Assembly: GCA_002421905.1 (NCBI GenBank)
Contig: DISK01000014.1
Span: 37,628 to 101,627 of the forward strand
From: Micavibrio sp. UBA6212
GTDB lineage: Bacteria > Pseudomonadota > Alphaproteobacteria > Micavibrionales > Micavibrionaceae
Direction: 5' to 3'
DNA: 64,000 nucleotides
Shown here: piece after piece, positions 1-64,000 of the stretch
Position numbering within the stretch: the first letter of the stretch is position 1
How the letters are laid out: the number at the start of each line of letters is the position of its first letter
The notes under the pieces: generated by a model
Told to the model about the DNA's origin: nothing
The model's input: the letters and a program-made list of their open reading frames with translations, nothing else
The model's database searches: none
Translations under genes and position numbers: made by a program

Positions 1-809
1 CTCAACGCAATCCACGAAAATTTTTCATCTTCATATCCCAACGTCGATCCTGATTTCAAACTCTTGTGCATTTTACTGCGCTCGACCCGAACCGAAAAAT
101 GACACCACCTGTTTTCTTCCTGACTTAACGGACATACACCATCTTGCGGGCAAGGGCCCGCCAGATACGCCCCATTCAGTCTTGGCAATAAACTCCGCAC
201 CCGCTCGATCACAGAAAAGCCGAGCGGCGTTCCCGTCTCAACAATCACCATAGTTCCCGAACATCTGTCCCAAAGATTGCGGATCGCATCACTCCAATGG
301 GATGAATTCAATTCATTGAGAACATAAGACGCCAGAACCAGATCATAAGTCCCATCCGGCAAGGATTTTTCCAATCCGGAGGGCGCCCACGAAATATCGG
401 CATCAATTTCCGGTGTGATGAATCTTGTTCCAACGTCTTTCAAATGAATGTTTGGCTCGACCAAGGTCAGATTTTGAAAATCCCAAAGTTGCGACGCCGC
501 AAAACTGGCCGTTCCGGGCCCCGCCCCGACATCCAGAACCGAAGCAGGTGCAAAATCCGGCACCAAATCCCGAACCAGTTCCAGAACGCGCATATTGGCT
601 GAAAAAGTCGCGGGCAACCGCGCCACCAGATAGGCCAGTGCTTCATCCGGAGTTTTTAACTGGAAATGGCGATTATTCCCCTTGCCCTCAATCCGGCGAT
701 ATCGCTCGGACATCTGCGCCGCAGCCCCCATAATGGTTGCAACGCGCCCGTTTTGCTGGACAGCGTCTTCGATGCAAGCGCGCAAAGCGTGTGGAAATTG
801 AGTTGCCAT
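1..809 (-). CDS. SAM-dependent methyltransferase, Rsm22-like (COG5459 type); the 3' end runs off the window
   Basis: Own minus-strand translation from the ATG (complement of 807-809): MATQFPHALRACIEDAVQQ...SVLDVGAGPGTASFAA (GxGxG SAM motif)...YDLVLASYVLNEL...CPQDGVCPL..WCHF. No stop before position 1. Absent from the ORF track because it is truncated. Confidence 0.6.
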   Translation of the reverse strand, partial: MATQFPHALRACIEDAVQQNGRVATIMGAAAQMSERYRRIEGKGNNRHFQLKTPDEALAYLVARLPATFSANMRVLELVRDLVPDFAPASVLDVGAGPGTASFAASQLWDFQNLTLVEPNIHLKDVGTRFITPEIDADISWAPSGLEKSLPDGTYDLVLASYVLNELNSSHWSDAIRNLWDRCSGTMVIVETGTPLGFSVIERVRSLLPRLNGAYLAGPCPQDGVCPLSQEENRWCHFSVRVERSKMHKSLKSGSTLGYEDEKFSWIAL

Positions 810-873
810 GCCTGTTTGTAGCGTTACGACAATCTCTTGGCAATGCCCCAGAATTAAGATATATCTCTTGCCC

Positions 874-1890
874 ATGATAAAAGCGGCCCCAGCAAAAAAA
901 ATCCCCCCTTCCAACCCGTTGGAAGATCTGGCGGTACGCCTTGCGCCCGATATGAAATCGGTCAATGCTCTCATTCTTGAACGCATGGTCTCCGAAGTCC
1001 CGCTCATCCCTCAACTGGCCGGATATTTGATCGCGGCGGGCGGCAAACGCATCCGCCCTTTGATGACACTGGCTTCGACCCGCCTTTTTGATGAAAAAAC
1101 TGACCGCCCGTTCCGTTTGGCGGCAGCCGTCGAATTTATTCATACCGCCACCCTGCTGCATGATGATGTGGTGGATGAGAGCGATCAGCGCCGTGGCCAA
1201 GCCTCGGCCAATGCCCTTTTTGGCAACCAATCCAGCGTACTGGTCGGGGATTTCCTGTTCTCGAAATCTTTTGAATTGATGGTCGAAGACGGCTCGATTG
1301 ACGTGTTGGGGATCTTGTCCAAAGCATCCGCCATTATTGCCGAAGGCGAAGTGCTGCAACTCTCTATCCAGAATGCGCTGGATACGAATATTAACCAATA
1401 TTTACAAGTCATTGCCGCAAAAACCGCCGCCCTGTTCGCGGCGGCGTGTGAAATCGGCCCCGTGATTACCGGACAATCCCCCGAGATTCGCCAATCCTTA
1501 CGCGATTACGGTCACCATGTCGGCATGGCCTTCCAGATCGCCGACGATGTGCTGGATTATCAATCAAGCGCGGCAGAACTCGGAAAATCCATCGGAGACG
1601 ACTTCAAAGAAGGCAAAATGACCGCACCGGTTATCTATGCGATAGAAGCAGCAAAAGCCGTAGATGACAAAGAATTCTGGGTCAGAACCTTCGAACAAAA
1701 AGACGTCACGCAAGACGATCTCGAACACGCGCAAAACCTGATCCGCGGTTCAGGCGCCGATCAAAAGACCCTTGACCTTGCTCAAAAACATACCCAACTT
1801 GCCCGTAACGCACTGAATTGCCTTCCAGAATCAGACCTGAAAAACACTCTTCTTGATCTGGCGCTTTTCGCACTGAACCGGAAGAGCTAA
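874..1890 (+). CDS. ispB: Polyprenyl (octaprenyl) diphosphate synthase
   Basis: Two DDxxD motifs (LLHDDVVDESDQRRG and FQIADDVLDY). Start moved to the internal ATG at 874 (MIKAAPAKK); the 808 start would overlap the divergent gene. Confidence 0.9.
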   Translation: MIKAAPAKKIPPSNPLEDLAVRLAPDMKSVNALILERMVSEVPLIPQLAGYLIAAGGKRIRPLMTLASTRLFDEKTDRPFRLAAAVEFIHTATLLHDDVVDESDQRRGQASANALFGNQSSVLVGDFLFSKSFELMVEDGSIDVLGILSKASAIIAEGEVLQLSIQNALDTNINQYLQVIAAKTAALFAAACEIGPVITGQSPEIRQSLRDYGHHVGMAFQIADDVLDYQSSAAELGKSIGDDFKEGKMTAPVIYAIEAAKAVDDKEFWVRTFEQKDVTQDDLEHAQNLIRGSGADQKTLDLAQKHTQLARNALNCLPESDLKNTLLDLALFALNRKS

Positions 1891-2005
1891 CCCCCTCTTC
1901 CACACCCAAGAACACCGACACTTTCATCTTATTGAAATAAAAGACAGATTGCCCACCGAAAGTCTGTGGAAAGTCCCTACAAATTATCCTAATTTTAACA
2001 CTATG

Positions 2006-2014
2006 TGCTATAAT
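2006..2014 (+). promoter_or_regulatory. Extended -10 promoter candidate (TGcTATAAT) for the prepilin-like operon
   Basis: tgctataat sits 24 nt upstream of the ATG at 2038. No convincing -35. Confidence 0.35.
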
Positions 2015-2037
2015 GTAGTGTGGGGAATTATGGTGCA

Positions 2038-3519
2038 ATGGGCGCAATGATAGCTAAAAACAAAAATTCACGATGTCGCAAAAACTCTTCCGGCGGTTTC
2101 TCGCTGATCGAAGTCGCAATCGCGCTAATTGTCATTGGTCTCCTAATGGCCGCAGTCCTGCAGACATACAATATGTATGCGATCGAGCAGGTGCGCCTTG
2201 AATCAAGATCGAAAGTTGAAACTGTCAAAACTGCTCTGTACAGATATATGTATCGCTACGGAAGATATCCTCTTCCTGCCCCACGAAACGCAGCAATGGG
2301 GAGTGCAGCCTTTGGCAGGGAAGTCACAGGTCCTGTAACAACATTGTGTTCTTCTGGGGCAGCAGCAGCTGGAGATGTTTGTGTAACCACAATAGGATCA
2401 GCCGATACATCAGCAGACGTGGACGCCTTACCAGACCCTGTTTTAATCGGAGATATTCCTTTTGCAACATTGGGGATACGATATGACAACACATTGGATC
2501 CTTGGGGAGGCAAGTTCACCTATGCTGTCACTGGAAATATGACATCAATGGGAAGCAGTGATAGCTGGGGAGCCATAGAAGTTCTGGATAAAGATGGAAA
2601 TAATGCGTTTTCTGTGGGGGCTCAACGCGCTCACTACTTTATAACCAGTGCTGGCCCTGACAGAAAAGGAGCCTTTGGGGTTGGGGGAACCGAAATAGCC
2701 GCCTGTACCGCTACTTCAGGAACAGATCAGGAAAACTGTGATAGAGACGGAACATTCAGATCAAATCAGGATCTCTCCTCGGTTGAAAAGCTGACACAAA
2801 TATACGATGGAGATAACGTATCACATTTTGACGACTTTGTTTATTACACAGATTCAACTGATGCGGGTATATGGACCAGATTGACGGCCACGACACCAGG
2901 CCAGATCGATATAGCGAACACCAATGCCCAGAACACAAAAATTGGAGCTTTTCCTACATCTGCTCCCGCGACATGCTCCGCTGAATGCACCCCCATCTGT
3001 ACAACAGCCAAAGCATCTTGTGATTCAGGTTGCGGTGGGGCTCCAGCATGTCTAGCGGCCTGCACCGCTGCAAAAACCAGTTGCGACAGCTCCTGTTCAA
3101 CAACGAATTGCAAATCTCTCCCACGTACAAAGGTTGATGTTGAAGGGTCGGTCAGGGCAAATCAGGTAAACACCAACAGATTATGCTATGACAACTCTAT
3201 AACGGGCTGTACTTCAAATTTGGCCGTTCCAATTCCATATGGAGTATTCACACCACGCACAGTCGGAGGAATCCCAACTACGGGAGCAGGAACAACCGTC
3301 GAAAACTCCCCAAACTATAGAAACAGGGGTGGGGGCATTCTTTGTAGGTCAAATATGGCCATGCGTGGAATGGGTACAGGTGAAGAGTTGTGCGCTTATA
3401 CGACATACTTTTCAAGTGCCGGCACTCTCGGTACTTCTTCTTGTGGGACAGGATACTATGCCAAAGGAATTAACTCGGACGGCACATTCTGTTGTTCAAA
3501 TGCCGCCTCATGCTATTAG
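2038..3519 (+). CDS. Large prepilin-type N-terminal cleavage/methylation domain protein (pseudopilin-like P1), Cys-rich C-terminus
   Basis: Basic leader, then GG|FSLIEVAIALIVIGLLMAAV (G-F-x-L-I-E plus hydrophobic helix). GspG-like DPWG..Y.V and SAGPDRKGAF motifs. 46-aa stretch with 10 Cys. ATG at 2038 chosen in frame with the track ORF 2020. Confidence 0.8.
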   Translation: MGAMIAKNKNSRCRKNSSGGFSLIEVAIALIVIGLLMAAVLQTYNMYAIEQVRLESRSKVETVKTALYRYMYRYGRYPLPAPRNAAMGSAAFGREVTGPVTTLCSSGAAAAGDVCVTTIGSADTSADVDALPDPVLIGDIPFATLGIRYDNTLDPWGGKFTYAVTGNMTSMGSSDSWGAIEVLDKDGNNAFSVGAQRAHYFITSAGPDRKGAFGVGGTEIAACTATSGTDQENCDRDGTFRSNQDLSSVEKLTQIYDGDNVSHFDDFVYYTDSTDAGIWTRLTATTPGQIDIANTNAQNTKIGAFPTSAPATCSAECTPICTTAKASCDSGCGGAPACLAACTAAKTSCDSSCSTTNCKSLPRTKVDVEGSVRANQVNTNRLCYDNSITGCTSNLAVPIPYGVFTPRTVGGIPTTGAGTTVENSPNYRNRGGGILCRSNMAMRGMGTGEELCAYTTYFSSAGTLGTSSCGTGYYAKGINSDGTFCCSNAASCY

Positions 3520-3526
3520 GGATAAC

Positions 3527-4843
3527 ATGACAAAAAACAACGATCGCAAAACACAAAAGATTACCCACGACAATAGGTCGCGCGAACAAGGGTTCACTTT
3601 GATTGAACTGTCAATTGTTATCCTGATCTTTGCAATCATGGTGACTCCATTGATCTCCCTATATGCCAGATATATCGAAGAAAAGAGAATCATAACGTCA
3701 AAAGAAATCCTATCAGACGCGAATACCAGACTCTCCACCTATTACACGAGAGGATCTTATCCTTGCCCTTCTGATCTTTCCAAGGGGTTAGGAGATCCTG
3801 ATATGGGAGTCGACTTTTGTGGGACAAGCTCTTTTGCGGCAGTCGCAGCAGCCATACCACTCAATACATGTATCAACGGGGGTGGCATTTGCCGTGTCGA
3901 GGGAACAAGAGACATGGATGGCGATGGGTTTAACGACCCTATCCTGATTGGCGGTGTCCCCTTTGCAACATTGGCAGCAAAACAGGAGGGCACAGTAGGA
4001 ATTGATGATGTTGCCAGAGATGCGTGGGGAAACATGCTTTTTTATGCAGTATCACAAAACCTAACAAACGCATCACATCCCGACTTGAACAGAATAGAAA
4101 ATGGTCTTGTGAACGACTACAGCTATGGAGTCATCGACGCAAAAGATGAATTTGGAAATGATACCAGTGGAATGAATGGTGATTCCCAATTTCTGGTTTT
4201 TTCACCAGGCCCTAACCAGATCGGCGCATTCACAATTTCTGGCGCAATATCCTTACCTTGTGACACAACAACAACGGAAGGTGAAAATTGTGATCAGGAT
4301 GGGGTTTTTGTATCAGCATTAGGAAACTATGATGCAAATACAGCAGCACGATATGATGACTTAATTCACTTCAATAAAATCCCCACTGGTGACCTATGGG
4401 GATATATCCTCAATACATCTACAGGAACAACAACAGCAAGCATCAAAAACCATAATGTGGGAAATGTGGGTATTTTAACAACGACCCCACAAGCAAAGCT
4501 TGATGTAAACGGTACGTTATCCACGCCATCCATTTTGGCCAACACATACTGTAAACCTAGTGGGGCTGGAGTCACAGGATGCCTCCCTCTGGATTTCTTC
4601 TGGTACTCCTATACATCTCCAACACTCAAATCCACCCCATCAGGCAGTATATTCATTAAAAACACCTGCTCACAAAGTTACGAAGCCATAACTTCCATCA
4701 AGAACGGACAAGTCACCTGCGCCAAAGTCTCCGCACCCCCCGCGCCAACAGGGCCAAAAGAATGTGACTCTGGATACTACATGACCGGAGTTAGAACAGA
4801 TGGATGTATATATTGTTCAGGAGGAACCAGTCCGAAATGTTAA
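3527..4843 (+). CDS. Large prepilin-type N-terminal domain protein (pseudopilin-like P2)
   Basis: MTKNNDRKTQKITHDNRSREQG|FTLIELSIVILIFAIMV. Shares its core with P1 and P3 (DPILIGGVPFATL, DAWGNMLFYAVS, SPGPNQIGAF, ENCDQDGVF). Start at the internal ATG 3527 (aggg RBS); the longer track ORF overlaps P1. Confidence 0.8.
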   Translation: MTKNNDRKTQKITHDNRSREQGFTLIELSIVILIFAIMVTPLISLYARYIEEKRIITSKEILSDANTRLSTYYTRGSYPCPSDLSKGLGDPDMGVDFCGTSSFAAVAAAIPLNTCINGGGICRVEGTRDMDGDGFNDPILIGGVPFATLAAKQEGTVGIDDVARDAWGNMLFYAVSQNLTNASHPDLNRIENGLVNDYSYGVIDAKDEFGNDTSGMNGDSQFLVFSPGPNQIGAFTISGAISLPCDTTTTEGENCDQDGVFVSALGNYDANTAARYDDLIHFNKIPTGDLWGYILNTSTGTTTASIKNHNVGNVGILTTTPQAKLDVNGTLSTPSILANTYCKPSGAGVTGCLPLDFFWYSYTSPTLKSTPSGSIFIKNTCSQSYEAITSIKNGQVTCAKVSAPPAPTGPKECDSGYYMTGVRTDGCIYCSGGTSPKC

Positions 4844-7260
4844 ATTTATTTAAGAAAAATACTTGTTTCATTTCAAGAAAACCCTGTTCCGAGAGTGGCT
4901 ATAGCCTGATCTCCGTGGCTATCAGTCTGATCATTCTAGGTTTGGTATTTGCAGCAGGTCTGACAGCCTATGGCACATATATGGAGAAACAACGTATAGA
5001 GATAACAGAGAACAATGTGAGGGAAGCCATTTCCGAGATTGAGACTTTTCGTGAAGTCAAAGGAAGATACCCATGCCCATCATCCCTCACAGCAACACGA
5101 AACCTGCCCACATATGGACAAGAAAATGAAGCTGACTGCATTAATGCCGGCCCTGCTATCCCTGCAGGGTCCTGCGTAAACGGTGTCTGTGTCGTAAGCA
5201 GCGAGGCAAGTCGAATAGGTATAGCCCCAACAGTAAGAATAGGGGCTCTTCCTTTCCGAGCACTTCAAATGGATGAGAAGAAAACTTATGATGCCTATGG
5301 ATCTCGCCTGCTTTACGCAGTCACTGAAAGACAAGCCGTTGAAAGTACCTTCTCGGAGACGTCAGGTGGTATTGATATCATTGACGAGAATGGAAATAGC
5401 GTTCTGAACCCTATCGGTAGCGGTAATTTTGTTGTATTGAGCCATGGGCCCAACAAAGTTGGAGCATTTACCAACGGAGGGGCTCAAAGTATAGCCTGCC
5501 CAACGCTTGGGACAAGCCTTGAAGCCAACAACTGTGTTGATTTAGCTTCTCCCCCACCCAATGCGATCTTTAGATCAAGTTTTGCAGCTCTTGCCGGGGG
5601 TGCAACACAATTTGATGACACTATCGACTATTTTTCCACCCTCTTTGATCCGACTTGGAAAAGAATATCATCTAGCCCCAACGATATTCAGGCACTGACA
5701 ACCAATAATCTTGGAGCAGGTGTTTCTTCACCATCAGAGACCATAGAAATTGGTCAGAATGTTAGCACTGCTGCTGGATATGGTGTCGGAAGAACCTGGG
5801 ATGGTGGATTGCGTGTTTCAAGTAGCACTGCTGGCACAAGTCTGCAAGCCAATAAATTCTGCCAACAAAATGGTGCCGATTGTTTTGACATTGAGGATTT
5901 TTCAGGACCAACGGGGATAGAGTGCACAAACCCCGGGGAATATATGGTTGGAATTGAAGGGAACGGTTCAAACGCTACCGCGAAATGTGCCCCTGTCATG
6001 GTTCAATGTCCTACCGGACAAGTTTTGACAGGTGTCAATGCAACAACTGGGGCACCTCTTTGTTCAGCGGCATACACAAACTGTAATGCCGAAAATGTTC
6101 AAATTTGTAATACATCAGGAAATTACGACCCCAAAAGCAGTAATCAGGCTCAAACAAACGCGATTCCTATTTTGAGCGGTGTCCACAACGAGTACAGAAA
6201 TTTGACTGACACAACCCCTTATACTTTTGCCGCAAATCCAAAAGTAGCGAGATTTCGCTGCGATAATGGAATATGGAAATACTATTCCAACATATCCGGA
6301 TTCTGTGGAAACAACTGTACCCCCCCACCTTGGGCTGGCCCTCCAGCTTACACCGGCACCACAAGTTCTACTTCAACAGTTGCATGTAGTGGGGCTCTGG
6401 GAGGCTACGGAGAAACAACAACAAGAACAACAACTTGCTCATTTGTTATCGCAAGCTGTTCGACAAATTGTACGAATGCAGATGGTCCTTGTAACTGCGC
6501 ATCCTACTTCCCCGTCGATGTAAATGGGGATCCCACAACAGGAATATCTGGAAACCCTCCTCCTCCTAAACCTGCGGATATATTAAGCTCGTGTCCTGCA
6601 GGATATAACAGCGGTAGCCTGACTACCTCCCATGTATGGGATAAAACTGATGCCGTTTGTAACTGGAAACTGGGGCCAACTGCAAACACATGCTCGTGTA
6701 ATGCTACCCTTGCTGGCGCGGCACCCACCACAGATCCTGGGAAAGACTGTAATGATCTGATAGTGGGAACATCAGGCCATGCCGATGCTGTTTGGGCATT
6801 TGACTCAACCGCTGGGCAATGTAAATGGAAAGTCACCGGTTACGATACAAGTAGTTGCTCGTGTGATACAACCACAGAACATATATCAACCACACCGCAT
6901 GCCCCGACATGCAATACAGCTTGCGATACAGAAACAACACCAGCCGTATGGGCCTACAAATATATCCTGAGTGGTGGTGTTTGCGTAAAAGACACCGAGT
7001 ACATTAAAACCCCTGCTGTATGTGGTGCTAAGTCCTTCTCTTGGACAGCAATCACATACGTAGACAGTAACGCATCGCTACCATCTGGTATGAAACAATG
7101 TGGAACCAGCTGTAGAACATCTCCTGTAACTCCCCCAGTAACAACACCTCCATATGCTGTTGTTGGAAGTTCTGCGTGTCCTGAGCTGGGTTCAACGGAC
7201 GCATGCTGGAAAGCAGAAGGCGTTTATAAAACATACAATGCCAAATGTCAGGTAAACTAA
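4837..7260 (+). CDS. Giant prepilin-like protein (P3, about 807 aa) with a non-canonical Y+1/S+5 N-terminus and a Cys-rich repeat tail
   Basis: MLNLFKKNTCFISRKPCSESG|YSLISVAISLIILGLVFAAG. Core motifs RIGALPFRAL, DAYGSRLLYAVT, SHGPNKVGAF. The ATG overlaps the P2 stop (ATGTTAA). AGGAGG lies 12 nt upstream. The alternative start at 4804 cannot be excluded. Confidence 0.7.
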   Translation: MLNLFKKNTCFISRKPCSESGYSLISVAISLIILGLVFAAGLTAYGTYMEKQRIEITENNVREAISEIETFREVKGRYPCPSSLTATRNLPTYGQENEADCINAGPAIPAGSCVNGVCVVSSEASRIGIAPTVRIGALPFRALQMDEKKTYDAYGSRLLYAVTERQAVESTFSETSGGIDIIDENGNSVLNPIGSGNFVVLSHGPNKVGAFTNGGAQSIACPTLGTSLEANNCVDLASPPPNAIFRSSFAALAGGATQFDDTIDYFSTLFDPTWKRISSSPNDIQALTTNNLGAGVSSPSETIEIGQNVSTAAGYGVGRTWDGGLRVSSSTAGTSLQANKFCQQNGADCFDIEDFSGPTGIECTNPGEYMVGIEGNGSNATAKCAPVMVQCPTGQVLTGVNATTGAPLCSAAYTNCNAENVQICNTSGNYDPKSSNQAQTNAIPILSGVHNEYRNLTDTTPYTFAANPKVARFRCDNGIWKYYSNISGFCGNNCTPPPWAGPPAYTGTTSSTSTVACSGALGGYGETTTRTTTCSFVIASCSTNCTNADGPCNCASYFPVDVNGDPTTGISGNPPPPKPADILSSCPAGYNSGSLTTSHVWDKTDAVCNWKLGPTANTCSCNATLAGAAPTTDPGKDCNDLIVGTSGHADAVWAFDSTAGQCKWKVTGYDTSSCSCDTTTEHISTTPHAPTCNTACDTETTPAVWAYKYILSGGVCVKDTEYIKTPAVCGAKSFSWTAITYVDSNASLPSGMKQCGTSCRTSPVTPPVTTPPYAVVGSSACPELGSTDACWKAEGVYKTYNAKCQVN

Positions 7261-7281
7261 TATTGTAGAATTAAGGCTTTT

Positions 7282-7312
7282 GAGCAGCCTCCAAAAGAGG
7301 CTGCTCTTTTTT
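7282..7312 (+). terminator. Rho-independent terminator closing the prepilin-like operon
   Basis: Perfect 10-bp stem GAGCAGCCTC/GAGGCTGCTC, loop caaaa, followed by TTTTTT. Confidence 0.85.
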
Positions 7313-7351
7313 ATATTGCCATTCATATAAACTCCATATATCTGATACCCC

Positions 7352-7957
7352 ATGGATATGATCACATTTTTGAAGACAATTGGCTATGTCGGGACGTGGG
7401 CCGCTTTGTTCAGCGAAGGGGCTTTTTTCTTTGGCATCTTTTTGCCCGGCGACAGCCTGCTCTTCCCGATCGGCATTCTGGCCGGACAAGGCATTTTTAA
7501 TCTCTGGATTATGTTACCCGGATGTTTTCTGGCTGCTTTTCTGGGCAATCTGGTCGGCTATGAAATCGGCAAGCGTTGGGGGCCAAAACTTCTGACCACC
7601 AAATACGCCTCCCGCCTTGTTAAAGACCATCACGTGAAGACCTGCGAAGATTTTTTCGAAAAATATGGCGCGTTCACCGTTGTCATCTCGCGCTTTATTC
7701 ATTTTGCGCGCACGCTGGTTCCATTTATGGCGGGAATGACCCGCATGGATTACAAACTATTTGTGGCTTATTCTGCCCTAGGCGCGGCAGTCTGGGCGGC
7801 GGGTGTTCCCCTGCTGGGATATTTTGTGGGCGAACTCATTCCCGAAGGCAGCATCGACAAATATCTCTTGCCCTTTATCGGGGCCCTGATTTTGATTGTG
7901 GCTTCTCCGGCGATTATCTCGGTGATCAAGCGCCGTTATTTTTCAAAAAACGTTTGA
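7352..7957 (+). CDS. DedA family inner membrane protein
   Basis: FLPGDSLLFPIGILAG...GYEIGKRWG...VVISRFIHFARTLVPFMAGMTRM pattern, typical of DedA/SNARE-associated proteins. Confidence 0.8.
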   Translation: MDMITFLKTIGYVGTWAALFSEGAFFFGIFLPGDSLLFPIGILAGQGIFNLWIMLPGCFLAAFLGNLVGYEIGKRWGPKLLTTKYASRLVKDHHVKTCEDFFEKYGAFTVVISRFIHFARTLVPFMAGMTRMDYKLFVAYSALGAAVWAAGVPLLGYFVGELIPEGSIDKYLLPFIGALILIVASPAIISVIKRRYFSKNV

Positions 7958-8372
7958 ACGCCGTCAACGTCTTGGCGCTGACGTGATGCTCGACCCCTTC
8001 GGCATCCAGATGTGCGGTTTGCTCGTCAATACCCAGGGCGCATAGGAAACGGAACACGATATCATGTCTCTCTTTGCATTCTTTGGCCAGACGCTCTCCT
8101 TCTTCGGTCAAGAATAAAGACCGATAAGGCCGATTGGTCACAAACCCCTCGCGGTTCAAACGTCCGATAATCTTATTAACCGTGGCGTGCGATATGCCAA
8201 AATTTTCGGCCAGATCGACTACCCGCGCCTCGCCGCGCTCGGCAATCAGATCTGCAATCATCTCGACATAATCTTCCGCTGTCTCGCTCTGATGGGCTTT
8301 GCGGACATATTCAAACGCGGCGGCTCTGGCTGCGACTTGATCCGATTCAACTATTCTGGGTTTTCTGGTCAT
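7926..8372 (-). CDS. mntR: DtxR/MntR-family manganese-dependent transcriptional repressor
   Basis: AEDYVEMIADLI..GEARVVDLAENFGISHATVNKIIGRL..EGFV...PYRSLFLTEEGERLA; divergent from mntH. Confidence 0.8.
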   Translation of the reverse strand: MTRKPRIVESDQVAARAAAFEYVRKAHQSETAEDYVEMIADLIAERGEARVVDLAENFGISHATVNKIIGRLNREGFVTNRPYRSLFLTEEGERLAKECKERHDIVFRFLCALGIDEQTAHLDAEGVEHHVSAKTLTAFKRFLKNNGA

Positions 8373-8410
8373 GGGGACATCATGGTATTTTTTTGATCTC
8401 TTGTCAATTT

Positions 8411-8440
8411 TGTTGCCTAAGCTACATTTTGCAGTATAAT
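8411..8440 (+). promoter_or_regulatory. Candidate MntR operator overlapping an mntH promoter (TTGCCT-16-TATAAT)
   Basis: Imperfect palindrome TGTTGCCTAAGCTACA (8411-8426, 12 of 16 self-complementary). Its core TAGC-N4-GGCA resembles the E. coli MntR box as I remember it. TATAAT at 8435-8440. Confidence 0.4.
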
Positions 8441-8466
8441 ATAAAAAATAAAGGATTCACTAAATC

Positions 8467-9792
8467 ATGACGCCAAAAGCCCTGCGCACCCATCTTCAAA
8501 CGCTAAGCCTGCCGGAAGTCAACGGCACCATTTCTGTGCGTAAACATGGGTCCTTTTGGCGGAAATTCATCTCGTTTCTCGGCCCAGGCTATCTGGTCGC
8601 GGTCGGATATATGGACCCCGGAAACTGGGCCACTGCCTTGGCGGGCGGCTCTCAGTTCGGATATACCCTGCTCTCGATTTGCCTGATTTCCAACATCATG
8701 GCGATTATCCTGCAATCCTTATGTGCCAGACTGGGCATTGCCACGGGGCGCGATCTGGCGCAGGCCTGCCGCGACCATTACTCCAAACCCGTTTCGTTTA
8801 TACTGTGGGTTCTGGCAGAACTTGCCATTTGCGCGACCGACCTCGCCGAAGTCATCGGAACGGCCATTGGCCTTTATCTTCTTTTTCAGATTCCTATGGA
8901 ATGGGGAGTGTTGATTACCGGCCTCGATGTGTTTCTGGTGCTTGCTTTGCAACGTTTGGGGTTCCGATGGGTTGAAGCCTTCATCATCACCCTGCTGATC
9001 GTGATTTTCGGGTGCTTTGCCGTACAAGTCTGGCTGGCACAACCGGATGTCACAGGCATTCTGAACGGATTTATTCCCTCATCAGAAATCATATCCAACC
9101 CCGCCATGCTCTATATTGCCTTGGGAATCATCGGCGCAACGGTCATGCCACACAATTTATATCTGCACTCTTCCATCGTTCAAACCCGCGCCATTGAAAA
9201 AGATGATGAGAGTAAGAAATCGGCCATCCGCTATGCCTCAATGGATTCTACAATTGCCCTGATGTTGGCACTGACCGTAAATGCCTCAATCCTTATTCTG
9301 GCCGCAGCAACGTTTCACAGCACCGGACATGAAGGCATAGCAGAGCTTCAAGAAGCCCACAGCATGCTCATCCCCTTGCTTGGCACATCAATGGCTGCGA
9401 CCTTATTCGCCGTGGCACTGCTTTGTTGTGGTTTGAACTCGACCGTTACGGCCACCCTCTCGGGACAGATTGTCATGGAAGGCTTCATCAATATCCGCCT
9501 TGCTCCATGGCTGCGCCGGATTATCACGCGCGGCATTGCCATTGTTCCGGCAATGATCGTAACTATTCTCTATGGCCAAAGCGGCACAGCACAGCTTCTC
9601 ATTTTCTCTCAGGTTATCCTGAGCCTCCAACTGCCGTTCGCAGTCGTCCCGCTTGTTTTGTTCACAAGGGATAAGTTAAAAATGGGAAACTTAACAGCCC
9701 CGCTCTGGATGACAGCCTCCGCCGCGATTATCGCCGTGATCCTGATTACCCTGAACATCAAGATGATCTGGGATACTCTCACAGCACTCTAA
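8467..9792 (+). CDS. mntH: Nramp-family Mn2+/H+ symporter
   Basis: [28 protein letters not shown] and [13 protein letters not shown] signatures. Confidence 0.92.
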
Positions 9793-9795
9793 CCT

Positions 9796-9891
9796 CTATT
9801 GCTGCGTCCACGCCTGATAATATGTATAAAACACCAGAGCGCCCATCACCAAAGACATAGGAAGGGAATAACGTAACCGAACACCAAACAT
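9796..9891 (-). CDS. Possible 31-aa hydrophobic small peptide (not in the ORF track)
   Basis: Own translation: MFGVRLRYSLPMSLVMGALVFYTYYQAWTQQ*. Strong SD (AGAGAGGA, 5 nt spacer). Lies directly downstream, on the minus strand, of the SOS-box region. Short enough to be a chance ORF. Confidence 0.3.
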   Translation of the reverse strand: MFGVRLRYSLPMSLVMGALVFYTYYQAWTQQ

Positions 9892-9908
9892 AAGATCCTC
9901 TCTTTCTT

Positions 9909-9953
9909 TTGACTTGCGAACAGATTATGTTCTATATTTGTTCTTATAGAACA
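9909..9953. promoter_or_regulatory. Alphaproteobacterial-type LexA (SOS) box GTTC-N7-GTTC inside back-to-back promoter-like sequences
   Basis: Sequence TTGACT (9909-9914), tgcGAACAgattaTGTTCtatatttGTTCttataGAACA. The direct repeat GTTCtatatttGTTC is at 9929-9943. Flanking inverted GAACA/TGTTC pairs. TATATT -10 at 9933-9938 (plus strand). CATAAT on the minus strand overlaps the box. Confidence 0.5.
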
Positions 9954-10003
9954 TAAGAGGAACAAATGCAAGCCCCCCTTCAAAAAAAAATCAAATCCTT
10001 AGA

Positions 10004-10235
10004 ACACCCCCATCCTGACCTTTCCCGAATCGCACTGGCGATTATATTTTTAACTACAGAGCCCGCAGAGAACGCAGAGTATCTATCAAATCACCCTCAC
10101 CTAAATCCTCTCCCCTCAAGGGAGAGGACTTATTTCCTTATTTATTCCCTCCCCCTTTAGGGGGGCCCAATCTCTTCTTCCCCTCCCCCTTGAGGGGGGA
10201 GGGTCAGGGTGGGGGTGTTTATAAATATGGGGGGG
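10004..10235. repeat. Composite G-rich hairpin repeat (REP/MITE-like), copy 1
   Basis: About 190 bp is nearly identical to 37730-37920. Contains hairpins TCCTCTCCCctcaaGGGAGAGGA and CCCTCCCCCttgaGGGGGGAGGG. Ends ACACCCCCATCCTGACC (10004-10020) and GGTCAGGGTGGGGGTGT (10202-10218) are inverted, matching 16 of 17. Confidence 0.85.
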
Positions 10236-10285
10236 CCAAGAATAGGCCTCACACAGAGTCCTCAGACAAGAATGTGATGCAGGTT

Positions 10286-12142
10286 TTATCCCCTCACCTG
10301 CGGCAGGGAGGAATCCATCACCAATCGCGGAGAATGGCTCATCAACTGAACAGACGACAAGGCATTTCCCAACCATGCAGGCAATGACGCTTCGGAACTG
10401 AGCAACTCGAACAAAACCGCCAATGGATTATCGGCAGACGGCAAATGTAGAATTGTCAACTCATGGCGGGATGCCAGACTATTAGTCTTGGCAATCAAAT
10501 CGAGAACATCATTCAATCCACCGATCTCGTCAACCAACCCTTTTTCTTTGGCTTCCCGACCTGTCCAGACATGCCCTTTGGCAATCGCCTCGACCTGCGC
10601 CGTGGTCAAGCTACGCCCCTTCGCTACGCGGAGAATAAAATGGTCATAGACATTATCCAAAGTCAGCTCAAACTGTTTTTGTTCTGACGCAGAAAATGGT
10701 GTATTCATCGACATCATACTGGAATTTTTGCCGTAACTAACGCGCTCCCAGTTTACATCATATTTTTCCCAGAGCTTTTGCAGATTGATCTTGCCACCAA
10801 CCACACCGATTGATCCGGTCAAAGTCGCATCCATTGCATAAATCTTTGTCGCCTCGGTTGAAATCCAGTACCCACCCGACGCGGCGACCGCCCCCATCGA
10901 CACATAAACCGGCTTTTTCTTGATAACCCTCGCCCAATGAACAGCGCGGGCAATGGTCTCGGAAGCACTGGGACTTCCCCCCGGACTATTCACGCGCAAC
11001 ACAATCGCCTTGATACGCTTATTGCGCGCGGCGTCCTTGATAGAATCGGCAATATCATCTGCCCCGACCATAGAATCTTCCATGCTATAAGGCGAACCGC
11101 CACCACCGCGTCCACTGACAATCATGCCCTCCACATGGATGATCGCAACACTGGCTTTCTTGCTTCCCATCAATCTGTCACGTTGCGCAACACGGGAATA
11201 TGTATCCACACTAACCGTGTCAATGTCTCCATATATGCTATCCAACTCGGCAAACAAAGAATCCTCATAATCCATTTTGTCGATCAAACCGGATTTCAAA
11301 GCTTCCTCATCGGTGAGCATTCCAAGATTCAACAGGTCATCAAAAGTTTTTGAAATTTGCGTGCGCTCGGTCTTGATCGGCTCGATCAACTGAGCCGCCA
11401 TGCTATCAATCAGACCTTGCGTTTCTTCACGCGAAGCCATACTCATTTTCGAAGATGTCAAATGCTCCATTGCATTTTTATATTCTTTGCGTTGAAAGAA
11501 CTGTGCCTCAACGCCATATTTTTCCATGACATCCTTGAAGAATGGCATATCGGCACTGATCCCGCCAATCGCCACAACGCCCACGGGCTGCATCCATATC
11601 TCGTCAAAAGCAGAAGCTAGATAATAAAGCCCCAACCCATAACCGGATCCACCATAAGACTCGGAATAGATATAAGTTTTCTTACCCGATTTTTTGAAAT
11701 TCAAAACAGCTTTGCGAATTTCCTGCAACTGGGAAATATCATATCCGGTGCTTGAAACATTCAACGCCAAAGCTTTCACGCGATCATCCTTGATGGCCTT
11801 TTCAATCGAGTCAATCAACATATTGAAGGTCAAAGGCTCATCACGGATATTGAGCAACGCCAGATATTGGGACATACCGCTTTCTTCCGGAATACGTCCA
11901 TCAAGACTCAAGGTCAAAATCATTTGATCGGGAAGAACCGGAACTGCTTTTTTTCCGGCATGCATCGCTGACCAGACACCGATGACCGCAGAAAACAAAA
12001 CCACTGCGCCAATCACCATGCAGGTACGTTTAAGAGCCGTCCATAAGATCCTCCCGATGCGAAATCGCTTGGGCTTTGAAGGCGCTCTAGGAACAGGATT
12101 ATAAACAACTGTACGGCCTTTCAGCCAGCTATGATCAGACAT
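10286..12142 (-). CDS. sppA: Signal peptide peptidase SppA, 67K type (two S49 domains)
   Basis: Duplicated ClpP/S49 fold motifs (ALNVSSTGYD..., VLRVNSPGGSPSASE..., SMGAVAASGGYWIS). Start set at the ATG preceded by GAGGGG. Confidence 0.88.
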   Translation of the reverse strand: MSDHSWLKGRTVVYNPVPRAPSKPKRFRIGRILWTALKRTCMVIGAVVLFSAVIGVWSAMHAGKKAVPVLPDQMILTLSLDGRIPEESGMSQYLALLNIRDEPLTFNMLIDSIEKAIKDDRVKALALNVSSTGYDISQLQEIRKAVLNFKKSGKKTYIYSESYGGSGYGLGLYYLASAFDEIWMQPVGVVAIGGISADMPFFKDVMEKYGVEAQFFQRKEYKNAMEHLTSSKMSMASREETQGLIDSMAAQLIEPIKTERTQISKTFDDLLNLGMLTDEEALKSGLIDKMDYEDSLFAELDSIYGDIDTVSVDTYSRVAQRDRLMGSKKASVAIIHVEGMIVSGRGGGGSPYSMEDSMVGADDIADSIKDAARNKRIKAIVLRVNSPGGSPSASETIARAVHWARVIKKKPVYVSMGAVAASGGYWISTEATKIYAMDATLTGSIGVVGGKINLQKLWEKYDVNWERVSYGKNSSMMSMNTPFSASEQKQFELTLDNVYDHFILRVAKGRSLTTAQVEAIAKGHVWTGREAKEKGLVDEIGGLNDVLDLIAKTNSLASRHELTILHLPSADNPLAVLFELLSSEASLPAWLGNALSSVQLMSHSPRLVMDSSLPQVRG

Positions 12143-12183
12143 AAAACCCCTCACTAAACACTATTCACTCATCACTCAAAACT

Positions 12184-13269
12184 CTACAGGCATTGCGCCT
12201 TGTGCCGCAACCAATGATCCGCCAAAACACAGGCCATCATCGCCTCGACCACCGGAACACCGCGAATCCCCACACACGGATCATGCCGTCCCTTGGTGAT
12301 AATATCGGTCTCCTGACCATATTTATCAATGGTCTGGGTTGGGATTAAAATCGAGCTGGTGGGCTTGAACGCCACACGGACATCAATATCCTGCCCGCTT
12401 GAAATACCACCCAATATGCCGCCCGCATGATTGGACTGGAAAACGGGCTGGCCTTCCCCATCACTACGAATCTGGTCGGCATTTTGTTCACCGCCCCATT
12501 CCACTGTTGAAAATCCGTCACCAACTTCCACACCTTTCACGGCATTGATCGACATCATGGCCTTGGCCAGATCGGCATCCAGCTTATCATAGACAGGCGC
12601 GCCCAACCCCGCAGGGATACCAGACGCAACACATTCAACCACAGCCCCGATGCTTGATCCGGATTTCCTGACCTCGGCCAGATATTCTTCCCATTGGGTG
12701 ATAACGCCTTTGTCTGGACAAAAGAAATCATTCTTATAAACTTCTTCCCAATTCCACTGATCGCGGTTGATATGTCGCCCGCCAATTTGTGTCACTGCGG
12801 CGCGGATAGAAACCTCATCTCCCAATTCGGCGGCCAATATTTTTCTCGCAACAGCGCCGGCAGCAACACGGCACGCGGTCTCGCGCGCAGACGACCTGCC
12901 TCCTCCGCGATAATCGCGAATGCCATACTTGGCCTGATAGGTGAAATCGGCATGACCGGGACGAAATTTGTCTTTGATCTCGGAATAATCTTTCGATTTC
13001 TGATCGGTATTTTCAATCATCAGGGAAATCGGCGTGCCCGTTGTCACACCGTCAAAAACACCGGATAAAATTTTAACCAGATCGGCTTCCTGACGCTGCG
13101 TGGTGAATTTCGATTGCCCCGGTTTGCGCTGATCCAGAAAAACTTGAATATCTTCTTCCTTCAAAGGAATATTCGGCGGCACGCCATCGACCACAACACC
13201 AATCGCGAGGCCATGGCTTTCACCCCATGTTTGATATTGGAACAAAGTACCAAATCTATTTCCTGACAT
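12184..13269 (-). CDS. aroC: Chorismate synthase
   Basis: [20 protein letters not shown]...GRSSARETA...RHDPCV signatures. Confidence 0.95.
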
Positions 13270-13323
13270 GAACTAAACCTCGTTTTATTTTAAGACACCA
13301 AGTTTTTATTTTTATCATCATCT

Positions 13324-13350
13324 TCTTGGTGTCTTCGTGCCTTGGTGGTT
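13324..13350. repeat. Short dispersed repeat tcttggtgtcttcgtgYcttggtggtt (second copy at 22135-22161)
   Basis: 27 bp, 26 of 27 identical between the two intergenic sites. Confidence 0.8.
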
Positions 13351-13361
13351 AATCTCTTTTT

Positions 13362-13820
13362 CTACTGCAAATGAATATGATGTTTTTGGGTTGAAAGTGT
13401 GCCTTGGTCGATGATGGCAACTGTCAATCGTGAGATGGCAACACGCTTGCCGGTTGCCTCTTCGGTCATATCGGTTTGCCACACTTGCGTCCGCCGTCCA
13501 ATATGCAACGGCGAACAAACGCCAATAACAAAACCTTCTGTCACGGCGCGAATATGATTGCAATTTATCTCAAGACCGACTGCACGATACTGATCGGGAT
13601 CAATCGTCATCCATGATGCAACACTTCCCAGCGTCTCGGATAAAACACAAGACGCTCCGCCATGCAGAATGCCGAATGGCTGGGTGGTGCGATGATCGAC
13701 AGGGATTTTTCCGGCAAGGGAATTTTCACCAATTTCGGTAAATTCAAACCCGATATGCGTACCCATATTTGCGTTACGCAAACCTTCGAGCATCTCAAGC
13801 GTATAGGGTTTGAACCACAT
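13362..13820 (-). CDS. PaaI/YbdB-family hotdog-fold acyl-CoA thioesterase
   Basis: QPFGILHGGASCVLSETLGS...VGLEINCNHIRAV..G.V motif typical of this family. Confidence 0.75.
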   Translation of the reverse strand: MWFKPYTLEMLEGLRNANMGTHIGFEFTEIGENSLAGKIPVDHRTTQPFGILHGGASCVLSETLGSVASWMTIDPDQYRAVGLEINCNHIRAVTEGFVIGVCSPLHIGRRTQVWQTDMTEEATGKRVAISRLTVAIIDQGTLSTQKHHIHLQ

Positions 13821-13825
13821 TCGTC

Positions 13826-14677
13826 TTAGGCTGCCTCTTCGGAATTTTTCGGAGCAATGCTTTCCAAAAGCTGTGCAGTTTCCGCAGCAGAGTCAATCGA
13901 CACCATCCCAACGGTATGATAACCGGCATCCACATGCAGAACTTCGCCGGTGACACCTGCACCCAGATCAGAGAGCAGATACAAACCGGAATTTCCGACA
14001 TCTTCAATGGTGACGTTGCGTTTCAATGGAGAGTTCAACTCGTTCCATTTCAGGATATAACGGAAATCACCAATACCAGAAGCCGCCAGTGTTTTAATTG
14101 GGCCGGCAGAGATGGCATTAACGCGAATATTGTCTTTACCCAGATCGGTTGCAAGGTAACGCACAGAAGCTTCCAAGGCGGCCTTGGCAACACCCATCAC
14201 ATTATAATGCGGCATCACGCGCTCTGCTCCGTAATAGGTCAAAGTCAACAAAGACCCGCCCTCTTTCATCAAAGGCACAGCCCGTTTACAAACTGCCGTG
14301 AATGAATAAACGGAAATATCCATGGTCTTCAGGAAGTTGGCGCGGGTGGTATCCAGATACAGCCCGTCCAGTTCGGCCTTATCGGAAAAGGCAATCGCAT
14401 GAACAACAAAATCCAGCTTGCCCCATTTGTCTTCAATCGCTTTGAATGTGGAATCAATACTGGATTCATCTGTGACATCACAAGGAACCACGATAGTGGA
14501 ACCGACTTCATCAGCCAAAGGGCGCACACGTTTTTCCAGTGCCTCTCCCTGATACGTAAAAGCGAGCTCGGCTCCTTGAGCATGCAAAGCCTTGGCAATT
14601 CCCCAAGCGATCGACCGGTCGTTGGCGACCCCCATAATCAGGCCTTTTTTACCAGTCATTAACGAAGAAAACGTCAT
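13826..14677 (-). CDS. fabI: Enoyl-[acyl-carrier-protein] reductase (NADH)
   Basis: [23 protein letters not shown]...; Y-x6-K region ([19 protein letters not shown]). Confidence 0.92.
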
Positions 14678-14846
14678 GTAATACCCTTTTTTTATTTTAC
14701 TTTAATAATATGTGTCCAGAACGCTGACATCCTACATATTTATAAGCAAACGTCCAGAAAGAATACACACTATTACATATTCCCTTAACTTTTAACTGCT
14801 AGGATGAGGCAAGTCTAAAGATTAGCGCTTCAGGCATTATGGAATT

Positions 14847-16433
14847 ATGACAGATATCAAACTTGATAAAACGCAGAAATTTTGCGACCGCTATTCGGAA
14901 GAACTGAATCGTATTTTCCCGAATACGACGTTGCACTATATTTTGCACTACCGGGGACAAAAGCCCGAGCAAATCGCAAAACTTTTGCCGAATCTCCACA
15001 ACCACCCTGCTTATGACGAAGCCGTCTCGTTGCTCAAATTCAGATCCCCCGGGCATGATAACTCCGCGTTTCTGGGAATGGTGATCGGATTCAAGAAATC
15101 AATGCTGGGTCTGAAAAAGTCACCCGAATGTCTGGCCTTCGTTTCAATCAATCTCAACCAGCATGACAAGGAAGAAGATCTTCATTTTGCCATTCATGCG
15201 CTGACTGCCCATTTTCTTGAAACGGTGGACTTTTATACGCGCAAACATGCCGGCACTCAAAGCAATCAAATTCTGCAACCAAAAAGAAACAACATCTCGA
15301 CCTGTCGGCTAAATCTGAAATCCGACGTCTATAGCGTCTTGCAAATGACCTATGAAGGATACGACAACGCGGTTGAAAATCTGGCGCGTAAAAGAGCCCA
15401 CAATGCCGTCACACCGCAAACTGGTCATCCTGAAGAATTCCCCTACCCGATTTCTCTTGATGTAACGAAATTTGCTATTGATAAATTTATCTCGGCCCCG
15501 AAAAAATCTGCGATCAACAGCGCCTATACTCTGGCGCGTCATGTCGCGGCCAGCTTTGACCTTGAAAATATCGAAACATGGATCAACTTTGTAAACCCTG
15601 CACAAACCATGGCGTGGAGTGGCTACAAACCCAGCCAGATTTTAAGTGCGGCGCTCAATACATCGAGCAATCCATTTCTGAAATCAACGGCGCATATGAT
15701 GGGTGAAATTCTTGATATTGAACCAGCCCCACCAGAAAGCCTGCCAACGGGATATAATCCCTTCGCCTTGCCGGAGGTTAATTACATCCAGCACGAACGC
15801 TCGGTCGAAGAAACATTTGAAATGGTTTTGATCCACGCGATGGAGGCAGACAGCCACCTGCCCTTGATCCATGTGGCAAATAACCAGAATGAAGGCTTGC
15901 TCAAAGGACGTTTTTCCGGTTGGTGTGCCCACGCTTTGCAATCTGCTGCCACGGCCTACACGACAGCCTCGGTGCGTGGTATGCCAAGCGGACAGGCCGC
16001 TCGCCTTGAATTCCAAAGTGCGAAACAACAAACAGGCTGGAAAGAACTCAACCACATCGGAAGTTTTGTCACAGACTCTCATAAAAATGGTAAGGCCGTG
16101 ACCTTGTCCGGCATTTCCGAATGGTGTGAACATAATCCACAATACAAAGCCATTCTGGAATCAATCAATATGACTCTGGCTGATCCGGCCTTCGCCAGAA
16201 AGCTGGAAGCCTCGGCGGAAATGCCATCCCCTGGCCCTTTGCCGAAAGCCGCACCACAACGCGCGCGGGCTCACAATTTTGTACCACAAATGGCACCCGC
16301 AGCCGCACCGGGCCTTGCATTGGGTGGTGGCGGCATGGGGGGAGGAAACTTCATGTCCAACCCTCCATCCCGACAAAAACCAGCCCCGTCCGATCTTCTG
16401 GATTTCAACGTCGAAGACGAAACCAAAAACTAG
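14847..16433 (+). CDS. Hypothetical protein (528 aa) with Pro/Gly/Met-rich C-terminal region and acidic tail
   Basis: Long uninterrupted ORF with coding-like composition and no motif I recognise. C-terminus ...APAAAPGLALGGGGMGGGNFMSNPPSRQKPAPSDLLDFNVEDETKN. Confidence 0.6.
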   Translation: MTDIKLDKTQKFCDRYSEELNRIFPNTTLHYILHYRGQKPEQIAKLLPNLHNHPAYDEAVSLLKFRSPGHDNSAFLGMVIGFKKSMLGLKKSPECLAFVSINLNQHDKEEDLHFAIHALTAHFLETVDFYTRKHAGTQSNQILQPKRNNISTCRLNLKSDVYSVLQMTYEGYDNAVENLARKRAHNAVTPQTGHPEEFPYPISLDVTKFAIDKFISAPKKSAINSAYTLARHVAASFDLENIETWINFVNPAQTMAWSGYKPSQILSAALNTSSNPFLKSTAHMMGEILDIEPAPPESLPTGYNPFALPEVNYIQHERSVEETFEMVLIHAMEADSHLPLIHVANNQNEGLLKGRFSGWCAHALQSAATAYTTASVRGMPSGQAARLEFQSAKQQTGWKELNHIGSFVTDSHKNGKAVTLSGISEWCEHNPQYKAILESINMTLADPAFARKLEASAEMPSPGPLPKAAPQRARAHNFVPQMAPAAAPGLALGGGGMGGGNFMSNPPSRQKPAPSDLLDFNVEDETKN

Positions 16434-16440
16434 ATCACAA

Positions 16441-16476
16441 AAAAAAAAGCCGCCTCTCTCGAGACGGCTTTTCAAA
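16441..16476. terminator. Possible bidirectional terminator between convergent genes
   Basis: A8, then GCCGcctctctcgagaCGGC, then TTTT. The stem is imperfect. Confidence 0.45.
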
Positions 16477-16492
16477 TTCATAGTGGTGAAAT

Positions 16493-16966
16493 CTAGTTCA
16501 CGATCTGCCATGTTCCATCAGGATTTTGACAGGCTGAGCCATAACCAGTTTGTTGCTTGCCATCCACATAAATGGTCTGGCTGTATTCACGGCAATAACT
16601 TCCAGTCGTGTTGCTATACCCTTCTTTGGTCGGGGTGACTGTACCAGAATGACCTGAATCAGGGTTGTTCCAACTAATATTTTCACCGATAGGCGCTGCA
16701 TAAGCTTTCTGTTGGGCTTGATTTGCATACATCAAGTCCGCTCTGTCGAGTGATTTACCCAACTCGCTACCGACCAATGTTCCAAGCAAAGCACCAATAC
16801 CGACGCCAACCAATTGTCCGGTCCCTTTACCGAACTGTGCGCCGGCGACACCGCCAAGAACGGCACCCGCGGCAGAACCTACCATCTGTTTATTCCCCAT
16901 ATCTTGTGTACATGCGGCCATGGACATGGAGACCATTGCCAACAATGCCAAAAATTTCATTTTCAT
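16493..16966 (-). CDS. Outer-membrane lipoprotein, glycine-zipper / 17-kDa surface-antigen family
   Basis: Lipobox MSMAAC. Glycine zipper GAVLGGVAGAQFGKGTGQLVGVGIGALLGTLVG. C-terminal motifs W..P.SG..G.V.P and YCREY typical of COG4520 surface antigens. Confidence 0.75.
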   Translation of the reverse strand: MKMKFLALLAMVSMSMAACTQDMGNKQMVGSAAGAVLGGVAGAQFGKGTGQLVGVGIGALLGTLVGSELGKSLDRADLMYANQAQQKAYAAPIGENISWNNPDSGHSGTVTPTKEGYSNTTGSYCREYSQTIYVDGKQQTGYGSACQNPDGTWQIVN

Positions 16967-17093
16967 CTTCCGGTTCCTTTCGGTAAATAATACTTGCCCT
17001 TAATGGGCGACTTAACTGTATAACGAAACTATATATAGGTTTCCCCCACTAGAAAACATTAAGTATTTCAAAAAATTTTTTAAGAGAATAAAT

Positions 17094-17681
17094 ATGTCAA
17101 TAGAAAACACCCCGACCCCGATCCAATTATTCCATCAATGGTTTGAGGACGCCAGCCAAAGCGAAGCAACCGATCCGGATGCTGCCTGCCTTGCAACCGT
17201 TGACAAAGACGGCCTGCCGAACGCGCGGGTTATTCTGGTCAGAAAGATTGATGAAAACGGATTCTGCTTCTTTACCAACTGCGAAAGCGCCAAAGGGCAA
17301 GAACTGATTTCTGTACCCAAGGCCGCCCTAAATTTCCATTGGAAAAGCAGCAAACGTCAGGTACGGGTTCGCGGGACAATTACCCCTGTGTCTCGGGAAG
17401 AGGCCGATGAATACTATCAAAGCCGCCCGCTGGGCAATCGCATTGGCGCATGGGCATCGTTGCAATCCCGCCCGCTCGACGCCCGGGAAACCCTGATTAA
17501 ACGTGTCGAAGAATTCGAAGGTAAATTCGGCGAACATCCGCCCCGCCCTGACCATTGGGGTGGGTTCCGGTTAACGCCCGTTTCGATCGAATTCTGGCAG
17601 GAAGGCGAGTTTCGCCTGCATAACCGCCTCCTCTTTGTAAAAGATGGGGACGGCTGGCAACAGACGACACTTTACCCATAA
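17094..17681 (+). CDS. pdxH: Pyridoxamine 5'-phosphate oxidase
   Basis: LATVDKDGLPNARVILVRKIDENGFCFFTN..S.KG..L and IEFWQEGEFRLHNRLLF motifs. Confidence 0.93.
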   Translation: MSIENTPTPIQLFHQWFEDASQSEATDPDAACLATVDKDGLPNARVILVRKIDENGFCFFTNCESAKGQELISVPKAALNFHWKSSKRQVRVRGTITPVSREEADEYYQSRPLGNRIGAWASLQSRPLDARETLIKRVEEFEGKFGEHPPRPDHWGGFRLTPVSIEFWQEGEFRLHNRLLFVKDGDGWQQTTLYP

Positions 17682-17754
17682 ATTAGATTTTTAATGATTT
17701 TTACTTGACAAAATCATATGAAAAAGGCGAAGCTACCCTCCATAGAAGCGGGAT

Positions 17755-17783
17755 TTGAGGGGTAGCTTGCACCGCTTTATAAT
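17755..17783 (+). promoter_or_regulatory. Sigma70-like promoter candidate (TTGAGG-17-TATAAT) for the MetA-like gene
   Basis: Hexamers at 17755-17760 and 17778-17783. Confidence 0.3.
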
Positions 17784-17855
17784 AAATTGCTAAAGCACTA
17801 TGGCTCATTTCCATACACCCCACCAATAAAAACACAAATTTTTGTGAGGGTGAGC

Positions 17856-18884
17856 ATGAGCGTAAAAACTTTTGGCGACGTATCGTCTTTATTTTCAAAA
17901 ACATTCCAGTCAGACCATCCGCAAAAAGACAGGCCCAGACCAGACAGGCCAAAAATTGTCTTCATCAATTTGATGGATAATGCGCGCGGGACAGAAAAAC
18001 ATTTTCTCAACATCTTGAAAAAGGCGTCACCGGACGCCGTGGTTATTTTGTGCCGGATGGCCTGTAACCACAAGGATCCTCGATATTTTAACGAACAGGA
18101 TTACCTGAACTCTGATCGCTATCAGGACTGGCAAACTGTTATTGGCAACACCTATGCCGATCAGGTGATTGTCAGCGGCATCAACCGTGGCCTTCTAAGC
18201 TATGATGACATGAAGAATGACTACAAGGATTTCTGGGATGAATGCTGTACCTTGTTCCGCAAACTTCAACATGCGACACGCAACGGACAGGTTGGTCATG
18301 CAACCTTGATCTGTTGGGCGGCCTTTGCCGCGATGAAAGACCTTTACGAAGTTGAAAAAGATATTCACGCGGAAAAATTCTACGGCCTCTTTCCCCATAA
18401 AATCCCCTCGCCCGATCATCCGCTAGTCAAGGGAACTCAAGGCTCTGAAATCCTTATTCCACAATCACGTTATTCCTATATGGAATCATCACACTTAAAA
18501 GACGTCATCGACTATCATCAAGGAACTGTGGCGATGGATGGGCCGGATGGGCCTGCGATCTGGACGCTCGAACAACAACGCATTTCGTGCATTATCAATC
18601 ATCCGGAATACAGCATTGATACCTTGCACAAAGAATATGAATTCGGAAAAAGCAAAGAAGGCGATGATTTCGCTCCTCCCCGCAATTATGATGTCCAGAA
18701 CATCAATTGCGCGAAGCATAGGGAATCATTCGCCCGACTGGAAGAATTCTGCATAACTTTTTATCAAAACCTAATAAATCACGCTCTGGAAGCACGCCCA
18801 AACGCGTCCCTGCCCTGTAAAAAGTTGGACGAAGAAAATTCCCGACCCGATATTGTTCTGCGCCAGGACTTTCAACGCGGTTAA
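17856..18884 (+). CDS. MetA-family (homoserine O-acyltransferase-like) protein, divergent
   Basis: [22 protein letters not shown] aligns with E. coli MetA [31 protein letters not shown] aligns with VCWAVQAAL (catalytic Cys). PQSRYSY aligns with [18 protein letters not shown] aligns with TGHPEYDAQTL (catalytic His and Glu). GAGGG RBS before the ATG at 17856. Confidence 0.6.
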   Translation: [342 protein letters not shown]

Positions 18885-18902
18885 TTCTTGTCAAACCAGT
18901 GT

Positions 18903-18935
18903 AAATCCCCTAAATCATTAGGGGATTTATTTATT
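18903..18935 (+). terminator. Rho-independent terminator after the MetA-like gene
   Basis: Perfect 11-bp stem AAATCCCCTAA/TTAGGGGATTT, loop atca, T-rich tail atttatt. Confidence 0.75.
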
Positions 18936-18955
18936 GCATAGCAACAGAGACATGT

Positions 18956-20350
18956 ATGACCACAAACTGGACACCTGAAAGCTGGAGAGACAAACCAGCC
19001 AAACAATTGCCAACCTACGGCGATGCCCCCGAAGCATTGGCAGCAGCAGAAACAGAACTGCGCCGGATGCCACCACTGGTCTTTGCCGGAGAAGCCCGCC
19101 AGCTCAAAAGTCAACTGGACAGCGCCTCGAAAGGTGATGCGTTCGTTTTAATGGGTGGCGACTGCGCCGAAAGCTTTGCCGAATTTGGCGCAAACAAGAT
19201 CAGGGATACATTCCGCATTCTGTTGCAAATGTCGGTGGTGATGACTTTTGCCGGCTCCATGCCGATTATCAAAATGGGGCGGATGGCTGGACAATTTGCC
19301 AAACCCCGTTCCGAAGATACTGAAACCAAAGACGGGATCACGCTCCCGACCTATCGCGGCGACATTATCAACGGAATTGAATTCTCCGAAGAGTCACGCA
19401 GACCCGACCCGATGCGGATGGTTCGCGCCTATAACCAGTCGGCAGCGACACTCAACTTGTTGCGCGCCTTTGCCAAAGGTGGATACGCTGATCTTCACAT
19501 GGTCAATAAATGGAATCTGGATTTCATTGCAGACAGTCCCCAAGCCGAACGCTACCAGAAACTCTCCGAACGGATTGAACAAGCGCTCGATTTCATGACT
19601 GCGTGCGGCATGACCGGCGAAAAAATTCCCCATATTTTGAAGCAAACAGATTTTTACACCTGCCACGAAGCTTTGCTGCTCCCTTATGAAGAAGCGCTGA
19701 CCCGCGTGGATAGTACGACTGGTGACTGGTACGACTGCTCGGGGCATTTTGTCTGGATTGGCGCACGTACCAATCAGGAAGACCACGCCCAGATCGAATT
19801 TGTCCGTGGTATCAAAAACCCGATCGGCATGAAATGTCCACCGACCACCACACCGGATGATCTGATCCGCCTGATTGATAAAATCAATCCGGACAATGAA
19901 CCCGGACGCCTGACCCTGATTTCACGCATGGGCGCTGGAAAAGTATTCGATCATCTGCCGCAACTCGTCCGCAAAGTGAAAGATGAAGGCCGTATCGTAA
20001 CATGGGTTTGTGACCCGATGCACGGCAACACCACCAAATCCTCAAGCGGATATAAAACCCGCCAGTTCAATTCGATCCTGAGTGAAGTTCAGGACTTCTT
20101 CTCGGTTCACAAAGGCGAAGGAACCATTCCGGGCGGCATTCATATCGAAATGACCGGACAAAATGTCACCGAATGCGTTGGTGGACTGCAAGATCTGCGC
20201 GATGAAAATCTGTCCGACCGTTACCATACACATTGCGACCCACGCCTCAATGCTTCGCAATCTCTGGAACTGGCATTCCTTGTGGCCGATGAACTCAAAT
20301 CCCTGCGTAGTGACAGAAAACAAAATATTCTCAATATTGCAGCGGAATAA
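18956..20350 (+). CDS. 3-deoxy-7-phosphoheptulonate (DAHP) synthase, class II
   Basis: N-terminal [29 protein letters not shown], and the 464-aa length are characteristic of plant-like class II DAHP synthases. Confidence 0.9.
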
Positions 20351-20362
20351 AACGGGATCAGA

Positions 20363-21931
20363 ATGCGGCTCACCTTGGCACAAGTCAATCCGATCGTCGG
20401 AGATCTGGATTATAATCTGGAATTGATTGACCGTGTCTGGTCAGACCACGACGCAACATCCGATCTGATTATTTTTCCTGAAATGGTTCTAACCGGATAT
20501 CCTCCGGAAGACCTTCTGCACAAGCCTTCTTTTATCGAAGACTGCCAGAAAAAAATCGAAGCCTTATTGGATCGTGGAACAAACAGGTCCTCCGCTATTC
20601 TAATTGGCGCACCTGTCATGCAAAACGGTTTGCTCTATAATGCGGCTCTGCTGATCGACGGTAAAACCATCCACAAACCTGTCACCAAACACCACCTGCC
20701 CAATTACGGCGTGTTTGATGAAAAACGCTATTTTACGGCAGGCAGCCCCCACGACCCGATTGATTTCCGTGGCACAAAACTGGGTGTCATGGTCTGTGAA
20801 GATATGTGGTTTCCCAACATCGCGGAACATTTGAAAGAAAACGGAGCGCAGATTCTGATCTCGCTGAACGGCAGCCCCTTTGAAACAGGCAAACAATCAA
20901 CCAGATTGTTGCAAGCCAAATTCAGAACCGCAGAGACCGGCCTCCCGCTAATCTACGTCAATCAGGTTGGCGGGCAAGATGATCTGGTTTTTGACGGAGC
21001 GTCTTTTGCCTTGAACGCACAAGGCGAAGTCATCCTGACCTGCAAATCTTTTGAAGAAGATATCAAATCTTACCTTTCCGGACATCTCGAACCATCATCT
21101 TCTTCGGAAGAACTGATCTTCAAGGCGGCCTCACTTGGCCTCAAAGATTATATGCGTAAAACGCACCAGAAAAAAGTTCTGCTGGGCTTGTCGGGTGGCG
21201 TGGACAGCGCACTGGTTGCGGCGATTGCCGTGGATGCCCTCGGGAGCGAGAACGTCCACACCGTGATGATGCCCTCCGACTTTACATCGCAAGAAAGTCT
21301 CGAGGACGCCAAAGAATGCGCCAAACGCCTCGGCATTTCTTACGAAATTGTTGCGATCAAAAATATGGTTGAAACTTTTACCAAAGACCAACCCGATACA
21401 TCAGGCCTCGCCCACGAAAATCTGCAATCGCGTTTGCGGGGTCTTGTTTTGATGACCAGATCAAACATGACAGGTGCAATGGTTTTATCCACCGGAAACA
21501 AATCCGAAATGGCGATGGGGTATGCGACCCTCTACGGCGATATGTGCGGCGGCTATAATCCGCTCAAGGATATTTATAAAACACAGGTTTATAAAATTTG
21601 TGACTGGCTGAACAAAACGCGCGGGAATCTAATTCCAGACAACGTCCTCACCAAAGCGCCGAGTGCCGAACTTCGTCCCAACCAAAAAGATCAGGACAGC
21701 CTTCCCCCCTACGAAACGCTGGACGTTATCTTGCATTGCCTGATCGAACAGGATTTGGGGATCGCCGACACCATCAAAGTGGGATTTGATAAAAGCACTG
21801 TTGAAAAAGTGGCAAGGCTACTCAAAATCGCCCAATATAAAAGAAACCAGTCCCCCCCGGGGCCAAAAATCACACCGCGCGCCTTCGCCCGTGACCGCCG
21901 CTATCCCATCGCCAACGGCTATAAAGAGTAG
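20363..21931 (+). CDS. nadE: Glutamine-dependent NAD+ synthetase (CN-hydrolase plus NAD synthase domains)
   Basis: N-terminal nitrilase-like domain (MRLTLAQVNP..GD...N, ICEDMWFP) and C-terminal LGLSGGVDSALVAAIA PP-loop. Confidence 0.92.
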   Translation: MRLTLAQVNPIVGDLDYNLELIDRVWSDHDATSDLIIFPEMVLTGYPPEDLLHKPSFIEDCQKKIEALLDRGTNRSSAILIGAPVMQNGLLYNAALLIDGKTIHKPVTKHHLPNYGVFDEKRYFTAGSPHDPIDFRGTKLGVMVCEDMWFPNIAEHLKENGAQILISLNGSPFETGKQSTRLLQAKFRTAETGLPLIYVNQVGGQDDLVFDGASFALNAQGEVILTCKSFEEDIKSYLSGHLEPSSSSEELIFKAASLGLKDYMRKTHQKKVLLGLSGGVDSALVAAIAVDALGSENVHTVMMPSDFTSQESLEDAKECAKRLGISYEIVAIKNMVETFTKDQPDTSGLAHENLQSRLRGLVLMTRSNMTGAMVLSTGNKSEMAMGYATLYGDMCGGYNPLKDIYKTQVYKICDWLNKTRGNLIPDNVLTKAPSAELRPNQKDQDSLPPYETLDVILHCLIEQDLGIADTIKVGFDKSTVEKVARLLKIAQYKRNQSPPGPKITPRAFARDRRYPIANGYKE

Positions 21932-21954
21932 TCCCAAGGGCATCCTTAAATCAG

Positions 21955-22105
21955 GAAACAAGTCCTCTCCCTTGAGGGGGCCAAATCTCTTCTTTCCCCT
22001 CCCCCTTGAGGGGGCCAAATCGCTTCTTTCCCCTCCCCCTTGAGGGGGCCAAATCTCTTCTTTCCCCTCCCCCTTGAGGGGGGAGGGTCAGGGTGGGGGT
22101 GCTTT
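21955..22105. repeat. G-rich hairpin repeat cluster including three tandem 34-bp units
   Basis: ccaaatc[tg]cttctttcccctcccccttgaggggg recurs at 21981, 22015 and 22049, and ends in ggggagggtcagggtgggggt. Confidence 0.9.
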
Positions 22106-22254
22106 AAGCTTCACTATCGCTCGCAATGACGAACTCTTGGTGTCTTCGTGTCTTGGTGGTTCAAAAATGAAACTGGAAAAAACACAGTTTGTCTTCCCAA
22201 AAACCCTTCTTATCCATTGAATTTCCCCAAAAAATCCGTTAAAACGTCTCTATC

Positions 22255-23604
22255 ATGACAGATCAAATTCGCGTCCGCTTTGCCCCTTCTCCGACCGGAA
22301 TGTTACATATTGGTAACGTCCGCACCGCCCTCATCACATGGCTGTTTGCAAAAGCCAACCAAGGCTATTTCCTGCTGCGGATCGACGACACCGATCTGGA
22401 ACGCTCCAAACCGGAATATGAAGCCGCCATTTATGAAAGCCTGACATGGCTGGGCATCACATGGGATGAACTGGCGCACCAGAGCAAGCGCCTCGACCGC
22501 TACGCTGAAGTCATTAAAAAATTAAAAGAAGACGGTCGTCTTTATGCCTGTTACGAAACGTCCGAGGAACTTTCCCTTAAACGCAAATCCCAACTGACTC
22601 AAGGCCTGCCACCGATTTATGACCGTGGCGCATTGAACATCACGGAAGAACAAAAGGCCAAATACGAGTCGCAAGGCCGCAAACCTCACTGGCGTTTTCT
22701 GATGAAAGACGAACCAATCGTCTGGCAAGATCAAATCCGTGGTGAAGTCCGCTTTGAAGGAAAAGACATTTCCGACCCTGTGCTGATCCGTGAAGATGGC
22801 TCGCCACTCTATCACCTGTGTTCGGTGATTGATGACGCAGATTTTGGCATGACCCACATCGTGCGCGGTGAAGACCACGTCTCGAATACGGCGGCCCACA
22901 TCCAGATGTTCGAAGCCATCGGCTTCAAAACACCTCAATTCGCCCACCTGCCTTTGATCTCTGACGCTGAGGGCGGCAAGCTTTCGAAACGCCTCGGCGC
23001 TTTGAGCATTATCCAGCTGCGCGATGAAATTGGTCTGGAACCTTTGTCGATTTCCTCACTGCTGGCACGGCTTGGGACGTCCGACCCGATCGAAGTGTAT
23101 AACGATTATGCGCCACTGATCGAGAATTTTGAATTTTCAAAATTCGGGCGCGGAACGCCAAAATTCGATCCTGATGAATTACTGCGCCTCAATTCCAAAA
23201 TCATTCACGGGCTTGATTTTGACCATGCCAAAATTCGTCTGGCACAAATTGGCCTTGAAGAAATTACCGAAGAATTTTGGAATGTTGTTCGCGCCAATCT
23301 TGAAGTCATCACCGACATCAAGGAATGGTGGACAGTTGCGAACGGGCCGGTCACACCAGTGGTCAATGACAATGACTTTGCTGCTAAGGCCATTGAACTG
23401 ATGCCGCCTGCCCCATGGACACCGGACACTTGGAAAGAATGGACAACCGCCATCAAAACCGAGACAGGCCGCAAAGGGAAAGAGCTCTTTATGCCGTTGC
23501 GTCAGGCTTTGACCGGTATGGATCACGGGCCAGAACTCGGTGATTTGCTGCCGCTGATTGGCCCTGAAAAAGCCAAGGCGCGCCTGTCCAAACAAGCTGC
23601 CTAA
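22255..23604 (+). CDS. gltX: Glutamate--tRNA ligase
   Basis: RFAPSPTGMLHIGN (HIGH motif) and KLSKR (KMSKS motif). Confidence 0.95.
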   Translation: MTDQIRVRFAPSPTGMLHIGNVRTALITWLFAKANQGYFLLRIDDTDLERSKPEYEAAIYESLTWLGITWDELAHQSKRLDRYAEVIKKLKEDGRLYACYETSEELSLKRKSQLTQGLPPIYDRGALNITEEQKAKYESQGRKPHWRFLMKDEPIVWQDQIRGEVRFEGKDISDPVLIREDGSPLYHLCSVIDDADFGMTHIVRGEDHVSNTAAHIQMFEAIGFKTPQFAHLPLISDAEGGKLSKRLGALSIIQLRDEIGLEPLSISSLLARLGTSDPIEVYNDYAPLIENFEFSKFGRGTPKFDPDELLRLNSKIIHGLDFDHAKIRLAQIGLEEITEEFWNVVRANLEVITDIKEWWTVANGPVTPVVNDNDFAAKAIELMPPAPWTPDTWKEWTTAIKTETGRKGKELFMPLRQALTGMDHGPELGDLLPLIGPEKAKARLSKQAA

Positions 23605-23675
23605 AGTAAGAAATCCCCCCGATTTTCAACCGAGGGGACTTGTTCCAACACCATAGGAATTCTTAAAAGTAAGTC

Positions 23676-23945
23676 TTAATTCTTCTCGTCTGCCATAATT
23701 TTTTCCAGACGATGTTTAAGCATGATCTCGAGTTTATGGGCATCGCTTTCCGTGGATTGGGGCCAGAAGGCTCCCATGGTTTGCTTATATTCCACCGTCC
23801 GATGCAACATAATCAAATCCAGCAATTTCATTTTACGCGATGTATCCAGACGGGAAAACGCATCAAAAACATCAAAACGCGGACCAACGTCATTCGAAGG
23901 AACAACGTGTTTATAATCGAAATGATCTAACGCAACAGCAGACAT
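23676..23945 (-). CDS. Hypothetical small protein (about 89 aa)
   Basis: ORF with SD-like GAGGG upstream of the ATG at 23945. No recognised motif. Confidence 0.4.
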   Translation of the reverse strand: MSAVALDHFDYKHVVPSNDVGPRFDVFDAFSRLDTSRKMKLLDLIMLHRTVEYKQTMGAFWPQSTESDAHKLEIMLKHRLEKIMADEKN

Positions 23946-24055
23946 AATCAAACCACCCTCTTCGAAACTCGCTCTATTAAAACAACTTGTAACGTTAATA
24001 TATCGTTAACCAAAGAAAAAGTCAAATTGCACTATGTAAAAAGTTAAGCGGAAGA

Positions 24056-24148
24056 ACCTTTATTCCCTTCCCCCTTGAGGGAGATGCCTTATTCCCTTCC
24101 CCCTTGAGGGGGGAAGGTCAGGATGGGGGTAGTTAAAGTATGGGGGTA
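24056..24148. repeat. G-rich hairpin repeat, copy with two hairpin units
   Basis: ttattcccttcccccttgaggg occurs twice, followed by gggaaggtcaggatgggggtagttaaagtatggggg. Confidence 0.85.
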
Positions 24149-24327
24149 AAGTATGACGATGGATAAAAGTTAAGCAGAAGACAATATAGTCGAATCAATT
24201 AGCTTTAAGACAAGGAACGAGCGACGACCCGTATTGAACATACGGTAGGAGCGCTGTGACGATGGATAAAAGTTAATTGAAAAGACTATATGTTGTAATT
24301 TCCGGCAAATTCTTTATACGTTCCCCC

Positions 24328-25107
24328 ATGACCGGAACCAATAAAAACGAGCTGACAAACCTGCCAAGCGATGAAACTCAGCCCATTATCGTGCTGGTTA
24401 ATCCGCAAATGGGGGAAAATATCGGGGCAACAGCCCGCGCGATGCTCAATTGCGGCCTGTGCCACCTGCGGATTGTGAATCCCCGCGATGGCTGGCCAAA
24501 TGAACGGGCCAATGCCATGTCCTCGGGTGCTTTGGACTTAATGCCTCCGGTTCAGGTTTTTGAAACTCTGGGGGATGCCATTGCCGATTGCCACACAATT
24601 TATGCCACAACCGCCCGCCCGCGCGATCTGGTCAAACCGGTTCTGACGCCAAGATTTGCCGCACAGGACATATCAGAACTAATTGATAATAAACAAAAAA
24701 TTGCCATTTTGTTTGGGGCAGAACGTGCAGGCCTGACCAATGACGAAGTGGCTTTTGCCCATAAAATCATCTCGATCCCGCTCAACCCCGGATTTTCGTC
24801 ACTCAATTTGGGGCAATCTGTGCTGTTGGTGGCTTATGAATGGTCACAACGGGTCTTTTCAGCACCGGAAGAACACCTGCCCACGGGCAAAAGCCAACCG
24901 GCAACGGCTGCAGAATTCAACAACTTCTTCAACAGGCTCGATCAAGAATTAATCGCCTCGCGCTTTTATCGCGTTGATGAAATGAAGGATATAATATCTA
25001 GGAATATCAAATCGTTATTTCAAAGAACCAATCTAACAGATCAAGAAATAAACACGCTTCACGGCATCCTGACGTCCCTAACGACCCATCGCCAGAAACA
25101 AGACTAG
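24328..25107 (+). CDS. SpoU/TrmH-family RNA 2'-O-methyltransferase (TrmJ-like)
   Basis: IVLVNPQMGENIGATARAMLNCGL, LFGAERAGLTNDE, IPLNPGFSSLNLGQSV. Confidence 0.8.
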   Translation: MTGTNKNELTNLPSDETQPIIVLVNPQMGENIGATARAMLNCGLCHLRIVNPRDGWPNERANAMSSGALDLMPPVQVFETLGDAIADCHTIYATTARPRDLVKPVLTPRFAAQDISELIDNKQKIAILFGAERAGLTNDEVAFAHKIISIPLNPGFSSLNLGQSVLLVAYEWSQRVFSAPEEHLPTGKSQPATAAEFNNFFNRLDQELIASRFYRVDEMKDIISRNIKSLFQRTNLTDQEINTLHGILTSLTTHRQKQD

Positions 25108-25131
25108 ATAAAACTAATAAATTAAATAAAA

Positions 25132-25392
25132 TCAAACGGTTGCGGATACATCTTGACGTGACCAACCAAGATATCCTTTGCACGCAATCGCCATTGAAAT
25201 TGTGTTATACGCAATAAATCCATATTGACCAGACATCATGGCAACCGCCAACGCCGCAAGACTGCTACAAAATAGCATGGCAAACCCAACAGCGCGCCGC
25301 TTGGTAATCAGATAACTTCCCCATAGCCCCAAAAACATGGTCAACCAGTCCAAGCCGTAATAGGCGAATATATCCTGCAAAAATTCTGTCAT
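25132..25392 (-). CDS. Small three-TM membrane protein (86 aa), unknown function
   Basis: Three hydrophobic segments. GGTG RBS 6 nt before the ATG at 25392. Confidence 0.45.
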   Translation of the reverse strand: MTEFLQDIFAYYGLDWLTMFLGLWGSYLITKRRAVGFAMLFCSSLAALAVAMMSGQYGFIAYNTISMAIACKGYLGWSRQDVSATV

Positions 25393-25505
25393 GTGGTACA
25401 CCTGAAATATTTTTTAATTATGTAATATGAGAAAAATTATATGTAATTATGCCTATAGCTTCAATAAAAATAGGTTAAACAGGCTGGAACAAATCATCGC
25501 AGAGA

Positions 25506-25533
25506 TAAAAAAACCACCCAATCGGGCGGTTCT
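25506..25533 (-). terminator. Rho-independent terminator of rpsD
   Basis: Minus strand AACCGCCCgattGGGTGGTT followed by T7. Confidence 0.75.
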
Positions 25534-25561
25534 CTTAAAATTATTGATCTGTACAGCTCTC

Positions 25562-26179
25562 TTAACGAGAGTAAAACTCGATAACCAGATTTGGTTCCAT
25601 TTGAACTGCATATGGAACATCTTCCAGTTTAGGAACACGAACAAAGGTTACTTTGAACCCTGCGGCGTCTTCTGTCAGAAATTCAGGAATATCGCGCTCA
25701 CCTGATTCACGGGCGGTGATAACCAATGGCATTTGACGTGATTTCTCACGAACTTCCACGATATCGCCTGCTTGAACTTGGTAAGAAGGAATATTCACGC
25801 GTTTTCCGTTCACTTTGACGTGACCGTGGCTAACCAACTGACGGCTTGCAAATACGGTTGGTGCGAATTTCGCACGGTAACAAACCGCATCCAGACGGCT
25901 TTCCAACAAACCAATAAGGTTCTGGGAAGAGTCACCACGCAAACGGATAGCTTCGAAATAATAACGGCGGAATCTTTTCTCGCCAATGCTGCCATAATAG
26001 CCTTTCAGCTTTTGCTTGGCGCGCAACTGCAGACCGTAATCGGTTGGCTTGCCGCGGTTTGCACCGTGTTGGCCCGGGCCGGTCTGACGAACATTATAAG
26101 GTGATTTTGCACGACCCCAGAGGTTACAACCCAAACGACGGTCGATTTTATGCTTTGCGCTTAAACGCTTTCCTGCCAT
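25562..26179 (-). CDS. rpsD: 30S ribosomal protein S4
   Basis: [25 protein letters not shown]...QLREKQK..YYG; S4 RNA-binding domain. Confidence 0.96.
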
Positions 26180-26581
26180 GGCAGATACTCCTTTTTTTAA
26201 TTGTTATTGTCCCGATTACCAAAAAAGATTGAAAAACAGCCTGTAAACAAGCCATTCCAACGCCCTTCTTACGAAGAAACTTCTCGGGAATGGCGGGAAT
26301 ATAAGGATTCTCACGGAAATGTCAAACATATAAGTGCCAATAAACGCGAAAAAGCTGCAACAGCTTGCAAAACCTCGACAATTAGAGTGTGACAATATAA
26401 TCACCCGATTTTTGATCCTAATTCTCCCTTTTCACTGGACACCCTCCTGAATTTGGGAATATGTTGCGCCCGCGAACACAAGGTTTTTGGTCCAACGGAT
26501 TTTTCTCCTGATCGCAGAACTAAAGAACTGAAGGGTGAATTTTATGCCCCCTTCACCGCACCAACATTAGAGGTAAGAACA

Positions 26582-27076
26582 ATGGCGTGCACAGAAGCTT
26601 TTATTCCGGATTTCATCAAACTTGACCCCAATCAAACCGTCAAGGACGCCCTAAAAATTCTCGAAGACAATCACATCCGCGTTGCACCGGTTATTGATGC
26701 CAACGGGGATATTGTCGGGATGTTTGGCCTGCATTCTCTTATGGAAGATATTCTTCCGTTGGCAGCACAAATCGAAGACGGTCTGGAAGATCTTGATTTC
26801 ATTATCGGTGGCGCACCGGGTGCTGCAAAAAAAATCCGTAAGATCGGGCCAAAACCGGTTCGTGACCACATGCAAAAAGATATTGAAGATCTGCTTTTAA
26901 CTCCTGAAACGCCAATCCTCGAAGTCATCCGTTGCCTGACCCGTTATGGAAGCCCTCTGCCGGTTGTCGAAGAAGGCACACGAAAATTTGTTGGATTGGT
27001 TTCCGAACAATCCTGTTTGCACTGCCTGCACCAAGTCCTGCTGGAAGTCGAAAAAGAAGAACAAGGCCTAAAATAA
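26582..27076 (+). CDS. CBS-pair domain protein
   Basis: Two CBS-like units (V.DALKIL.DN.IRVAPVID.NGDIVGMF and ..VIRCLTRYGSPLPVVEEGTRKFVGLVS). GAGG RBS before the internal ATG at 26582. Confidence 0.7.
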   Translation: MACTEAFIPDFIKLDPNQTVKDALKILEDNHIRVAPVIDANGDIVGMFGLHSLMEDILPLAAQIEDGLEDLDFIIGGAPGAAKKIRKIGPKPVRDHMQKDIEDLLLTPETPILEVIRCLTRYGSPLPVVEEGTRKFVGLVSEQSCLHCLHQVLLEVEKEEQGLK

Positions 27077-27131
27077 GAAAATTAAGTCGAAGAAGTTTAT
27101 AGAGACAAAAGTACTTTAGAGGGTAAATATT

Positions 27132-28460
27132 ATGAACGAACTGATCCTTGGCATCCCTGCCCAGTATATTGCAGTCGCCATCATGGGCATGGTCTATGCC
27201 GTTATTATTGCTGAAAAAATGAATCAGGCTGTGATCGCTCTGGTGGCATCATCCTTGGCAATCATTCTTGGCCTGCTGAATCAGGAACAAGCTATCGAGG
27301 CCGTGGACTTCAACACATTATTCCTGTTGATCGGCATGATGGTGATTGTCGGCATCATGAAAGAAACCGGAATTTTCCAATATGTAGCAATCGTTGCCGC
27401 AAAATCGGTGCGCGCCAGCCCGCGTGGGCTCATGGCGGTCTTGTCCGTAATTACCGCAGTCTTCTCGGCCTTTCTGGATAACGTCACAACAGTAATGCTG
27501 ATCGTCCCGATCGTGATTTTGTTGACCGAACAATTGAAACTGAAACCTTTTCCATTTCTGCTGGCACAAATTATTTTCTCGAATGTCGGGGGAACAGCGA
27601 CCTTGATCGGTGACCCACCCAACATTCTGATCGGTTCTGCCGTGGGGTTGAGCTTCACAGACTTCCTGTTCAATATGGGGCCGGCCATTGTCTGCATCAT
27701 CATTGTTATGCTGGGGGTCTTCGACCTTTTCTGGGGACGTCACCTGACCACCTCGATGCGCGCGCGCGCCCACCTGTTGCGCTATGAACCGGCAAAAGCC
27801 CTGAAAAACCATACCTTGCTGATCAAATCCTTTTTCGTCTTGGGGCTGGTGATGGCAGGATTCACCTTGGGGCATAATTTCTTGCACATCGAAACCGGAA
27901 CCACGGCACTGGCTGGCGCGGCGTTGCTGATGTTCCTTGACGGGTTTGGCCACAAACTGACCGAAAAGAACAAAAAAGCTCACGCAGCATTCCATGAAGT
28001 CGAATGGGATACGATTTTCTTCTTCCTTGGTTTGTTTATCGTGGTGGCCAGTTTGGAACATACAGGCCTTCTGGCACTGGCAGCCCAACAAATCACCTCA
28101 CTGACCGATGGTGACTTTACCAAAACCGGAATGGTTATTCTGTGGGCTTCGACCTTCTTCTCGGCCTTTGTCAACAACATCCCGTTCGTGGCAACCATGA
28201 TCCCTGTGATTCAAAGTATGGGGGATACATTCGGCCAAGGCGATGCACTCAACCCACTGTGGTGGAGTCTGGTTCTTGGGGCGTGTCTTGGTGGTAACGG
28301 AACCCTGATCGGGGCCTCGGCCAACGTGATGGTGGCCTCCTTTGCCGACCGTGCCGGACATTCGATTTCCTTTATGAAATATATTGCCCTTGGCCTGCCG
28401 CTAACATTGCTGACCATTGCCATTGCCAATGTTTACCTGCTACTGGTCTATTTCCTTTAG
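27132..28460 (+). CDS. ArsB/NhaD-superfamily permease (anion transporter)
   Basis: About 12 hydrophobic segments. FLDNVTTVMLIVPI and GGTATLIGDPPNILIG motifs. Confidence 0.75.
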   Translation: MNELILGIPAQYIAVAIMGMVYAVIIAEKMNQAVIALVASSLAIILGLLNQEQAIEAVDFNTLFLLIGMMVIVGIMKETGIFQYVAIVAAKSVRASPRGLMAVLSVITAVFSAFLDNVTTVMLIVPIVILLTEQLKLKPFPFLLAQIIFSNVGGTATLIGDPPNILIGSAVGLSFTDFLFNMGPAIVCIIIVMLGVFDLFWGRHLTTSMRARAHLLRYEPAKALKNHTLLIKSFFVLGLVMAGFTLGHNFLHIETGTTALAGAALLMFLDGFGHKLTEKNKKAHAAFHEVEWDTIFFFLGLFIVVASLEHTGLLALAAQQITSLTDGDFTKTGMVILWASTFFSAFVNNIPFVATMIPVIQSMGDTFGQGDALNPLWWSLVLGACLGGNGTLIGASANVMVASFADRAGHSISFMKYIALGLPLTLLTIAIANVYLLLVYFL

Positions 28461-28478
28461 ATTTGATAAACTGCGGGC

Positions 28479-29249
28479 ATGAACAAGATTCTTGCCACAT
28501 TGACAGAACTCTATGAAAGCGATACGCCCCGCGCGCATCGCTTTCGTTATGTCCTGCTTTCCCTTGATGTTGTGACCCTGCTGTTTTTGATTGTCTCGAC
28601 ATTTTTCCATGGCAACGACTTCATTGAATTTATTGATATTATTTTTGGACTCTATGTGGCGATAGACTACGGAGCACGATTTGCAATTTCCCCGAAAAAA
28701 GTTTCTTTTACCATTTCTCCCTTGAATATTTTTGATCTGGCCGTCATCTTATCTTTCCTTGCGCCACTGATCGGGGAAAACCTTGCATTCCTGCGCGCTG
28801 CCCGTGTTGTCAGACTTCTGCGCTCTTACGTTTTGGTCAAACGCCTGCGCGAAGACTTTACGTTCTTCCAGAAGAACGAAGACATTATTCTCAGTATAAC
28901 CAACCTGATGCTCTTCATCTTCGTCATGACACAACTTGTCTATGTTACGCAGGTCGATACCAACCCCAACATCAAACATTTTGTCGATGCCATGTATTTC
29001 ACCGTAACGACGCTGACCACCACAGGCTTCGGGGATATAACGCTCAACGGCAGTACAGGAAAAGCGATCTCGATCCTGATTATGATTTTCGGCGTCTCCT
29101 TGTTTATCCGCCTGATCCAGACTGTCTTCCGTCCACAAAAAGTTCGCTTCCCCTGTCCACAATGTGGCTTATACCTGCACGATCAGGATGCGGTTCACTG
29201 CAAGGCCTGCGGTAACATTCTCAACATCCCCGATGAAGGACGCCTCTGA
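28479..29249 (+). CDS. Voltage-sensor-containing K+ channel (6TM, Kv-like) with C-terminal zinc ribbon
   Basis: S4-like LRAARVVRLLRSYVLVKRLR. Selectivity filter TVTTLTTTGFGD. C-terminus CPQCG-x12-CKACG. Confidence 0.8.
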   Translation: MNKILATLTELYESDTPRAHRFRYVLLSLDVVTLLFLIVSTFFHGNDFIEFIDIIFGLYVAIDYGARFAISPKKVSFTISPLNIFDLAVILSFLAPLIGENLAFLRAARVVRLLRSYVLVKRLREDFTFFQKNEDIILSITNLMLFIFVMTQLVYVTQVDTNPNIKHFVDAMYFTVTTLTTTGFGDITLNGSTGKAISILIMIFGVSLFIRLIQTVFRPQKVRFPCPQCGLYLHDQDAVHCKACGNILNIPDEGRL

Positions 29250-29250
29250 G

Positions 29251-29790
29251 ATGACCGGAAGAATACAGGATAAAATTTTCACCTCGGCAACCGATCTGGC
29301 CCCTGTTCTGGCCGACCTGAAACAACAGGGCAAGGTGATCGTAACCACCAACGGCATTTATGACTTTTTGCACGCAGGTCATGTTGAATATCTGGAAATG
29401 GCGCGCCATCTGGGGGATGCTCTGGTGGTGATTTTGAATACCGATGCCTCGACCAAACGGATCAAGGGCCCTGCCCGCCCGATCAACGCAGAACAAGACC
29501 GTGCCTTTGTCGCCGCTGGATTAGGCTGCGTGGACTATGTGACGTTCTTTGATGAAGACACCCCGACACAGATTCTCGATATTCTCAAACCGGACCTTCA
29601 TGCCAAAGGCGGAGATTACGACCCCGATAAAATGCCGGAAACCGCGACCATCCGCAAAAATGGTGGCGATGTCCGGATTATTCCGTTGAAAGAAGGTTAC
29701 TCCAACAGCAAGCAATTCCAGAAAATCAAGGAAGCTGCCGAATATGATGAAAAATTCCAGCGCCCTGATTGGCTCGCCGGCAGCAAGTAA
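29251..29790 (+). CDS. D-glycero-beta-D-manno-heptose 1-phosphate adenylyltransferase-like cytidylyltransferase (RfaE domain II type)
   Basis: VTTNGIYDFLHAGHVEYL (HxGH) ...VILNTDAS. The ATG follows the stop of the channel gene after a 1-nt gap. Confidence 0.75.
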   Translation: MTGRIQDKIFTSATDLAPVLADLKQQGKVIVTTNGIYDFLHAGHVEYLEMARHLGDALVVILNTDASTKRIKGPARPINAEQDRAFVAAGLGCVDYVTFFDEDTPTQILDILKPDLHAKGGDYDPDKMPETATIRKNGGDVRIIPLKEGYSNSKQFQKIKEAAEYDEKFQRPDWLAGSK

Positions 29791-29863
29791 GAAAAGCAAA
29801 TAAGAATTACTTGCAACTAAAAGCGCCCTCCTGCTATAAATATAAAAAACGAGGGAGGCTGCT

Positions 29864-30079
29864 GTGCATATCTGTATCTGCCGTGAGATCAACGAAAAAC
29901 AACTACAAGATTTTATAGAGAAATATCCTGAATTTTTGAAAAAAAACTGGGAGGAAGTCAGCTCCATCATGACTGATGAAGGCTACCAATGTGGCACTTG
30001 TGAGGATCATGGGGAAATGTGTCTGGATGAACTGCGCCAAAATCAAAACCAGAATCAAGAAACAAGTCCTCACCCTTGA
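29864..30079 (+). CDS. bfd: BFD-like [2Fe-2S]-binding protein (bacterioferritin-associated ferredoxin-like)
   Basis: GTG start after GAGGGAGG. MHICICREI...CGTC Cys pattern (CxC...CxxC). The last roughly 6 codons lie in a dispersed repeat. Confidence 0.65.
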   Translation: MHICICREINEKQLQDFIEKYPEFLKKNWEEVSSIMTDEGYQCGTCEDHGEMCLDELRQNQNQNQETSPHP

Positions 30080-30157
30080 GGGAGAATGAATAAATAAGAA
30101 AATAGATCAATAAACAAGTCCTCTCCCTTGAGGGGAGAGGATTTAGGTGAGGGTGAT
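30061..30157. repeat. Hairpin repeat copies in inverted orientation relative to 10091-10135
   Basis: aacaagtcctcacccttgagggag and aacaagtcctctcccttgaggggagaggatttaggtgagggtgat. The latter is the reverse complement of the unit at 10091-10135 and 37777-37820. Confidence 0.85.
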
Positions 30158-30187
30158 CTGTATCAAGTCACTTTCATCAAAAATCTG

Positions 30188-30514
30188 TCATTGCGTAAAA
30201 ACCAATCCGGTTTTTGCCTGCAAAGCGTCTAAAGCCCCATGCCCTAACATATCTTCTAAGGGAACCAGAACATCGACAATCTGTCCCGTCTCGGGATGGC
30301 GTCCAATCATGGTCAGACTTCTACCCGTTGCTGAAATGGCCGCCAATTCACCAAACCTGCGGCGCGCAGCCAACACATCCTTGCGATAAGCTTTTTTAAC
30401 TTCAGGAGCTTCGGAATAAGTCGCGACAATAAAGCCTGCCTCTTGCAACACCTGCAAAGCCCGTGCTGCCGATATGGTTGATGTCTGCTTTTTGAAATCG
30501 TTACCCTTCACCAA
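30188..30514 (-). CDS. Hypothetical protein, short paralogue of 30731-31288
   Basis: TTG/GTG start. LQEAGFIVATYSE and GRSLTMIGRHPETGQIVDVLVP....G..LDALQAKTGL align with the neighbouring gene. Confidence 0.5.
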   Translation of the reverse strand: MVKGNDFKKQTSTISAARALQVLQEAGFIVATYSEAPEVKKAYRKDVLAARRRFGELAAISATGRSLTMIGRHPETGQIVDVLVPLEDMLGHGALDALQAKTGLVFTQ

Positions 30515-30730
30515 AACCCTATGCCCCTTTATAGTTGTTCTGAATAAAAATCGTACAGATCGTCATCGCCTGAATCGCGCAATAATTATGGAGCGATTCT
30601 AAGGCGATCCATGGATTCCCCTAGAATCTGCTATGCAGATTCGGGGAACGACGCATTAAGAGATAGTCCATCCTAAAATGAGAAAGACCATAAAAGAGCA
30701 TAACAGAATTAATCTAATAGAAAACAGAGA

Positions 30731-31288
30731 TTAATAAAAATTTCTACCTCTGCTTTCGGGCGCTTCTTTTTGACGGGACAAAACAGAGTCATCCTTTGGC
30801 AAATGAAGCAGATTAATTCCTGTTTGGTTACGTAGCGCTTCCAACTCGGTTCCGCGCATATGTCCGCAAGGAGCAACAAGAAACTCCGCAGACCGTCCTG
30901 TCTCAACATGGAACCCCGAGAATTTCATCCGGCGGCCACCATGACTGACATCAAGAACGTCCATAGGCTTCATCGCCTGAACCCGATTATATTCTGCCCT
31001 TAAACCTCTGAGGACGTCATCCCCAACATTACTTTTTCCTAATGCGATGCTCAGCTTGGATTGTGCGGCTTTGCGTATTTCGGCTAACTTTTGTTGGGCA
31101 AGATCATTAAACACTGCACAAGTTTCTTTGGCAGAAGGACGACGGGACGTCCTGACACCAGAGTTTGTTTCTTCTCCATCAGTAACACAGGTAAATCCAG
31201 CTTTTATAAGCTCCCCAACAACCTCACGCACACTAACGCTTAAAGATTCAACTCCCGGCTTTTTATCAATTCTCTTTTTATTTCTCAT
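30731..31288 (-). CDS. Hypothetical protein, long paralogue of 30188-30514
   Basis: LIKAGFTCVTDGE and GRRMKFSGFHVETGRSAEFLVAP..HMRGTELEALRNQTGI. GGGAG RBS. Confidence 0.55.
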   Translation of the reverse strand: MRNKKRIDKKPGVESLSVSVREVVGELIKAGFTCVTDGEETNSGVRTSRRPSAKETCAVFNDLAQQKLAEIRKAAQSKLSIALGKSNVGDDVLRGLRAEYNRVQAMKPMDVLDVSHGGRRMKFSGFHVETGRSAEFLVAPCGHMRGTELEALRNQTGINLLHLPKDDSVLSRQKEAPESRGRNFY

Positions 31289-31330
31289 ACTCAGATACTC
31301 CCTTTTTTGGTTTTTGTTTTGGTTTCGGTT

Positions 31331-32452
31331 TTAGTTTTGTTTTCGACGCTGACTTTCAGATTTCAACTGACCACACGCGGCAAGAATATCCCGACCTCTC
31401 GGACGGCGGATCGGTGCTTCATATCCAGCACCTTCCAGAATATGCGCAAAACTTTCAATCCGCTTCATCGGGGAACATTGAAATCCACTGCCCGCCCAGG
31501 CATTAAACGGAATGAGATTAATCTTGCACGGAATGTCATACAAAAGATGAGTCAGTTCTCTCGCTTGTTCATCACTGTCATTGACCCCATCAAGCATCAC
31601 ATATTCAAACGTGATCCGGCGCATTGGGGAAATCCCCGGATAATTCCGACAGGCCTCCAGCAAATCTTTCAAAGGATATTTATTGTTGATCGGCATAATG
31701 CTTGATCTTAATTCGTCATTCGATGCGTGCAAAGAAATCGCAAGGTTGACACCCAACTCTTCCCCACACTGAACAATCTGTGGCACAACGCCGGATGTTG
31801 ACAAGGTTATATGACGCTTGGAAATCCCTAGGCCATCCGCATGCATACAAATCCTCAGGGCCGCCGCCACATTCTCGTAATTATAAAGCGGTTCACCCAT
31901 GCCCATCATCACGATATTGGTGAGGTCACGACTTTGCTTTTCGCCGTCTGACGGCCATTCTTTCAAAACATCTTTTGCATACATAACTTGTTGCAAAATT
32001 TCATGTGGCCCCAGATTTCTAACCAAGGGCTGTGTTCCGGTATGACAGAATTTACAGGTCAACGTGCATCCGACTTGCGACGACACACATAACGTCCCGC
32101 GCGTCGGGGTCGGAATAAACACCATCTCGACTTGCTGTCCGTCCGACATGCCAAGCAACCATTTGATGGTGCCATCTTCCGATTTTTGTTCGGTCATAAC
32201 TTTGGGACGATCAATCACATATTTTTCAACCAGTATTGCGCGTAAATCTTTTGGTAAGTTTGCCATTTTGTCAAAAGACGTCACACCGCGCTGATAAATC
32301 CAGTTCCAGATTTGTTTGGCGCGAAAGGCAGGCATGCCCTCTTCAACCATCAAGGCCTGCATCTGGGGCAAGTCCATCCCGACCAGCTCGATCCGTCCGG
32401 CAGAATCCATGCGCGGAGCTTCAAATTTATCGGCATGGGAAGATACACTCAT
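31331..32452 (-). CDS. rlmN: 23S rRNA/tRNA (adenine-C2)-methyltransferase, radical SAM
   Basis: CVSSQVGCTLTCKFCHTG (CxxxCxxC) and MGMGEPLYN motifs. Confidence 0.95.
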   Translation of the reverse strand: MSVSSHADKFEAPRMDSAGRIELVGMDLPQMQALMVEEGMPAFRAKQIWNWIYQRGVTSFDKMANLPKDLRAILVEKYVIDRPKVMTEQKSEDGTIKWLLGMSDGQQVEMVFIPTPTRGTLCVSSQVGCTLTCKFCHTGTQPLVRNLGPHEILQQVMYAKDVLKEWPSDGEKQSRDLTNIVMMGMGEPLYNYENVAAALRICMHADGLGISKRHITLSTSGVVPQIVQCGEELGVNLAISLHASNDELRSSIMPINNKYPLKDLLEACRNYPGISPMRRITFEYVMLDGVNDSDEQARELTHLLYDIPCKINLIPFNAWAGSGFQCSPMKRIESFAHILEGAGYEAPIRRPRGRDILAACGQLKSESQRRKQN

Positions 32453-32695
32453 TAAAAAATCCTGCTGTGATGTTTGGTGACAAATCTGTCGATATATATA
32501 AAGGACAGCCCTACATGAGCTTATATATTATGTCAATGATAAAATATTGATTTTTCTTTGTAACTTTTTTGTCGCACCGCCGAATACCTATCAGAGACAG
32601 AAAATAATAAATTGGTCGATCTAAAAACGGAACCAAAACTGTCCCATATACGTAAGAATATCAAGTTTAAAAGAACGAAGGAAAAGGGTACTAAA

Positions 32696-33589
32696 ATGGC
32701 ACATATTGACGATCAAGGAACTCAAAGATCCAATCTGGACTACATCCGATCCTCGATGAAAGAGCCGCTACTGGAACGCGAGCACGAGGCAGATTTGGCG
32801 CGCAAATGGCGCAATGAAGGCGATGAACGCGCGATGCATGAACTGGTTAAATCCTATACCAGACTGGTGATTGCTGCGGCCTCCAGATATAAAAATTATG
32901 GACTGCCCTTGGGCGACCTGATTCAAGAAGGCAATATCGGCCTGATGCAGGCTGCCAACCGGTTTGAACCGGAACGCGAGGTTCGCTTTTCGACCTATGC
33001 CGCATGGTGGATCAGAGCCTCCATTCAGGACTATATCCTGCGCAACTGGTCGATTGTTCGTACAGGCACAACCGCCGCACAAAAATCCCTGTTCTTTAAT
33101 CTGCGCCGCCTGCGGACCAAGATTGATGGAGCGGCGACCGAAAACGGCCTGACCTCCGAAGGACGCGAGAAAATTGCAAAAATTCTCGGCGTACGGGTCA
33201 AGGATGTTGAAAATATGGAAGGCCGGATGAGTGGCGGCGACCAATCGCTGAATGCAACGCTTTCCGAAGACGGCGACGATGACTTTCAATCGTTCCTGTC
33301 CGACACCCGCCCCAACCCCGAAGACATCGTCATCGGGATCAAGGATGCCGGAACCCGTTCCGCATGGCTTAACTCTGCACTAAAGACACTTTCTGACCGC
33401 GAGCAACGCATTATCCGTGAACGCCACTTGCAATATGACACCGTCACTTTGGAAGATCTGGGTAAAAAACTAGGGGTCAGCAAAGAACGCGTCCGCCAGT
33501 TGGAAGCCCGCGCCATGCAGAAATTGAAACAAAATCTGGAACCACGCATCGGGAAAGATATCAAGGATATGCTCACCGACGCGGCGTAA
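32696..33589 (+). CDS. rpoH: RNA polymerase sigma-32 (heat-shock) factor
   Basis: RpoB-box-like AAQKSLFFNLRRLR. Regions 2 and 4 (DLIQEGNIGLMQAANRFEPEREVRFSTYAAWWIRASI; LGVSKERVRQLEARAM). Confidence 0.93.
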   Translation: MAHIDDQGTQRSNLDYIRSSMKEPLLEREHEADLARKWRNEGDERAMHELVKSYTRLVIAAASRYKNYGLPLGDLIQEGNIGLMQAANRFEPEREVRFSTYAAWWIRASIQDYILRNWSIVRTGTTAAQKSLFFNLRRLRTKIDGAATENGLTSEGREKIAKILGVRVKDVENMEGRMSGGDQSLNATLSEDGDDDFQSFLSDTRPNPEDIVIGIKDAGTRSAWLNSALKTLSDREQRIIRERHLQYDTVTLEDLGKKLGVSKERVRQLEARAMQKLKQNLEPRIGKDIKDMLTDAA

Positions 33590-33628
33590 TAAGAATAAAG
33601 TTTTTTCATCTCCCCTGAAAAAGGACTA

Positions 33629-33665
33629 AACCGGCAGAACTCCCCTTCTCGCCGGTTTTTTCTTT
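33629..33665 (+). terminator. Rho-independent terminator after rpoH
   Basis: AAACCGGC...GCCGGTTT stem (8 bp, 15-nt loop) followed by a T-rich run. Confidence 0.6.
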
Positions 33666-35147
33666 TTACCGCACGACCTTATATCTCTGTCCGGTTTTCA
33701 CAACGTCTTTGGCGCCCATCCCGTTCAACACACGGAACCATTCATCCGAATACCCATTACTCTGCATCTGCCGTGACAAAGTCCCGACCGTGTCTCCTGC
33801 CTTGGCAGTGACCAATTCAATCCGGACGGGTCGAATGGTTTTCTTTTCAGCATCACTCATTTTGCGAAAACTGTATGTGACGCGCTTTAACTCATCAACA
33901 CTTTGCTGGGAAAGACTTTTGGGGATGACCATCTGGAACCTGACAAAATCGCGCGGACCCCATTGAATCGCAACCAGACGCAACACAACTGGCTGGTTAT
34001 TGAATGTTCCGTCCACAGCCAAGGTAGCCGCAGGTGACCCATTAACACTGATGGGCTCGGGACGTGCCACGACACCCTTACCCTCCAACCAGTCGCGCGA
34101 CAGATAAGTCACAGGATCGGTCATACCCCGACTGGCGGCCATATCCATGATAAACACCGCCCCGTCGCGCCCCTTGGCGATCACCTGATCCGGCTGGTTA
34201 ATCAATTTATATCCGGCAGGAACAGTAAACGTAAGACCCAACTCCGGATGATAGAACCCATGATTGCGGACAAATCCTTGCTTCTCGCTATCGCCATAGG
34301 TCATGCCGCGAATTTTCGAAAGATACCGTTCACGATTAATGGCCTTTTCATCCTGCACAGGTTTGACGAGCGGATAGCTTGCCGCCAAAGACGATGTTGC
34401 CGCAACACGGTCTGCGGTGATCGGGTGATCGGAAAAGAAACTGCTCTGCTGCTGCTTACCTTCTATTTTCTGCTCCAGACGATCCTCCCGATCCAACTGG
34501 TTAAGCAATCTTGGCATGGCGAATGTATCATATCCTCCACGGCTCAAATAACGCAGCCCCAAAGCATCGGCCTGACTTTCCTGATCGCGGGAATAAGAAC
34601 TCATATAAAGGTTTGTGCCAGTGCTCAACGCCTGAGACACTCCGGGCGTACCGGAAACCGCGCCGATAATCGACACTCCCAAAGATGCCAGAACACCGGT
34701 CGAAAAACGCTCGGCCTGATGGCGGGCAGTGATGTGTCCAACTTCATGAGCCAGAACAGACGCCAGCTCATCCTCGCTATTGGCCAAGGCCAGAATGCCA
34801 CGCGTGACATAAATATATCCCCCCGGCAAAGCAAAGGCATTCACTTCCGGACTATCCAGCAACGTAAACCGATAGGTAATATCCGGACGCTCGGTATCCT
34901 TGGCAACGCGCTGACCGATCTCATTCACATAAGCCTGCAAGCCAGGATGATTATAAACCCCGCCAAACTCTTTGATAATGTCCTGATGATGCTCTGCACC
35001 CAGCGCCTTTTCCTGATCTTCCGACATCAATCCGGTAAATTGCTTCTCTCCTGTGGCGGGATTGAACGTACAAGCCGCCACTCCAAAAAACAGAGCACAA
35101 ATGGACAGACCCAACACGAAAGGCTTGCAAAAAAGGTGATAATCCAT
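33666..35147 (-). CDS. M48-family Zn metallopeptidase with C-terminal LysM-like domain
   Basis: HEVGHITARH (HExxH). Signal and lipobox-like N-terminus (FFGVAAC). C-terminus DTVGTLSRQM...W.RVLNG......V.TGQRYKVV. Confidence 0.85.
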   Translation of the reverse strand: MDYHLFCKPFVLGLSICALFFGVAACTFNPATGEKQFTGLMSEDQEKALGAEHHQDIIKEFGGVYNHPGLQAYVNEIGQRVAKDTERPDITYRFTLLDSPEVNAFALPGGYIYVTRGILALANSEDELASVLAHEVGHITARHQAERFSTGVLASLGVSIIGAVSGTPGVSQALSTGTNLYMSSYSRDQESQADALGLRYLSRGGYDTFAMPRLLNQLDREDRLEQKIEGKQQQSSFFSDHPITADRVAATSSLAASYPLVKPVQDEKAINRERYLSKIRGMTYGDSEKQGFVRNHGFYHPELGLTFTVPAGYKLINQPDQVIAKGRDGAVFIMDMAASRGMTDPVTYLSRDWLEGKGVVARPEPISVNGSPAATLAVDGTFNNQPVVLRLVAIQWGPRDFVRFQMVIPKSLSQQSVDELKRVTYSFRKMSDAEKKTIRPVRIELVTAKAGDTVGTLSRQMQSNGYSDEWFRVLNGMGAKDVVKTGQRYKVVR

Positions 35148-35159
35148 AAATCTGGCTCC

Positions 35160-36173
35160 ATGCAAAAGCTGTTATCATTTATTCTGCTGACTATGACCTG
35201 TTTCATAGCGGTTATCCTTATACCACAAGCCAACGCCGAACAGGTACAGGAGAATAAAAATATTGCTCCGGTAACATCCCGTTTTGACGGATTGGGTAAG
35301 ACATCAACCCCACTCACCGCCGATACAATTATCGACGGCACACATTTCATCGCAACTGACAAAAATATATACGTTTTACCAAATATAAAAACCCCTGAAA
35401 ATTTTTCAGACCTGCGCCTTCAGGCCAAAACGAGGTTGCACGACCTGCTCGATCAACACCGCTGCACACTCTATCAAACCCGCACAGCTGAACTGGGGCG
35501 CATGAACCGGATGGGGCACACAATCGCTCAACTCGAATGCGGAAAAGATAAAATCTGGATTTCTGGTCAACTGGTACGCGAAGGATTGGCGATGGTCTGG
35601 CCATCTCCATCAAATCCGGAAATGGTTCCTGATTTGTTGAAACTGGAGCAACTTGCCAGATCAGAAAAACTCGGTCTTTGGGCAGATGATAAAATCACGA
35701 TTCAAAATGCCGAAAGCATCAAAGACCATTTGAACTCCGAACAAATTATCGAAGCCAAAATTGAAAACGCAACGCTCACCAAAAATAATCTGTATCTGAA
35801 TTTTTCTCCCGACTGGAAAACCGATTTCACTATCGGCATATCCCCTGCCCTGCAACGGGACTTTGCCAAACGGCATATCGCCTTGCAATCGCTGCGCGGC
35901 AAGCTGGTTCGGGTGCGGGGCTGGGTGCGTTTTTATAACGGGCCATTCATTGACCTTGAAACACCCGATCAACTCGAGGTGCTTGAAAAGCAAGATCAGA
36001 ATACATCGGCTGGAACATCCATCAACGAACCAAAAAAACCATCCATGCAAACCATCTCCCATCCGGTTGCCCCGACGGTTGAAAAGCCCTCAATAACAAA
36101 AAAGGAAGAACCGAAATCGGAACAGGAAAAACTGGTCAAAGATATTATTCAGAAGATTAAGACCAACGATTAG
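35160..36173 (+). CDS. Secreted thermonuclease (SNase-like) family protein with Lys/Glu-rich tail
   Basis: Signal peptide MQKLLSFILLTMTCFIAVILIPQANA. SNase-like ...GQLVREGLAMVWP...LEQLARSEKLGLWAD. The 5' part of the track ORF 34248 is antisense to the M48 gene and is discarded. Confidence 0.7.
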   Translation: MQKLLSFILLTMTCFIAVILIPQANAEQVQENKNIAPVTSRFDGLGKTSTPLTADTIIDGTHFIATDKNIYVLPNIKTPENFSDLRLQAKTRLHDLLDQHRCTLYQTRTAELGRMNRMGHTIAQLECGKDKIWISGQLVREGLAMVWPSPSNPEMVPDLLKLEQLARSEKLGLWADDKITIQNAESIKDHLNSEQIIEAKIENATLTKNNLYLNFSPDWKTDFTIGISPALQRDFAKRHIALQSLRGKLVRVRGWVRFYNGPFIDLETPDQLEVLEKQDQNTSAGTSINEPKKPSMQTISHPVAPTVEKPSITKKEEPKSEQEKLVKDIIQKIKTND

Positions 36174-36174
36174 C

Positions 36175-36393
36175 CTATTTACAAGTAGCGTTGTAAACGT
36201 CCAGTCCGGATTTTGGATCAATGTTGGTTGAGCACTTTTGGCTGGGTGCATCATTTTTTTGAGGAACCACACCAGCAAGCGCAGCCGTAGCATGGTTAAC
36301 AGCCGGAACATCGAACAAGTCAATTCTTACGGCAATGGCGGTTCCTAAAGCAAAGACAGGAACCAAACTTGCAAGTCCAATTTTCCAACTCAT
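36175..36393 (-). CDS. Hypothetical small secreted protein (72 aa)
   Basis: N-terminal signal-like MSWKIGLASLVPVFALGTAIA. Two Cys. Confidence 0.35.
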   Translation of the reverse strand: MSWKIGLASLVPVFALGTAIAVRIDLFDVPAVNHATAALAGVVPQKNDAPSQKCSTNIDPKSGLDVYNATCK

Positions 36394-36503
36394 AATTAAA
36401 AACACCCTTTATAGTTATAATAGAACGAAACACGCGTAAACTATTATACATAACTAAATATGTCAACTTGTTTTATTGGCAGATTTTATATACGACTAAA
36501 GAT

Positions 36504-37514
36504 ATGAAAGCACGGACGGATTTGCAATCAAGTGGGCCAAAATCTTTAAGCTACGCATCGGCGCTGCATCCACGCCCGATGAGAAATTTGTTTTCGCCCC
36601 TCACGCCCTACTCCCAAGGCTTCCTCGCAGTCGATGAAACCCATACACTCTACTGGGAACAAAGCGGCAATCCAGATGGTATCCCTGTTGTTGTTCTGCA
36701 TGGCGGCCCGGGAGCTGGAGCAACTGCAACCCATCGCCGTTTTTTTGATCCTGATTTTTACCGCATTATTATTTTTGACCAACGCGGCGCCGGACGCTCC
36801 CAACCACTGGGCAGCCTCAAGAATAATACGCTTGATGATTTGATCGCAGATATGGAGAAAATCCGCCTGCACCTCAAAATTCCACGCTGGCATCTGTTCG
36901 GTGGATCATGGGGAAGTACGCTTGCACTGGCTTACGCCCAACATTTTCCCGACCACTGCATCTCTCTGGTTTTGCGCTCGATCTTTCTGATGGAACAATA
37001 TGAAATCGACTGGTACATGCACGGCATGTCCACAATTTTCCCCGAAGCATGGGAAAACTTCACCGAAGGCCGCACACCGAAAGATCTGTTACAAACTTAT
37101 TACGAAGATTTAACAAGTGACGATGACCGCAAATCAATTCACGCCGCCATGCAATGGAACGCCTATGAATCGACTTGCGCATCATTTTTTCCGACCAAAG
37201 AAACTCTGGTTTCCGAAGATCAACGCTACTACGCCCTCGCCACGGCAAAAATCGAAGCGCATTATTTTTATACGCAAGTCATTAAGCCGGAACACAGCCT
37301 GCTGAAAAACATCCGGAAAATCCGCTCCATTCCTGCCACGATAGTTCAGGGGCGCTACGATATAATCTGTCCAATGGCCTCGGCAAATCGCCTGCATCTC
37401 GCATGGCCGGAAGCAGATTACGTGATTGTTCCGGACGCAGGGCATTCCTTCCTTGATCCGACCCTTCGAACACGCCTCATCGAAACCACCGAAGCCGCCA
37501 AGTCGTTGAAATAA
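36504..37514 (+). CDS. pip: Proline iminopeptidase (prolyl aminopeptidase, alpha/beta hydrolase)
   Basis: LYWEQSGNPDGIPVVVLHGGPGAG, FDQRGAGRS, GGSWGSTLAL (GxSxG). Start ambiguous (36504 or 36579). Confidence 0.9.
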   Translation: MKARTDLQSSGPKSLSYASALHPRPMRNLFSPLTPYSQGFLAVDETHTLYWEQSGNPDGIPVVVLHGGPGAGATATHRRFFDPDFYRIIIFDQRGAGRSQPLGSLKNNTLDDLIADMEKIRLHLKIPRWHLFGGSWGSTLALAYAQHFPDHCISLVLRSIFLMEQYEIDWYMHGMSTIFPEAWENFTEGRTPKDLLQTYYEDLTSDDDRKSIHAAMQWNAYESTCASFFPTKETLVSEDQRYYALATAKIEAHYFYTQVIKPEHSLLKNIRKIRSIPATIVQGRYDIICPMASANRLHLAWPEADYVIVPDAGHSFLDPTLRTRLIETTEAAKSLK

Positions 37515-37516
37515 AT

Positions 37517-37920
37517 TATTCCCTTATTTATTCCCTCCCCCTTGAGGGGGCCCAACCTCTTCTTTCCCTCCCCCTTTAGGGGGGAGGGTCAGGGTGGGGG
37601 CACTTAAAGTGTGGGGGCACATTTCATCAAAAATCCGGCATTGCGAGAAGGCAGCGCCGACGAAGCAATCCAGATACAAAAGTCCGGATAACAAGTAGCT
37701 CAATCAGAATATTCCGAATTCCACAAATCGCATTTCTAACTACAGAGCCCGCAGAGAACGCAGAGTATTTATCAAATCACCCTCACCTAAATCCTCTCCC
37801 CTCAAGGGAGAGGACTTATTCCCTTATTTATTCCCTCCCCCTTGAGGGGGCCCAACCTCTTCTTCCCCTCCCCCTTGAGGGGGGAGGGTCAGGGTGGGGG
37901 TACTTAAAGTATGGGGGCAC
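37517..37920. repeat. Nest of dispersed repeats: two 104-bp direct copies 300 bp apart enclosing other repeat families
   Basis: 37517-37620 and 37817-37920 are nearly identical (ttattcccttatttattccctcccccttgagggggcccaacctcttctt.ccctccccct..aggggggagggtcagggtggggg.acttaaagt.tgggggcac). The interior carries cattgcgagaaggcagcgccgacgaagcaatcc and the 10053-10135-type unit. Confidence 0.9.
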
Positions 37921-38007
37921 TATTCTTCAATCAGAAGAACTATAAAACCCCCTTGACATTATAGGAATAATATCCTACAGTAAGGCAAAAAGCTCCAAGG
38001 AGATAAA

Positions 38008-38412
38008 ATGACAGATAAACAATCTTCTACACCTGACCTCAAACCGCCACCGATAGAGGCCACACAAAACGAACTATCGGATTTTATATGGGCAAGAAAC
38101 AGGAAAGAAAGAGAAGTTGATAGCTACAATCGCTACGATCTTGAAAATTTCTTGGGGGAAATGAACTGCCCCGAGGGGAATGACGCCCTAAAAGATGACT
38201 ATATTACAGGATCAATCGCAACCCAGTTACACCAGATGAATGCAACCATTCAATTTTTGTTGTTACGTTTCGGACGCAATGAATTGAAACAGGTGACGCA
38301 AATGCAGCGGCGCTATTGTGAAACTGTGCATCTCCTTCATAAAATTAAAATGGATAATCTCAAATTACAATCAAAATCCGTCAAGAACACCTCTGGAACG
38401 ACACCAGAATAA
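38008..38412 (+). CDS. Hypothetical protein (134 aa)
   Basis: GGAG RBS. Stop overlaps the next start (TAATG). Confidence 0.5.
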   Translation: MTDKQSSTPDLKPPPIEATQNELSDFIWARNRKEREVDSYNRYDLENFLGEMNCPEGNDALKDDYITGSIATQLHQMNATIQFLLLRFGRNELKQVTQMQRRYCETVHLLHKIKMDNLKLQSKSVKNTSGTTPE

Positions 38413-38774
38413 TGGCTTGTGGATGGACAGCCGAAAAAAGAAAATCTGCTGCCGCCAGATGCCGCGCAAACCGCCCATGGCAGAAATCGACAGGCCCTCG
38501 GACTGACATGGGCAAAAGTGTCTCCTCTAAAAATTCCTATAAAACAGGATACTACTCTTGCTCCCGCCGCGAACTGCGTGCGCGCGGACGCGCCCTAATC
38601 CGCGCCAACACCGAATTTTGTCATATATTACGGGCACGGCATCTGCAAAAAACACAAAAACCTGCAAAACGAACTGAGTTTGGCGAGGATGTTCTTCCGT
38701 TCTCCCCCTTGCACTTTCTACCCGAACCCCCTAAATATAGACCATATTTTAACTCCCAACGGCTTCGAAGGTAA
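38412..38774 (+). CDS. Hypothetical basic protein (120 aa) with W..E.R...A...R...PWQKSTGPRT..GK motif
   Basis: Translationally coupled to the preceding ORF and ends 4 nt before pgk. I have a vague memory of this motif in small alphaproteobacterial proteins, unverified. Confidence 0.4.
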   Translation: MACGWTAEKRKSAAARCRANRPWQKSTGPRTDMGKSVSSKNSYKTGYYSCSRRELRARGRALIRANTEFCHILRARHLQKTQKPAKRTEFGEDVLPFSPLHFLPEPPKYRPYFNSQRLRR

Positions 38775-38778
38775 TGAT

Positions 38779-39981
38779 ATGGACTTTCAATCTCTGAAAA
38801 ATATGGATGTAAAAGGTAAAATCGTTTTGCTACGCGCGGACTTGAATGTCCCTGCCAAAGACGGGGTTATCACCGATACAACCCGCATTGATCGCCTGAA
38901 ACCGACAATTGATTTTCTGACAAAGAATGGCGCGAAAACTCTGGTCATTTCTCACTTCGGACGTCCCAAAGGTATTACCCCTGAATTCTCTTTGAAATTC
39001 ATGCTGCCTGCATTGGAAAAAAGCTGGGGCGTCAAGGTTGGCTTTTCTGATGATTGCATCGGCGCATCTGCCGAAGCTGCAAAGGCTGCACTTAAAGACG
39101 GGCAAATCACCCTTCTTGAAAATGTTCGCTTTCACGCTGAAGAAGAAAAAAATGATCCAGCTTTCACCAAACAACTCGCAGCTCTCGGAGACATCTATTG
39201 TAACGATGCATTCTCGGCGGCGCACCGCGCACATTCTTCTACCGAAGGTCTGGCGCATCACCTGCCCGCTTGCGCAGGTATGTTGATGGAAGCCGAATTG
39301 AACGCGCTTAATGCTGCTCTTGAAAATCCGGCACGTCCTGTTCTGGCGATTGTTGGCGGAGCCAAAGTATCAACCAAACTTTCCGTTCTCAATAACCTCG
39401 TCAAAAAAGTGGATTATCTCCTTTTGGGCGGCGGCATGGCCAATACCTTCATGTACGCGCAAGGAATCGAAGTCGGAAAATCATTGTGTGAAAAAGACAT
39501 GGCCGACCAGGCACGCGCCATCATGGAAACTGCCAAGGCCGCCAACTGCGAAATTATTCTGCCAGTTGACCGTGTAACGGTTCTGGAATTTGGCGCCAAC
39601 GTTCCCTTTGAAATTTTCGCAGCCGATAAAATGCCAGCCGAACGCGAAGCCGTTGACGCAGGCCCTGCAACGGTTGCAAAACTCCGTGAAGTGTTGGCGA
39701 ATTGCAAAACTGTATTGTGGAATGGTCCGTTGGGTGTGTTCGAAGTCAAACCATTTGACACTGGAACCAACACAGCGGCTCAAGCTGTTGCCGAATATAC
39801 CAAGGCAGGAAAAATTGTCAGTGTTGCAGGTGGTGGAGATACCGTTTCAGCATTGGAACAAGCAGGCTGCGCCGATGACTTTACTTATGTCTCGAGCGCC
39901 GGCGGAGCCTTCCTTGAATGGATGGAAGGAAAGCCCCTGCCGGGCGTCGAAGCACTTTCTTCCCCAAAAAAGGCAGCGTAA
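38779..39981 (+). CDS. pgk: Phosphoglycerate kinase
   Basis: KGKIVLLRADLNVP..DG.ITD.TRI, SHFGRPKG, GGGDT. GAAGG RBS. Confidence 0.96.
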   Translation: MDFQSLKNMDVKGKIVLLRADLNVPAKDGVITDTTRIDRLKPTIDFLTKNGAKTLVISHFGRPKGITPEFSLKFMLPALEKSWGVKVGFSDDCIGASAEAAKAALKDGQITLLENVRFHAEEEKNDPAFTKQLAALGDIYCNDAFSAAHRAHSSTEGLAHHLPACAGMLMEAELNALNAALENPARPVLAIVGGAKVSTKLSVLNNLVKKVDYLLLGGGMANTFMYAQGIEVGKSLCEKDMADQARAIMETAKAANCEIILPVDRVTVLEFGANVPFEIFAADKMPAEREAVDAGPATVAKLREVLANCKTVLWNGPLGVFEVKPFDTGTNTAAQAVAEYTKAGKIVSVAGGGDTVSALEQAGCADDFTYVSSAGGAFLEWMEGKPLPGVEALSSPKKAA

Positions 39982-40028
39982 AGGCACACCCTCTATACCA
40001 CCGCCTCCCCCTACTAAACTTTTCAGAG

Positions 40029-40058
40029 CGCAGCCACACTTAATGTTGGCTGCGTTTT
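40029..40058 (+). terminator. Likely pgk terminator, overlapping the stop of the convergent gene
   Basis: CGCAGCCA/TGGCTGCG 8-bp stem followed by TTTT. Confidence 0.55.
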
Positions 40059-41215
40059 AATATCTTCTTGGCCAGATATGAATTGATCCGGTTATAATAA
40101 CTTTGTGCCTTACCAATATTGTCTGACGACACAACGCCATCGGCATTCACCATACGACGGGTCAACATAAACATGGACATGAAATCCTCATTTGAAATCT
40201 CGCAAGCCCGCGCAACAATCGCCAATCCCTGACCGTTATGTTGCTTCAATAAAGAAATAACTACGCCTGCATCCAGACCGGCAAAAACACTCATCTGGGC
40301 AATGAAGGATGATATCTGTCCACGTTTCAAGGTTCTCACCATCAAGGTCACATCCAGTTTCCCTTGTTGCATGAACATATCCGCTGCCCGCAACATTGCC
40401 GCTGTCGGCATAAAGGAATCCCCTGACATTCTTGGGGTGACAAATTCATTCAAGACATCATTGATGACATCTTGTACTTCCTTCTGATCCGCATCAGAGA
40501 CTGTGGAGCCAAACTGTGAAGATGTAAAGTCTTTCAAATCACGGCTGACATGCTCATGAATTTTGCGTGCAACAGATTCCGGAACATCGGAACGCAGCAA
40601 CAACGGCTTGGCCAATTCTTCATTTTGCATGGCCAGTTCCTCAAGCTCACGCAACGAAAAATCGGTTAAGGTGATGGTCTCGTTCTCGACCAGAACTTTT
40701 GCCGTTGGAACATCATGTGTGGTGGCCAAAGCATCAACGACATTCTCTTTGATAAAACGGCGCGCGGCAATTGCCTGCCAGAATGTTGTGTCACGCGACT
40801 GGATAATATAAAGCAAATCAAGATCATTCAAAACAGGACTGTTAAGAATGATTGGACGTGCTACAGCGATATCTTCATTAAGAAGCTGCAACAACAAACG
40901 CAACGGAACATTGGGTAGCAATGCCAGACGCTCTGCCAATGCTGACTTTAATTCTTTTTCCGACTGGCGCAACAACGTCACCAGAACATCGGTAACCATC
41001 TCGCGGTCTGCAACGCGCGACGCGACAGACAACAAATCTGTCATCTGACCGCAAACAATCTCTCTGGAATGTGAATGGTTTTCCGGATCTTGTGCATATT
41101 GTTTATGAGAATCGTACAACTCCACCAACATTGGCGAAATTGATCCTGCCCCGGACATCCCATCACGCCCGTTTCTATCGCTAAAATCCAGATCCACTGA
41201 ATCCTGAATTCTCAT
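40040..41215 (-). CDS. DUF2336-like protein (alphaproteobacterial conserved hypothetical)
   Basis: Helical-repeat protein. AERLALLPNVPLRLLLQLLNEDIAVARPIILNSPVLNDLDLLYII matches my recollection of DUF2336. Not verifiable here. Confidence 0.55.
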   Translation of the reverse strand: MRIQDSVDLDFSDRNGRDGMSGAGSISPMLVELYDSHKQYAQDPENHSHSREIVCGQMTDLLSVASRVADREMVTDVLVTLLRQSEKELKSALAERLALLPNVPLRLLLQLLNEDIAVARPIILNSPVLNDLDLLYIIQSRDTTFWQAIAARRFIKENVVDALATTHDVPTAKVLVENETITLTDFSLRELEELAMQNEELAKPLLLRSDVPESVARKIHEHVSRDLKDFTSSQFGSTVSDADQKEVQDVINDVLNEFVTPRMSGDSFMPTAAMLRAADMFMQQGKLDVTLMVRTLKRGQISSFIAQMSVFAGLDAGVVISLLKQHNGQGLAIVARACEISNEDFMSMFMLTRRMVNADGVVSSDNIGKAQSYYNRINSYLAKKILKRSQH

Positions 41216-41485
41216 ATCGGTTACCCCAAAATCTTAAAAAAACTCCTTCCGGTACCGCCACCGGTGCTGCTTTAACAATATTTTTCACACACTCTTATAT
41301 ATCGATCTTCCCACGAATTGATTTACAGAAGGTAAACTCACCCCCCTGCAAAGCCGACTTTCTGCAGAAAAAATACTCGATTGGGCTATCAATAAAATAT
41401 TAATGCTTATATTATACACTTGTTGGACAGTCACAGAACCGCCAGCTAGAATCTGGCCAAATCAAGGGTAAGGTAGAGAAAAAAG

Positions 41486-41746
41486 ATGAGCGCAATCACA
41501 ACGCTTTCCAGTCAACCAACAGCGACACCGCTGACCCAGCAGTTGAGAAATGACACCGCGACCGAGTTTGGCCTTAAAAACCGTGACACCTCGAAAGAGC
41601 GGATCGCCGGCATGCAAGCAGCAGGAGACCGCGTCTCCTCCGCAAACCAGAATGCAACAAGCCTGACACTGGCGAGCAATAAGACTGAAAATAATCCAAC
41701 CAAAACAAGCACTCAACGAGGCTCTTTGGTTGATCTATCCGTATAG
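41486..41746 (+). CDS. Hypothetical small Ser/Thr/Asn/Gln-rich protein (86 aa)
   Basis: AGGTAGAG RBS. Low-complexity hydrophilic sequence. Confidence 0.35.
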   Translation: MSAITTLSSQPTATPLTQQLRNDTATEFGLKNRDTSKERIAGMQAAGDRVSSANQNATSLTLASNKTENNPTKTSTQRGSLVDLSV

Positions 41747-41843
41747 TTTTTGGGAAAACCGGATAAATAAGAATATATTCACATAGTGATTGAATTTTTA
41801 TAGTCCCTTTTTATTCTGAACAAGAAAAAAAGGGCTTTTTTGC

Positions 41844-41872
41844 TTGCATTGACGGGGCAAAGCCCCTATAAA
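41844..41872 (+). promoter_or_regulatory. Sigma70-like promoter candidate for rpsB-tsf (TTGCAT-17-TATAAA)
   Basis: Hexamers at 41844-41849 and 41867-41872. The 5' UTR contains the hairpin TGACGAAtggTTCGTCA (41938-41954). Confidence 0.45.
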
Positions 41873-41997
41873 CAGCGTCAATTCACATACAGGGCTGGGC
41901 GGATAAGGCAGACAAATCTTATTCAACCCTACCGGTGTGACGAATGGTTCGTCATCACAACCCTGTAGAGGCTAAACCGGAAAAAGGAGCTAAAATA

Positions 41998-42804
41998 ATG
42001 GCAATGCCAGAAGTCAACATGCGCGAACTGCTCGAAGCAGGCGTACACTTTGGACACCACACCCGTCGCTGGAACCCGCAAATGCGTCCGTTCATCTTCG
42101 GCGTTCGTAACGGTGTTCACATTCTCGACCTTCAACAAACCGTACCAATGCTGGATCAGGCTTTGCGCACTTTGCGTGAAATCGTGGCCAATGGCGGTCG
42201 TGTTCTGTTCGTCGGAACCAAACGTCAGGCACAATCCACTGTTGCCGAAGCTGCAAAACGCTGTGGTCAATACTACGTCAACCACCGCTGGTTGGGTGGC
42301 ATGATGACCAACTGGAAAACAGTGACCAACTCGATCAATCGTTTGAAAGAGCTGGAAAACATTTTCTCTCATGACAAAGTCCCTTACTCCAAAAAAGAAA
42401 TTTTGATGTTGCGTCGTGAAATGGAAAAACTGAAACTGTCCATCGGCGGTATCAAGGATATGGCTGGTCAACCTGATGCAATTTTCATCATCGACACCAA
42501 CAAAGAAGACATCGCAGTTAAAGAAGCCAACAAGCTGGGTATTCCTGTGATTGCTATTCTCGACAGCAACTCCTGCCCTGATGGAATCGACTTCCCTATT
42601 CCAGGTAACGATGATGCTTTGCGCGCAATCGAATTGTATTGCAACCTTGTATCTTCCGCGATTTTGGATGGTATTCAGGCAGAAATGTCTTCCAAAGGAA
42701 AAGATCTCGGCGAAGCAGAAACTGTGGAAGTAACTCTTCCAGCAGCAGCAAATTCCGCTGAAACTCTGGAAGAATCCGAGAAAAAAGCTGCGGCAACCGC
42801 CTAG
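41998..42804 (+). CDS. rpsB: 30S ribosomal protein S2
   Basis: [31 protein letters not shown]. Confidence 0.96.
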
Positions 42805-42887
42805 TAAAATTCGAAGAGGGGCTTTTAAGTCCCCTCTTCCCTTATTAAAAATATGATGATGAACCCCGAAACAAAATGAGGATAAAG

Positions 42888-43817
42888 ATGGCTGATATTA
42901 CAGCATCAATGGTAAAAGAACTCCGTGAAAAAACCGGCGCTGGTATGATGGACGCAAAGAACGCTTTGGTCGAATGCGCAGGTGATATGGAAGCTTCAGT
43001 AGATTGGCTTCGTAAAAAAGGTTTGGCTAAAGCTGCCAAAAAATCCGGACGCACAGCTGCTGAAGGTCTGGTTGCTGTTGCAGCTGCCCAAAATGGTCTC
43101 GAAGCCGCTCTGGTAGAAATTAACGCAGAAACCGATTTCGTGGGTCGTAATGAACAATTCCAGAACTTCGTGAAAAAAGCTGCAACGATTGCCCTTTCAA
43201 CTGACGGCGCAACCGAGTCTCTGGCGAATGCCGCCTTCGAAGCTGGCAAAAACACAGCAGAAGCATTGACGGCCCTGATCGCAACCATTGGCGAAAACAT
43301 GTCCTTGCGTCGCGCGACCAAACTGGCCGTTTCACAAGGTTATGTGGCATCTTACGTTCACAATGCGATTGCCCCGAACTTGGGTAAAATCGGCGTTCTG
43401 GTTGCCCTCGAATCCGCTGCCCCTGCAGAAGCCCTGCAAACTTTGGGTAAACAACTGGCGATGCATGTTGCTGCTGCCGCTCCTGAATTTCTGGATGTTG
43501 CCAGTGTTGATCCTGCCGCGGCAGAACGTGAGAAAAACGTTCAACGCGAGACCGCTTTGGCATCCGGCAAACCTGCCGAGATTGTTGAAAAAATGCTCGA
43601 AGGCCGTATGCGCAAATACTACGAAGAAGTCTGCATGATGGAACAAGCGTTCATTATGGATCCTGAGACAAAAATCTCTGCCCTGCTCGACAAAGCTGGC
43701 AAAGAAGCCGGAAGCCCGATTAAATTGGCTGCATTCTCCCGCTTTGTATTGGGTGAAGGCATCGAAAAAGAAGAAACCGACTTTGCTGCTGAAGTGGCGG
43801 CTGCCGTTAACGGTTAA
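42888..43817 (+). CDS. tsf: Elongation factor Ts
   Basis: [24 protein letters not shown]. Confidence 0.96.
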
Positions 43818-43842
43818 TATTTTTTCGACCAAAGAATTAAGG

Positions 43843-43869
43843 AAGCCGGCCATTTGGTCGGCTTTTTTG
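43843..43869 (+). terminator. Rho-independent terminator after tsf
   Basis: AAGCCGGCCatttGGTCGGCTT followed by TTTTTT. Confidence 0.75.
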
Positions 43870-43947
43870 TGTACCAAGTGACCGAATTTCTTGCATTTTT
43901 TCGCGTCAGTGGTATGACTTGTGCGAAATTCAAAAAAGGAAATAGAG

Positions 43948-44712
43948 ATGCCCGCCATGCCCGCGATAAAAGACGAGATCCGCACTGAATCCTCTGCCAA
44001 ACCAAAATACAAACGCGTATTATTAAAAATGTCTGGAGAGGCTCTGATGGGGCCCAAGGAATTTGGGCTTGATCCTGAAACCGTGGCGCGGATCGCCAAT
44101 GACGTCAAAGAAGTCGTGGATATGGGGATTGAGGTTTGTATCGTCGTCGGCGCAGGAAATATCTTCCGTGGCGTATCAGGGGCATCAAACGGAATGGATC
44201 GTACCACCGCCGACCACATGGGAATGTTGGGAATTGTCATCAACGCTTTGTGCGTCCAGAACGCTCTCGAAAATGTTGGGATTAAAACCCGCGTTCAATC
44301 CGCTATCCAGATGGATCAGGTCTGCGAACCTTATATCCGCCGCAAAGCCATCCGCCACATGGAAAAAGGCCGCGTGGTTATTTTCGCAGCCGGAACCGGT
44401 AACCCCTACTTCACTTCTGACACGGGCGCGGCACTGCGGGCGTCCGAGATGAACTGTGACCTGATTGCCAAAGGAACCAAGGTCAACGGAATCTATACCG
44501 CTGATCCGTTCAAAGACCCTGATGCTAAAAAATACGATCATCTGACCTATATGGATATCCTGACCAAAGATTTGAAGGTGATGGATGCCACGGCTGTTTC
44601 TCTGGCCCGTGAAAATAAAATTCCGGTTATGGTTTTCTCGATCCGCGAACACGGAAATTTTGCCAAGGTTATGAGAGGCGATGGCGATTACACCATCGTC
44701 AGTGATAAATAA
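43948..44712 (+). CDS. pyrH: UMP kinase
   Basis: [28 protein letters not shown]. Confidence 0.95.
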
Positions 44713-44747
44713 GACCTCAAAAACAAAAAAAAGAAAAGGACGTAAGA

Positions 44748-45302
44748 ATGGCTATTGATATGAACGACCTCAAATCCCGCATGCAAGGCGCTGTTGATAT
44801 GTTGGAAAAAGAATATACAGGCCTGCGGACAGGCCGCGCATCTGTCCATATGCTCGAACCCGTTGTCGTTGATGTGTACGGTGCCAAAATGCCCCTCAAT
44901 CAGGTGGCCACCGTTGGCGTTCCGGAATCACGCCTTCTCTCGGTTCAGGTCTGGGACATGAACAACACCAAGGCCGTTGAAAAAGCGATCCGTGATTCAG
45001 GTCTGGGACTGAACCCTCAGGCCGAAGGTTCTTTGATCCGTGTGCCGGTTCCTGAACTCTCGACCGAACGCCGGACGGAACTCCAGAAAGTTGCCGGAAA
45101 ATATGCCGAACAAGCCCGCATCGCGATCCGTAACATTCGCCGTGATGGGATGGACATCCTGAAAAAGGCAGAAAAAGAGAACGAGATTTCAGAAGACGAA
45201 CATAAAAAAATGTCGGATGAAGTTCAAAAATTGACTGACCAGTACATCAAGATTGTCGATGACCATCTATCCAAGAAAGAATCCGACGTGATGAAAGTCT
45301 AG
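44748..45302 (+). CDS. frr: Ribosome recycling factor
   Basis: LRTGRAS..ML..V.V.YYG...PL.Q.A, LTEERR-like STERRTEL. Confidence 0.95.
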
Positions 45303-45316
45303 AGAAGAGATAAGTC

Positions 45317-46057
45317 TTGAAACAGCCTGAAAATCCGAACCTGAACATCCCCACACACATTGCCGTCATTATGGATGGCAATGGACGGTGGGCTGCTGCG
45401 CGTGGGTTGCCTCGCACGATGGGACACCAACGAGGCAGTGAAGCCGTCAAGCGCATCACGCATGCCGCAGCCGAACTGGGGGTCAAATACCTGACCCTGT
45501 TTGGTTTCTCGTCAGAAAATTGGTCGCGTCCGGAAAGTGAAGTCAAGGAATTGATGAAACTTTTGCGATCCTATTTGCGGTCTGAAACTGCCGAACTGCA
45601 TAAGAACGACATCCGCTTGCGCGTCATCGGAAACCGCCGTGATTTCGATCAGGACATTATTGACCTGATTGATAACGCCGAACGCCTGACCGCAGACAAC
45701 CGCAAGATCACGCTGGTTATGGCGCTCAACTATGGCGGACGTAACGATATTTTGCATGCCGCCAATGCGCTTGCAGATTACGCAGCAAGAGAGAAACGCA
45801 AACTCTCGGAAGAGGAAGTCGAAGCTCTGTTCCCGCAATTCCTGATGACTTCCGGAATTCCCGACCCCGACCTGATGATCCGCACCAGTGGCGAACAACG
45901 TATTTCAAATTTTCTGCTCTGGCCCTGCGCCTATACCGAATTTGTGTTCACCAACACACTCTGGCCAGATTTTGACAAGCAATCCTTGGAACAAGCCATT
46001 GAGGAATATAACCGGCGCGATCGGCGCTTTGGCAATATTGCCTCAACAAAACGCTAA
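45317..46057 (+). CDS. uppS: Di-trans,poly-cis-undecaprenyl-diphosphate synthase
   Basis: HIAVIMDGNGRWA, LTLFGFSSENWSRP, RTSGEQRISNFLLW. TTG start per the track. Confidence 0.93.
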   Translation: MKQPENPNLNIPTHIAVIMDGNGRWAAARGLPRTMGHQRGSEAVKRITHAAAELGVKYLTLFGFSSENWSRPESEVKELMKLLRSYLRSETAELHKNDIRLRVIGNRRDFDQDIIDLIDNAERLTADNRKITLVMALNYGGRNDILHAANALADYAAREKRKLSEEEVEALFPQFLMTSGIPDPDLMIRTSGEQRISNFLLWPCAYTEFVFTNTLWPDFDKQSLEQAIEEYNRRDRRFGNIASTKR

Positions 46058-46078
46058 AGGTAACGCGAAAGGTATCGC

Positions 46079-46780
46079 ATGATCCACGCACGCCCCCAAT
46101 CATCTCTATCGTTAAGGATTTTATCTTCCATCGTCCTGATTCCTCTGGTGATCGGGGTGATGTATTGGGGCGGTTGGGGATACGGCGTTCTGCTTGCCGC
46201 CTGCATCGGGGTTGCAGTTGCAGAATGGATGCACCTCACTGTCAAAATCACTCCCAAGCTCTGGAAGCGCGTTGCTCTGGGCGTAATCGGCATCATATAT
46301 CTTGAACTGTCATTTATTGAGATGGCATGGCTGCGCCTGTGGCTGGCTGACGGATTTGAATGGATCCTGTTTTTGTTCCTGACGATCTGGTCAAGCGACA
46401 CACTGGCTTTCATCTTTGGTAAAAATTTCAAAGGGCCCAAAATGACCCCGACCATCAGCCCCAACAAAACATGGTCAGGTTATGCAGGCGCTCTTCTTGG
46501 GCCCGCCCTGACCCTCTCCGTGTGCCTCCACATTCTGACTCCTGACAGCTTGATAGGCCACACGCCGTCCCTGATCTCAACCATGATCGTAGGGGCCGCC
46601 ATAGGCATCACCGGACAATCCGGAGATTTAATGATCTCGCTGATGAAACGCAAAGCAGGAGTCAAAGACACGGGCAACCTGATCCCCGGGCATGGCGGAA
46701 TCCTTGACCGCATCGACGCCCTATTACTCGTCTTGCCAGTCTATTGCGCCTATCTCATATTTATTCATCCGGATTTTTGA
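46079..46780 (+). CDS. cdsA: Phosphatidate cytidylyltransferase
   Basis: SGDLMISLMKRKAGVKDTGNLIPGHGGILDRIDALL signature. Confidence 0.9.
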   Translation: MIHARPQSSLSLRILSSIVLIPLVIGVMYWGGWGYGVLLAACIGVAVAEWMHLTVKITPKLWKRVALGVIGIIYLELSFIEMAWLRLWLADGFEWILFLFLTIWSSDTLAFIFGKNFKGPKMTPTISPNKTWSGYAGALLGPALTLSVCLHILTPDSLIGHTPSLISTMIVGAAIGITGQSGDLMISLMKRKAGVKDTGNLIPGHGGILDRIDALLLVLPVYCAYLIFIHPDF

Positions 46781-46781
46781 G

Positions 46782-47177
46782 ATGATCGGCCCGCATGAAG
46801 GTAAAGAACTGGACTTAATGTTGAAAGGAGAAAAATCTTTCGCCATGTTCCATGACATTGAAAATACGGATCAGAATGCTCCAGAAGAAATCATCCCTGA
46901 AAAAGCTTTTGCCACTCATGTTAAATCTGGAAAAATCATTCGCAAAGAAAAATCCTTCAAGTCCAATAAATCTGATGACCTGATAAAATATGTCTGCTTT
47001 GCTCTCCCCGATCAAGTCTGGCGTATAGATACATTTTTCTGGATCAAAGAAGAATTTTTTAACGGAAACCAGTTCCCAGATGATGCTGACGATATCATCA
47101 TCGGTCGCATGTTGGGATATAGCAATCAAGACATTAATGATTATTTAGTCAAGCTCAAGCAACGATTACATCTTTGA
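46782..47177 (+). CDS. Hypothetical protein (131 aa) inserted between cdsA and dxr
   Basis: The ATG follows the cdsA stop after a 1-nt gap (TGAgATG). Visibly AT-rich. C-terminus IIIGRMLGYSNQDINDYL. Confidence 0.45.
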   Translation: MIGPHEGKELDLMLKGEKSFAMFHDIENTDQNAPEEIIPEKAFATHVKSGKIIRKEKSFKSNKSDDLIKYVCFALPDQVWRIDTFFWIKEEFFNGNQFPDDADDIIIGRMLGYSNQDINDYLVKLKQRLHL

Positions 47178-47516
47178 ATCGCATTGAGGGCATAAATCTC
47201 CTTTTGATCCGCCATGAGGCCCTCCACACACAGTGCATCTTACTATAGGACTTCTGGCTGAAACTTTCAGTTCTTCATTTATAGCCTTCTCAGTTTCACC
47301 CTTTGGATTTACTATCCCATCAACTTTAATTTTTCTATCTTTCTGAAATTTTTCAATTGCTGAGAACATTCTTTCGTCGGGAAACTCTGTTATCCCATAT
47401 TCGGGAGTATCATAATATCGGACAATATTTAGTGCTTTCTTCATATCCAGAACATCATTAAGATCTATACTTGCACTTCCTCTACGGATAGAATTCGACA
47501 AACTAATTGATTTCAT
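47166..47516 (-). CDS. Hypothetical protein with peptidoglycan-binding-like motif and C-terminal zinc ribbon (116 aa)
   Basis: AIEKFQKDRKIKVDGIVNPKGET resembles the PG_binding_1 core. CTVCG-x11-CPQC. Its 3' end overlaps the convergent ORF by 12 nt. Confidence 0.45.
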   Translation of the reverse strand: MKSISLSNSIRRGSASIDLNDVLDMKKALNIVRYYDTPEYGITEFPDERMFSAIEKFQKDRKIKVDGIVNPKGETEKAINEELKVSARSPIVRCTVCGGPHGGSKGDLCPQCDSKM

Positions 47517-47634
47517 ATAAAAGTCTCCTTAAAAATAAAGGCTCCCCGCGAGGGAAGCCGTGTCAAGTTTTGGTTACAAATTTACTTTTGCTGTTTTTAA
47601 TAATAAGAATTATTTCCTATTTGTCAAGAAGAAA

Positions 47635-48774
47635 ATGCTTATTAAAACCATCTCCATTCTCGGTTCAACAGGTTCCATCGGCACCAGCACGATTGATTTG
47701 ATTGCACCCAATCCTGACCAGTTCAAAGTCTGCGCCCTGACCGCCGGAAAAAATGCCGATCTGTTGATTGAGCAAGCCCTGAAACTTGCTCCCGAATTTG
47801 TGGCCATTCAAGACGAAACCCAATTTGAAAAAGTTAAATCCGCCCTCGCTGGCACACAGACAAAAGTCGGCGCAGGCCGCACCGCCATTCTCGAAGCTGC
47901 GTCCATGGAAACTGATTTATGTATGGCGGCCATTGTCGGCATTGCGGGACTGGAACCTGTTCTTAAAGCCATCCCCAACACCAAAGCTCTGACCATTGCC
48001 AACAAAGAACCTTTGGTGGCAGCGGGCGAGCTGGTCTTATCCGAAGCCAAAAAGCACAATACAAAAATCCTCCCTGTGGACAGCGAACATAACGCCATTT
48101 TTCAAGTCTTTGAAAAGGCCAACCGCGCCCAGATTAAAAAGATTATCCTGACCGCATCTGGTGGCCCGTTCCGCACATGGACAAAAGACCAAATGGCAAC
48201 AGCCACACCAGAACAAGCCATAGCGCACCCAAACTGGACAATGGGCGCGAAAATTTCGGTCGATAGCGCCAGCATGATGAACAAAGCTCTGGAAGTTATC
48301 GAGGCTCATTACTTATTTGATATGCCCGCAAACCAAATAGATGTCTTGATCCACCCGCAATCTATCATTCATTCGATGGTCGAATATCTGGACGGATCAG
48401 TTCTGGCACAACTCGGCGCACCTGATATGCGTACGCCCATTGCCTACGCACTCGCCTACCCTGACCGCATGGCGACAACAGGCAAAACTCTGGATTGGAA
48501 AAATCTTTCAAAACTGGAATTCGAACAACCGGACACCGACCAATTCCCGTCAATTAAACTGGCTTACGATGCCCTTGCTGCCGGACAATCCGCATGCATC
48601 GGCATGAACGCCGCCAATGAAATCGCTGTCAAAAAATTCCTGAAAAGGGAAATCACCTTTGGCGAGATTATGCCTTTGGTCAAAAGAGGGCTGACATTTG
48701 CCACCGGAAAATCTGTCTCAACGCTGGAAGACATTATTGCCCTCGACCGTGAAACCAGACGTTCCCTCGCATAA
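47635..48774 (+). CDS. dxr: 1-deoxy-D-xylulose 5-phosphate reductoisomerase
   Basis: ISILGSTGSIGTST, LPVDSEHNAIFQ, NKALEVIEA. Confidence 0.95.
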   Translation: MLIKTISILGSTGSIGTSTIDLIAPNPDQFKVCALTAGKNADLLIEQALKLAPEFVAIQDETQFEKVKSALAGTQTKVGAGRTAILEAASMETDLCMAAIVGIAGLEPVLKAIPNTKALTIANKEPLVAAGELVLSEAKKHNTKILPVDSEHNAIFQVFEKANRAQIKKIILTASGGPFRTWTKDQMATATPEQAIAHPNWTMGAKISVDSASMMNKALEVIEAHYLFDMPANQIDVLIHPQSIIHSMVEYLDGSVLAQLGAPDMRTPIAYALAYPDRMATTGKTLDWKNLSKLEFEQPDTDQFPSIKLAYDALAAGQSACIGMNAANEIAVKKFLKREITFGEIMPLVKRGLTFATGKSVSTLEDIIALDRETRRSLA

Positions 48775-48783
48775 ATGATCTTG

Positions 48784-50064
48784 CTATTTTAACTTCAAGT
48801 TCCGCAGGACGGCAAAAGGATTATCATGATCCGCGGCTTCGGCAGAAAAAACTCGAGGTTCATTGCGGAACTCTTTCTTGTCTTTCTTTCGATCATCAAA
48901 TTTCTTTTTCTTGAAATTTTTATGGTCGCCCTCATCTGATTTTTTAGCACCCTTGGCAGCATAACGTTCTTTCGGGAAAGATGGCTTATCCGCGTGTTCA
49001 GGTCGCGGCGACCGTTCAAACCGTGGACGACGTTCGGCTGCCTCAGAATGGATTTTACCACGACGCAGGAAAAAGAAATCCAACTCCGGCTTTTTCTGAG
49101 GCTCTTTTTTCTCTTTTACTTCTACTTTTACGTCTTCTGGCGCGGCTGCTTCTGGAGCTTCTGGAACTTCTGCAGGTTTTTCTTCAACCACACTCTCGAC
49201 AACAGCAACAGACTCAACTGCCGAAGGAACATCATTGGCATTGGCAATCTCAGCAATTTCAGCAACAGGTTCCACAACTGGCGGCGCTTCAATCCGTTTA
49301 TGACCCATAGAATCCAGAATGGCATAAAGATCGACAATCGGACATCCCATCCATTCTGCCATAGAATGTTGGGCTTGAAACTTGCCACCCTTGGCACCGT
49401 CATAAACTGCATTAATCACACGATCCAGCATATCAATCCGGATCACGCGTGGCCCATAAAGCGGATAACCAATCGCACGGTAAAAATCAGGGTTGGCCGT
49501 TGTGACATCGACCACAACCGACATCGCACCGTCTTTTGGTACGGGCGCAGGCAATGGCTGATCGTGGTACAAGCTCCACAACAACCCACGCAAGCGAACA
49601 GCTGCTGGCTTATTGAGATCAGGTAAAAAGATCAACAAGGGCCCAAGACGAACCTTTTTATCGCGCAACATTTTGCGCATCTCAGGATCAAGCAAAGCGA
49701 TCTGGTCTTCGACATCGCCACGCGGGACAATTCCGGTACCAGAGAATAATTTCAAGGAAATGTTACGAACAGGTTCCGGAACAGACTCTGCCATGGCCTC
49801 ATCTGACACCAAAGCAAATAGAGGTTCCAGAACAGTATAGATATGGGCCTTCAACCAGGTGGCCACATGAGCCTGCACAGCATTCGGGTCTTCACTTCCC
49901 AGATCACGCCCCGCAAGAATCTCCACCTCTGGAGCCAGTAAGCTCTCTCCCTTTTTTACAAAAGCCAGAGCCGCTCCCGGCAAGGGGTTTGTGGAATCCG
50001 GCTGGAAGAAAATTTGCCCGTCATCAGCGAGGGTAAATTGTTTAGAGATAGCAGACAAAATCAT
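48784..50064 (-). CDS. Hypothetical protein (about 426 aa) with highly basic Lys-rich C-terminal tail
   Basis: Long ORF. C-terminal ...KKSDEGDHKNFKKKKFDDRKKDKKEFRNE. No motif I can name with confidence. Confidence 0.55.
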   Translation of the reverse strand: MILSAISKQFTLADDGQIFFQPDSTNPLPGAALAFVKKGESLLAPEVEILAGRDLGSEDPNAVQAHVATWLKAHIYTVLEPLFALVSDEAMAESVPEPVRNISLKLFSGTGIVPRGDVEDQIALLDPEMRKMLRDKKVRLGPLLIFLPDLNKPAAVRLRGLLWSLYHDQPLPAPVPKDGAMSVVVDVTTANPDFYRAIGYPLYGPRVIRIDMLDRVINAVYDGAKGGKFQAQHSMAEWMGCPIVDLYAILDSMGHKRIEAPPVVEPVAEIAEIANANDVPSAVESVAVVESVVEEKPAEVPEAPEAAAPEDVKVEVKEKKEPQKKPELDFFFLRRGKIHSEAAERRPRFERSPRPEHADKPSFPKERYAAKGAKKSDEGDHKNFKKKKFDDRKKDKKEFRNEPRVFSAEAADHDNPFAVLRNLKLK

Positions 50065-50254
50065 GGTTGAAATACACACCCTGAAAAATTGGAAACAAGG
50101 GAAACTTATAGCCCCAAACAGCCTTCAATCCAAGCAAAAAGGCATAAAATGGAAAATATTTTTGTATTGGGACACAGCCAGAAAAAACTGCTAAACTGCC
50201 CCACGCAATATATCAAAACTTCAGGCGAAACACCGATCAAGTACAGGAAAAACC

Positions 50255-51772
50255 ATGAAACACATCCCGCGCACACTGCTTTTAACCATGCCGACCGCCC
50301 TGCTGCTTATGTCCACCACGGCCTCTTATGCTGCTATTGACGCCCAAGGCGCTGCAGAACTTAACTCATTGATAAGCAACTATATTCAAGAACAACAAAA
50401 GATCACAGCCGCCACAGGCGCCACTCTGGTGGCTAACGGAGAAACCACCGTCACCCCCCAAGGCACTTATTATTCTGTCGTTTTACCACATCTGATAACC
50501 CGTTATCCGGGGGATGTTGCATCCTATGACATGGGAAAAATTGCGATCAACGCTATGCCGGGCAACACAGATGATGAATGGAAAGTATCTTTCTCGCTGC
50601 CCAGAACTGTTTCTGTAAACACCCCAAAAGACGGTAAAGTTGATTTCCATTTTGGCCAACAAAAAGCGTCAGGCATCTGGAACAGCAAGCTGAACTATAT
50701 GTTCCAGATCAATGCCGAATATAAAAATGTCACTATTGAAAAGACCATGCCAGACACACCTGAACCTCAGACACCTCTGGTCACAATCGGCACAATAAAT
50801 ATCAAACAAAACCTTCGGGAAGATGCACTGAACAGCCAGACATGGTCTGGCCCTGCCGACTTCTCTGCTCAGAATATTCAGACTGACAAGCTATCGATTG
50901 GCGAGGTATCCGCCAATTATATAATCAAAAACATTGATTACACAGTCATGACCAAAATGCGGAATGAATTGAAATCAATGGGAGAGAACAGTCAAAGCCT
51001 GAGTGATCTTCAGAACGACCCGACAGCCGCCCTTAATATGTTTGATGTAATGGCCAAGATGTTTGAGACCCCTATGGGAGAGTTCACATCCGAATTCACC
51101 CTGAAGGACTTGAAAGCAACTGGCTATATGAATGCTCCTCAAACATCGGGTGATGAAGTAACATTGAAATCTGCACATTTTGGTCTGGATATGAATTTAT
51201 CCAATCCCCAAAAAGCCTCAATGGTCTTTCGTCTTGGCCTCAACGGGCTGGATGCCCCCTTTGAAGATAAAAAGGATGTCACCCCGAAAAATGCTGAGCT
51301 AGAAATCAAGGTAGACTCCCTGCCTCTGACAGAACTCGTAAAAACAACCCGTCAAATTGCAGGAGTAGAGATGCAAGGGGCAACTCCGGACGCCACACCG
51401 GTTAAACCCTATCCACAAATTCTGGCCGAAGCCCAAACCAGCTTTTCAAACAAGGTCGATATCAACACCGATATCCTCAATGTTCATGGACAAGGCGCGG
51501 CTCAAGCCTCCGGACAGAGCATGATTGGCCTGACCACCGATCAGAATTGGGAGATCAAAGGACTGGATGCGTTGCTTGAAAAACTGAAAGCTGACCAGAA
51601 AAATCCGAAGATTAGTCAACAGATCGCCCAGAAACTTGCAATTTTACAACTCATGGGGCAAATGTCACCTGATAAGCCAGACACAAGAACCTATCATCTG
51701 GTTGTTGATGGCCAAGGACAGATGACCATGAACGGGGCAGACCTGATGTCCATGATGGGAAATATGAAATAA
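50255..51772 (+). CDS. Secreted hypothetical protein (505 aa; possibly DUF2125-like)
   Basis: Signal peptide MKHIPRTLLLTMPTALLLMSTTASYA|A. The family assignment is a weak recollection only. Confidence 0.55.
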   Translation: MKHIPRTLLLTMPTALLLMSTTASYAAIDAQGAAELNSLISNYIQEQQKITAATGATLVANGETTVTPQGTYYSVVLPHLITRYPGDVASYDMGKIAINAMPGNTDDEWKVSFSLPRTVSVNTPKDGKVDFHFGQQKASGIWNSKLNYMFQINAEYKNVTIEKTMPDTPEPQTPLVTIGTINIKQNLREDALNSQTWSGPADFSAQNIQTDKLSIGEVSANYIIKNIDYTVMTKMRNELKSMGENSQSLSDLQNDPTAALNMFDVMAKMFETPMGEFTSEFTLKDLKATGYMNAPQTSGDEVTLKSAHFGLDMNLSNPQKASMVFRLGLNGLDAPFEDKKDVTPKNAELEIKVDSLPLTELVKTTRQIAGVEMQGATPDATPVKPYPQILAEAQTSFSNKVDINTDILNVHGQGAAQASGQSMIGLTTDQNWEIKGLDALLEKLKADQKNPKISQQIAQKLAILQLMGQMSPDKPDTRTYHLVVDGQGQMTMNGADLMSMMGNMK

Positions 51773-51778
51773 CAAGAA

Positions 51779-52948
51779 TTATGATCTGGTAATCAAGTAC
51801 CCCAGAACAGAATTAAGACATTTGAATCCCTGCGGCGTTGTTCGCAGGGATTTTTTATCATCCTCAAGAATTCCACCTGCAATCAGATGGTTGACAGCCT
51901 CCATATCCAGAAAACCAGAATACTCGCCGCCCGCTGCGGCTGATAACCGCTCAAATGGAACCCCCTCGCGCAGTCGTAATCCCATCATCAGACATTCTTG
52001 AAAACGAGATTCTGAACCGACTGTTTCAAAATCATGTGATCCATGTCCGGACTCTGTGACACGATTTAGCCAGATTTCCGGAGCCCGATGATCGCGCGTC
52101 GCAATTTTTTCTCCATTCAAGGTCACACGCCCATGCGCACCGGGGCCAATCCCCAGATAATCTCCATATCTCCAATATATCAGATTATGACGGGACTCCT
52201 GCCCCACACGCGCATGATTGGAAACTTCATACGCAGGATATCCGGCACTCTCCAAAACATCTTGCGTGACATCATATAAATCTGCGGCCAGATCCTGTTC
52301 GGGAATGACAAATTCGCGGCGTGCATGACGCGTATAAAACGGTGTGCCCTGCTCGATTGTCAACTGGTACAACGACAAATGCCCAACCGAAGACCCCGCA
52401 GTTTCGGCAATAGACAATGCCTCGCTCAGCTCATCACTCCACGCGGAGACAGTTTGATTGGGACGCGCATAAATCAAATCAAAAGAAATCCGGTCAAAAA
52501 TTTGTGCGGCCTGCGTAATCGCAAAACGGGCCTGATTGGAATCATGTTCCCGCCCCAGAAATTTCAAATCATCCGCATTGAAAGACTGAACACCAATGGA
52601 CACGCGATTAACTCCCGCCGCACGAAAGGACTCGAATTTCGAAACTTCGAAAGATGTCGGGTTTGCTTCCAACGTCACTTCCCAATCAGGGGCAACCGTC
52701 CAGTGACAACGGATAAAATCAAGAATGACCTTCACCGTCTCTGGTTCCATCAAAGACGGCGTACCACCCCCAAAGAAAACCGTATCCACCACACGGTCAG
52801 ACGTTTGGCGATACCAATATTCAAGTGATTTCAAATAGGCATCCCGCCATTGCTGGTGATTGATTGTGGACTGCACATGGGAATTAAAATCGCAATAAGG
52901 ACATTTTGATTTGCAAAAAGGCCAGTGAATGTAAATGCCGAACGACAT
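51779..52948 (-). CDS. hemW: Radical SAM heme chaperone HemW (oxygen-independent coproporphyrinogen oxidase-like)
   Basis: IYIHWPFCKSKCPYCDF (CxxxCxxC), FFGGGTPS. Confidence 0.9.
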   Translation of the reverse strand: MSFGIYIHWPFCKSKCPYCDFNSHVQSTINHQQWRDAYLKSLEYWYRQTSDRVVDTVFFGGGTPSLMEPETVKVILDFIRCHWTVAPDWEVTLEANPTSFEVSKFESFRAAGVNRVSIGVQSFNADDLKFLGREHDSNQARFAITQAAQIFDRISFDLIYARPNQTVSAWSDELSEALSIAETAGSSVGHLSLYQLTIEQGTPFYTRHARREFVIPEQDLAADLYDVTQDVLESAGYPAYEVSNHARVGQESRHNLIYWRYGDYLGIGPGAHGRVTLNGEKIATRDHRAPEIWLNRVTESGHGSHDFETVGSESRFQECLMMGLRLREGVPFERLSAAAGGEYSGFLDMEAVNHLIAGGILEDDKKSLRTTPQGFKCLNSVLGYLITRS

Positions 52949-52954
52949 ACAATA

Positions 52955-53539
52955 TCACGATCCGAAAATATTTTTGAATTCTGCAAATGCCTTGGCACGG
53001 TGGGAATATGATTTCTTTTCTTCCATATTCATCTCACCAAATGTCCGGCTGTCTCCATCGGGCACAAAGATCGGGTCATACCCGAACCCACCTTCTCCCC
53101 GCGCTGGCCAGACAAGATTCCCCGTACAACGCCCTTCGAAAATTTGTTCAGTTCCATCGGGCAGTACAAATGCAAAAACAGAAATGAAATATGCCGAACG
53201 ATCATCCGCCCCACCCATTTTATCCTGAACCATCTGCATCGCCCGATCAAAATCCTTTTCCGGCCCCGCCCAATCAGCCGAATAAACACCCGGATCACCA
53301 TTCAGCGCATTAACGCAAAGACCGCTATCATCTGCCAATGCCGGAAGTCCGGTCTGAGCGCAAACATATCGCGCCTTAATCAGAGCGTTACCGATAAAGT
53401 TATCTTCGGTTTCTTCCGGTGCTTCCAGCCCGAAATCAGCCGCCGAAACAACCTCCACACCAAAGGGTGACAGCATATCCGACATCTCGGCCACTTTGCC
53501 TTTGTTATGCGTTGCCAAAACCAGTTTTTCGATTTTCAT
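52955..53539 (-). CDS. rdgB: dITP/XTP pyrophosphatase (Ham1 family)
   Basis: LATHNKGKV.E...L, ETEDNF..NALIKA, DDSGL.V.AL.G.PG.YSA, FGYDPIF. Confidence 0.92.
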   Translation of the reverse strand: MKIEKLVLATHNKGKVAEMSDMLSPFGVEVVSAADFGLEAPEETEDNFIGNALIKARYVCAQTGLPALADDSGLCVNALNGDPGVYSADWAGPEKDFDRAMQMVQDKMGGADDRSAYFISVFAFVLPDGTEQIFEGRCTGNLVWPARGEGGFGYDPIFVPDGDSRTFGEMNMEEKKSYSHRAKAFAEFKNIFGS

Positions 53540-53543
53540 GATA

Positions 53544-54302
53544 TTATTCTTTTGAACTCAGAACATGATTTTGCGCCATTGCCAGATCCTTGCATCCTTT
53601 TTTGGCCAAGGCCAACAACTCAAGAAGCTGCGCTTCGGTAAAGGGTTCTTTTTCGGCAGTGCCTTGAATCTCGACAATCCCACCACGCCCAGTCATGACA
53701 AAATTGGCATCGGTTTCGGCGTTGGAATCTTCAGCATAATCAAGATCAAGAACGGCTTGCCCTTTATAAATCCCGACCGAAATGGCCGCAATACTGTCAT
53801 GCAACGGCATAACCTGTAAAAGACCCAAGCTCATCAAATATTCAAACGCCTTATACAATGCCACATAACTTCCGGTAATCGCCGCAGTCCGTGTACCACC
53901 ATCAGCCTGAATGACGTCACAATCAAGACGGATTTGACGTTCGCCCATTCTCTCGAAATCAACAACGGCACGCAATGCCCGACCGATCAAACGCTGGATT
54001 TCCTGCGTGCGTCCGGTTTGCTTCCCGCGTGCAGCCTCGCGGTCAGTCCGTTTATCAGTGGCACGGGGCAACATGCCATATTCTGCGGTAACCCATCCCC
54101 TGCCTGAATTTTTCATCCAGCCCGGAACACCCTCTTCAACTGTTGCGGTACACAAAACATGCGTATCACCAAATTTAACCAGACAAGACCCTTCGGCATG
54201 TTTGGACACATCAAAAATGATTTCAACCTTGCGAAGTTCGTCTGGCACTCGACCTGATGGACGTCCGGAAGAGGATAAAGAGGCGTGGGAAGGATGGGTC
54301 AT
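53544..54302 (-). CDS. rph: Ribonuclease PH
   Basis: [50 protein letters not shown]. Start moved to the ATG at 54302. Confidence 0.94.
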
Positions 54303-54410
54303 AAAATATGCCTTTGCTTGATAATCTGGGGTTTTACAAGTGAATTCTCCCCGCATAGAAACGGTTGCCGCCCCAAATGTCAAACCTGAAATGGGGCAAA
54401 AAATGGAATT

Positions 54411-54602
54411 TTAGTGATAATAGCGAACCCAGAAGACAAACATCCCCGATGAAAGGGAAAATATCAGACCATAATAGGACGGCAAGTGAGGAGAATCGTC
54501 TGCCGCAAGCTTCAATCCAACCAGAAAGGCAAAGCCCCCGATCAAACTCCAGAAATCATCTGGGCTCAAATCCACCGGAGAGTAATTAAAGAGATCTCCC
54601 AT
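54411..54602 (-). CDS. Possible small two-TM membrane protein (63 aa)
   Basis: Two hydrophobic segments. GAAAGG RBS 6 nt upstream of the ATG. Confidence 0.3.
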   Translation of the reverse strand: MGDLFNYSPVDLSPDDFWSLIGGFAFLVGLKLAADDSPHLPSYYGLIFSLSSGMFVFWVRYYH

Positions 54603-54701
54603 CACACACCTTTCCCGATTATATTATTATAGGCCCTCCCGCTTTAACGAATATCTAAAGATATTTTGGATTTTAATCGCATTTTGTGTACACATAGACG
54701 T

Positions 54702-55739
54702 ATGGATGAACGGACATTACATATTTTCAAATTGATTGTTGAAGAATATCTGAAAAAGGGAACCCCTGTCGGATCAGAAACAATAAGGCAAGCCGGCATT
54801 GACCTTTCACCTGCATCTATACGGAATGTCATGGCGCGGCTTGAGGACGAAGACTATCTGTATTCTCCCCATACTTCTGCGGGTCGCCAGCCCACCGAAA
54901 GAGGATTGCGTTTTTTTGTCGATCGCCTGATGGTTGTCAACACACTTAAACCCTCCGAACAAAAAGATATCAGGTCTAGAATATCTGATCCCGAACAGAC
55001 ACTTATCCCGCTTTATGAACGTGCCAGTACAGCTCTTTCGGGACTGTCTTCCTGTATTGGACTGGTTATAGCCCCCAAAACAGATCGCCCTGTCCAGCAG
55101 ATACAATGCCTGGAACTGGAACAAAACAAAATCCTCGCCATTATCATGATGCAAGATGGCACGATCGAAAATCGGGTGACAAAACTTGAAAACCACATCA
55201 ATAAATCTGATCTGGAAAAATTAACCAACTATCTGAATGAACATATTGCCGGTCGTACCCTTTCGGAGTTTCATGCGGCACTCCATAAATCGGCGAAAGA
55301 GAATCAGGATCGCATTCAGGATCTGGCTAGAACATTATTGGATAAGAACATCCTCCCTTCCATGGAACTGGATTTGGAAGGCCATATTTTTATCCAAGGG
55401 AAATCCCGTCTGTTTGAAGACCATCAGGCGCAAAGAAAAATAGATGAAATCAGAGACTTGCTGAAATTTCTTGAAGAGAAGAAGGAAGTTTTGGGGATCA
55501 TGTCCGCCCTTCAGGAAAGTGAGGGCGTCCGCATCTTTATAGGAAATGAAAACCCGATCCTTCAACAGCCGACATGGTCAACTGTCATAAAAGGTTACCA
55601 TGACCAGAACGGGCGCGTTATTGGAGCCACCGGCATTATCGGCCCAACCCGACTGAATTACAGCCAAATTGTTCCAATTGTTGATTACACAACATTAATC
55701 ATGGAAAAAATGATTAATCTGGGCCCCCTCACTCCATGA
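54702..55739 (+). CDS. hrcA: Heat-inducible transcription repressor HrcA
   Basis: MDERTLHIFKLIVEEYLKKGTPVGSETI...SPASIRNVMA.LE. Followed by grpE. Confidence 0.92.
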   Translation: MDERTLHIFKLIVEEYLKKGTPVGSETIRQAGIDLSPASIRNVMARLEDEDYLYSPHTSAGRQPTERGLRFFVDRLMVVNTLKPSEQKDIRSRISDPEQTLIPLYERASTALSGLSSCIGLVIAPKTDRPVQQIQCLELEQNKILAIIMMQDGTIENRVTKLENHINKSDLEKLTNYLNEHIAGRTLSEFHAALHKSAKENQDRIQDLARTLLDKNILPSMELDLEGHIFIQGKSRLFEDHQAQRKIDEIRDLLKFLEEKKEVLGIMSALQESEGVRIFIGNENPILQQPTWSTVIKGYHDQNGRVIGATGIIGPTRLNYSQIVPIVDYTTLIMEKMINLGPLTP

Positions 55740-55749
55740 CTTCTTCGAT

Positions 55750-55779
55750 CTTGAAGCTTTCTCACATTCATCTTATATA
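55750..55779 (+). promoter_or_regulatory. Sigma-32 (RpoH)-type promoter candidate upstream of grpE
   Basis: CTTGAA-16 nt-CTTATATA fits the alphaproteobacterial RpoH consensus CTTG-N17/18-CYTATNT as I remember it. Confidence 0.5.
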
Positions 55780-55900
55780 CCCTGTATATAGTTTGTGAGT
55801 GATATAGGAGCGAGTCTTGATTTTTTGACATATGTTGCATATCCTCGCGCAAACATTCAAAGAAACACCAAATATTCACCAAAATAGTAAATTGACAATA

Positions 55901-56551
55901 ATGACCCCAGAAGACACCACGCCGCCAAAACCAGTTGATACTGAAATTCCTGAAGGTTTTACAGACCTCACAGGCCCTGCTGCGTTCAAGGCACAGACCA
56001 AACAAGCCCAGAACGCTCAAGAGCAATCGGGCGATCAGGATAACAGCCATGCCGAAGCGGTTGTAAAACTCGAAGCAGCGCTAGCAGAATCGAGAGACCA
56101 GCTTATTCGCACCGTAGCCGATATGGATAACTTACGTAAAAGATCCATCCGTGAACGCGAAGATGCCATGAAATACTCTATTTCAGGATTTGCCCGCGAT
56201 CTGCTTGATGTTGCAGATACGTTCAAACGCGCTCTGGACGCGATTCCTCAAGACCTTCGTTCCGAAGAACGGATTAGCCCGTTGATTGAAGGCATTCAGG
56301 CCATGGAACGCGTATTATTGACCTGTTTCGAGAAAAATGGAATCCGTAAAATCGAGCCTCTTGATGAGCCCTTCAATCCGAACTTTCACGAAGTTATGTT
56401 CGAGACCCCGATACCAGAAAAACCAACCGGAACAATTATCCAGATTATCGAGCCCGGCTACCTTCTGCATGACAGATTGTTAAGACCTGCGCGCGTTGGC
56501 GTTTCAAAATCCGAAACACCTTCCCCCCATGGCGTGGACACCCAAGCCTGA
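55901..56551 (+). CDS. grpE: Nucleotide exchange factor GrpE
   Basis: DQLIRTVADMDNLRKR..RE, FNPNFHEVM, V...GY.L.DRLLRPA.V.V. Confidence 0.92.
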   Translation: MTPEDTTPPKPVDTEIPEGFTDLTGPAAFKAQTKQAQNAQEQSGDQDNSHAEAVVKLEAALAESRDQLIRTVADMDNLRKRSIREREDAMKYSISGFARDLLDVADTFKRALDAIPQDLRSEERISPLIEGIQAMERVLLTCFEKNGIRKIEPLDEPFNPNFHEVMFETPIPEKPTGTIIQIIEPGYLLHDRLLRPARVGVSKSETPSPHGVDTQA

Positions 56552-56603
56552 TAAGTGCAAAATTACGGAAAAAGTGGTCCGAAATAAAGCAATAAAGCGA
56601 AAT

Positions 56604-56640
56604 ATGCTGTGCATAAACGCAGCATCGTTTATATATATTT
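56604..56640 (+). terminator. Possible terminator after grpE
   Basis: ATGCTGTG...GCAGCAT hairpin followed by a T/A-rich tract. Confidence 0.35.
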
Positions 56641-56775
56641 CATGTTTTATTTCTCTCTCACTATAATCAAAAATAGAATAGATTCGTAACTGCGTCTTCA
56701 AAGCGAGGGTTTTTGCCCACAAACGATTAAGCAAGATTGTTGCATAACTCAAGATAGATATATTGTACAGACATT

Positions 56776-59301
56776 ATGAAACAACCGTTCAAACTGCCTA
56801 TACTTCTTCAGGTCATAACAATATTCGCCCTTTTATTTGCCCCACTGCAAACAGTTCTGGCACAAGATAACTCATCCACGTCACTGCAATACAATGATAT
56901 GCATGAGGACGACTCGCAAAACACCCATTCTCTGAATACTCAGGACAAAATCCAGACTCTGTTCAACAACCTTGAAACGATTGGCAATAGCTATAACTCA
57001 GGAGGAAGCAAGGCCGCAGAACTGGCCCTTCTGGACAGCGGCTGCCAGACTGCCATCGACAGATTTTTGAAAACCAATCTGGTTCACGATCTCACCCCCA
57101 CTTTGAATAAAAGTAAGAGCAGCCCAAATGAAGCTATGGCATGGGTCGATGCAAAGGTCAGTGGCCTGAGCGTCAGGGCAAAAAGTGCTTTCTGTGCCAT
57201 GATGAAAGGCGAGAAGATTGAATCTCTCGATCTCAACGAAACGCTACACTCAACCGTTCGCAATGACATCTTCCCCACGCTTATGATGCAAGGGGTAGGC
57301 TGGGCAAATAACAGCCAGCTTCCCTTCCTGACCCGACTTGAAGTCGAACTCGGCTCCTCTGACGGAGATTTCATCAGCTCCATCACCTCTATACAGCCGC
57401 TCTGGCAAGATCACACCAATACACATCATGTCTTTGCCCAGCTTTCCTATTATAAAGCGCCTGATGAAACCAACGACCAAGGCTTCAAAGTCAAGCATGA
57501 CACCGTCAATGCCGGTGTCGCTTATCGCTATTTGACCCCTGATAAAAAACTCCTGTACGGGGCGAATGTGTTTTTTGACCATGCTCCAAAAAGAAATCAT
57601 AACCGCATGAGCTTTGGTGTTGATGCCCGTACCAGCCAACTGGCTGTCTCTGCAAACCGCTATATGCCTCTTTCCACATGGCGAAGCCTCGATCTTTACT
57701 ATGAAGATCGAGCTGCAGCAGGATGGGATCTCGAATTGCGCGGTCAGGTTCCCGAACTCCCAAGCTGGACAGCCTCAGTCAAAGGGTACCAGTGGGACGA
57801 TCAGGATGATGGCGCAGATTTATATGGAACCACAGCCGCTGTTGAATACTCCCCTATCCCTGCCATGGCGTTTCGTCTTGGCCTGAATAAGGACACACAA
57901 AGCGATCCTTATCTGGAAGCAGCCCTGCGCTTTAATTATCGTTTTGATGATCCGGATGGCCTGCAATGGAAACAAAGAACCGAACTCGCTCCGGTTAGCG
58001 ACTATATCTATGAGAAAGTTCAACGTGAAAATATCATCCGGACAAAAGTTCGCAGAAAACACTCTTCAAAACTGGAAGTTATAGAGACAGCCGGAGCAAA
58101 TACATCTATTGAGACAACCGGAAGCACTTCTTTGTATGTTAGCCAAACTCTCCTGATGCCAGTCACCGTTACGACGGCCAATACAGTTGGAGCTTACGCA
58201 CGACTGAGATTTGCCAAAGGAGCAATCCTGACCTTGGGACAAAATACACAGGTTCAAATTGTCCCCGATCTGATTACTCTGGTAACCGGAACCATTCAGT
58301 ATGTCTCTGATGGTGTCATCACAAACGTCGCAGTTCCAGGAGGAACCATTCAACTTCACGGAACGGATATTGACGTCGTATCAAACGGTATCGACACCAG
58401 TGTTCGTGTCCGCGACGGGTCAATCACCTTAACAGGAACCGTCTCAGGATCAGCAACGATTGGGGCAGCAGAAATGGCGCGCTCAATTGCAGGTGTGGTT
58501 GGAACTGTTGCCTCAGGGACAGCCCCCTATACAACCCATACCGATCAGGTATCAACCCAGATCGACCGTGTTGCCTCCTCTCTGAACGGTGCAAAAGTGG
58601 CTCCATACCCCTATGAATTCCCGCGCATTGTGTCTGAAAATCTAACCCCGGGACAACAGATCGTCATTGGCCTGAAATTCAATGATGCCGTGACCGTATC
58701 CGGTGGAGTGCCCTTTATGAACGTCTCCATCAATGGCAATCTGGGAACCGCGCCTCTGATTGGCGGTAGCGGAACAAATGACCTGATGTTTGGATATACC
58801 GTTCAACCGGCAGATGGTGGCGCAACATCCATTACCATCCTGAATATAGATCAAAACGGTGCCTCTATGATGGGTAATGGTAAGAATGCAATCACTACAA
58901 TTGCAGACGCAACGCTAAACCTTAGTGGTTCGGTATCTGATATAACGCCGCCAGCAGGGTATGCCGTGGCCTTTACGACAACACCAGTAAACATTGCGAA
59001 TGTCGGTGCGGCAGCATTTGAGATTACAACGGCAGAAATCGGCTCAACATACAGCTACACAATTTCCAGCTCGGGAGGTGGAACAAACGTAACTGGCACC
59101 GGTACGATTGCAGGAGCAACAGAAAGCATCACAGGTTTGAACCTTGCAGGATTGAATGATGGAACATTAACCGTCAGCGTAACTCTGACAGATCCATCTT
59201 TGAATGTTGGAACTCCCGTTACAAATACTGCAACAAAAGATGTTGTTGCCCCCTATATTGTATCGGTAACCCCACCTGCAAGCACAACCTACGCGCCGTA
59301 A
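56776..59301 (+). CDS. Inverse autotransporter (intimin/invasin-family) outer-membrane adhesin with FecR-like and Ig-like passenger domains
   Basis: Signal peptide ...LQTVLA|QD. The beta-domain aligns with Yersinia invasin from memory: GANVFFDHAPKRNHNRMSFGVDARTSQLAVSANRYMPLSTW....EDRAAAGWDLELRGQVPELPSWTASVKGYQW versus GVNTFIDHDLSRDHTRLGLGAEYWRDYLKFSANGYIRLSGW....ERPANGWDIRAEGYLPAWPQLGASLMYEQYY. Followed by ...ALRFNYRF and VQRENIIRTK. Confidence 0.85.
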   Translation: MKQPFKLPILLQVITIFALLFAPLQTVLAQDNSSTSLQYNDMHEDDSQNTHSLNTQDKIQTLFNNLETIGNSYNSGGSKAAELALLDSGCQTAIDRFLKTNLVHDLTPTLNKSKSSPNEAMAWVDAKVSGLSVRAKSAFCAMMKGEKIESLDLNETLHSTVRNDIFPTLMMQGVGWANNSQLPFLTRLEVELGSSDGDFISSITSIQPLWQDHTNTHHVFAQLSYYKAPDETNDQGFKVKHDTVNAGVAYRYLTPDKKLLYGANVFFDHAPKRNHNRMSFGVDARTSQLAVSANRYMPLSTWRSLDLYYEDRAAAGWDLELRGQVPELPSWTASVKGYQWDDQDDGADLYGTTAAVEYSPIPAMAFRLGLNKDTQSDPYLEAALRFNYRFDDPDGLQWKQRTELAPVSDYIYEKVQRENIIRTKVRRKHSSKLEVIETAGANTSIETTGSTSLYVSQTLLMPVTVTTANTVGAYARLRFAKGAILTLGQNTQVQIVPDLITLVTGTIQYVSDGVITNVAVPGGTIQLHGTDIDVVSNGIDTSVRVRDGSITLTGTVSGSATIGAAEMARSIAGVVGTVASGTAPYTTHTDQVSTQIDRVASSLNGAKVAPYPYEFPRIVSENLTPGQQIVIGLKFNDAVTVSGGVPFMNVSINGNLGTAPLIGGSGTNDLMFGYTVQPADGGATSITILNIDQNGASMMGNGKNAITTIADATLNLSGSVSDITPPAGYAVAFTTTPVNIANVGAAAFEITTAEIGSTYSYTISSSGGGTNVTGTGTIAGATESITGLNLAGLNDGTLTVSVTLTDPSLNVGTPVTNTATKDVVAPYIVSVTPPASTTYAP

Positions 59302-59304
59302 AAC

Positions 59305-60951
59305 ATGAAAATAAAAGCATCTGCCCTCCTGACTTTCCTGTTTCTGACAGCCGCGTACGAAGTCAAGGCAGCTCCCGCAAATGTTGACTTTACCGTGACC
59401 ATGAGCGAAGCCGCCAACGTCACAGGCTGCCCTGCCAACTGTCCCCGCATCGCCGTCACGGTTGACGGACAAACCCGTTACGCAGAATATAGCGCAGGAA
59501 CAGGATCATCTTCCCTTACCTTTTCCTATGCCCCGACCATTGGCGATCTTGATCTCGATGGTGTAACGCTCACTTCCCCGATTGACCTGAATGGCGGAAC
59601 CATCACCGATCTCAACGGGAACTCAATCACACCACTGACCTATACCGTTCCTGATACCTCCGGCATCAAAATCGACTACCCGTCTCTCTCGATGGATTTT
59701 ACCAACGGCACAGGCGGGCGATACACACTCAACGGCACAGCCTACAACGATCTCTCTTCTTTCCTGACTGCCACCGGTGGGACTTATACACGCGCCAGTG
59801 TAGGAACATATTTCGATTCAACAGGTACACTCCAAACCGCAGCCGCCAACCAACCTCGCTTCGACTATGATCCAGTTACCCACGCCCCAAAAGGCATCCT
59901 CATTGAGGAACAAAGGACGAATTTACTTACAAACGGACAAGGAGCCGGCGCCTCCGGAGTTACAAACCCATCCGGATGGAATATCGACCAAGCTTTCGGA
60001 GGGATTCAGCCGTCTCTAAAAAACAGTGGCATAGACTCTCAAGGCTATGGATATTTTGAGTTCACCATCAACGGAACAACAACACTACCCAATCGATTAT
60101 TGGTTAACCCCGCATCTGCGAGGATAAATATTTTAGCAAATACGCCATACACACTATCGTACAATGTTGAACTGACAAACGGAATCTACCCATACGGTAT
60201 TCAAGCAAGTATTGCATGGTATGATGCATCAAACAACGTGCTATCCAGCAACTATGGCTATGCCCGACATACAGTCGGTTCAAAGATACGTCAATCCGAC
60301 ACTGTAACGTCGCCAGCATCTGCTGCTAAAATGAGAATCTGGTTCGACTTTATTGATTATGGAGCGCCCAATATCGGAAGCAATGAAAACTTCACTATAA
60401 GACTTTCTGGCATTCAACTTGAACAGGGCAGATTTCCTACATCCTACATTCCCACAACAAGTTCTGCCGTAACGCGACAGACCGACACCCTGACCATTCC
60501 AACGAGCGGATGGACAGGCTCTTTTATCGGAACGTTAATGGCGCAATCTGTTATTCCCTATCTGGGGGCATCAACCCGATATCCCGGCATTGCGGCAATG
60601 GATGATGGCTCCATTAGTAATGCTATCCATTTTTTGATAGGTGATCCGGGTGGTGATGAAAAGGCCGCAAGTATGCATTATGGAGGAATCTCCAATTATA
60701 GCTTCTTAAGTAATGCATACATAGTTGGCAATATTTTGAAGCAATGTCTGGCTTATAGCGGAACCTCAACAAATGCGGCACAAGATGGAGTTCTAGGAAC
60801 ATCTGCGGAGGCGCTCTCAATTCCAAATTTGACTACGCTTCGCGTTGGCAATCGCCGCGGAGGAGTTGATCCTCTCAATGGTTGGGTGCAAACAACAAAA
60901 TACTATCCGTTCCGCGTATCTGATGCGCAGTTACAATTGTTAACGCAATAG
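59305..60951 (+). CDS. Secreted protein, paralogue A: conserved Ig-like N-module plus divergent ConA/LamG-like (tail-fibre-like) C-terminal domains
   Basis: Signal peptide MKIKASALLTFLFLTAAYEVKA|APA. Starts 3 nt after the IAT stop. Motifs RFDYDPVTHAPKGILIEEQRTN, IQLEQGRFPTSYIPTTSSAVTRQTD, and terminal ...YYPFRVSDAQLQLLTQ. Confidence 0.75.
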   Translation: MKIKASALLTFLFLTAAYEVKAAPANVDFTVTMSEAANVTGCPANCPRIAVTVDGQTRYAEYSAGTGSSSLTFSYAPTIGDLDLDGVTLTSPIDLNGGTITDLNGNSITPLTYTVPDTSGIKIDYPSLSMDFTNGTGGRYTLNGTAYNDLSSFLTATGGTYTRASVGTYFDSTGTLQTAAANQPRFDYDPVTHAPKGILIEEQRTNLLTNGQGAGASGVTNPSGWNIDQAFGGIQPSLKNSGIDSQGYGYFEFTINGTTTLPNRLLVNPASARINILANTPYTLSYNVELTNGIYPYGIQASIAWYDASNNVLSSNYGYARHTVGSKIRQSDTVTSPASAAKMRIWFDFIDYGAPNIGSNENFTIRLSGIQLEQGRFPTSYIPTTSSAVTRQTDTLTIPTSGWTGSFIGTLMAQSVIPYLGASTRYPGIAAMDDGSISNAIHFLIGDPGGDEKAASMHYGGISNYSFLSNAYIVGNILKQCLAYSGTSTNAAQDGVLGTSAEALSIPNLTTLRVGNRRGGVDPLNGWVQTTKYYPFRVSDAQLQLLTQ

Positions 60952-60953
60952 AG

Positions 60954-60976
60954 GAAAAGAAAAGAAAAGAAAAGAA
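60954..60976 (+). repeat. Pentanucleotide microsatellite (GAAAA)4 between GAGGA and the start codon of paralogue B
   Basis: gagGAAAAGAAAAGAAAAGAAAAgaaATG, followed by an A7 run in codons 2 to 4 (60980-60986). Confidence 0.9.
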
Positions 60977-62566
60977 ATGAAAAAAATAGTTTCATTTTTG
61001 GGGTTCTCGTTTTTCCTTATCCCATCCACTTGGGCTGCACCAGCCAATGTGGATTTTATCGTTACGATGAGTGAGGCGGTGAATGTGACGGGGTGCCCGA
61101 CTAACTGCCCGCGCATTGCGGTCACTGTTGACGGGCAAACCAGATACGCAACCTACTCCGCAGGGACAGGCACATCGTCTCTCACCTTTTCTTATGCCCC
61201 GACCATTGGCGATCTTGATCTCGATGGGGTCGCGTTAACATCACCAATTGATTTGAATGGCGGAACTATCACCGACCTCAACGGCAATCCTGAAACAGAC
61301 CTAACCTTTACAGTCCCCAATACATCAGGCATAAAAATTGATTACCCGTCTCTCTCGATGGATTTTGTGGCAGACGCAGATGGGCGTTATACAGTCAATG
61401 GGACAGCCTATAATGATCTCTCCTCTTTCCTTGGTGCCACAGGTGGCACATTCACCCGTTCCAGTGTGGGAACATATTTTGATTCAACAGGAACACTTCA
61501 AACTGCGGCCTCAGGCCAACCCCGCTTCGACCATGACCCGGTTACCCACACCCCAAAAGGAATCCTCATCGAGGAAAGCCGTTCAAATAAATTGCTAAAC
61601 AGTTCTGATTTCAACGCCTCTGGCTGGAGTAGAACAGATATTACAGTTAATAGCAGCACAGGGCATATATATAACCTACAAAAGATCACGGAGGGGTCAG
61701 CAGGAACCGCGCTCCTAAGACAAAATGTATTTGGGGCATTTACAGCCGGATCAACAACATACGGTTCATTTTTTGTTTCAAGGGGGAATACAGACTGGAT
61801 TGTTGTAAAAATCAATGAAACAGGGGCTGGAGAAATCGCAAATTTTTGGTTTAATATTGCAACAGGAATCGCAGGATCCATTACAAAAACAGGGGGGAGC
61901 AACGAAACAGCAAAAATTATTCCTATTTCAAGTGGCGTATATAGAATAATTGTAAGCTTTCTCCCAAATCCAACATCAACAAATCGAGGAATTTTGATAA
62001 GTTCTGCAACATCAAACGGCTCTTTATCACGAGTGCCTGGGGCAGAATACTATGTATCATACGCTCAACTTGAACAAGGCTCTTTCCCCACTTCCTATAT
62101 CCCTACCACAAGCGCAGCGGTAACGCGTGCGGCAGAAACGATGACCGTACCAATAAGTTCTTGGTTCAATAATACAAACGGTTCAATTTCTTTTACCGGA
62201 GACGTTATTTCATCTGGAACAGAAGCCACTCCAGGAGGAATTGCTATACATTCAATCGGGAATAATGGTTATTTGTTTTATAAACAAGCGGGCACATTGA
62301 ACCTCTATTCTTTTGTTGGAACGGGGCAAGTTAATATTGGTGCAGTATCAAGTAACACTCTATTTATTGCAGGAATGGCCTATAACACAACGACAGCAAA
62401 AGGGGCATTGAACGGAGTCCTATCTGCTGGTTTTACACCTTCATCTGTCTGGCTGCCGACATATTTGAAAACAAATCAAGCTGGCTCATGGAATGGGCAC
62501 ATCATGAAATATAAATTTTATCCAACTCAATCCTCTGACACCCAACTCCAACTTTTAACACAGTGA
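60977..62566 (+). CDS. Secreted protein, paralogue B (same architecture, different C-terminal domains)
   Basis: MKKIVSFLGFSFFLIPSTWA|APANVDF. RFDHDPVTHTPKGILIEESRSN, AQLEQGSFPTSYIPTTSAAVTRAAE, WNGHIMKYKFYPTQSSDTQLQLLTQ. Confidence 0.75.
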   Translation: MKKIVSFLGFSFFLIPSTWAAPANVDFIVTMSEAVNVTGCPTNCPRIAVTVDGQTRYATYSAGTGTSSLTFSYAPTIGDLDLDGVALTSPIDLNGGTITDLNGNPETDLTFTVPNTSGIKIDYPSLSMDFVADADGRYTVNGTAYNDLSSFLGATGGTFTRSSVGTYFDSTGTLQTAASGQPRFDHDPVTHTPKGILIEESRSNKLLNSSDFNASGWSRTDITVNSSTGHIYNLQKITEGSAGTALLRQNVFGAFTAGSTTYGSFFVSRGNTDWIVVKINETGAGEIANFWFNIATGIAGSITKTGGSNETAKIIPISSGVYRIIVSFLPNPTSTNRGILISSATSNGSLSRVPGAEYYVSYAQLEQGSFPTSYIPTTSAAVTRAAETMTVPISSWFNNTNGSISFTGDVISSGTEATPGGIAIHSIGNNGYLFYKQAGTLNLYSFVGTGQVNIGAVSSNTLFIAGMAYNTTTAKGALNGVLSAGFTPSSVWLPTYLKTNQAGSWNGHIMKYKFYPTQSSDTQLQLLTQ

Positions 62567-62576
62567 GAAATGGATT

Positions 62577-64000
62577 ATGAAGTTTACATATATCATTACA
62601 AGGAGTAAAACGACGAAGAAATCCATAACAACACTCTGGATTGCGTCACTGGCGTTCGCAATGACGATGGGGGGAATGGCATCAGTCTCTTTAGCCGCCC
62701 CTGCAACTATTGATTTTACCGTGACCATGAGCGAAGCCGCCAACGTCACAGGCTGCCCTGCCACCTGCCCACGCATTGCGGTGGATGTTGGTGGGATTAC
62801 TCGTTACGCAGAATACAGTGCAGGAACAGGATCATCTTCCCTCACCTTTTCCTATGCCCCGACCATTGGCGATCTTGATCTCGATGGCGTAACGCTAACC
62901 TCACCAATTGATTTGAATGGCGGAACCATCACCGACCTCAACGGTAATGCCATTACTGATCTGGCCTACACCGCTCCTGATACTTCCGGTATTAAAATCG
63001 ACTACCCGTCTCTCTCGATGGACTTTATAGCAAATGCCGATGGGCGTTATACACTCAACGGCACTGCTTACAATGATCTATCCTCATTTTTAGGCGCTGC
63101 GGGCGGCACATTCACCCGCGCCTCAACCGCAACTTATTATGATTCCACGGGGACACTACAAACCTCATCCAACGATACACCCAGATTTGATTATGATCCC
63201 GCCACCCTCGCCCCAAAAGGGATAATGATTGAGCAAGCCTTTACAAACGGCATAAAAAATTCTGAAGATTTCAGCGTAGCATCCCATTGGACAGCAACCA
63301 ATATCACACTGGATTCAACTTATGTCTCACCAACGGGCAACATAGGTGCAACAAAACTGATTGCAGATACATCCAACGCTACTCACAATCTGATCTCTAC
63401 ACTAAGCGGAGGGGCCAATGCAGTTTTAGGGCAGCCGATTATTGGTTCTGCTTTTGTAAAGGCCGGAGAATACAATCGGATTAGACTCGAACTCTTGCCT
63501 GCAACAATTTTCCCACTTGTCGCTGGAGTTCAAACCCCGCCCAGTGTAACTGTGGACACATCCACTGGAACTATTATCTCTTCGGCAAACACATCATCCA
63601 CCTCAATACAAGCCCTGCCAAATGGCTGGTATCGGGTTTTCTGGGGCAGGACGACAATAAATGCGAATACGGTTCGAGTAAGAGCAATGCTTCAGGATAA
63701 TTCCGGCAACACAACCTTCACAGGAGACGGTACATCAGGAATTTTACTTTGGGGTTATCAGCTTAATATCAATATTCCACACCCTGTTTCCTATATGCCC
63801 TCCAACGGATCATGGGGCATTCACAGCAAAGACGAACTGATACTTCCTCTGAACAGTTGGTATAATCAATCCGCACAAACATTATGGGGGAAAGGTTATT
63901 CAAATGGAGTCTCATCAAGCTCGGCAGCAACTTTGGCAGATATAAACGATAATAGCTTCAATGAACGTTTTCAAATCAGATTTCAAAGCGGCCCACAATA
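62577..64000 (+). CDS. Secreted protein, paralogue C (3' end beyond the window)
   Basis: Own translation: MKFTYIITRSKTTKKSITTLWIASLAFAMTMGGMASVSLA|APATIDFTVTMSEAANVTGCPATCPRIAV... No stop before 64000, so it is absent from the track. Motifs RFDYDPATLAPKGIMIEQAFTN and ...LLWGYQLNINIPHPVSYMPS. Confidence 0.7.
   Translation, partial: MKFTYIITRSKTTKKSITTLWIASLAFAMTMGGMASVSLAAPATIDFTVTMSEAANVTGCPATCPRIAVDVGGITRYAEYSAGTGSSSLTFSYAPTIGDLDLDGVTLTSPIDLNGGTITDLNGNAITDLAYTAPDTSGIKIDYPSLSMDFIANADGRYTLNGTAYNDLSSFLGAAGGTFTRASTATYYDSTGTLQTSSNDTPRFDYDPATLAPKGIMIEQAFTNGIKNSEDFSVASHWTATNITLDSTYVSPTGNIGATKLIADTSNATHNLISTLSGGANAVLGQPIIGSAFVKAGEYNRIRLELLPATIFPLVAGVQTPPSVTVDTSTGTIISSANTSSTSIQALPNGWYRVFWGRTTINANTVRVRAMLQDNSGNTTFTGDGTSGILLWGYQLNINIPHPVSYMPSNGSWGIHSKDELILPLNSWYNQSAQTLWGKGYSNGVSSSSAATLADINDNSFNERFQIRFQSGPQ

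Follow-up and report, generated by a model that had tools for sequence, protein, structure and literature searches.

Three consecutive genes encoding large prepilin-like proteins, hereafter P1, P2 and P3, were found near the start of the window (the whole 64,000-nucleotide stretch of DNA that was analysed), between a possible promoter element and an intrinsic terminator (Table 1). The three + strand ORFs of the original prediction were all present, and a second gene caller run on an identical metagenome contig left P1 and P3 unchanged while giving P2 a longer start. The genes are tightly packed. P1 and P2 are separated by 7 nt, not by the 8 nt first claimed, with an AGGGA Shine-Dalgarno-like sequence that spans the P1 stop ahead of the P2 ATG, and the reported ATGTTAA overlap of the P2 stop and the P3 start is real, with AGGAGG upstream of it. 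P1, P2 and P3 are real, translationally coupled paralogues. At the downstream end, the perfect 10-bp stem described for the terminator was confirmed, and it has 7 GC pairs and a T6 run. At the upstream end, the extended -10 box is present as described, and it represents a consensus match only, since the promoter scan gave no -35 to go with it.

Table 1. Positions of the genes, protein modules and transcription signals at the P1-P3 locus.
Feature	Position	Strand	Basis or remark
Possible extended -10 element, TGcTATAAT	2006..2014	+	read in sequence
P1, prepilin-like modular pilin with Glu5	2038..3519	+	493 aa ORF
P1 class III leader, 20 aa, Gly then FSLIE	2038..2097	+	MGAMIAKNKNSRCRKNSSGG/FSLIEVAIALIVIGLL
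P1 shared globular core (alpha1C and beta-rich head)	2170..2892	+	alignments A2, A4
P1 Cys-rich tail, 18 Cys	2893..3516	+	46-aa, 10-Cys insertion within fibre-type loop motif
P2, prepilin-like modular pilin with Glu5	3527..4843	+	438 aa ORF
P2 class III leader, 22 aa, Gly then FTLIE	3527..3592	+	MTKNNDRKTQKITHDNRSREQG/FTLIELSIVILIFAIM
P2 loop motif GILTTTPQAKLDVNG, trimeric-fibre kind	4469..4513	+	motif scan, aa 315-329
P3, largest paralogue, without Glu5 (GYSLIS), candidate cap subunit	4837..7260	+	807 aa ORF
P3 leader, 21 aa, Gly then YSLIS	4837..4899	+	MLNLFKKNTCFISRKPCSESG/YSLISVAISLIILGL
P3 tail, ~520 aa, 34 Cys, lineage-restricted	5692..7257	+	few relatives found
Intrinsic terminator	7282..7312	+	perfect 10-bp stem (7 GC pairs), 5-nt loop, T6 run; hairpin 7282-7306

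Prepilin-type N-termini and a shared core

A class III signal had been proposed for all three products. P1 and P2 exceeded the cut-off of the Pfam N_methyl profile (PF07963, 21.2 bits) with 24.6 and 29.3 bits, whereas P3 stayed below it at 12.2 bits because its motif reads GYSLIS, with Ser in place of Glu5. When the PDB was searched with a profile, the matches were confined to the alpha1 helix of type IV pilins and GspG (E = 2e-11 to 1e-6). AF2 models displayed N-terminal helices of 49-52 residues (25-73 in P2, 24-75 in P3) packed on a beta-rich head, the core reaching a pLDDT of ~90 in P2 and in P3. Each paralogue carries a prepilin-type N-terminus, a predicted alpha1 helix of ~50 residues and a globular core of ~220 aa that is common to all three.

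The paralogy suggested by the common motifs was far beyond chance, with BLASTP values of E = 2e-33, 3e-29 and 8e-27 across ~290 aa, and a core HMM matched P1 and P3 at E = 1.2e-66 and 4.9e-65, respectively. No entry in Pfam, NCBIfam or the PDB matched the core, and profile searches gave no family covering the whole proteins, which, as had been supposed, fall outside any characterised family. An exhaustive search with the core profile retrieved from 2,427 (E<=1e-30) to 8,323 (E<=1e-3) protein clusters. Judged by these profiles, the core defines a large undescribed family, in which one protein extends to 2,581 aa. Nearly all the matches carry a Gly followed by F(T/S)L(I/V)E, and this signature is independent of the query because the N-terminal helix had been excluded from the core profile. 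Among 207 family members retrieved, 184 had a recognisable signal, and Glu5 was present in 170 of these (92%) and an even Cys count in 167/184. Structure comparison with Foldseek gave no significant match between the core and any solved pilin (the best for P3, gonococcal pilin 1ay2, was non-significant) and, therefore, the assignment to a pilin fold is based on the N-terminal helix together with predicted topology.

Cysteine-rich tails under purifying selection

Downstream of the core, each protein continues into a Cys-rich tail. The number of Cys after the leader is even in all cases (22 in P1, 14 in P2 and 40 in P3), no tail matched an entry in Pfam or the PDB, and the P1 tail had no relative in PDB and PHROG searches. 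AF2 assigned pLDDT values below 50 to the P2 and P3 tails. A word-index search with the P3 tail returned two relatives only (88% and 42% identity), loci L001 and L018 contributed two more orthologues at 35-40%, and across all the P3-tail orthologues compared more than 30 Cys were invariant.

The original prediction placed a GILTTTPQAKLDVNG motif in P2 and P3 and related it to tail fibres. The motif was clear in P2, the P3 copy was weaker (aa 293-307) and P1 carries it as well, in a split form. It directly follows the core in 36 of the 207 family members. The relation to fibres is convergent though weak, since the P2 motif region matched the Bdellovibrio Bd1334 fibre (8on4/8oml) at E = 0.008 and 0.015 with phmmer and a PHROG tail fibre at E = 0.0034. 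The likeness covers ~60 residues at borderline values (E = 0.003-0.015). The GNVGIGT..P..KLxVxG type of tail start resembles the capping-loop region of Bdellovibrio MAT fibres and S74 phage tail fibres, trimeric beta-helical fibres that serve prey or host recognition (PMC10769870). Variable C-terminal tips are also common to both, but P1-P3 have no S74 domain, Sec signal or long beta-helix and are anchored by a pilin module.

Whole-gene dN/dS was about 0.1 (0.10-0.13; 0.096 for P1 against its L012 orthologue), indicating that the three genes are functional and under purifying selection. The P1 core showed 95.9% aa identity to L012 and a dN/dS of 0.054, against 0.135 for the tail, and dN/dS in P3 was 0.043 for the core and 0.146 for the tail. 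Relative to the cores of P1 and P3, the tails thus evolve ~3x faster, with their Cys conserved.

Recurrent cassettes apart from pilus machinery

Micavibrio-like genomes repeatedly contain tandem sets of 2-4 such paralogues. These sets lie in housekeeping contexts that differ every time, and they never adjoin pilus machinery. The order of two Glu5 genes followed by a large Glu5-less gene was also found in loci L012, L001 and L026, while L018 has the last two cassette genes. Most multi-gene loci include at least one Glu5-less member, which here is P3. Adhesin-like genes, e.g. those for RTX/lectin and TSP1-like proteins, often lie beside the cassettes. In minor-pilin tip complexes the cap is the subunit without Glu5 and filaments assemble tip-first (PMC10191384), and exposure at the tip is expected for modular pilins (PMC8179133). 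By analogy, the cassette fits the Glu5-plus/Glu5-less make-up of such a complex.

The reported absence of machinery nearby extended to 82 kb of the parent contig, the part of this organism's genome inspected for it: neither the window nor these 82 kb contained T4P, T2SS or Tad genes, and a gene for a prepilin peptidase, an ATPase, a platform protein or a secretin was likewise not found in the 82 kb. The EF-Ts protein has the predatory Micavibrio as its nearest named genus (70% identity), and a predatory lifestyle is tentatively suggested for the uncultured source organism. In M. aeruginosavorus ARL-13, large prepilin-type proteins are encoded by dispersed operons, among them GMV_742-744 (391, 692 and 377 aa), weakly expressed, and GMV_902-903, expressed in attack phase. 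Lengths, annotation and related neighbourhoods link these proteins to P1-P3 as putative counterparts. Apart from these operons, GMV_1534-1537 of ARL-13 comprise a secretin, two ATPases of the PilT family and a leader peptidase of 274 aa, and on the analogy of M. aeruginosavorus only, we infer a prepilin peptidase in the present genome. A distant relative in Thiobacillus lies inside a cluster with a secretin, a TPR protein, an MshE-like ATPase and a T2SSF platform protein.

A candidate adhesive tip and its alternatives

P1, P2 and P3 are best read as pilin modules that are each joined to a variable effector module rich in disulfides, and we favour, with moderate confidence, their identity as modular minor pilins that would form an adhesive tip, capped by P3, on a type IV pilus whose machinery is encoded elsewhere. 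The three proteins would be made as prepilins, inserted into the inner membrane through the N-terminal hydrophobic helix and cleaved after the conserved Gly by a separately encoded PilD-type prepilin peptidase. Their alpha1 helices would then mediate assembly of the three as low-abundance (minor) subunits where a type IV filament starts, and therefore at its tip, the filament being built by a PilB/PilC/PilQ/PilT-type machine encoded at another site. P3 would cap the complex, since it lacks Glu5 and is the largest protein and the product of the last gene, with the Glu5-bearing P1 and P2 beneath. The three tails, each opening with the fibre-type loop motif, would point outward as the ligand-binding end, and in a Micavibrio-related lineage the likely ligand would be the surface of another bacterium. 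The earlier suggestion of displayed adhesins or ligands thus keeps its prepilin-type N-termini, variable Cys-rich extensions and position away from machinery, with a pilus-displayed adhesin as the best fit, and loses its GspG likeness.

Large modular pilins have precedents, namely S. sanguinis PilB and PilC, ETEC CofB, V. cholerae TcpB and Thermus ComZ, which likewise join a class III signal and a pilin module to bulky extra modules, far exceed classical pilins in size and are predicted or shown to bind ligands at the filament tip (PMC8179133). The sizes that led P1-P3 to be called giant are, accordingly, correct but less exceptional than they appeared, CofB, TcpB, ComZ and PilB being known large modular minor pilins. 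Unlike those proteins, P1-P3 carry no vWA, lectin, beta-repeat or beta-solenoid domain as their extra module, their pilin-side core constitutes a conserved domain of ~220 aa from the undescribed family, and three modular paralogues share an operon in place of one among small pilins. PilHIJK/FimU-PilVWX (T4aP) and GspHIJK (T2SS) are also sets of several pilin-like proteins, one without Glu5. The H, I, J and K subunits of these priming complexes are small and are not mutual paralogues by sequence, whereas P1-P3 are both large and mutually paralogous, and the present set has three subunits instead of four and no PilY1 gene downstream. Myxococcus xanthus possesses several dispersed minor-pilin/PilY1 clusters away from its main pil locus. 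Similar alternative tip-complex sets would explain the several cassettes per genome in M. aeruginosavorus, although the minor pilins of the M. xanthus clusters are canonical and are accompanied by PilY1 as a separate adhesin, and the adhesin-like modules would here be fused to the pilins.

It is unlikely that P1-P3 are instead pseudopilins of a T2SS-like machine, forming a short periplasmic pseudopilus that expels hydrolases and not an exposed adhesive tip. This would accord with the ARL-13 paper, which finds GspC, G, H and K absent from the annotated T2SS and suggests that pilin-like proteins may substitute, with the source labels 'PulG' or 'type II secretion system protein' of some homologues, with weak T2SSG matches in 5/23 cores (best E = 0.0059) and with the parallel between P3 and GspK, likewise the largest member and without Glu5 (PMC8179133). 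However, the proposed GspG character of the DPWG and GPD..G elements did not hold, as hhalign of the core against a validated GspG profile gave 5% probability over 23 alpha1C columns only and TIGR01710 reached 27 of the 88.85 bits that its cut-off requires and matched the N-terminal helix alone. P1-P3 share with GspG (PF08334, TIGR01710) this helix and the I..AL..Y...G.YP alpha1C stretch, the D.WG...Y and ..G.DG.G similarities being superficial, and their core is twice as large and has conserved disulfides. The T2SSH family and Pfam T2SSI, T2SSJ and T2SSK were matched by none of the three. Moreover, fast-evolving Cys-rich tails of 140-520 aa with a fibre motif are better suited to ligand binding than to a piston, and several alternative cassettes per ARL-13 genome fit interchangeable tips.

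We regard as quite improbable that the proteins are cleaved by a prepilin peptidase without polymerising, using the class III signal only for export or anchoring as membrane-anchored or released surface proteins. The lack of machinery near any of the Micavibrio-like loci, the extreme size of some members and the frequent adhesin-like neighbours would suit this arrangement, but Glu5 and an alpha1 of full pilin length, both conserved in the family, are needed for filament docking and not for export (PMC10191384). The regular pairing of Glu5-plus and Glu5-less paralogues would also be hard to explain without co-assembly.

There is little likelihood of a separate thick filament made of the large paralogues only, with P1 and/or P2 as its major subunits and P3 as initiator. 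A self-contained operon with Glu5-plus members and a cap-type member would allow it, and the tight translational coupling suggests a fixed stoichiometry, but such equimolar coupling speaks against a major/minor relationship inside the operon. To our knowledge, heads of 45-85 kDa occur in no filament, and the putative ARL-13 counterparts reached 0.2-3 expression units, whereas the 247-aa pilin GMV_1530 stood at 34-196. Finally, it is scarcely credible that P1-P3 are ordinary Sec signal-anchor membrane proteins that resemble prepilins by chance, as the subthreshold N_methyl score of P3 might suggest, given that P1 and P2 score above the curated cut-off, the motif is kept family-wide with a query that lacked the N-terminal helix, and the profile aligns at E = 2e-11 with the alpha1 helix of solved pilins.

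Operon architecture and sequence constraint

The three plus-strand ORFs of the original prediction, which encode the prepilin-like paralogues P1, P2 and P3, were present as described. The same gene calls for P1 and P3 were found on an identical metagenome contig (ENA ERZ27315056 k141_874343; 262,931 bp), in which the window corresponds approximately to positions 170,939-234,938. The genes are tightly spaced as proposed, although the gap between P1 and P2 measured 7 nt and not 8 nt. The sequence AGGGA spans the P1 stop ahead of P2, and AGGAGG lies 12 nt upstream of the ATGTTAA in which, as predicted, P2 and P3 overlap. The proposed terminator was likewise found at the operon end. As for the extended -10 box, TGcTATAAT was present but, since it has no -35 partner, the promoter stays a consensus match. 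No Rfam families or tRNAs were detected in the window. The three proteins are mutual paralogues over about 290 residues (E = 2e-33, 3e-29 and 8e-27) and, past the leader, each carries an even number of cysteines (22 in P1, 14 in P2 and 40 in P3). The operon is a real and well-defined feature.

Features of the operon in the window
Feature	Position	Strand	Description
P1	2038-3519	+	ORF, 493 aa
P2	3527-4843	+	ORF, 438 aa
P3	4837-7260	+	ORF, 807 aa
Terminator	7282-7312	+	Perfect 10-bp stem, then T6
TGcTATAAT	2006-2014	+	Consensus match only

Selection was measured against the closest relative, L012 (GTDB MAG 'Alphaproteobacteria bacterium CG1_02_46_17'), which is the nearest GTDB genome among the loci listed. 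P1, P2 and P3 had dN/dS ratios of 0.096, 0.130 and 0.111 (dS about 0.4-0.46), much like that of the neighbouring ispB. P1, P2 and P3 are real and constrained genes. In a JGI metagenome locus matching window positions 2038-7260 (L008; 3300001592), P1 and P3 look split by frameshifts. Since this locus carries 15 indels in 9.8 kb relative to the window, and two further assemblies match the window exactly, the frameshifts are probably sequencing errors and not phase variation.

Prepilin signals and the core domain

All three proteins fit the class III signal, with a basic leader ending in Gly followed by F/Y/M and about 20 hydrophobic residues (junctions ...GG↓FSLIE in P1, ...QG↓FTLIE in P2 and ...SG↓YSLIS in P3). 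The profiles suggested in the original prediction bore this out for P1 and P2, which scored above the curated cut-offs of PF07963 N_methyl (24.6 and 29.3 bits; cut-off 21.2) and TIGR02532 (18.5 and 24.7 bits; cut-off 16.3). P3 fell below the PF07963 cut-off, with just 12.2 bits, because its mature N-terminus, YSLIS, has no Glu5. Specifically, P1 and P2 carry Glu at mature position 5 while P3 carries Ser, in which it resembles the cap subunits of type IV filaments, likewise devoid of Glu5. NCBIfam models (GspG, GspH, PilV, ComG and others) matched the first 20-60 residues only.

AlphaFold2 modelling predicted an alpha1 of about 50 residues on a beta-sheet head (pLDDT ~90) for both P2 and P3. 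In P2, modelled from a 59-sequence alignment, the 49-residue helix (25-73) was followed by a beta-rich head extending to residue ~290 and a poorly predicted tail. In P3, the helix (24-75) and the core were confident, and the tail, for which the alignment held just two homologues, had a pLDDT below 50. Foldseek searches against the PDB and BFVD returned nothing at E <= 0.001 for core or tails. The best matches, all non-significant, were the gonococcal pilin 1ay2 for P3 (E = 0.42) and C-terminal domains of Bdellovibrio fibre proteins for P2 (E >= 1.2). The models, together with these searches, indicate a predicted head that is pilin-like in topology yet close to no solved pilin. We consider it very probable that P1, P2 and P3 are pilin superfamily proteins. 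Beyond this superfamily they belong to no characterised family: Pfam and NCBIfam have no model for the core, and the tails match no defined domain.

The core, a globular domain of about 220 aa, was searched with a profile from which the N-terminal helix had been left out on purpose. A word-index search found 67 proteins with the core. The idea of a rare family was overturned when 1.84 billion representatives were searched exhaustively with HMMER; this recovered 8,323 clusters at E <= 1e-3, 6,401 at E <= 1e-10 and 2,427 at E <= 1e-30. Among 207 members retrieved, 184 were signal-bearing; Glu5 was present in 170 of these 184, and cysteine counts were even in 167 of 184. Against solved structures, the match of the family profile was confined to alpha1 of type IV pilins and GspG. 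These results expose a large protein family of thousands of clusters without a domain model, supporting the prediction that modular pilins are under-counted, their modules being undefined (PMC8179133).

Cassettes and tails across genomes

The locus sample comprised at least 14 loci from a GTDB scan and one from a metagenome scan. An HMM scan of all fetched loci showed tandem sets of two to four paralogues almost everywhere. The window-type trio (~430-490, ~415-440 and ~720-810 aa) recurs in three other genomes, and on one short contig (L018) only its last two genes were seen. Its flanking genes differ each time: ispB upstream and dedA downstream in the window and L012, sucAB upstream and two unannotated genes and then sucD downstream in L001, and prfA upstream and a phosphoglycerate mutase-like gene downstream in L026. 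Two genomes labelled Micavibrio (L015 and L017) carry four-gene sets. Most multi-gene loci contain at least one Glu5-less member (GYSLIS/Q, GMSLVA, GVSLIA or GFTIVV), which in the window-type trio is always the last and largest gene; the corresponding stretch is GYSLIQ or GYSLLS in the P3 orthologues of L001, L018 and L026.

Some cassettes hold unusual members. In an alphaproteobacterial MAG, the last gene of a four-gene cassette encodes a family protein with about 2,581 aa and 85 cysteines (L020, 8997-16739); we know of no pilin-like protein near this size. In two other loci (L003, 12000-13037; L031, 7745-8779, minus strand), a Glu5-less member has a precomputed Pfam TSP1_ADAMTS (thrombospondin-like) match and adjoins two SPM-domain proteins and, in L031, also a 973-aa RTX/C-type-lectin protein.

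For the P3 tail, two relatives were found by word-index search (88% and 42% identity) and two more from the loci. PDB sequence searches of the tails gave borderline matches or noise only, and no defined domain was matched. Relative to L012, dN/dS was higher in the tails (0.135 in P1 and 0.146 in P3) than in the cores (0.054 and 0.043), and more than 30 tail cysteines were invariant in an alignment of P3 orthologues with 35-91% identity. The tails therefore appear to be fast-evolving yet structurally fixed by disulfides, as would be expected of exposed binding modules.

The window EF-Ts is 73-92% identical to proteins of alphaproteobacterial MAGs, and the nearest named genus among its best 120 matches is Micavibrio (70%). 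Some MAGs are labelled Pseudobdellovibrionaceae because NCBI taxonomy puts Micavibrio there. In M. aeruginosavorus ARL-13, the expression table includes GMV_212, GMV_742-744 (391, 692 and 377 aa), and GMV_902-903 followed by two unannotated genes, GMV_904-905, these last four all expressed in attack phase (PMC3189940). Separately, this strain encodes a pilin (GMV_1530) and, at GMV_1534-1537, a secretin, two PilT-family ATPases and a leader peptidase of 274 aa; it also has a Tad locus (PMC3189940). We infer from the lengths and annotation of their products, and from neighbourhoods that are shared in part (for example dihydroorotate dehydrogenase and CDP-alcohol transferase near one retrieved locus, L005), that the ARL-13 operons belong to the core family.

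Candidate tip complex, alternatives and neighbouring genes

Assembly of type IV filaments starts at the tip, from a minor-pilin complex whose cap is a subunit lacking Glu5 (PMC10191384). Modular pilins, which bear effector modules, are expected at the tip, and CofB and TcpB form trimeric tips (PMC8179133). The operon appears to conform to this known kind of modular minor pilins or tip complex. Its layout, in which the core precedes tails of 140-520 aa, is compatible with that of modular pilins (PMC8179133); the tails, which are poorly modelled and match no defined domain, would be putative modules. P3 is like GspK and cap-type minor pilins in being without Glu5 and the largest of its set (GYSLIS, 807 aa), whereas the T2SSK domain (alpha-domain insert) of GspK was not detected, the sole Pfam/NCBIfam match of P3 being a weak N-terminal one. 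By analogy, we lean towards a cassette of modular minor pilins that would form an adhesive, P3-capped tip complex. P1 and P2, with Glu5, would lie beneath P3, all three tails would point outward, and the assembly machinery would be shared and encoded elsewhere in the genome. An adhesive or prey-binding role, taken on its own, is tentative. On prey recognition, the ARL-13 genome paper names just 'pilins and many hypothetical genes' (PMC3189940). The cassette provides concrete candidates for prey recognition or holding in Micavibrio-type epibiotic predators: its putative pilin-fused modules are disulfide-rich, evolve fast and are predicted to be exposed at the surface, and the operon that encodes them is conserved and includes a recognisable candidate cap. 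Three points make it of interest: the domain family is large and undescribed, the operon grammar is conserved, and the cassette offers a plausible way into prey recognition by Micavibrio-like bacteria.

Residues 297-355 of P2, where its tail begins (they contain GNVGILTTTPQAKLDVNG), matched the Bdellovibrio Bd1334 fibre (8on4/8oml; E = 0.008/0.015) and a PHROG tail-fibre family (E = 0.0034) weakly, and the top Foldseek matches of P2 were the same MAT fibre set, at a non-significant E > 1. Taken one by one these three signals are weak, but they agree with each other. Bdellovibrio fibres have, as part of the trimeric beta-helix, a V-G-(G/N)-x-x-x-P-x-x-x-L 'capping loop' that they share with S74 phage fibres (PMC10769870). 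Of 207 family members, 36 have the fibre-type motif 13-33 residues past the core, and the motif also occurs in most paralogues of window-type cassettes. In P1, this motif is split by a 46-residue, 10-Cys insertion (aa 313-358, window 2974-3111; CSAECTPICTTAKASCDSGCGGAPACLAACTAAKTSCDSSCSTTNC) with a C-x3-C-x3-C-x6-C-like rhythm, which sits exactly inside the motif and is absent from P2. MAT fibres start with a Sec signal and then a conserved N-terminal MAT domain; the N-terminus here is a pilin signal instead, and the S74 chaperone-protease domain of MAT/S74 fibres was not found (no Pfam match at E <= 1). A pilin-anchored, heterotrimeric, tail-fibre-like tip is possible but unlikely. In such a hybrid of pilus tip complex and phage/MAT-type fibre, the alpha1 helices of P1-P3 would take up the three uppermost places in a type IV pilus, and the tails, each opening with the candidate capping-loop motif, would intertwine into a neck carrying three different disulfide-rich receptor-binding domains. 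Micavibrio-like epibiotic predators might recognise prey with this tip, alternative cassettes giving alternative specificities. If true, this would be a new way to build a pilus tip and would link type IV filaments structurally with adhesins of the tail-fibre kind.

A T2SS-type pseudopilus role is improbable. The GspG likeness originally proposed for the core was not upheld, because profile-profile alignment with hhalign gave 5% probability and merely 23 aligned columns of alpha1C, the GspG sequences used having been confirmed against the PDB (E = 1e-62); homology to GspG was rejected on this basis. In addition, PF08334 (T2SSG) had no match in the window cores, with weak matches in 5 of 23 family cores in a scan at E <= 10 (best E = 0.0059), and P1 scored 27.2 bits against the TIGR01710 GspG equivalog cut-off of 88.85, over residues 20-78 only. 

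The only relative seen inside a machinery cluster was in a Thiobacillus sp. MAG (L025, 743-13061), where genes for a secretin, a TPR protein, an MshE-like ATPase (its N-terminus c-di-GMP-binding) and a T2SSF platform protein occur together with several pilin-like genes, one of the latter being a distant core-family relative (HMM E = 1.4e-19). This cluster could show which type of machine the core family descends from.

The predicted lack of pilus or T2SS machinery in the 64 kb held and extended to 82 kb of contig: no type IV filament machinery was found in the window or the 9-10 kb on each side, and no prepilin peptidase or assembly ATPase/platform genes in the 82 kb. Similarly, no T2SE-type ATPase or A24 peptidase motif was detected within 10 kb in any Micavibrio-like locus. 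That P1-P3 are processed but non-polymerised surface proteins is quite improbable, and a filament built only of these proteins is very unlikely. Nearly all matches of the helix-less core profile start with G↓F(T/S)L(I/V)E, so that the core is obligatorily attached to a class III signal, and it is hardly credible that the N-termini are chance signal-anchors.

Besides housekeeping genes, the window and its 9-10 kb flanks include a flagellar FliI-type ATPase gene, autotransporters and unknowns. At 5-10 kb upstream of the operon (L027, 1-5617) are a flagellar/T3SS-type ATPase gene (ATP-synt_ab and T3SS_ATPase_C) and a classical autotransporter of 623 aa; the host probably has flagella and is probably rich in surface proteins. 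Genes of 528, 431 and 505 aa (14847-16433, 48784-50079 and 50255-51772) had no Pfam match, the last giving a sub-threshold sCache_2 match. From window position 56776 to its end at 64000, and on to position 15015 of the downstream flank (L028), a gene for an inverse autotransporter (IAT_beta, 841 aa) precedes a tandem array of four genes (548, 529, 571 and 562 aa), the first two without Pfam match in our scan and the other two without precomputed Pfam match. The 548- and 529-aa proteins are 77% identical over the N-terminal 218 aa and 35% over the C-terminal ~180 aa, with a divergent middle. This set, just upstream of dnaK-dnaJ-dapB, resembles a gene cassette for variable proteins that are secreted or displayed at the surface. 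In a relative, MAG GCA_003241645.1 (L030, 1658-10978), the same place upstream of dnaK-dnaJ-dapB is taken by a cluster of six ORFs that match the pilin-like core HMM, three without recognisable prepilin signal and two encoding RCC1-repeat proteins. Gene sets for surface proteins may have a hot spot at this position.

What the first reader, a model, noticed from the sequence alone, without database searches (positions are those of the whole stretch)
56776..64000. Inverse autotransporter followed by three tandem signal-peptide-bearing paralogues with tail-fibre-like lectin domains: a candidate modular surface-adhesin system
Seen in the sequence. The 841-aa product of 56776-59301 has an unmistakable intimin/invasin beta-barrel segment (aa about 230-420). 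Three nt after its stop begins a series of three paralogues (59305-60951, 60977-62566, 62577 to beyond 64000). Each has (i) its own Sec signal peptide ending A|AP(A), and (ii) a 185-aa N-module of 80-100 percent local nucleotide identity. The motif of that module (SSLTFSYAPTIGDLDLDGVTLTSPIDLNGGTITDLNGN) is of the same type as a repeat in the IAT passenger (NDLMFGYTVQPADGG..ITILNIDQNGASMMGNGKN). Each also has (iii) a divergent beta-rich domain bracketed by RFD(Y/H)DP.T...KGI(L/M)IE....N and (A/I)QLEQG.FPTSYIPT....TR, and (iv) a second divergent domain ending G.....Y.(F/Y)YP...SD.QLQLLTQ. From memory, (iii) and (iv) match the ConA/LamG-type (Laminin_G_3) jelly-roll domains of phage tail-fibre or receptor-binding-like proteins, whose terminal signature is G.I......Y.R.LS..E...L. 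No other phage gene, reverse transcriptase or recombinase is visible in the window. Inference: these are exported, interchangeable receptor-binding lectins. They may dock onto or act with the IAT through the shared Ig-like module, giving the cell a small repertoire of binding specificities. I know of no described system with this organisation.
Basis: partly seen in the sequence, partly recalled or inferred. Interest (0 to 1): 0.75.

Follow-up and report, generated by a model that had tools for sequence, protein, structure and literature searches.

The report
Autotransporter stalk with swappable lectin heads
An outer-membrane adhesin gene is followed by a strain-variable row of separately exported, phage-receptor-binding-like lectin genes, and one small Ig-like domain is split between the adhesin's last 20 residues and the start of each lectin, which suggests (unproven) that the lectins snap onto the adhesin as interchangeable heads.

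Summary
56776-59301 encodes an inverse autotransporter (IAT). It is followed by tandem paralogues with signal peptides: three in the window, four on the full contig. The array then ends at a GNAT gene and dnaK, and no phage genes are present.

Each paralogue has a conserved N-module (74-92% identity). This is followed by a hypervariable domain homologous to the capsule-binding RcGTA head-spike fibre (PDB 6TB9, E 1.6e-21) and a second jelly-roll. The fold matches phage tail-fibre lectins, but Pfam Laminin_G_3 does not hit.

New findings:
- grpE-IAT-[1-5 paralogues]-dnaK is conserved in related MAGs, and whole heads or only the spike domain are swapped between near-identical strains.
- Some relatives carry the head fused to the IAT passenger.
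- One Ig-like repeat is split. The IAT's conserved, predicted-disordered C-terminal 20-mer is, in exact register, the strand-A segment of that repeat (23 bits, rank 1 of 822 windows, 0 of 5000 shuffles). Every mature paralogue begins at the next position and lacks that strand.

Best reading: the lectin heads dock on the IAT stalk by strand complementation. Docking itself and the heads' passage across the outer membrane are inferred, not shown. No description was found in the literature searched.

The parts
56604..56625 (+). Terminator-like hairpin after grpE. It separates grpE from the adhesin operon.
   Evidence: L001 5628-5649; window coordinate = L001 + 50976.
56776..59301 (+). Inverse autotransporter (type Ve), 841 aa. 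It has a signal peptide (aa 1-29), a helical periplasmic region, a 12-strand barrel and a passenger that ends in an orphan strand.
57307..58032 (+). IAT beta-barrel domain (aa 178-419).
   Evidence: Pfam IAT_beta E 1.9e-37. AF2 strands 187-389. Foldseek invasin 4E1T and intimin 4E1S, target TM-score 0.77-0.79.
58036..58503 (+). Proximal passenger beta-domain (aa 421-576), weakly FecR/PupR-like.
   Evidence: Pfam FecR E 0.001, below cutoff. AF2 pLDDT 85-94. Foldseek 6ovk_R.
58609..58923 (+). Complete 'Nig-type' Ig-like domain of the passenger (aa 612-716). It includes its own strand A (aa 617-621) and is homologous to the paralogue N-module.
58939..59238 (+). Last Ig-like (Big-type) passenger domain (aa 722-821).
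   Evidence: Homologues carry Pfam Big_13.
59239..59298 (+). Conserved C-terminal tail DVVAPYIVSVTPPASTTYAP. It is the strand-A segment of a Nig-type repeat, cut off exactly at the A-B loop, and is the proposed 'plug' for the heads.
   Evidence: Tail conserved in 43 of the 44 un-fused homologues (the exception, P0125, ends differently). PSSM 23.0 bits, rank 1 of 822 windows, 0 of 5000 shuffles. Predicted coil, with pLDDT below 50 over its last 12 residues (aa 830-841). Unique among 1,451 ORF C-termini.
59305..60951 (+). Head paralogue P1 (548 aa). Signal peptide aa 1-22. N-module (Ig strands B-G plus linker) nt 59377-59880. Spike-fibre domain 59881-60501. C-terminal jelly-roll 60502-60948.
60954..60973 (+). 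(GAAAA)4 repeat between the P1 stop and the P2 ATG, overlapping the likely ribosome-binding region.
   Evidence: Copy number is identical in the three samples available.
60977..62566 (+). Head paralogue P2 (529 aa). Signal peptide aa 1-20. N-module nt 61043-61546. Spike-fibre domain 61547-62152. C-terminal jelly-roll 62153-62563.
62577..64000 (+). Head paralogue P3, truncated by the window end (571 aa on the full contig). N-module nt 62703-63206. Spike-fibre domain 63207-63848. A fourth paralogue (562 aa), GNAT and dnaK follow beyond the window.

Best explanation
The locus encodes a two-part, modular surface adhesin of an uncultured alphaproteobacterium.

The IAT is the stalk. Its barrel sits in the outer membrane, and its passenger (a FecR-like domain, an Ig domain and a Big domain) ends in a free 20-residue strand rather than a binding tip.

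The downstream genes encode alternative heads. Each is exported by Sec and cleaved at AxA. The mature protein begins with an Ig-like domain that lacks its first strand. This is followed by a linker and a hypervariable polysaccharide-binding domain of the GTA head-spike / phage tail-fibre type, then a second jelly-roll.

Proposed mechanism: the IAT tail inserts as the missing strand A and completes the head's Ig fold. This is strand complementation, as in donor-strand complementation of pilins. Any one of the 1-5 locally encoded heads, or heads encoded elsewhere in the genome, is thereby presented at the end of the stalk. Recombination at the conserved N-module and at the motifs bracketing the spike domain reshuffles specificities between strains.

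Shown:
- domain identities and folds
- Sec signals
- conserved synteny
- natural fusions
- the mosaic swaps
- the in-register split of the Ig repeat

Inferred:
- physical docking
- the ligand class (glycans), by homology to Rcc01080
- the route of the heads across the outer membrane (possibly type II secretion)
- the biological target (other cells, prey or a host)
For: IAT identity.

Head identity:
- NF048003 above cutoff in all three paralogues.
- Rcc01080 E 1.6e-21 over P2 aa 136-429. Rcc01080 experimentally binds capsule and is itself anchored through its N-terminus to a separate base protein.
- AF2 pLDDT 88.8. Foldseek matches tail-fibre and ConA-like phage proteins, TM-score about 0.6/0.77, and phage baseplate proteins and LamG pairs.

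Linkage:
- IAT directly followed by 1-5 heads in L001/window, L005, L006, L007/L017, L009, L010 and L011.
- Gaps of 3-33 nt between genes, most 25 nt or less, and no internal terminator.
- Rosetta-stone evidence: six IAT homologues plus L018 carry linker, spike and C-domain fused to the passenger. One such fusion stands alone with no separate heads nearby.

Split domain:
- The canonical repeat consensus is ..VD.VAPvIsSVsPPANGTYka|GqNvDFTV.FSE.V.VTG, from 1,546 units.
- The IAT C-terminus-flush 20-mer scores 23.0 bits. That is rank 1 of 822 windows and 0 of 5000 shuffles, and above the median of real units (14.8). The flush window is rank 1 in 39 of the 44 un-fused homologues. The maximum over 49,585 internal windows is 11.9.
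- Only IATs have such a C-terminus among 1,451 ORFs.
- Mature heads start at the next column and align to the complete domain only from position 26-29.
- The AF2 IAT Ig domain has strand A (617-621) before B (628-642), whereas the P2 model starts with B (25-38).
- The tail is conserved yet predicted disordered.

Diversification:
- N-module 74-92% identity against 21-48% for the spike domain.
- L009 and L011 are 97-100% identical over 6 kb except for a roughly 700-nt spike block at 37-57% identity. L010_p1 is a chimera of L006_p1 and L006_p4.
Against: - No interaction was computed or measured. A complex prediction could not be run.
- The heads carry only a Sec signal, so how they cross the outer membrane is unexplained. 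The window holds no secretion system other than a pilin-like gene.
- Some tail-bearing IATs have no head within 10 kb (L015, L016), and some heads are solitary (L004). Operon linkage is therefore frequent but not obligatory.
- AF2 folds the N-module confidently without strand A.
- A local HMM-score test using the IAT's own Ig domain did not beat shuffled tails, with 20-28 of 200 shuffles reaching the observed score.
- Glycan binding is inferred from homology at about 30% identity.
Confidence: 0.6

Rival explanations
1. The paralogues are independent secreted or periplasmic lectins or adhesins (or glycan-degrading enzymes) that merely sit next to the IAT. The IAT tail is an evolutionary remnant of a truncated repeat with no docking role.
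For: Solitary heads lie far from any IAT (L004). IATs occur without adjacent heads (L015, L016). AF2 folds the N-module well on its own. The Ig repeat and the lectin body are common building blocks of giant adhesin-like proteins.
Against: The tail is conserved to the last residue in 43 of 44 un-fused IAT homologues that are otherwise only 49-95% identical. It is in exact register with the missing strand. Every family member starts precisely after that strand. Fusions of the same IAT family with the same head exist. A remnant would be expected to decay or vary in length.
Confidence: 0.25
2. The downstream genes are a cassette reservoir. Recombination moves a head into the IAT gene to create a fused adhesin with a new tip, comparable to orphan CdiA-CT/Rhs modules or pilS cassettes. 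The expressed adhesin would be the fusion, not a complex.
For: Fused IATs exist. Recombination within the array is evident. The IAT passenger contains a domain homologous to the head N-module.
Against: Every paralogue keeps its own start codon and a canonical signal peptide under apparent selection. The IAT Ig domain and the head N-module are only about 27% identical in protein, which is too divergent for homologous recombination. Natural fusions join Big or Ig directly to the linker and lack the tail. No recombinase or reverse transcriptase lies nearby.
Confidence: 0.08
3. The paralogues are tail-fibre or head-spike genes of a degraded prophage or gene transfer agent.
For: There is sequence and fold homology to RcGTA Rcc01080 and to phage tail fibres.
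Against: No other phage or GTA gene lies in 64 kb upstream or 7 kb downstream. The proteins carry Sec signal peptides instead of virion-attachment N-termini. The locus sits at a conserved chromosomal position between grpE and dnaK in several genomes. GC content is unremarkable.
Confidence: 0.02

Closest known systems
Intimin/invasin-type inverse autotransporters (type Ve secretion)
   Same: Signal peptide, 12-strand IAT_beta barrel (Pfam 129.8 bits; Foldseek invasin/intimin target TM-score 0.77-0.79) and a C-terminal passenger built of Ig-like domains.
   Different: There is no LysM domain; the periplasmic part is predicted helical with low confidence. There is no C-type-lectin tip. The passenger stops 20 residues into an Ig repeat, and the putative binding domains are encoded as separate Sec-exported genes.
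RcGTA head spike fibre Rcc01080 (GhsB; PDB 6TB9/6TSU) and its base protein Rcc01079
   Same: The lectin-like body is homologous (E 1.6e-21 over about 295 residues; NF048003). In RcGTA it binds capsular polysaccharide and is held by its N-terminus on a separately encoded anchor.
   Different: The N-terminal anchor here is a signal peptide plus a truncated Ig domain, not the (I/L)-G repeat peptide. There is no base protein, capsid or GTA cluster. An extra C-terminal jelly-roll is present. The genes form tandem hypervariable arrays.
Phage tail fibres / receptor-binding proteins with ConA-like lectin domains (PHROG 5939; rV5-like coliphage tail fibres, RcapMu, cyanomyophage S-CAM4)
   Same: Same two-jelly-roll body. 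Mosaic exchange of the specificity domain between conserved flanks.
   Different: The genes are cellular and Sec-exported, with no virion context.
Bdellovibrio bacteriovorus MAT (mosaic adhesive trimer) fibres (PMC10769870)
   Same: The logic is the same: a signal peptide, a conserved N-terminal domain presumed to hold the protein on the producer's surface, and a diversified phage-like tip. There are many paralogues, and tips are swapped.
   Different: MATs are long trimeric beta-prism fibres with different tip folds, and their surface anchor is unknown. Here the heads show no trimerisation element, and a candidate anchor (the IAT tail) is identifiable. Homology between the two was not tested. 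A predatory lifestyle for this organism is not established.
Donor-strand complementation in chaperone-usher (and type V) pili
   Same: An Ig-like fold is encoded without one edge strand, which another polypeptide supplies.
   Different: In pilins the missing strand is the C-terminal G strand, and the donor is an N-terminal extension. Here the missing strand is the N-terminal A strand, and the candidate donor is a C-terminal tail. There are no chaperone or usher genes. Complementation is only inferred.
Orphan toxin-tip arrays downstream of cdiA or rhs
   Same: A tandem row of alternative C-terminal modules lies downstream of a large surface protein gene, with a conserved 5' homology region and strain-variable content.
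   Different: The modules here are complete genes with their own export signals. They encode binding domains, not toxins, and have no immunity genes.

Membership tests
Inverse autotransporter (type Ve; Pfam IAT_beta PF11924) | N-terminal Sec signal peptide | tested here: met
   MKQPFKLPILLQVITIFALLFAPLQTVLA|QD, read from the sequence. AF2 gives a helix at aa 9-19. No dedicated predictor was available.
Inverse autotransporter (type Ve; Pfam IAT_beta PF11924) | 12-stranded IAT beta-barrel located N-terminal to the passenger | tested here: met
   PF11924 at 129.8 bits against a cutoff of 22.3, aa 178-419. Twelve AF2 strands at 187-389. Invasin 4E1T and intimin 4E1S, target TM-score 0.77-0.79.
Inverse autotransporter (type Ve; Pfam IAT_beta PF11924) | C-terminal passenger of Ig-like domains ending in an adhesive (C-type lectin-like) tip | tested here: not met
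   Ig-like domains are present, but there is no tip domain. The passenger ends in a 20-residue orphan strand whose last 12 residues have pLDDT below 50. In six homologues a lectin head is fused there instead.
Inverse autotransporter (type Ve; Pfam IAT_beta PF11924) | Periplasmic LysM domain (present in many but not all members) | tested here: not met
   No LysM hit. The region is predicted helical with low confidence.
GTA/phage head spike fibre domain (NCBIfam NF048003) | Profile match above the curated cutoff | tested here: met
   61.2, 125.4 and 84.6 bits against a cutoff of 36, nearly full profile length. PDB Rcc01080 E 1.6e-21.
GTA/phage head spike fibre domain (NCBIfam NF048003) | N-terminal (I/L)-G repeat peptide that binds a pentameric base protein on a capsid; GTA or phage gene context | tested here: not met
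   The N-terminus is a signal peptide plus an Ig module. There are no capsid, base-protein or other phage genes. The defining features are taken from PMC7296036.
Laminin_G_3 (PF13385) ConA-like lectin | Pfam profile match at gathering threshold | tested here: not met
   No hit even at E up to 1 for P1-P3. Similarity is at fold level only, to LamG pairs, galectins and trans-sialidase lectin domains. A genuine PF13385 hit occurs in the odd last gene of the L007 array.
Phage tail fibre / tail protein (PHROG 5939) | Profile match | tested here: met
   E 1.8e-52, 2.8e-56 and 2.4e-41 over aa about 125 to the end, matching the C-terminal half of the 801-position profile.
Phage tail fibre / tail protein (PHROG 5939) | Encoded in a virus or prophage and assembled on a virion | tested here: not met
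   The position is chromosomal and syntenic between grpE and dnaK, with no phage genes.
Donor-strand-complemented Ig-fold subunits (chaperone-usher type) | Ig-like domain encoded without one strand | tested here: met
   The mature N-module aligns to the complete domain only from position 26-29. The AF2 model lacks strand A.
Donor-strand-complemented Ig-fold subunits (chaperone-usher type) | The strand is supplied in trans by a partner polypeptide (demonstrated complex) | not testable with these tools
Donor-strand-complemented Ig-fold subunits (chaperone-usher type) | Dedicated periplasmic chaperone and outer-membrane usher genes | tested here: not met
   None is present in the locus or the window.
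Bdellovibrio MAT fibre superfamily | Conserved ~130-aa N-terminal domain after the signal peptide; trimeric beta-prism shaft | not tested
The AF2 model shows globular jelly-rolls and no shaft. The defining features are taken from PMC10769870.

The most novel reading that the evidence does not exclude
This would be a 'plug-and-socket' adhesin. A type Ve autotransporter displays a universal C-terminal beta-strand plug. Any of a strain-variable repertoire of separately secreted, phage-receptor-binding-type lectin heads locks onto it by completing a split Ig domain. The cell would thus have a combinatorial, rapidly exchangeable surface-recognition system built from domesticated phage/GTA receptor-binding proteins. 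It is widespread in an uncultured alphaproteobacterial clade whose relatives are labelled Micavibrio or Pseudobdellovibrionaceae, and it might serve recognition of prey or partner cells.
Probability: 0.5. Interest if true: 0.85.

Novelty: new variant of a known kind. Interest (0 to 1): 0.8.

Why it matters
If the heads really dock on the IAT tail, this would be the first autotransporter adhesin whose binding tip is supplied in trans and is exchangeable. It would combine three known principles in one system:
- type V secretion
- pilus-like strand complementation
- phage-style mosaic receptor-binding proteins

It would show how bacteria domesticate phage or GTA receptor-binding modules for their own cell-surface recognition. 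It would also offer a concrete candidate answer, in another lineage, to a question left open for the Bdellovibrio MAT fibres: what holds the conserved end on the cell.

It could further provide a natural, small (20-residue tag plus roughly 100-residue domain) protein-coupling pair for surface display.

The split of a single domain across two genes is directly testable with a peptide and a recombinant N-module.

Tried and rejected
- **Pfam Laminin_G_3, Big and cadherin families on the paralogues:** no hits.
- **BLASTP of the IAT against P2:** E 0.06 only. A family profile was needed.
- **Tail added to the mature N-module, scored with an HMM of the IAT's own Ig domain:** the gain was 2.5 bits, and 20-28 of 200 shuffled tails reached the observed score. 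The test is too insensitive. It was replaced by an independent PSSM built from 1,546 canonical repeats.
- **Pfam Big_5 on the tail-plus-N-module composite:** E 0.048, below threshold and suggestive only.
- **Folding a read-through IAT-tail::P1 construct as a proxy for a complex:** No multimer prediction was possible.
- **Genome-collection scan with the IAT:** only one locus, L010, was returned. The metagenome scan returned 14 loci.
- **Prophage/GTA hypothesis:** rejected.
- **GNAT gene as part of the system:** rejected. It is present only in the closest relatives (L001, L006, L010) and absent in L005, L009 and L011.
- **Phase variation:**
  - The frameshifts in L002 are single-base insertions outside repeats, probably sequencing errors.
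  - The (GAAAA)4 tract does not vary among the three samples.
- **'Predator' inference:** HrcA is only 44% identical to a Micavibrio sp. MAG, against 41% to unrelated alphaproteobacteria. Lifestyle is therefore left open.
- **Literature:** searches found no description of the system.

Full report
**1. Observation**

The ORFs are as described:
- an 841-aa protein at 56776-59301
- its stop TAA, then AAC, then the ATG of a 548-aa protein at 59305-60951
- a 529-aa protein at 60977-62566
- an open frame from 62577 to the window end

Pfam places IAT_beta at aa 178-419 of the first protein, at E 1.9e-37 and 129.8 bits against a cutoff of 22.3. A FecR match is weak and below threshold.

The three downstream proteins are almost invariant from the predicted signal-peptide cleavage site to about aa 200.

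An exact-protein look-up found the source contig, a 263-kb ENA metagenome contig (L001), plus two JGI contigs. These show four paralogues (548, 529, 571 and 562 aa). They are followed by a GNAT acetyltransferase, dnaK, dnaJ and dapB. hrcA and grpE lie upstream. The rest of the window holds ordinary housekeeping genes, with no phage, reverse transcriptase or recombinase gene.

**2. What the proteins are**

*The IAT.* The AF2 model has mean pLDDT 75.7. It shows these parts in order:
- a signal peptide
- a low-confidence helical region (aa 51-179)
- a 12-strand barrel (187-389)
- a beta-rich domain (421-576)
- a helix
- a complete Ig-like domain (617-715)
- a second Ig-like domain (730-821)
- a 20-residue tail (822-841) predicted as coil, with pLDDT below 50 over its last 12 residues

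Foldseek's best hits are the invasin and intimin barrels, with target TM-score 0.77-0.79. There is no LysM domain and no lectin tip.

*The paralogues.* They have no Pfam hit, and in particular no Laminin_G_3 hit. Other searches identify them clearly:
- All three match NCBIfam NF048003, 'phage head spike fiber domain', at 61-125 bits against a cutoff of 36.
- All three match PHROG 5939 'tail protein' over aa about 125 to the end, at E 1e-41 to 1e-56.
- P2 aa 136-429 matches the RcGTA head spike fibre Rcc01080 (PDB 6TB9, 6TSU) at E 1.6e-21.
- tblastn finds 27-31% identity to tail-fibre genes of cyanomyophages, RcapMu and rV5-like coliphages.

The AF2 model of P2 has pLDDT 88.8 and pTM 0.82. It is an Ig-like module followed by two jelly-rolls. 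Its best PDB matches are baseplate proteins of Pseudomonas phages Pa193 and E217, then tandem LamG pairs, galectins and trans-sialidase lectin domains. In BFVD it matches ConA-like proteins of uncultured Caudovirales and coliphage tail fibres, with TM-score about 0.6/0.77 and rmsd 3-5 Å over 400-450 columns.

Rcc01080 is known experimentally to bind the R. capsulatus capsule. It is attached through its N-terminal ten residues to a separately encoded base protein (PMC7296036, PMC10218006).

The specific Pfam family is not met.

**3. Family and host**

The paralogue family is large. More than 767 clusters were found in a capped search, almost all annotated 'hypothetical protein'. They come from MAGs labelled Alphaproteobacteria bacterium, Micavibrio sp. 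or Pseudobdellovibrionaceae. NCBI files Micavibrio under that last family.

The IAT has 54 relatives. The closest (95% identity) comes from Alphaproteobacteria bacterium CG1_02_46_17.

HrcA of the window is 58-70% identical to unnamed alphaproteobacterial MAGs, 53% to a 'Pseudobdellovibrionaceae' MAG and 44% to a Micavibrio sp. MAG. It is 41% identical to unrelated orders. The host is an uncultured alphaproteobacterium that is at best distantly Micavibrio-like. A predatory lifestyle is not established.

**4. The IAT and the heads belong together**

*(a) Synteny.* The arrangement grpE-IAT-[n heads]-(GNAT)-dnaK recurs in several loci:

| Locus | Heads after the IAT |
|---|---|
| L001 / window | 4 |
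| L006 | 5 |
| L005 | 1 |
| L009 | 1 |
| L010 | 1 |
| L011 | 1 |

A second type of locus (L007/L017) has the IAT, three heads, and an odd protein with signal peptide, Ig, Big and Laminin_G_3. Genes are 3-33 nt apart, most 25 nt or less, on one strand. A terminator-like hairpin follows grpE, and a strong promoter-like site appears only before dnaK.

*(b) Fusion.* I built profiles from slices of the head alignment. These show that six IAT homologues (P0165-P0168, P0170, P0171; 1105-1205 aa) and L018 carry linker, spike domain and C-domain fused to the end of the passenger. One such fused gene stands alone between motAB and hemB, with no separate heads nearby.

*(c) Shared domain.* The head's N-terminal Ig profile hits passenger aa about 600-715 of nearly all IAT homologues, at E 1e-7 to 1e-15, and the window IAT at 6e-8.

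Linkage is not absolute. Solitary heads also exist (L004).

**5. The split Ig domain**

This is the main new result.

43 of the 44 un-fused IAT homologues end in the same tail, KD(V/I)vAP(T/Y)I(V/T)S(V/I)T..A..TY(A/E)P-stop, although they are only 49-95% identical overall. The one exception, P0125, ends differently.

A whole-library profile search shows that the head's Ig module is the repeat unit of thousands of giant adhesin-like proteins. There are 75,229 representatives, and the top hits carry 10-38 repeats.

I took 1,546 such units from 135 proteins, none of which has an IAT barrel. The 30 residues preceding the profile start have the consensus ..TSGVvVD.vAPvIsSVsPPANGTYka, followed by GqNvDFTV.FSE.V.VTG.P.

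A PSSM of the last 20 of those columns was then applied to the IATs:
- The window IAT's C-terminus-flush 20-mer (DVVAPYIVSVTPPASTTYAP) scores 23.0 bits.
- That is rank 1 of 822 windows in the protein, and 0 of 5000 shuffles reach it.
- It is higher than the median genuine repeat (14.8 bits).
- The flush window is rank 1 in 39 of the 44 un-fused homologues.
- The maximum over 49,585 internal windows is 11.9 bits.
- Fused IATs score negative.

Among 1,451 ORFs in all loci, only the IATs have such a C-terminus.

Conversely, 87 of 88 head-family members have an AxA signal-peptidase motif 0-1 residue before the profile start. The mature protein therefore begins exactly where the IAT tail stops. Heads align to the IAT's own complete Ig domain only from position 26-29.

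The AF2 models agree. The IAT's complete domain has strand A (617-621) before the long strand B (628-642), whereas P2's first strand (25-38) is B. No A-like segment exists in the head N-terminal region.

One Ig-like repeat is therefore encoded in two pieces, on two polypeptides, cut in the A-B loop.

**6. Diversification**

Identity among heads varies strongly by domain:

| Domain | Identity among heads |
|---|---|
| N-module | 74-92% |
| Spike domain | 21-48% |
| C-domain | 24-41% |

Three comparisons show how heads change between related strains:
- L001_p3 and L006_p3 are orthologous, with 89% and 86% identity in the spike and C-domains.
- L010's single head has the 5' 500 nt of L006_p1 (86-96% identity). 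The remainder is L006_p4 (98-100%).
- L009 and L011 are 97-100% identical over 6 kb, except for a roughly 700-nt block that is exactly the spike domain (37-57% identity).

Closely related backbones (IAT 95-97% identical) carry 1, 4 or 5 heads. This is tail-fibre-style mosaicism, with breakpoints in the conserved N-module and at the motifs bracketing the spike domain.

**7. Mechanism**

Best-supported reading (confidence about 0.6):
- The IAT is a stalk whose tail acts as the missing strand A of a head's Ig domain.
- Heads are exported by Sec, reach the surface, and lock onto the tail by strand complementation.
- The hypervariable spike domain, probably together with the C-terminal jelly-roll, binds surface polysaccharides of target cells or substrates.
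- The strain's repertoire is reshuffled by recombination.

The domain identities, the split, the synteny, the fusions and the mosaicism are shown. Docking, ligand class and biological target are inferred.

The weakest step is outer-membrane passage of the heads. No dedicated exporter lies in the locus. Type II secretion is a possibility, and a pilin-like gene lies at 3239-4843. Micavibrio has a type II system (PMC3189940). This is speculation for the present organism.

Rival readings are listed with the evidence for and against each: independent lectins with a vestigial tail, a cassette reservoir for making fusions, and a prophage remnant.

**8. Comparison and novelty**

The parts belong to known kinds: a type Ve autotransporter, the GTA/phage receptor-binding lectin, and a common adhesin Ig repeat.

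The organisation, an autotransporter ending in an orphan strand plus an array of separately exported heads that lack that strand, was not found in the literature available here.

The nearest functional analogue is the Bdellovibrio MAT fibre family. MATs have a signal peptide, a conserved N-domain presumed to bind an unidentified surface element, and variable phage-like tips. The nearest mechanistic analogue is donor-strand complementation in pili. The nearest genetic analogue is the orphan-tip arrays of CdiA and Rhs.

I rate this a new variant of a known kind, of high interest because the central claim can be tested directly with a peptide and one small domain.

Noticed in passing
window 62590-62665 (also L001 13330-13420; L006 para2 and para3; L017 para1): The long N-regions of the signal peptides of P3 and P4 (..IARSKATKxSITTLWIASLAFAMT..) read like the translation of a REP-like palindromic repeat (CATTGCGAGGAGTAA...). 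From memory, this repeat is often seen as spurious ORFs in bacterial genomes. Only a weak 11-nt inverted repeat was detected. It may mark recombination junctions between cassettes or affect translation.
   Followed up: partly
window 60954-60973: A (GAAAA)4 pentanucleotide repeat lies between the P1 stop and the P2 start, next to a GAGG Shine-Dalgarno-like motif. It is a candidate slipped-strand switch for P2 translation, but its copy number is identical in the three samples that carry it.
   Followed up: partly
window 56776-60951: The IAT and P1 are in the same reading frame, separated only by TAA AAC. Read-through of the stop would give a fusion through the P1 signal peptide. There is no evidence that this occurs, and the chance of a shared frame is one in three.
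   Followed up: no
L001 15081-15671 (just beyond the window end): A 196-aa GNAT acetyltransferase follows the array in the three closest backbones (L001, L006, L010). It is absent in L005, L009 and L011, so it is probably not part of the system.
   Followed up: partly
L007 6108-7433; L008 4466-5791: The last gene of a second array type encodes a signal peptide, the Ig N-module, a Big domain like that of the IAT passenger (41% identity) and a genuine Laminin_G_3 domain (E 2.8e-19). It is a different head architecture that bridges the IAT passenger and the heads. MobA/MobL and Fic genes lie next to it.
   Followed up: partly
L002 about 4217 and about 11370-11378: In one JGI assembly the IAT is split (636 + 194 aa) and P4 is truncated. 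The causes are single-base insertions that are not in repeat tracts, so these are probably sequencing errors rather than phase variation.
   Followed up: yes
window 2020-7260: A gene with a prepilin-type N-methylation motif (3239-4843; the motif is at aa 113-138 of the listed ORF, so the true start is probably later) is flanked by large ORFs with no Pfam hit (2020-3519; 4804-7260, 818 aa). This may be a pilus or type II pseudopilin-associated cluster.
   Followed up: no
window 48784-50079 (-), 50255-51772 (+), 14847-16433 (+): Three sizeable ORFs (431, 505 and 528 aa) have no Pfam hit. The 505-aa protein is conserved at the same position in related MAGs.
   Followed up: no
P0295-P0432: The Ig repeat and the spike/LamG body recur in thousands of giant proteins (1,000-6,800 aa, up to 38 repeats) across metagenomes. 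The small signal-peptide-bearing 'head' architecture is therefore a minimal derivative of a very large adhesin superfamily that appears to have no curated domain model. Pfam Big_5 is only marginal, at E 0.048.
   Followed up: partly
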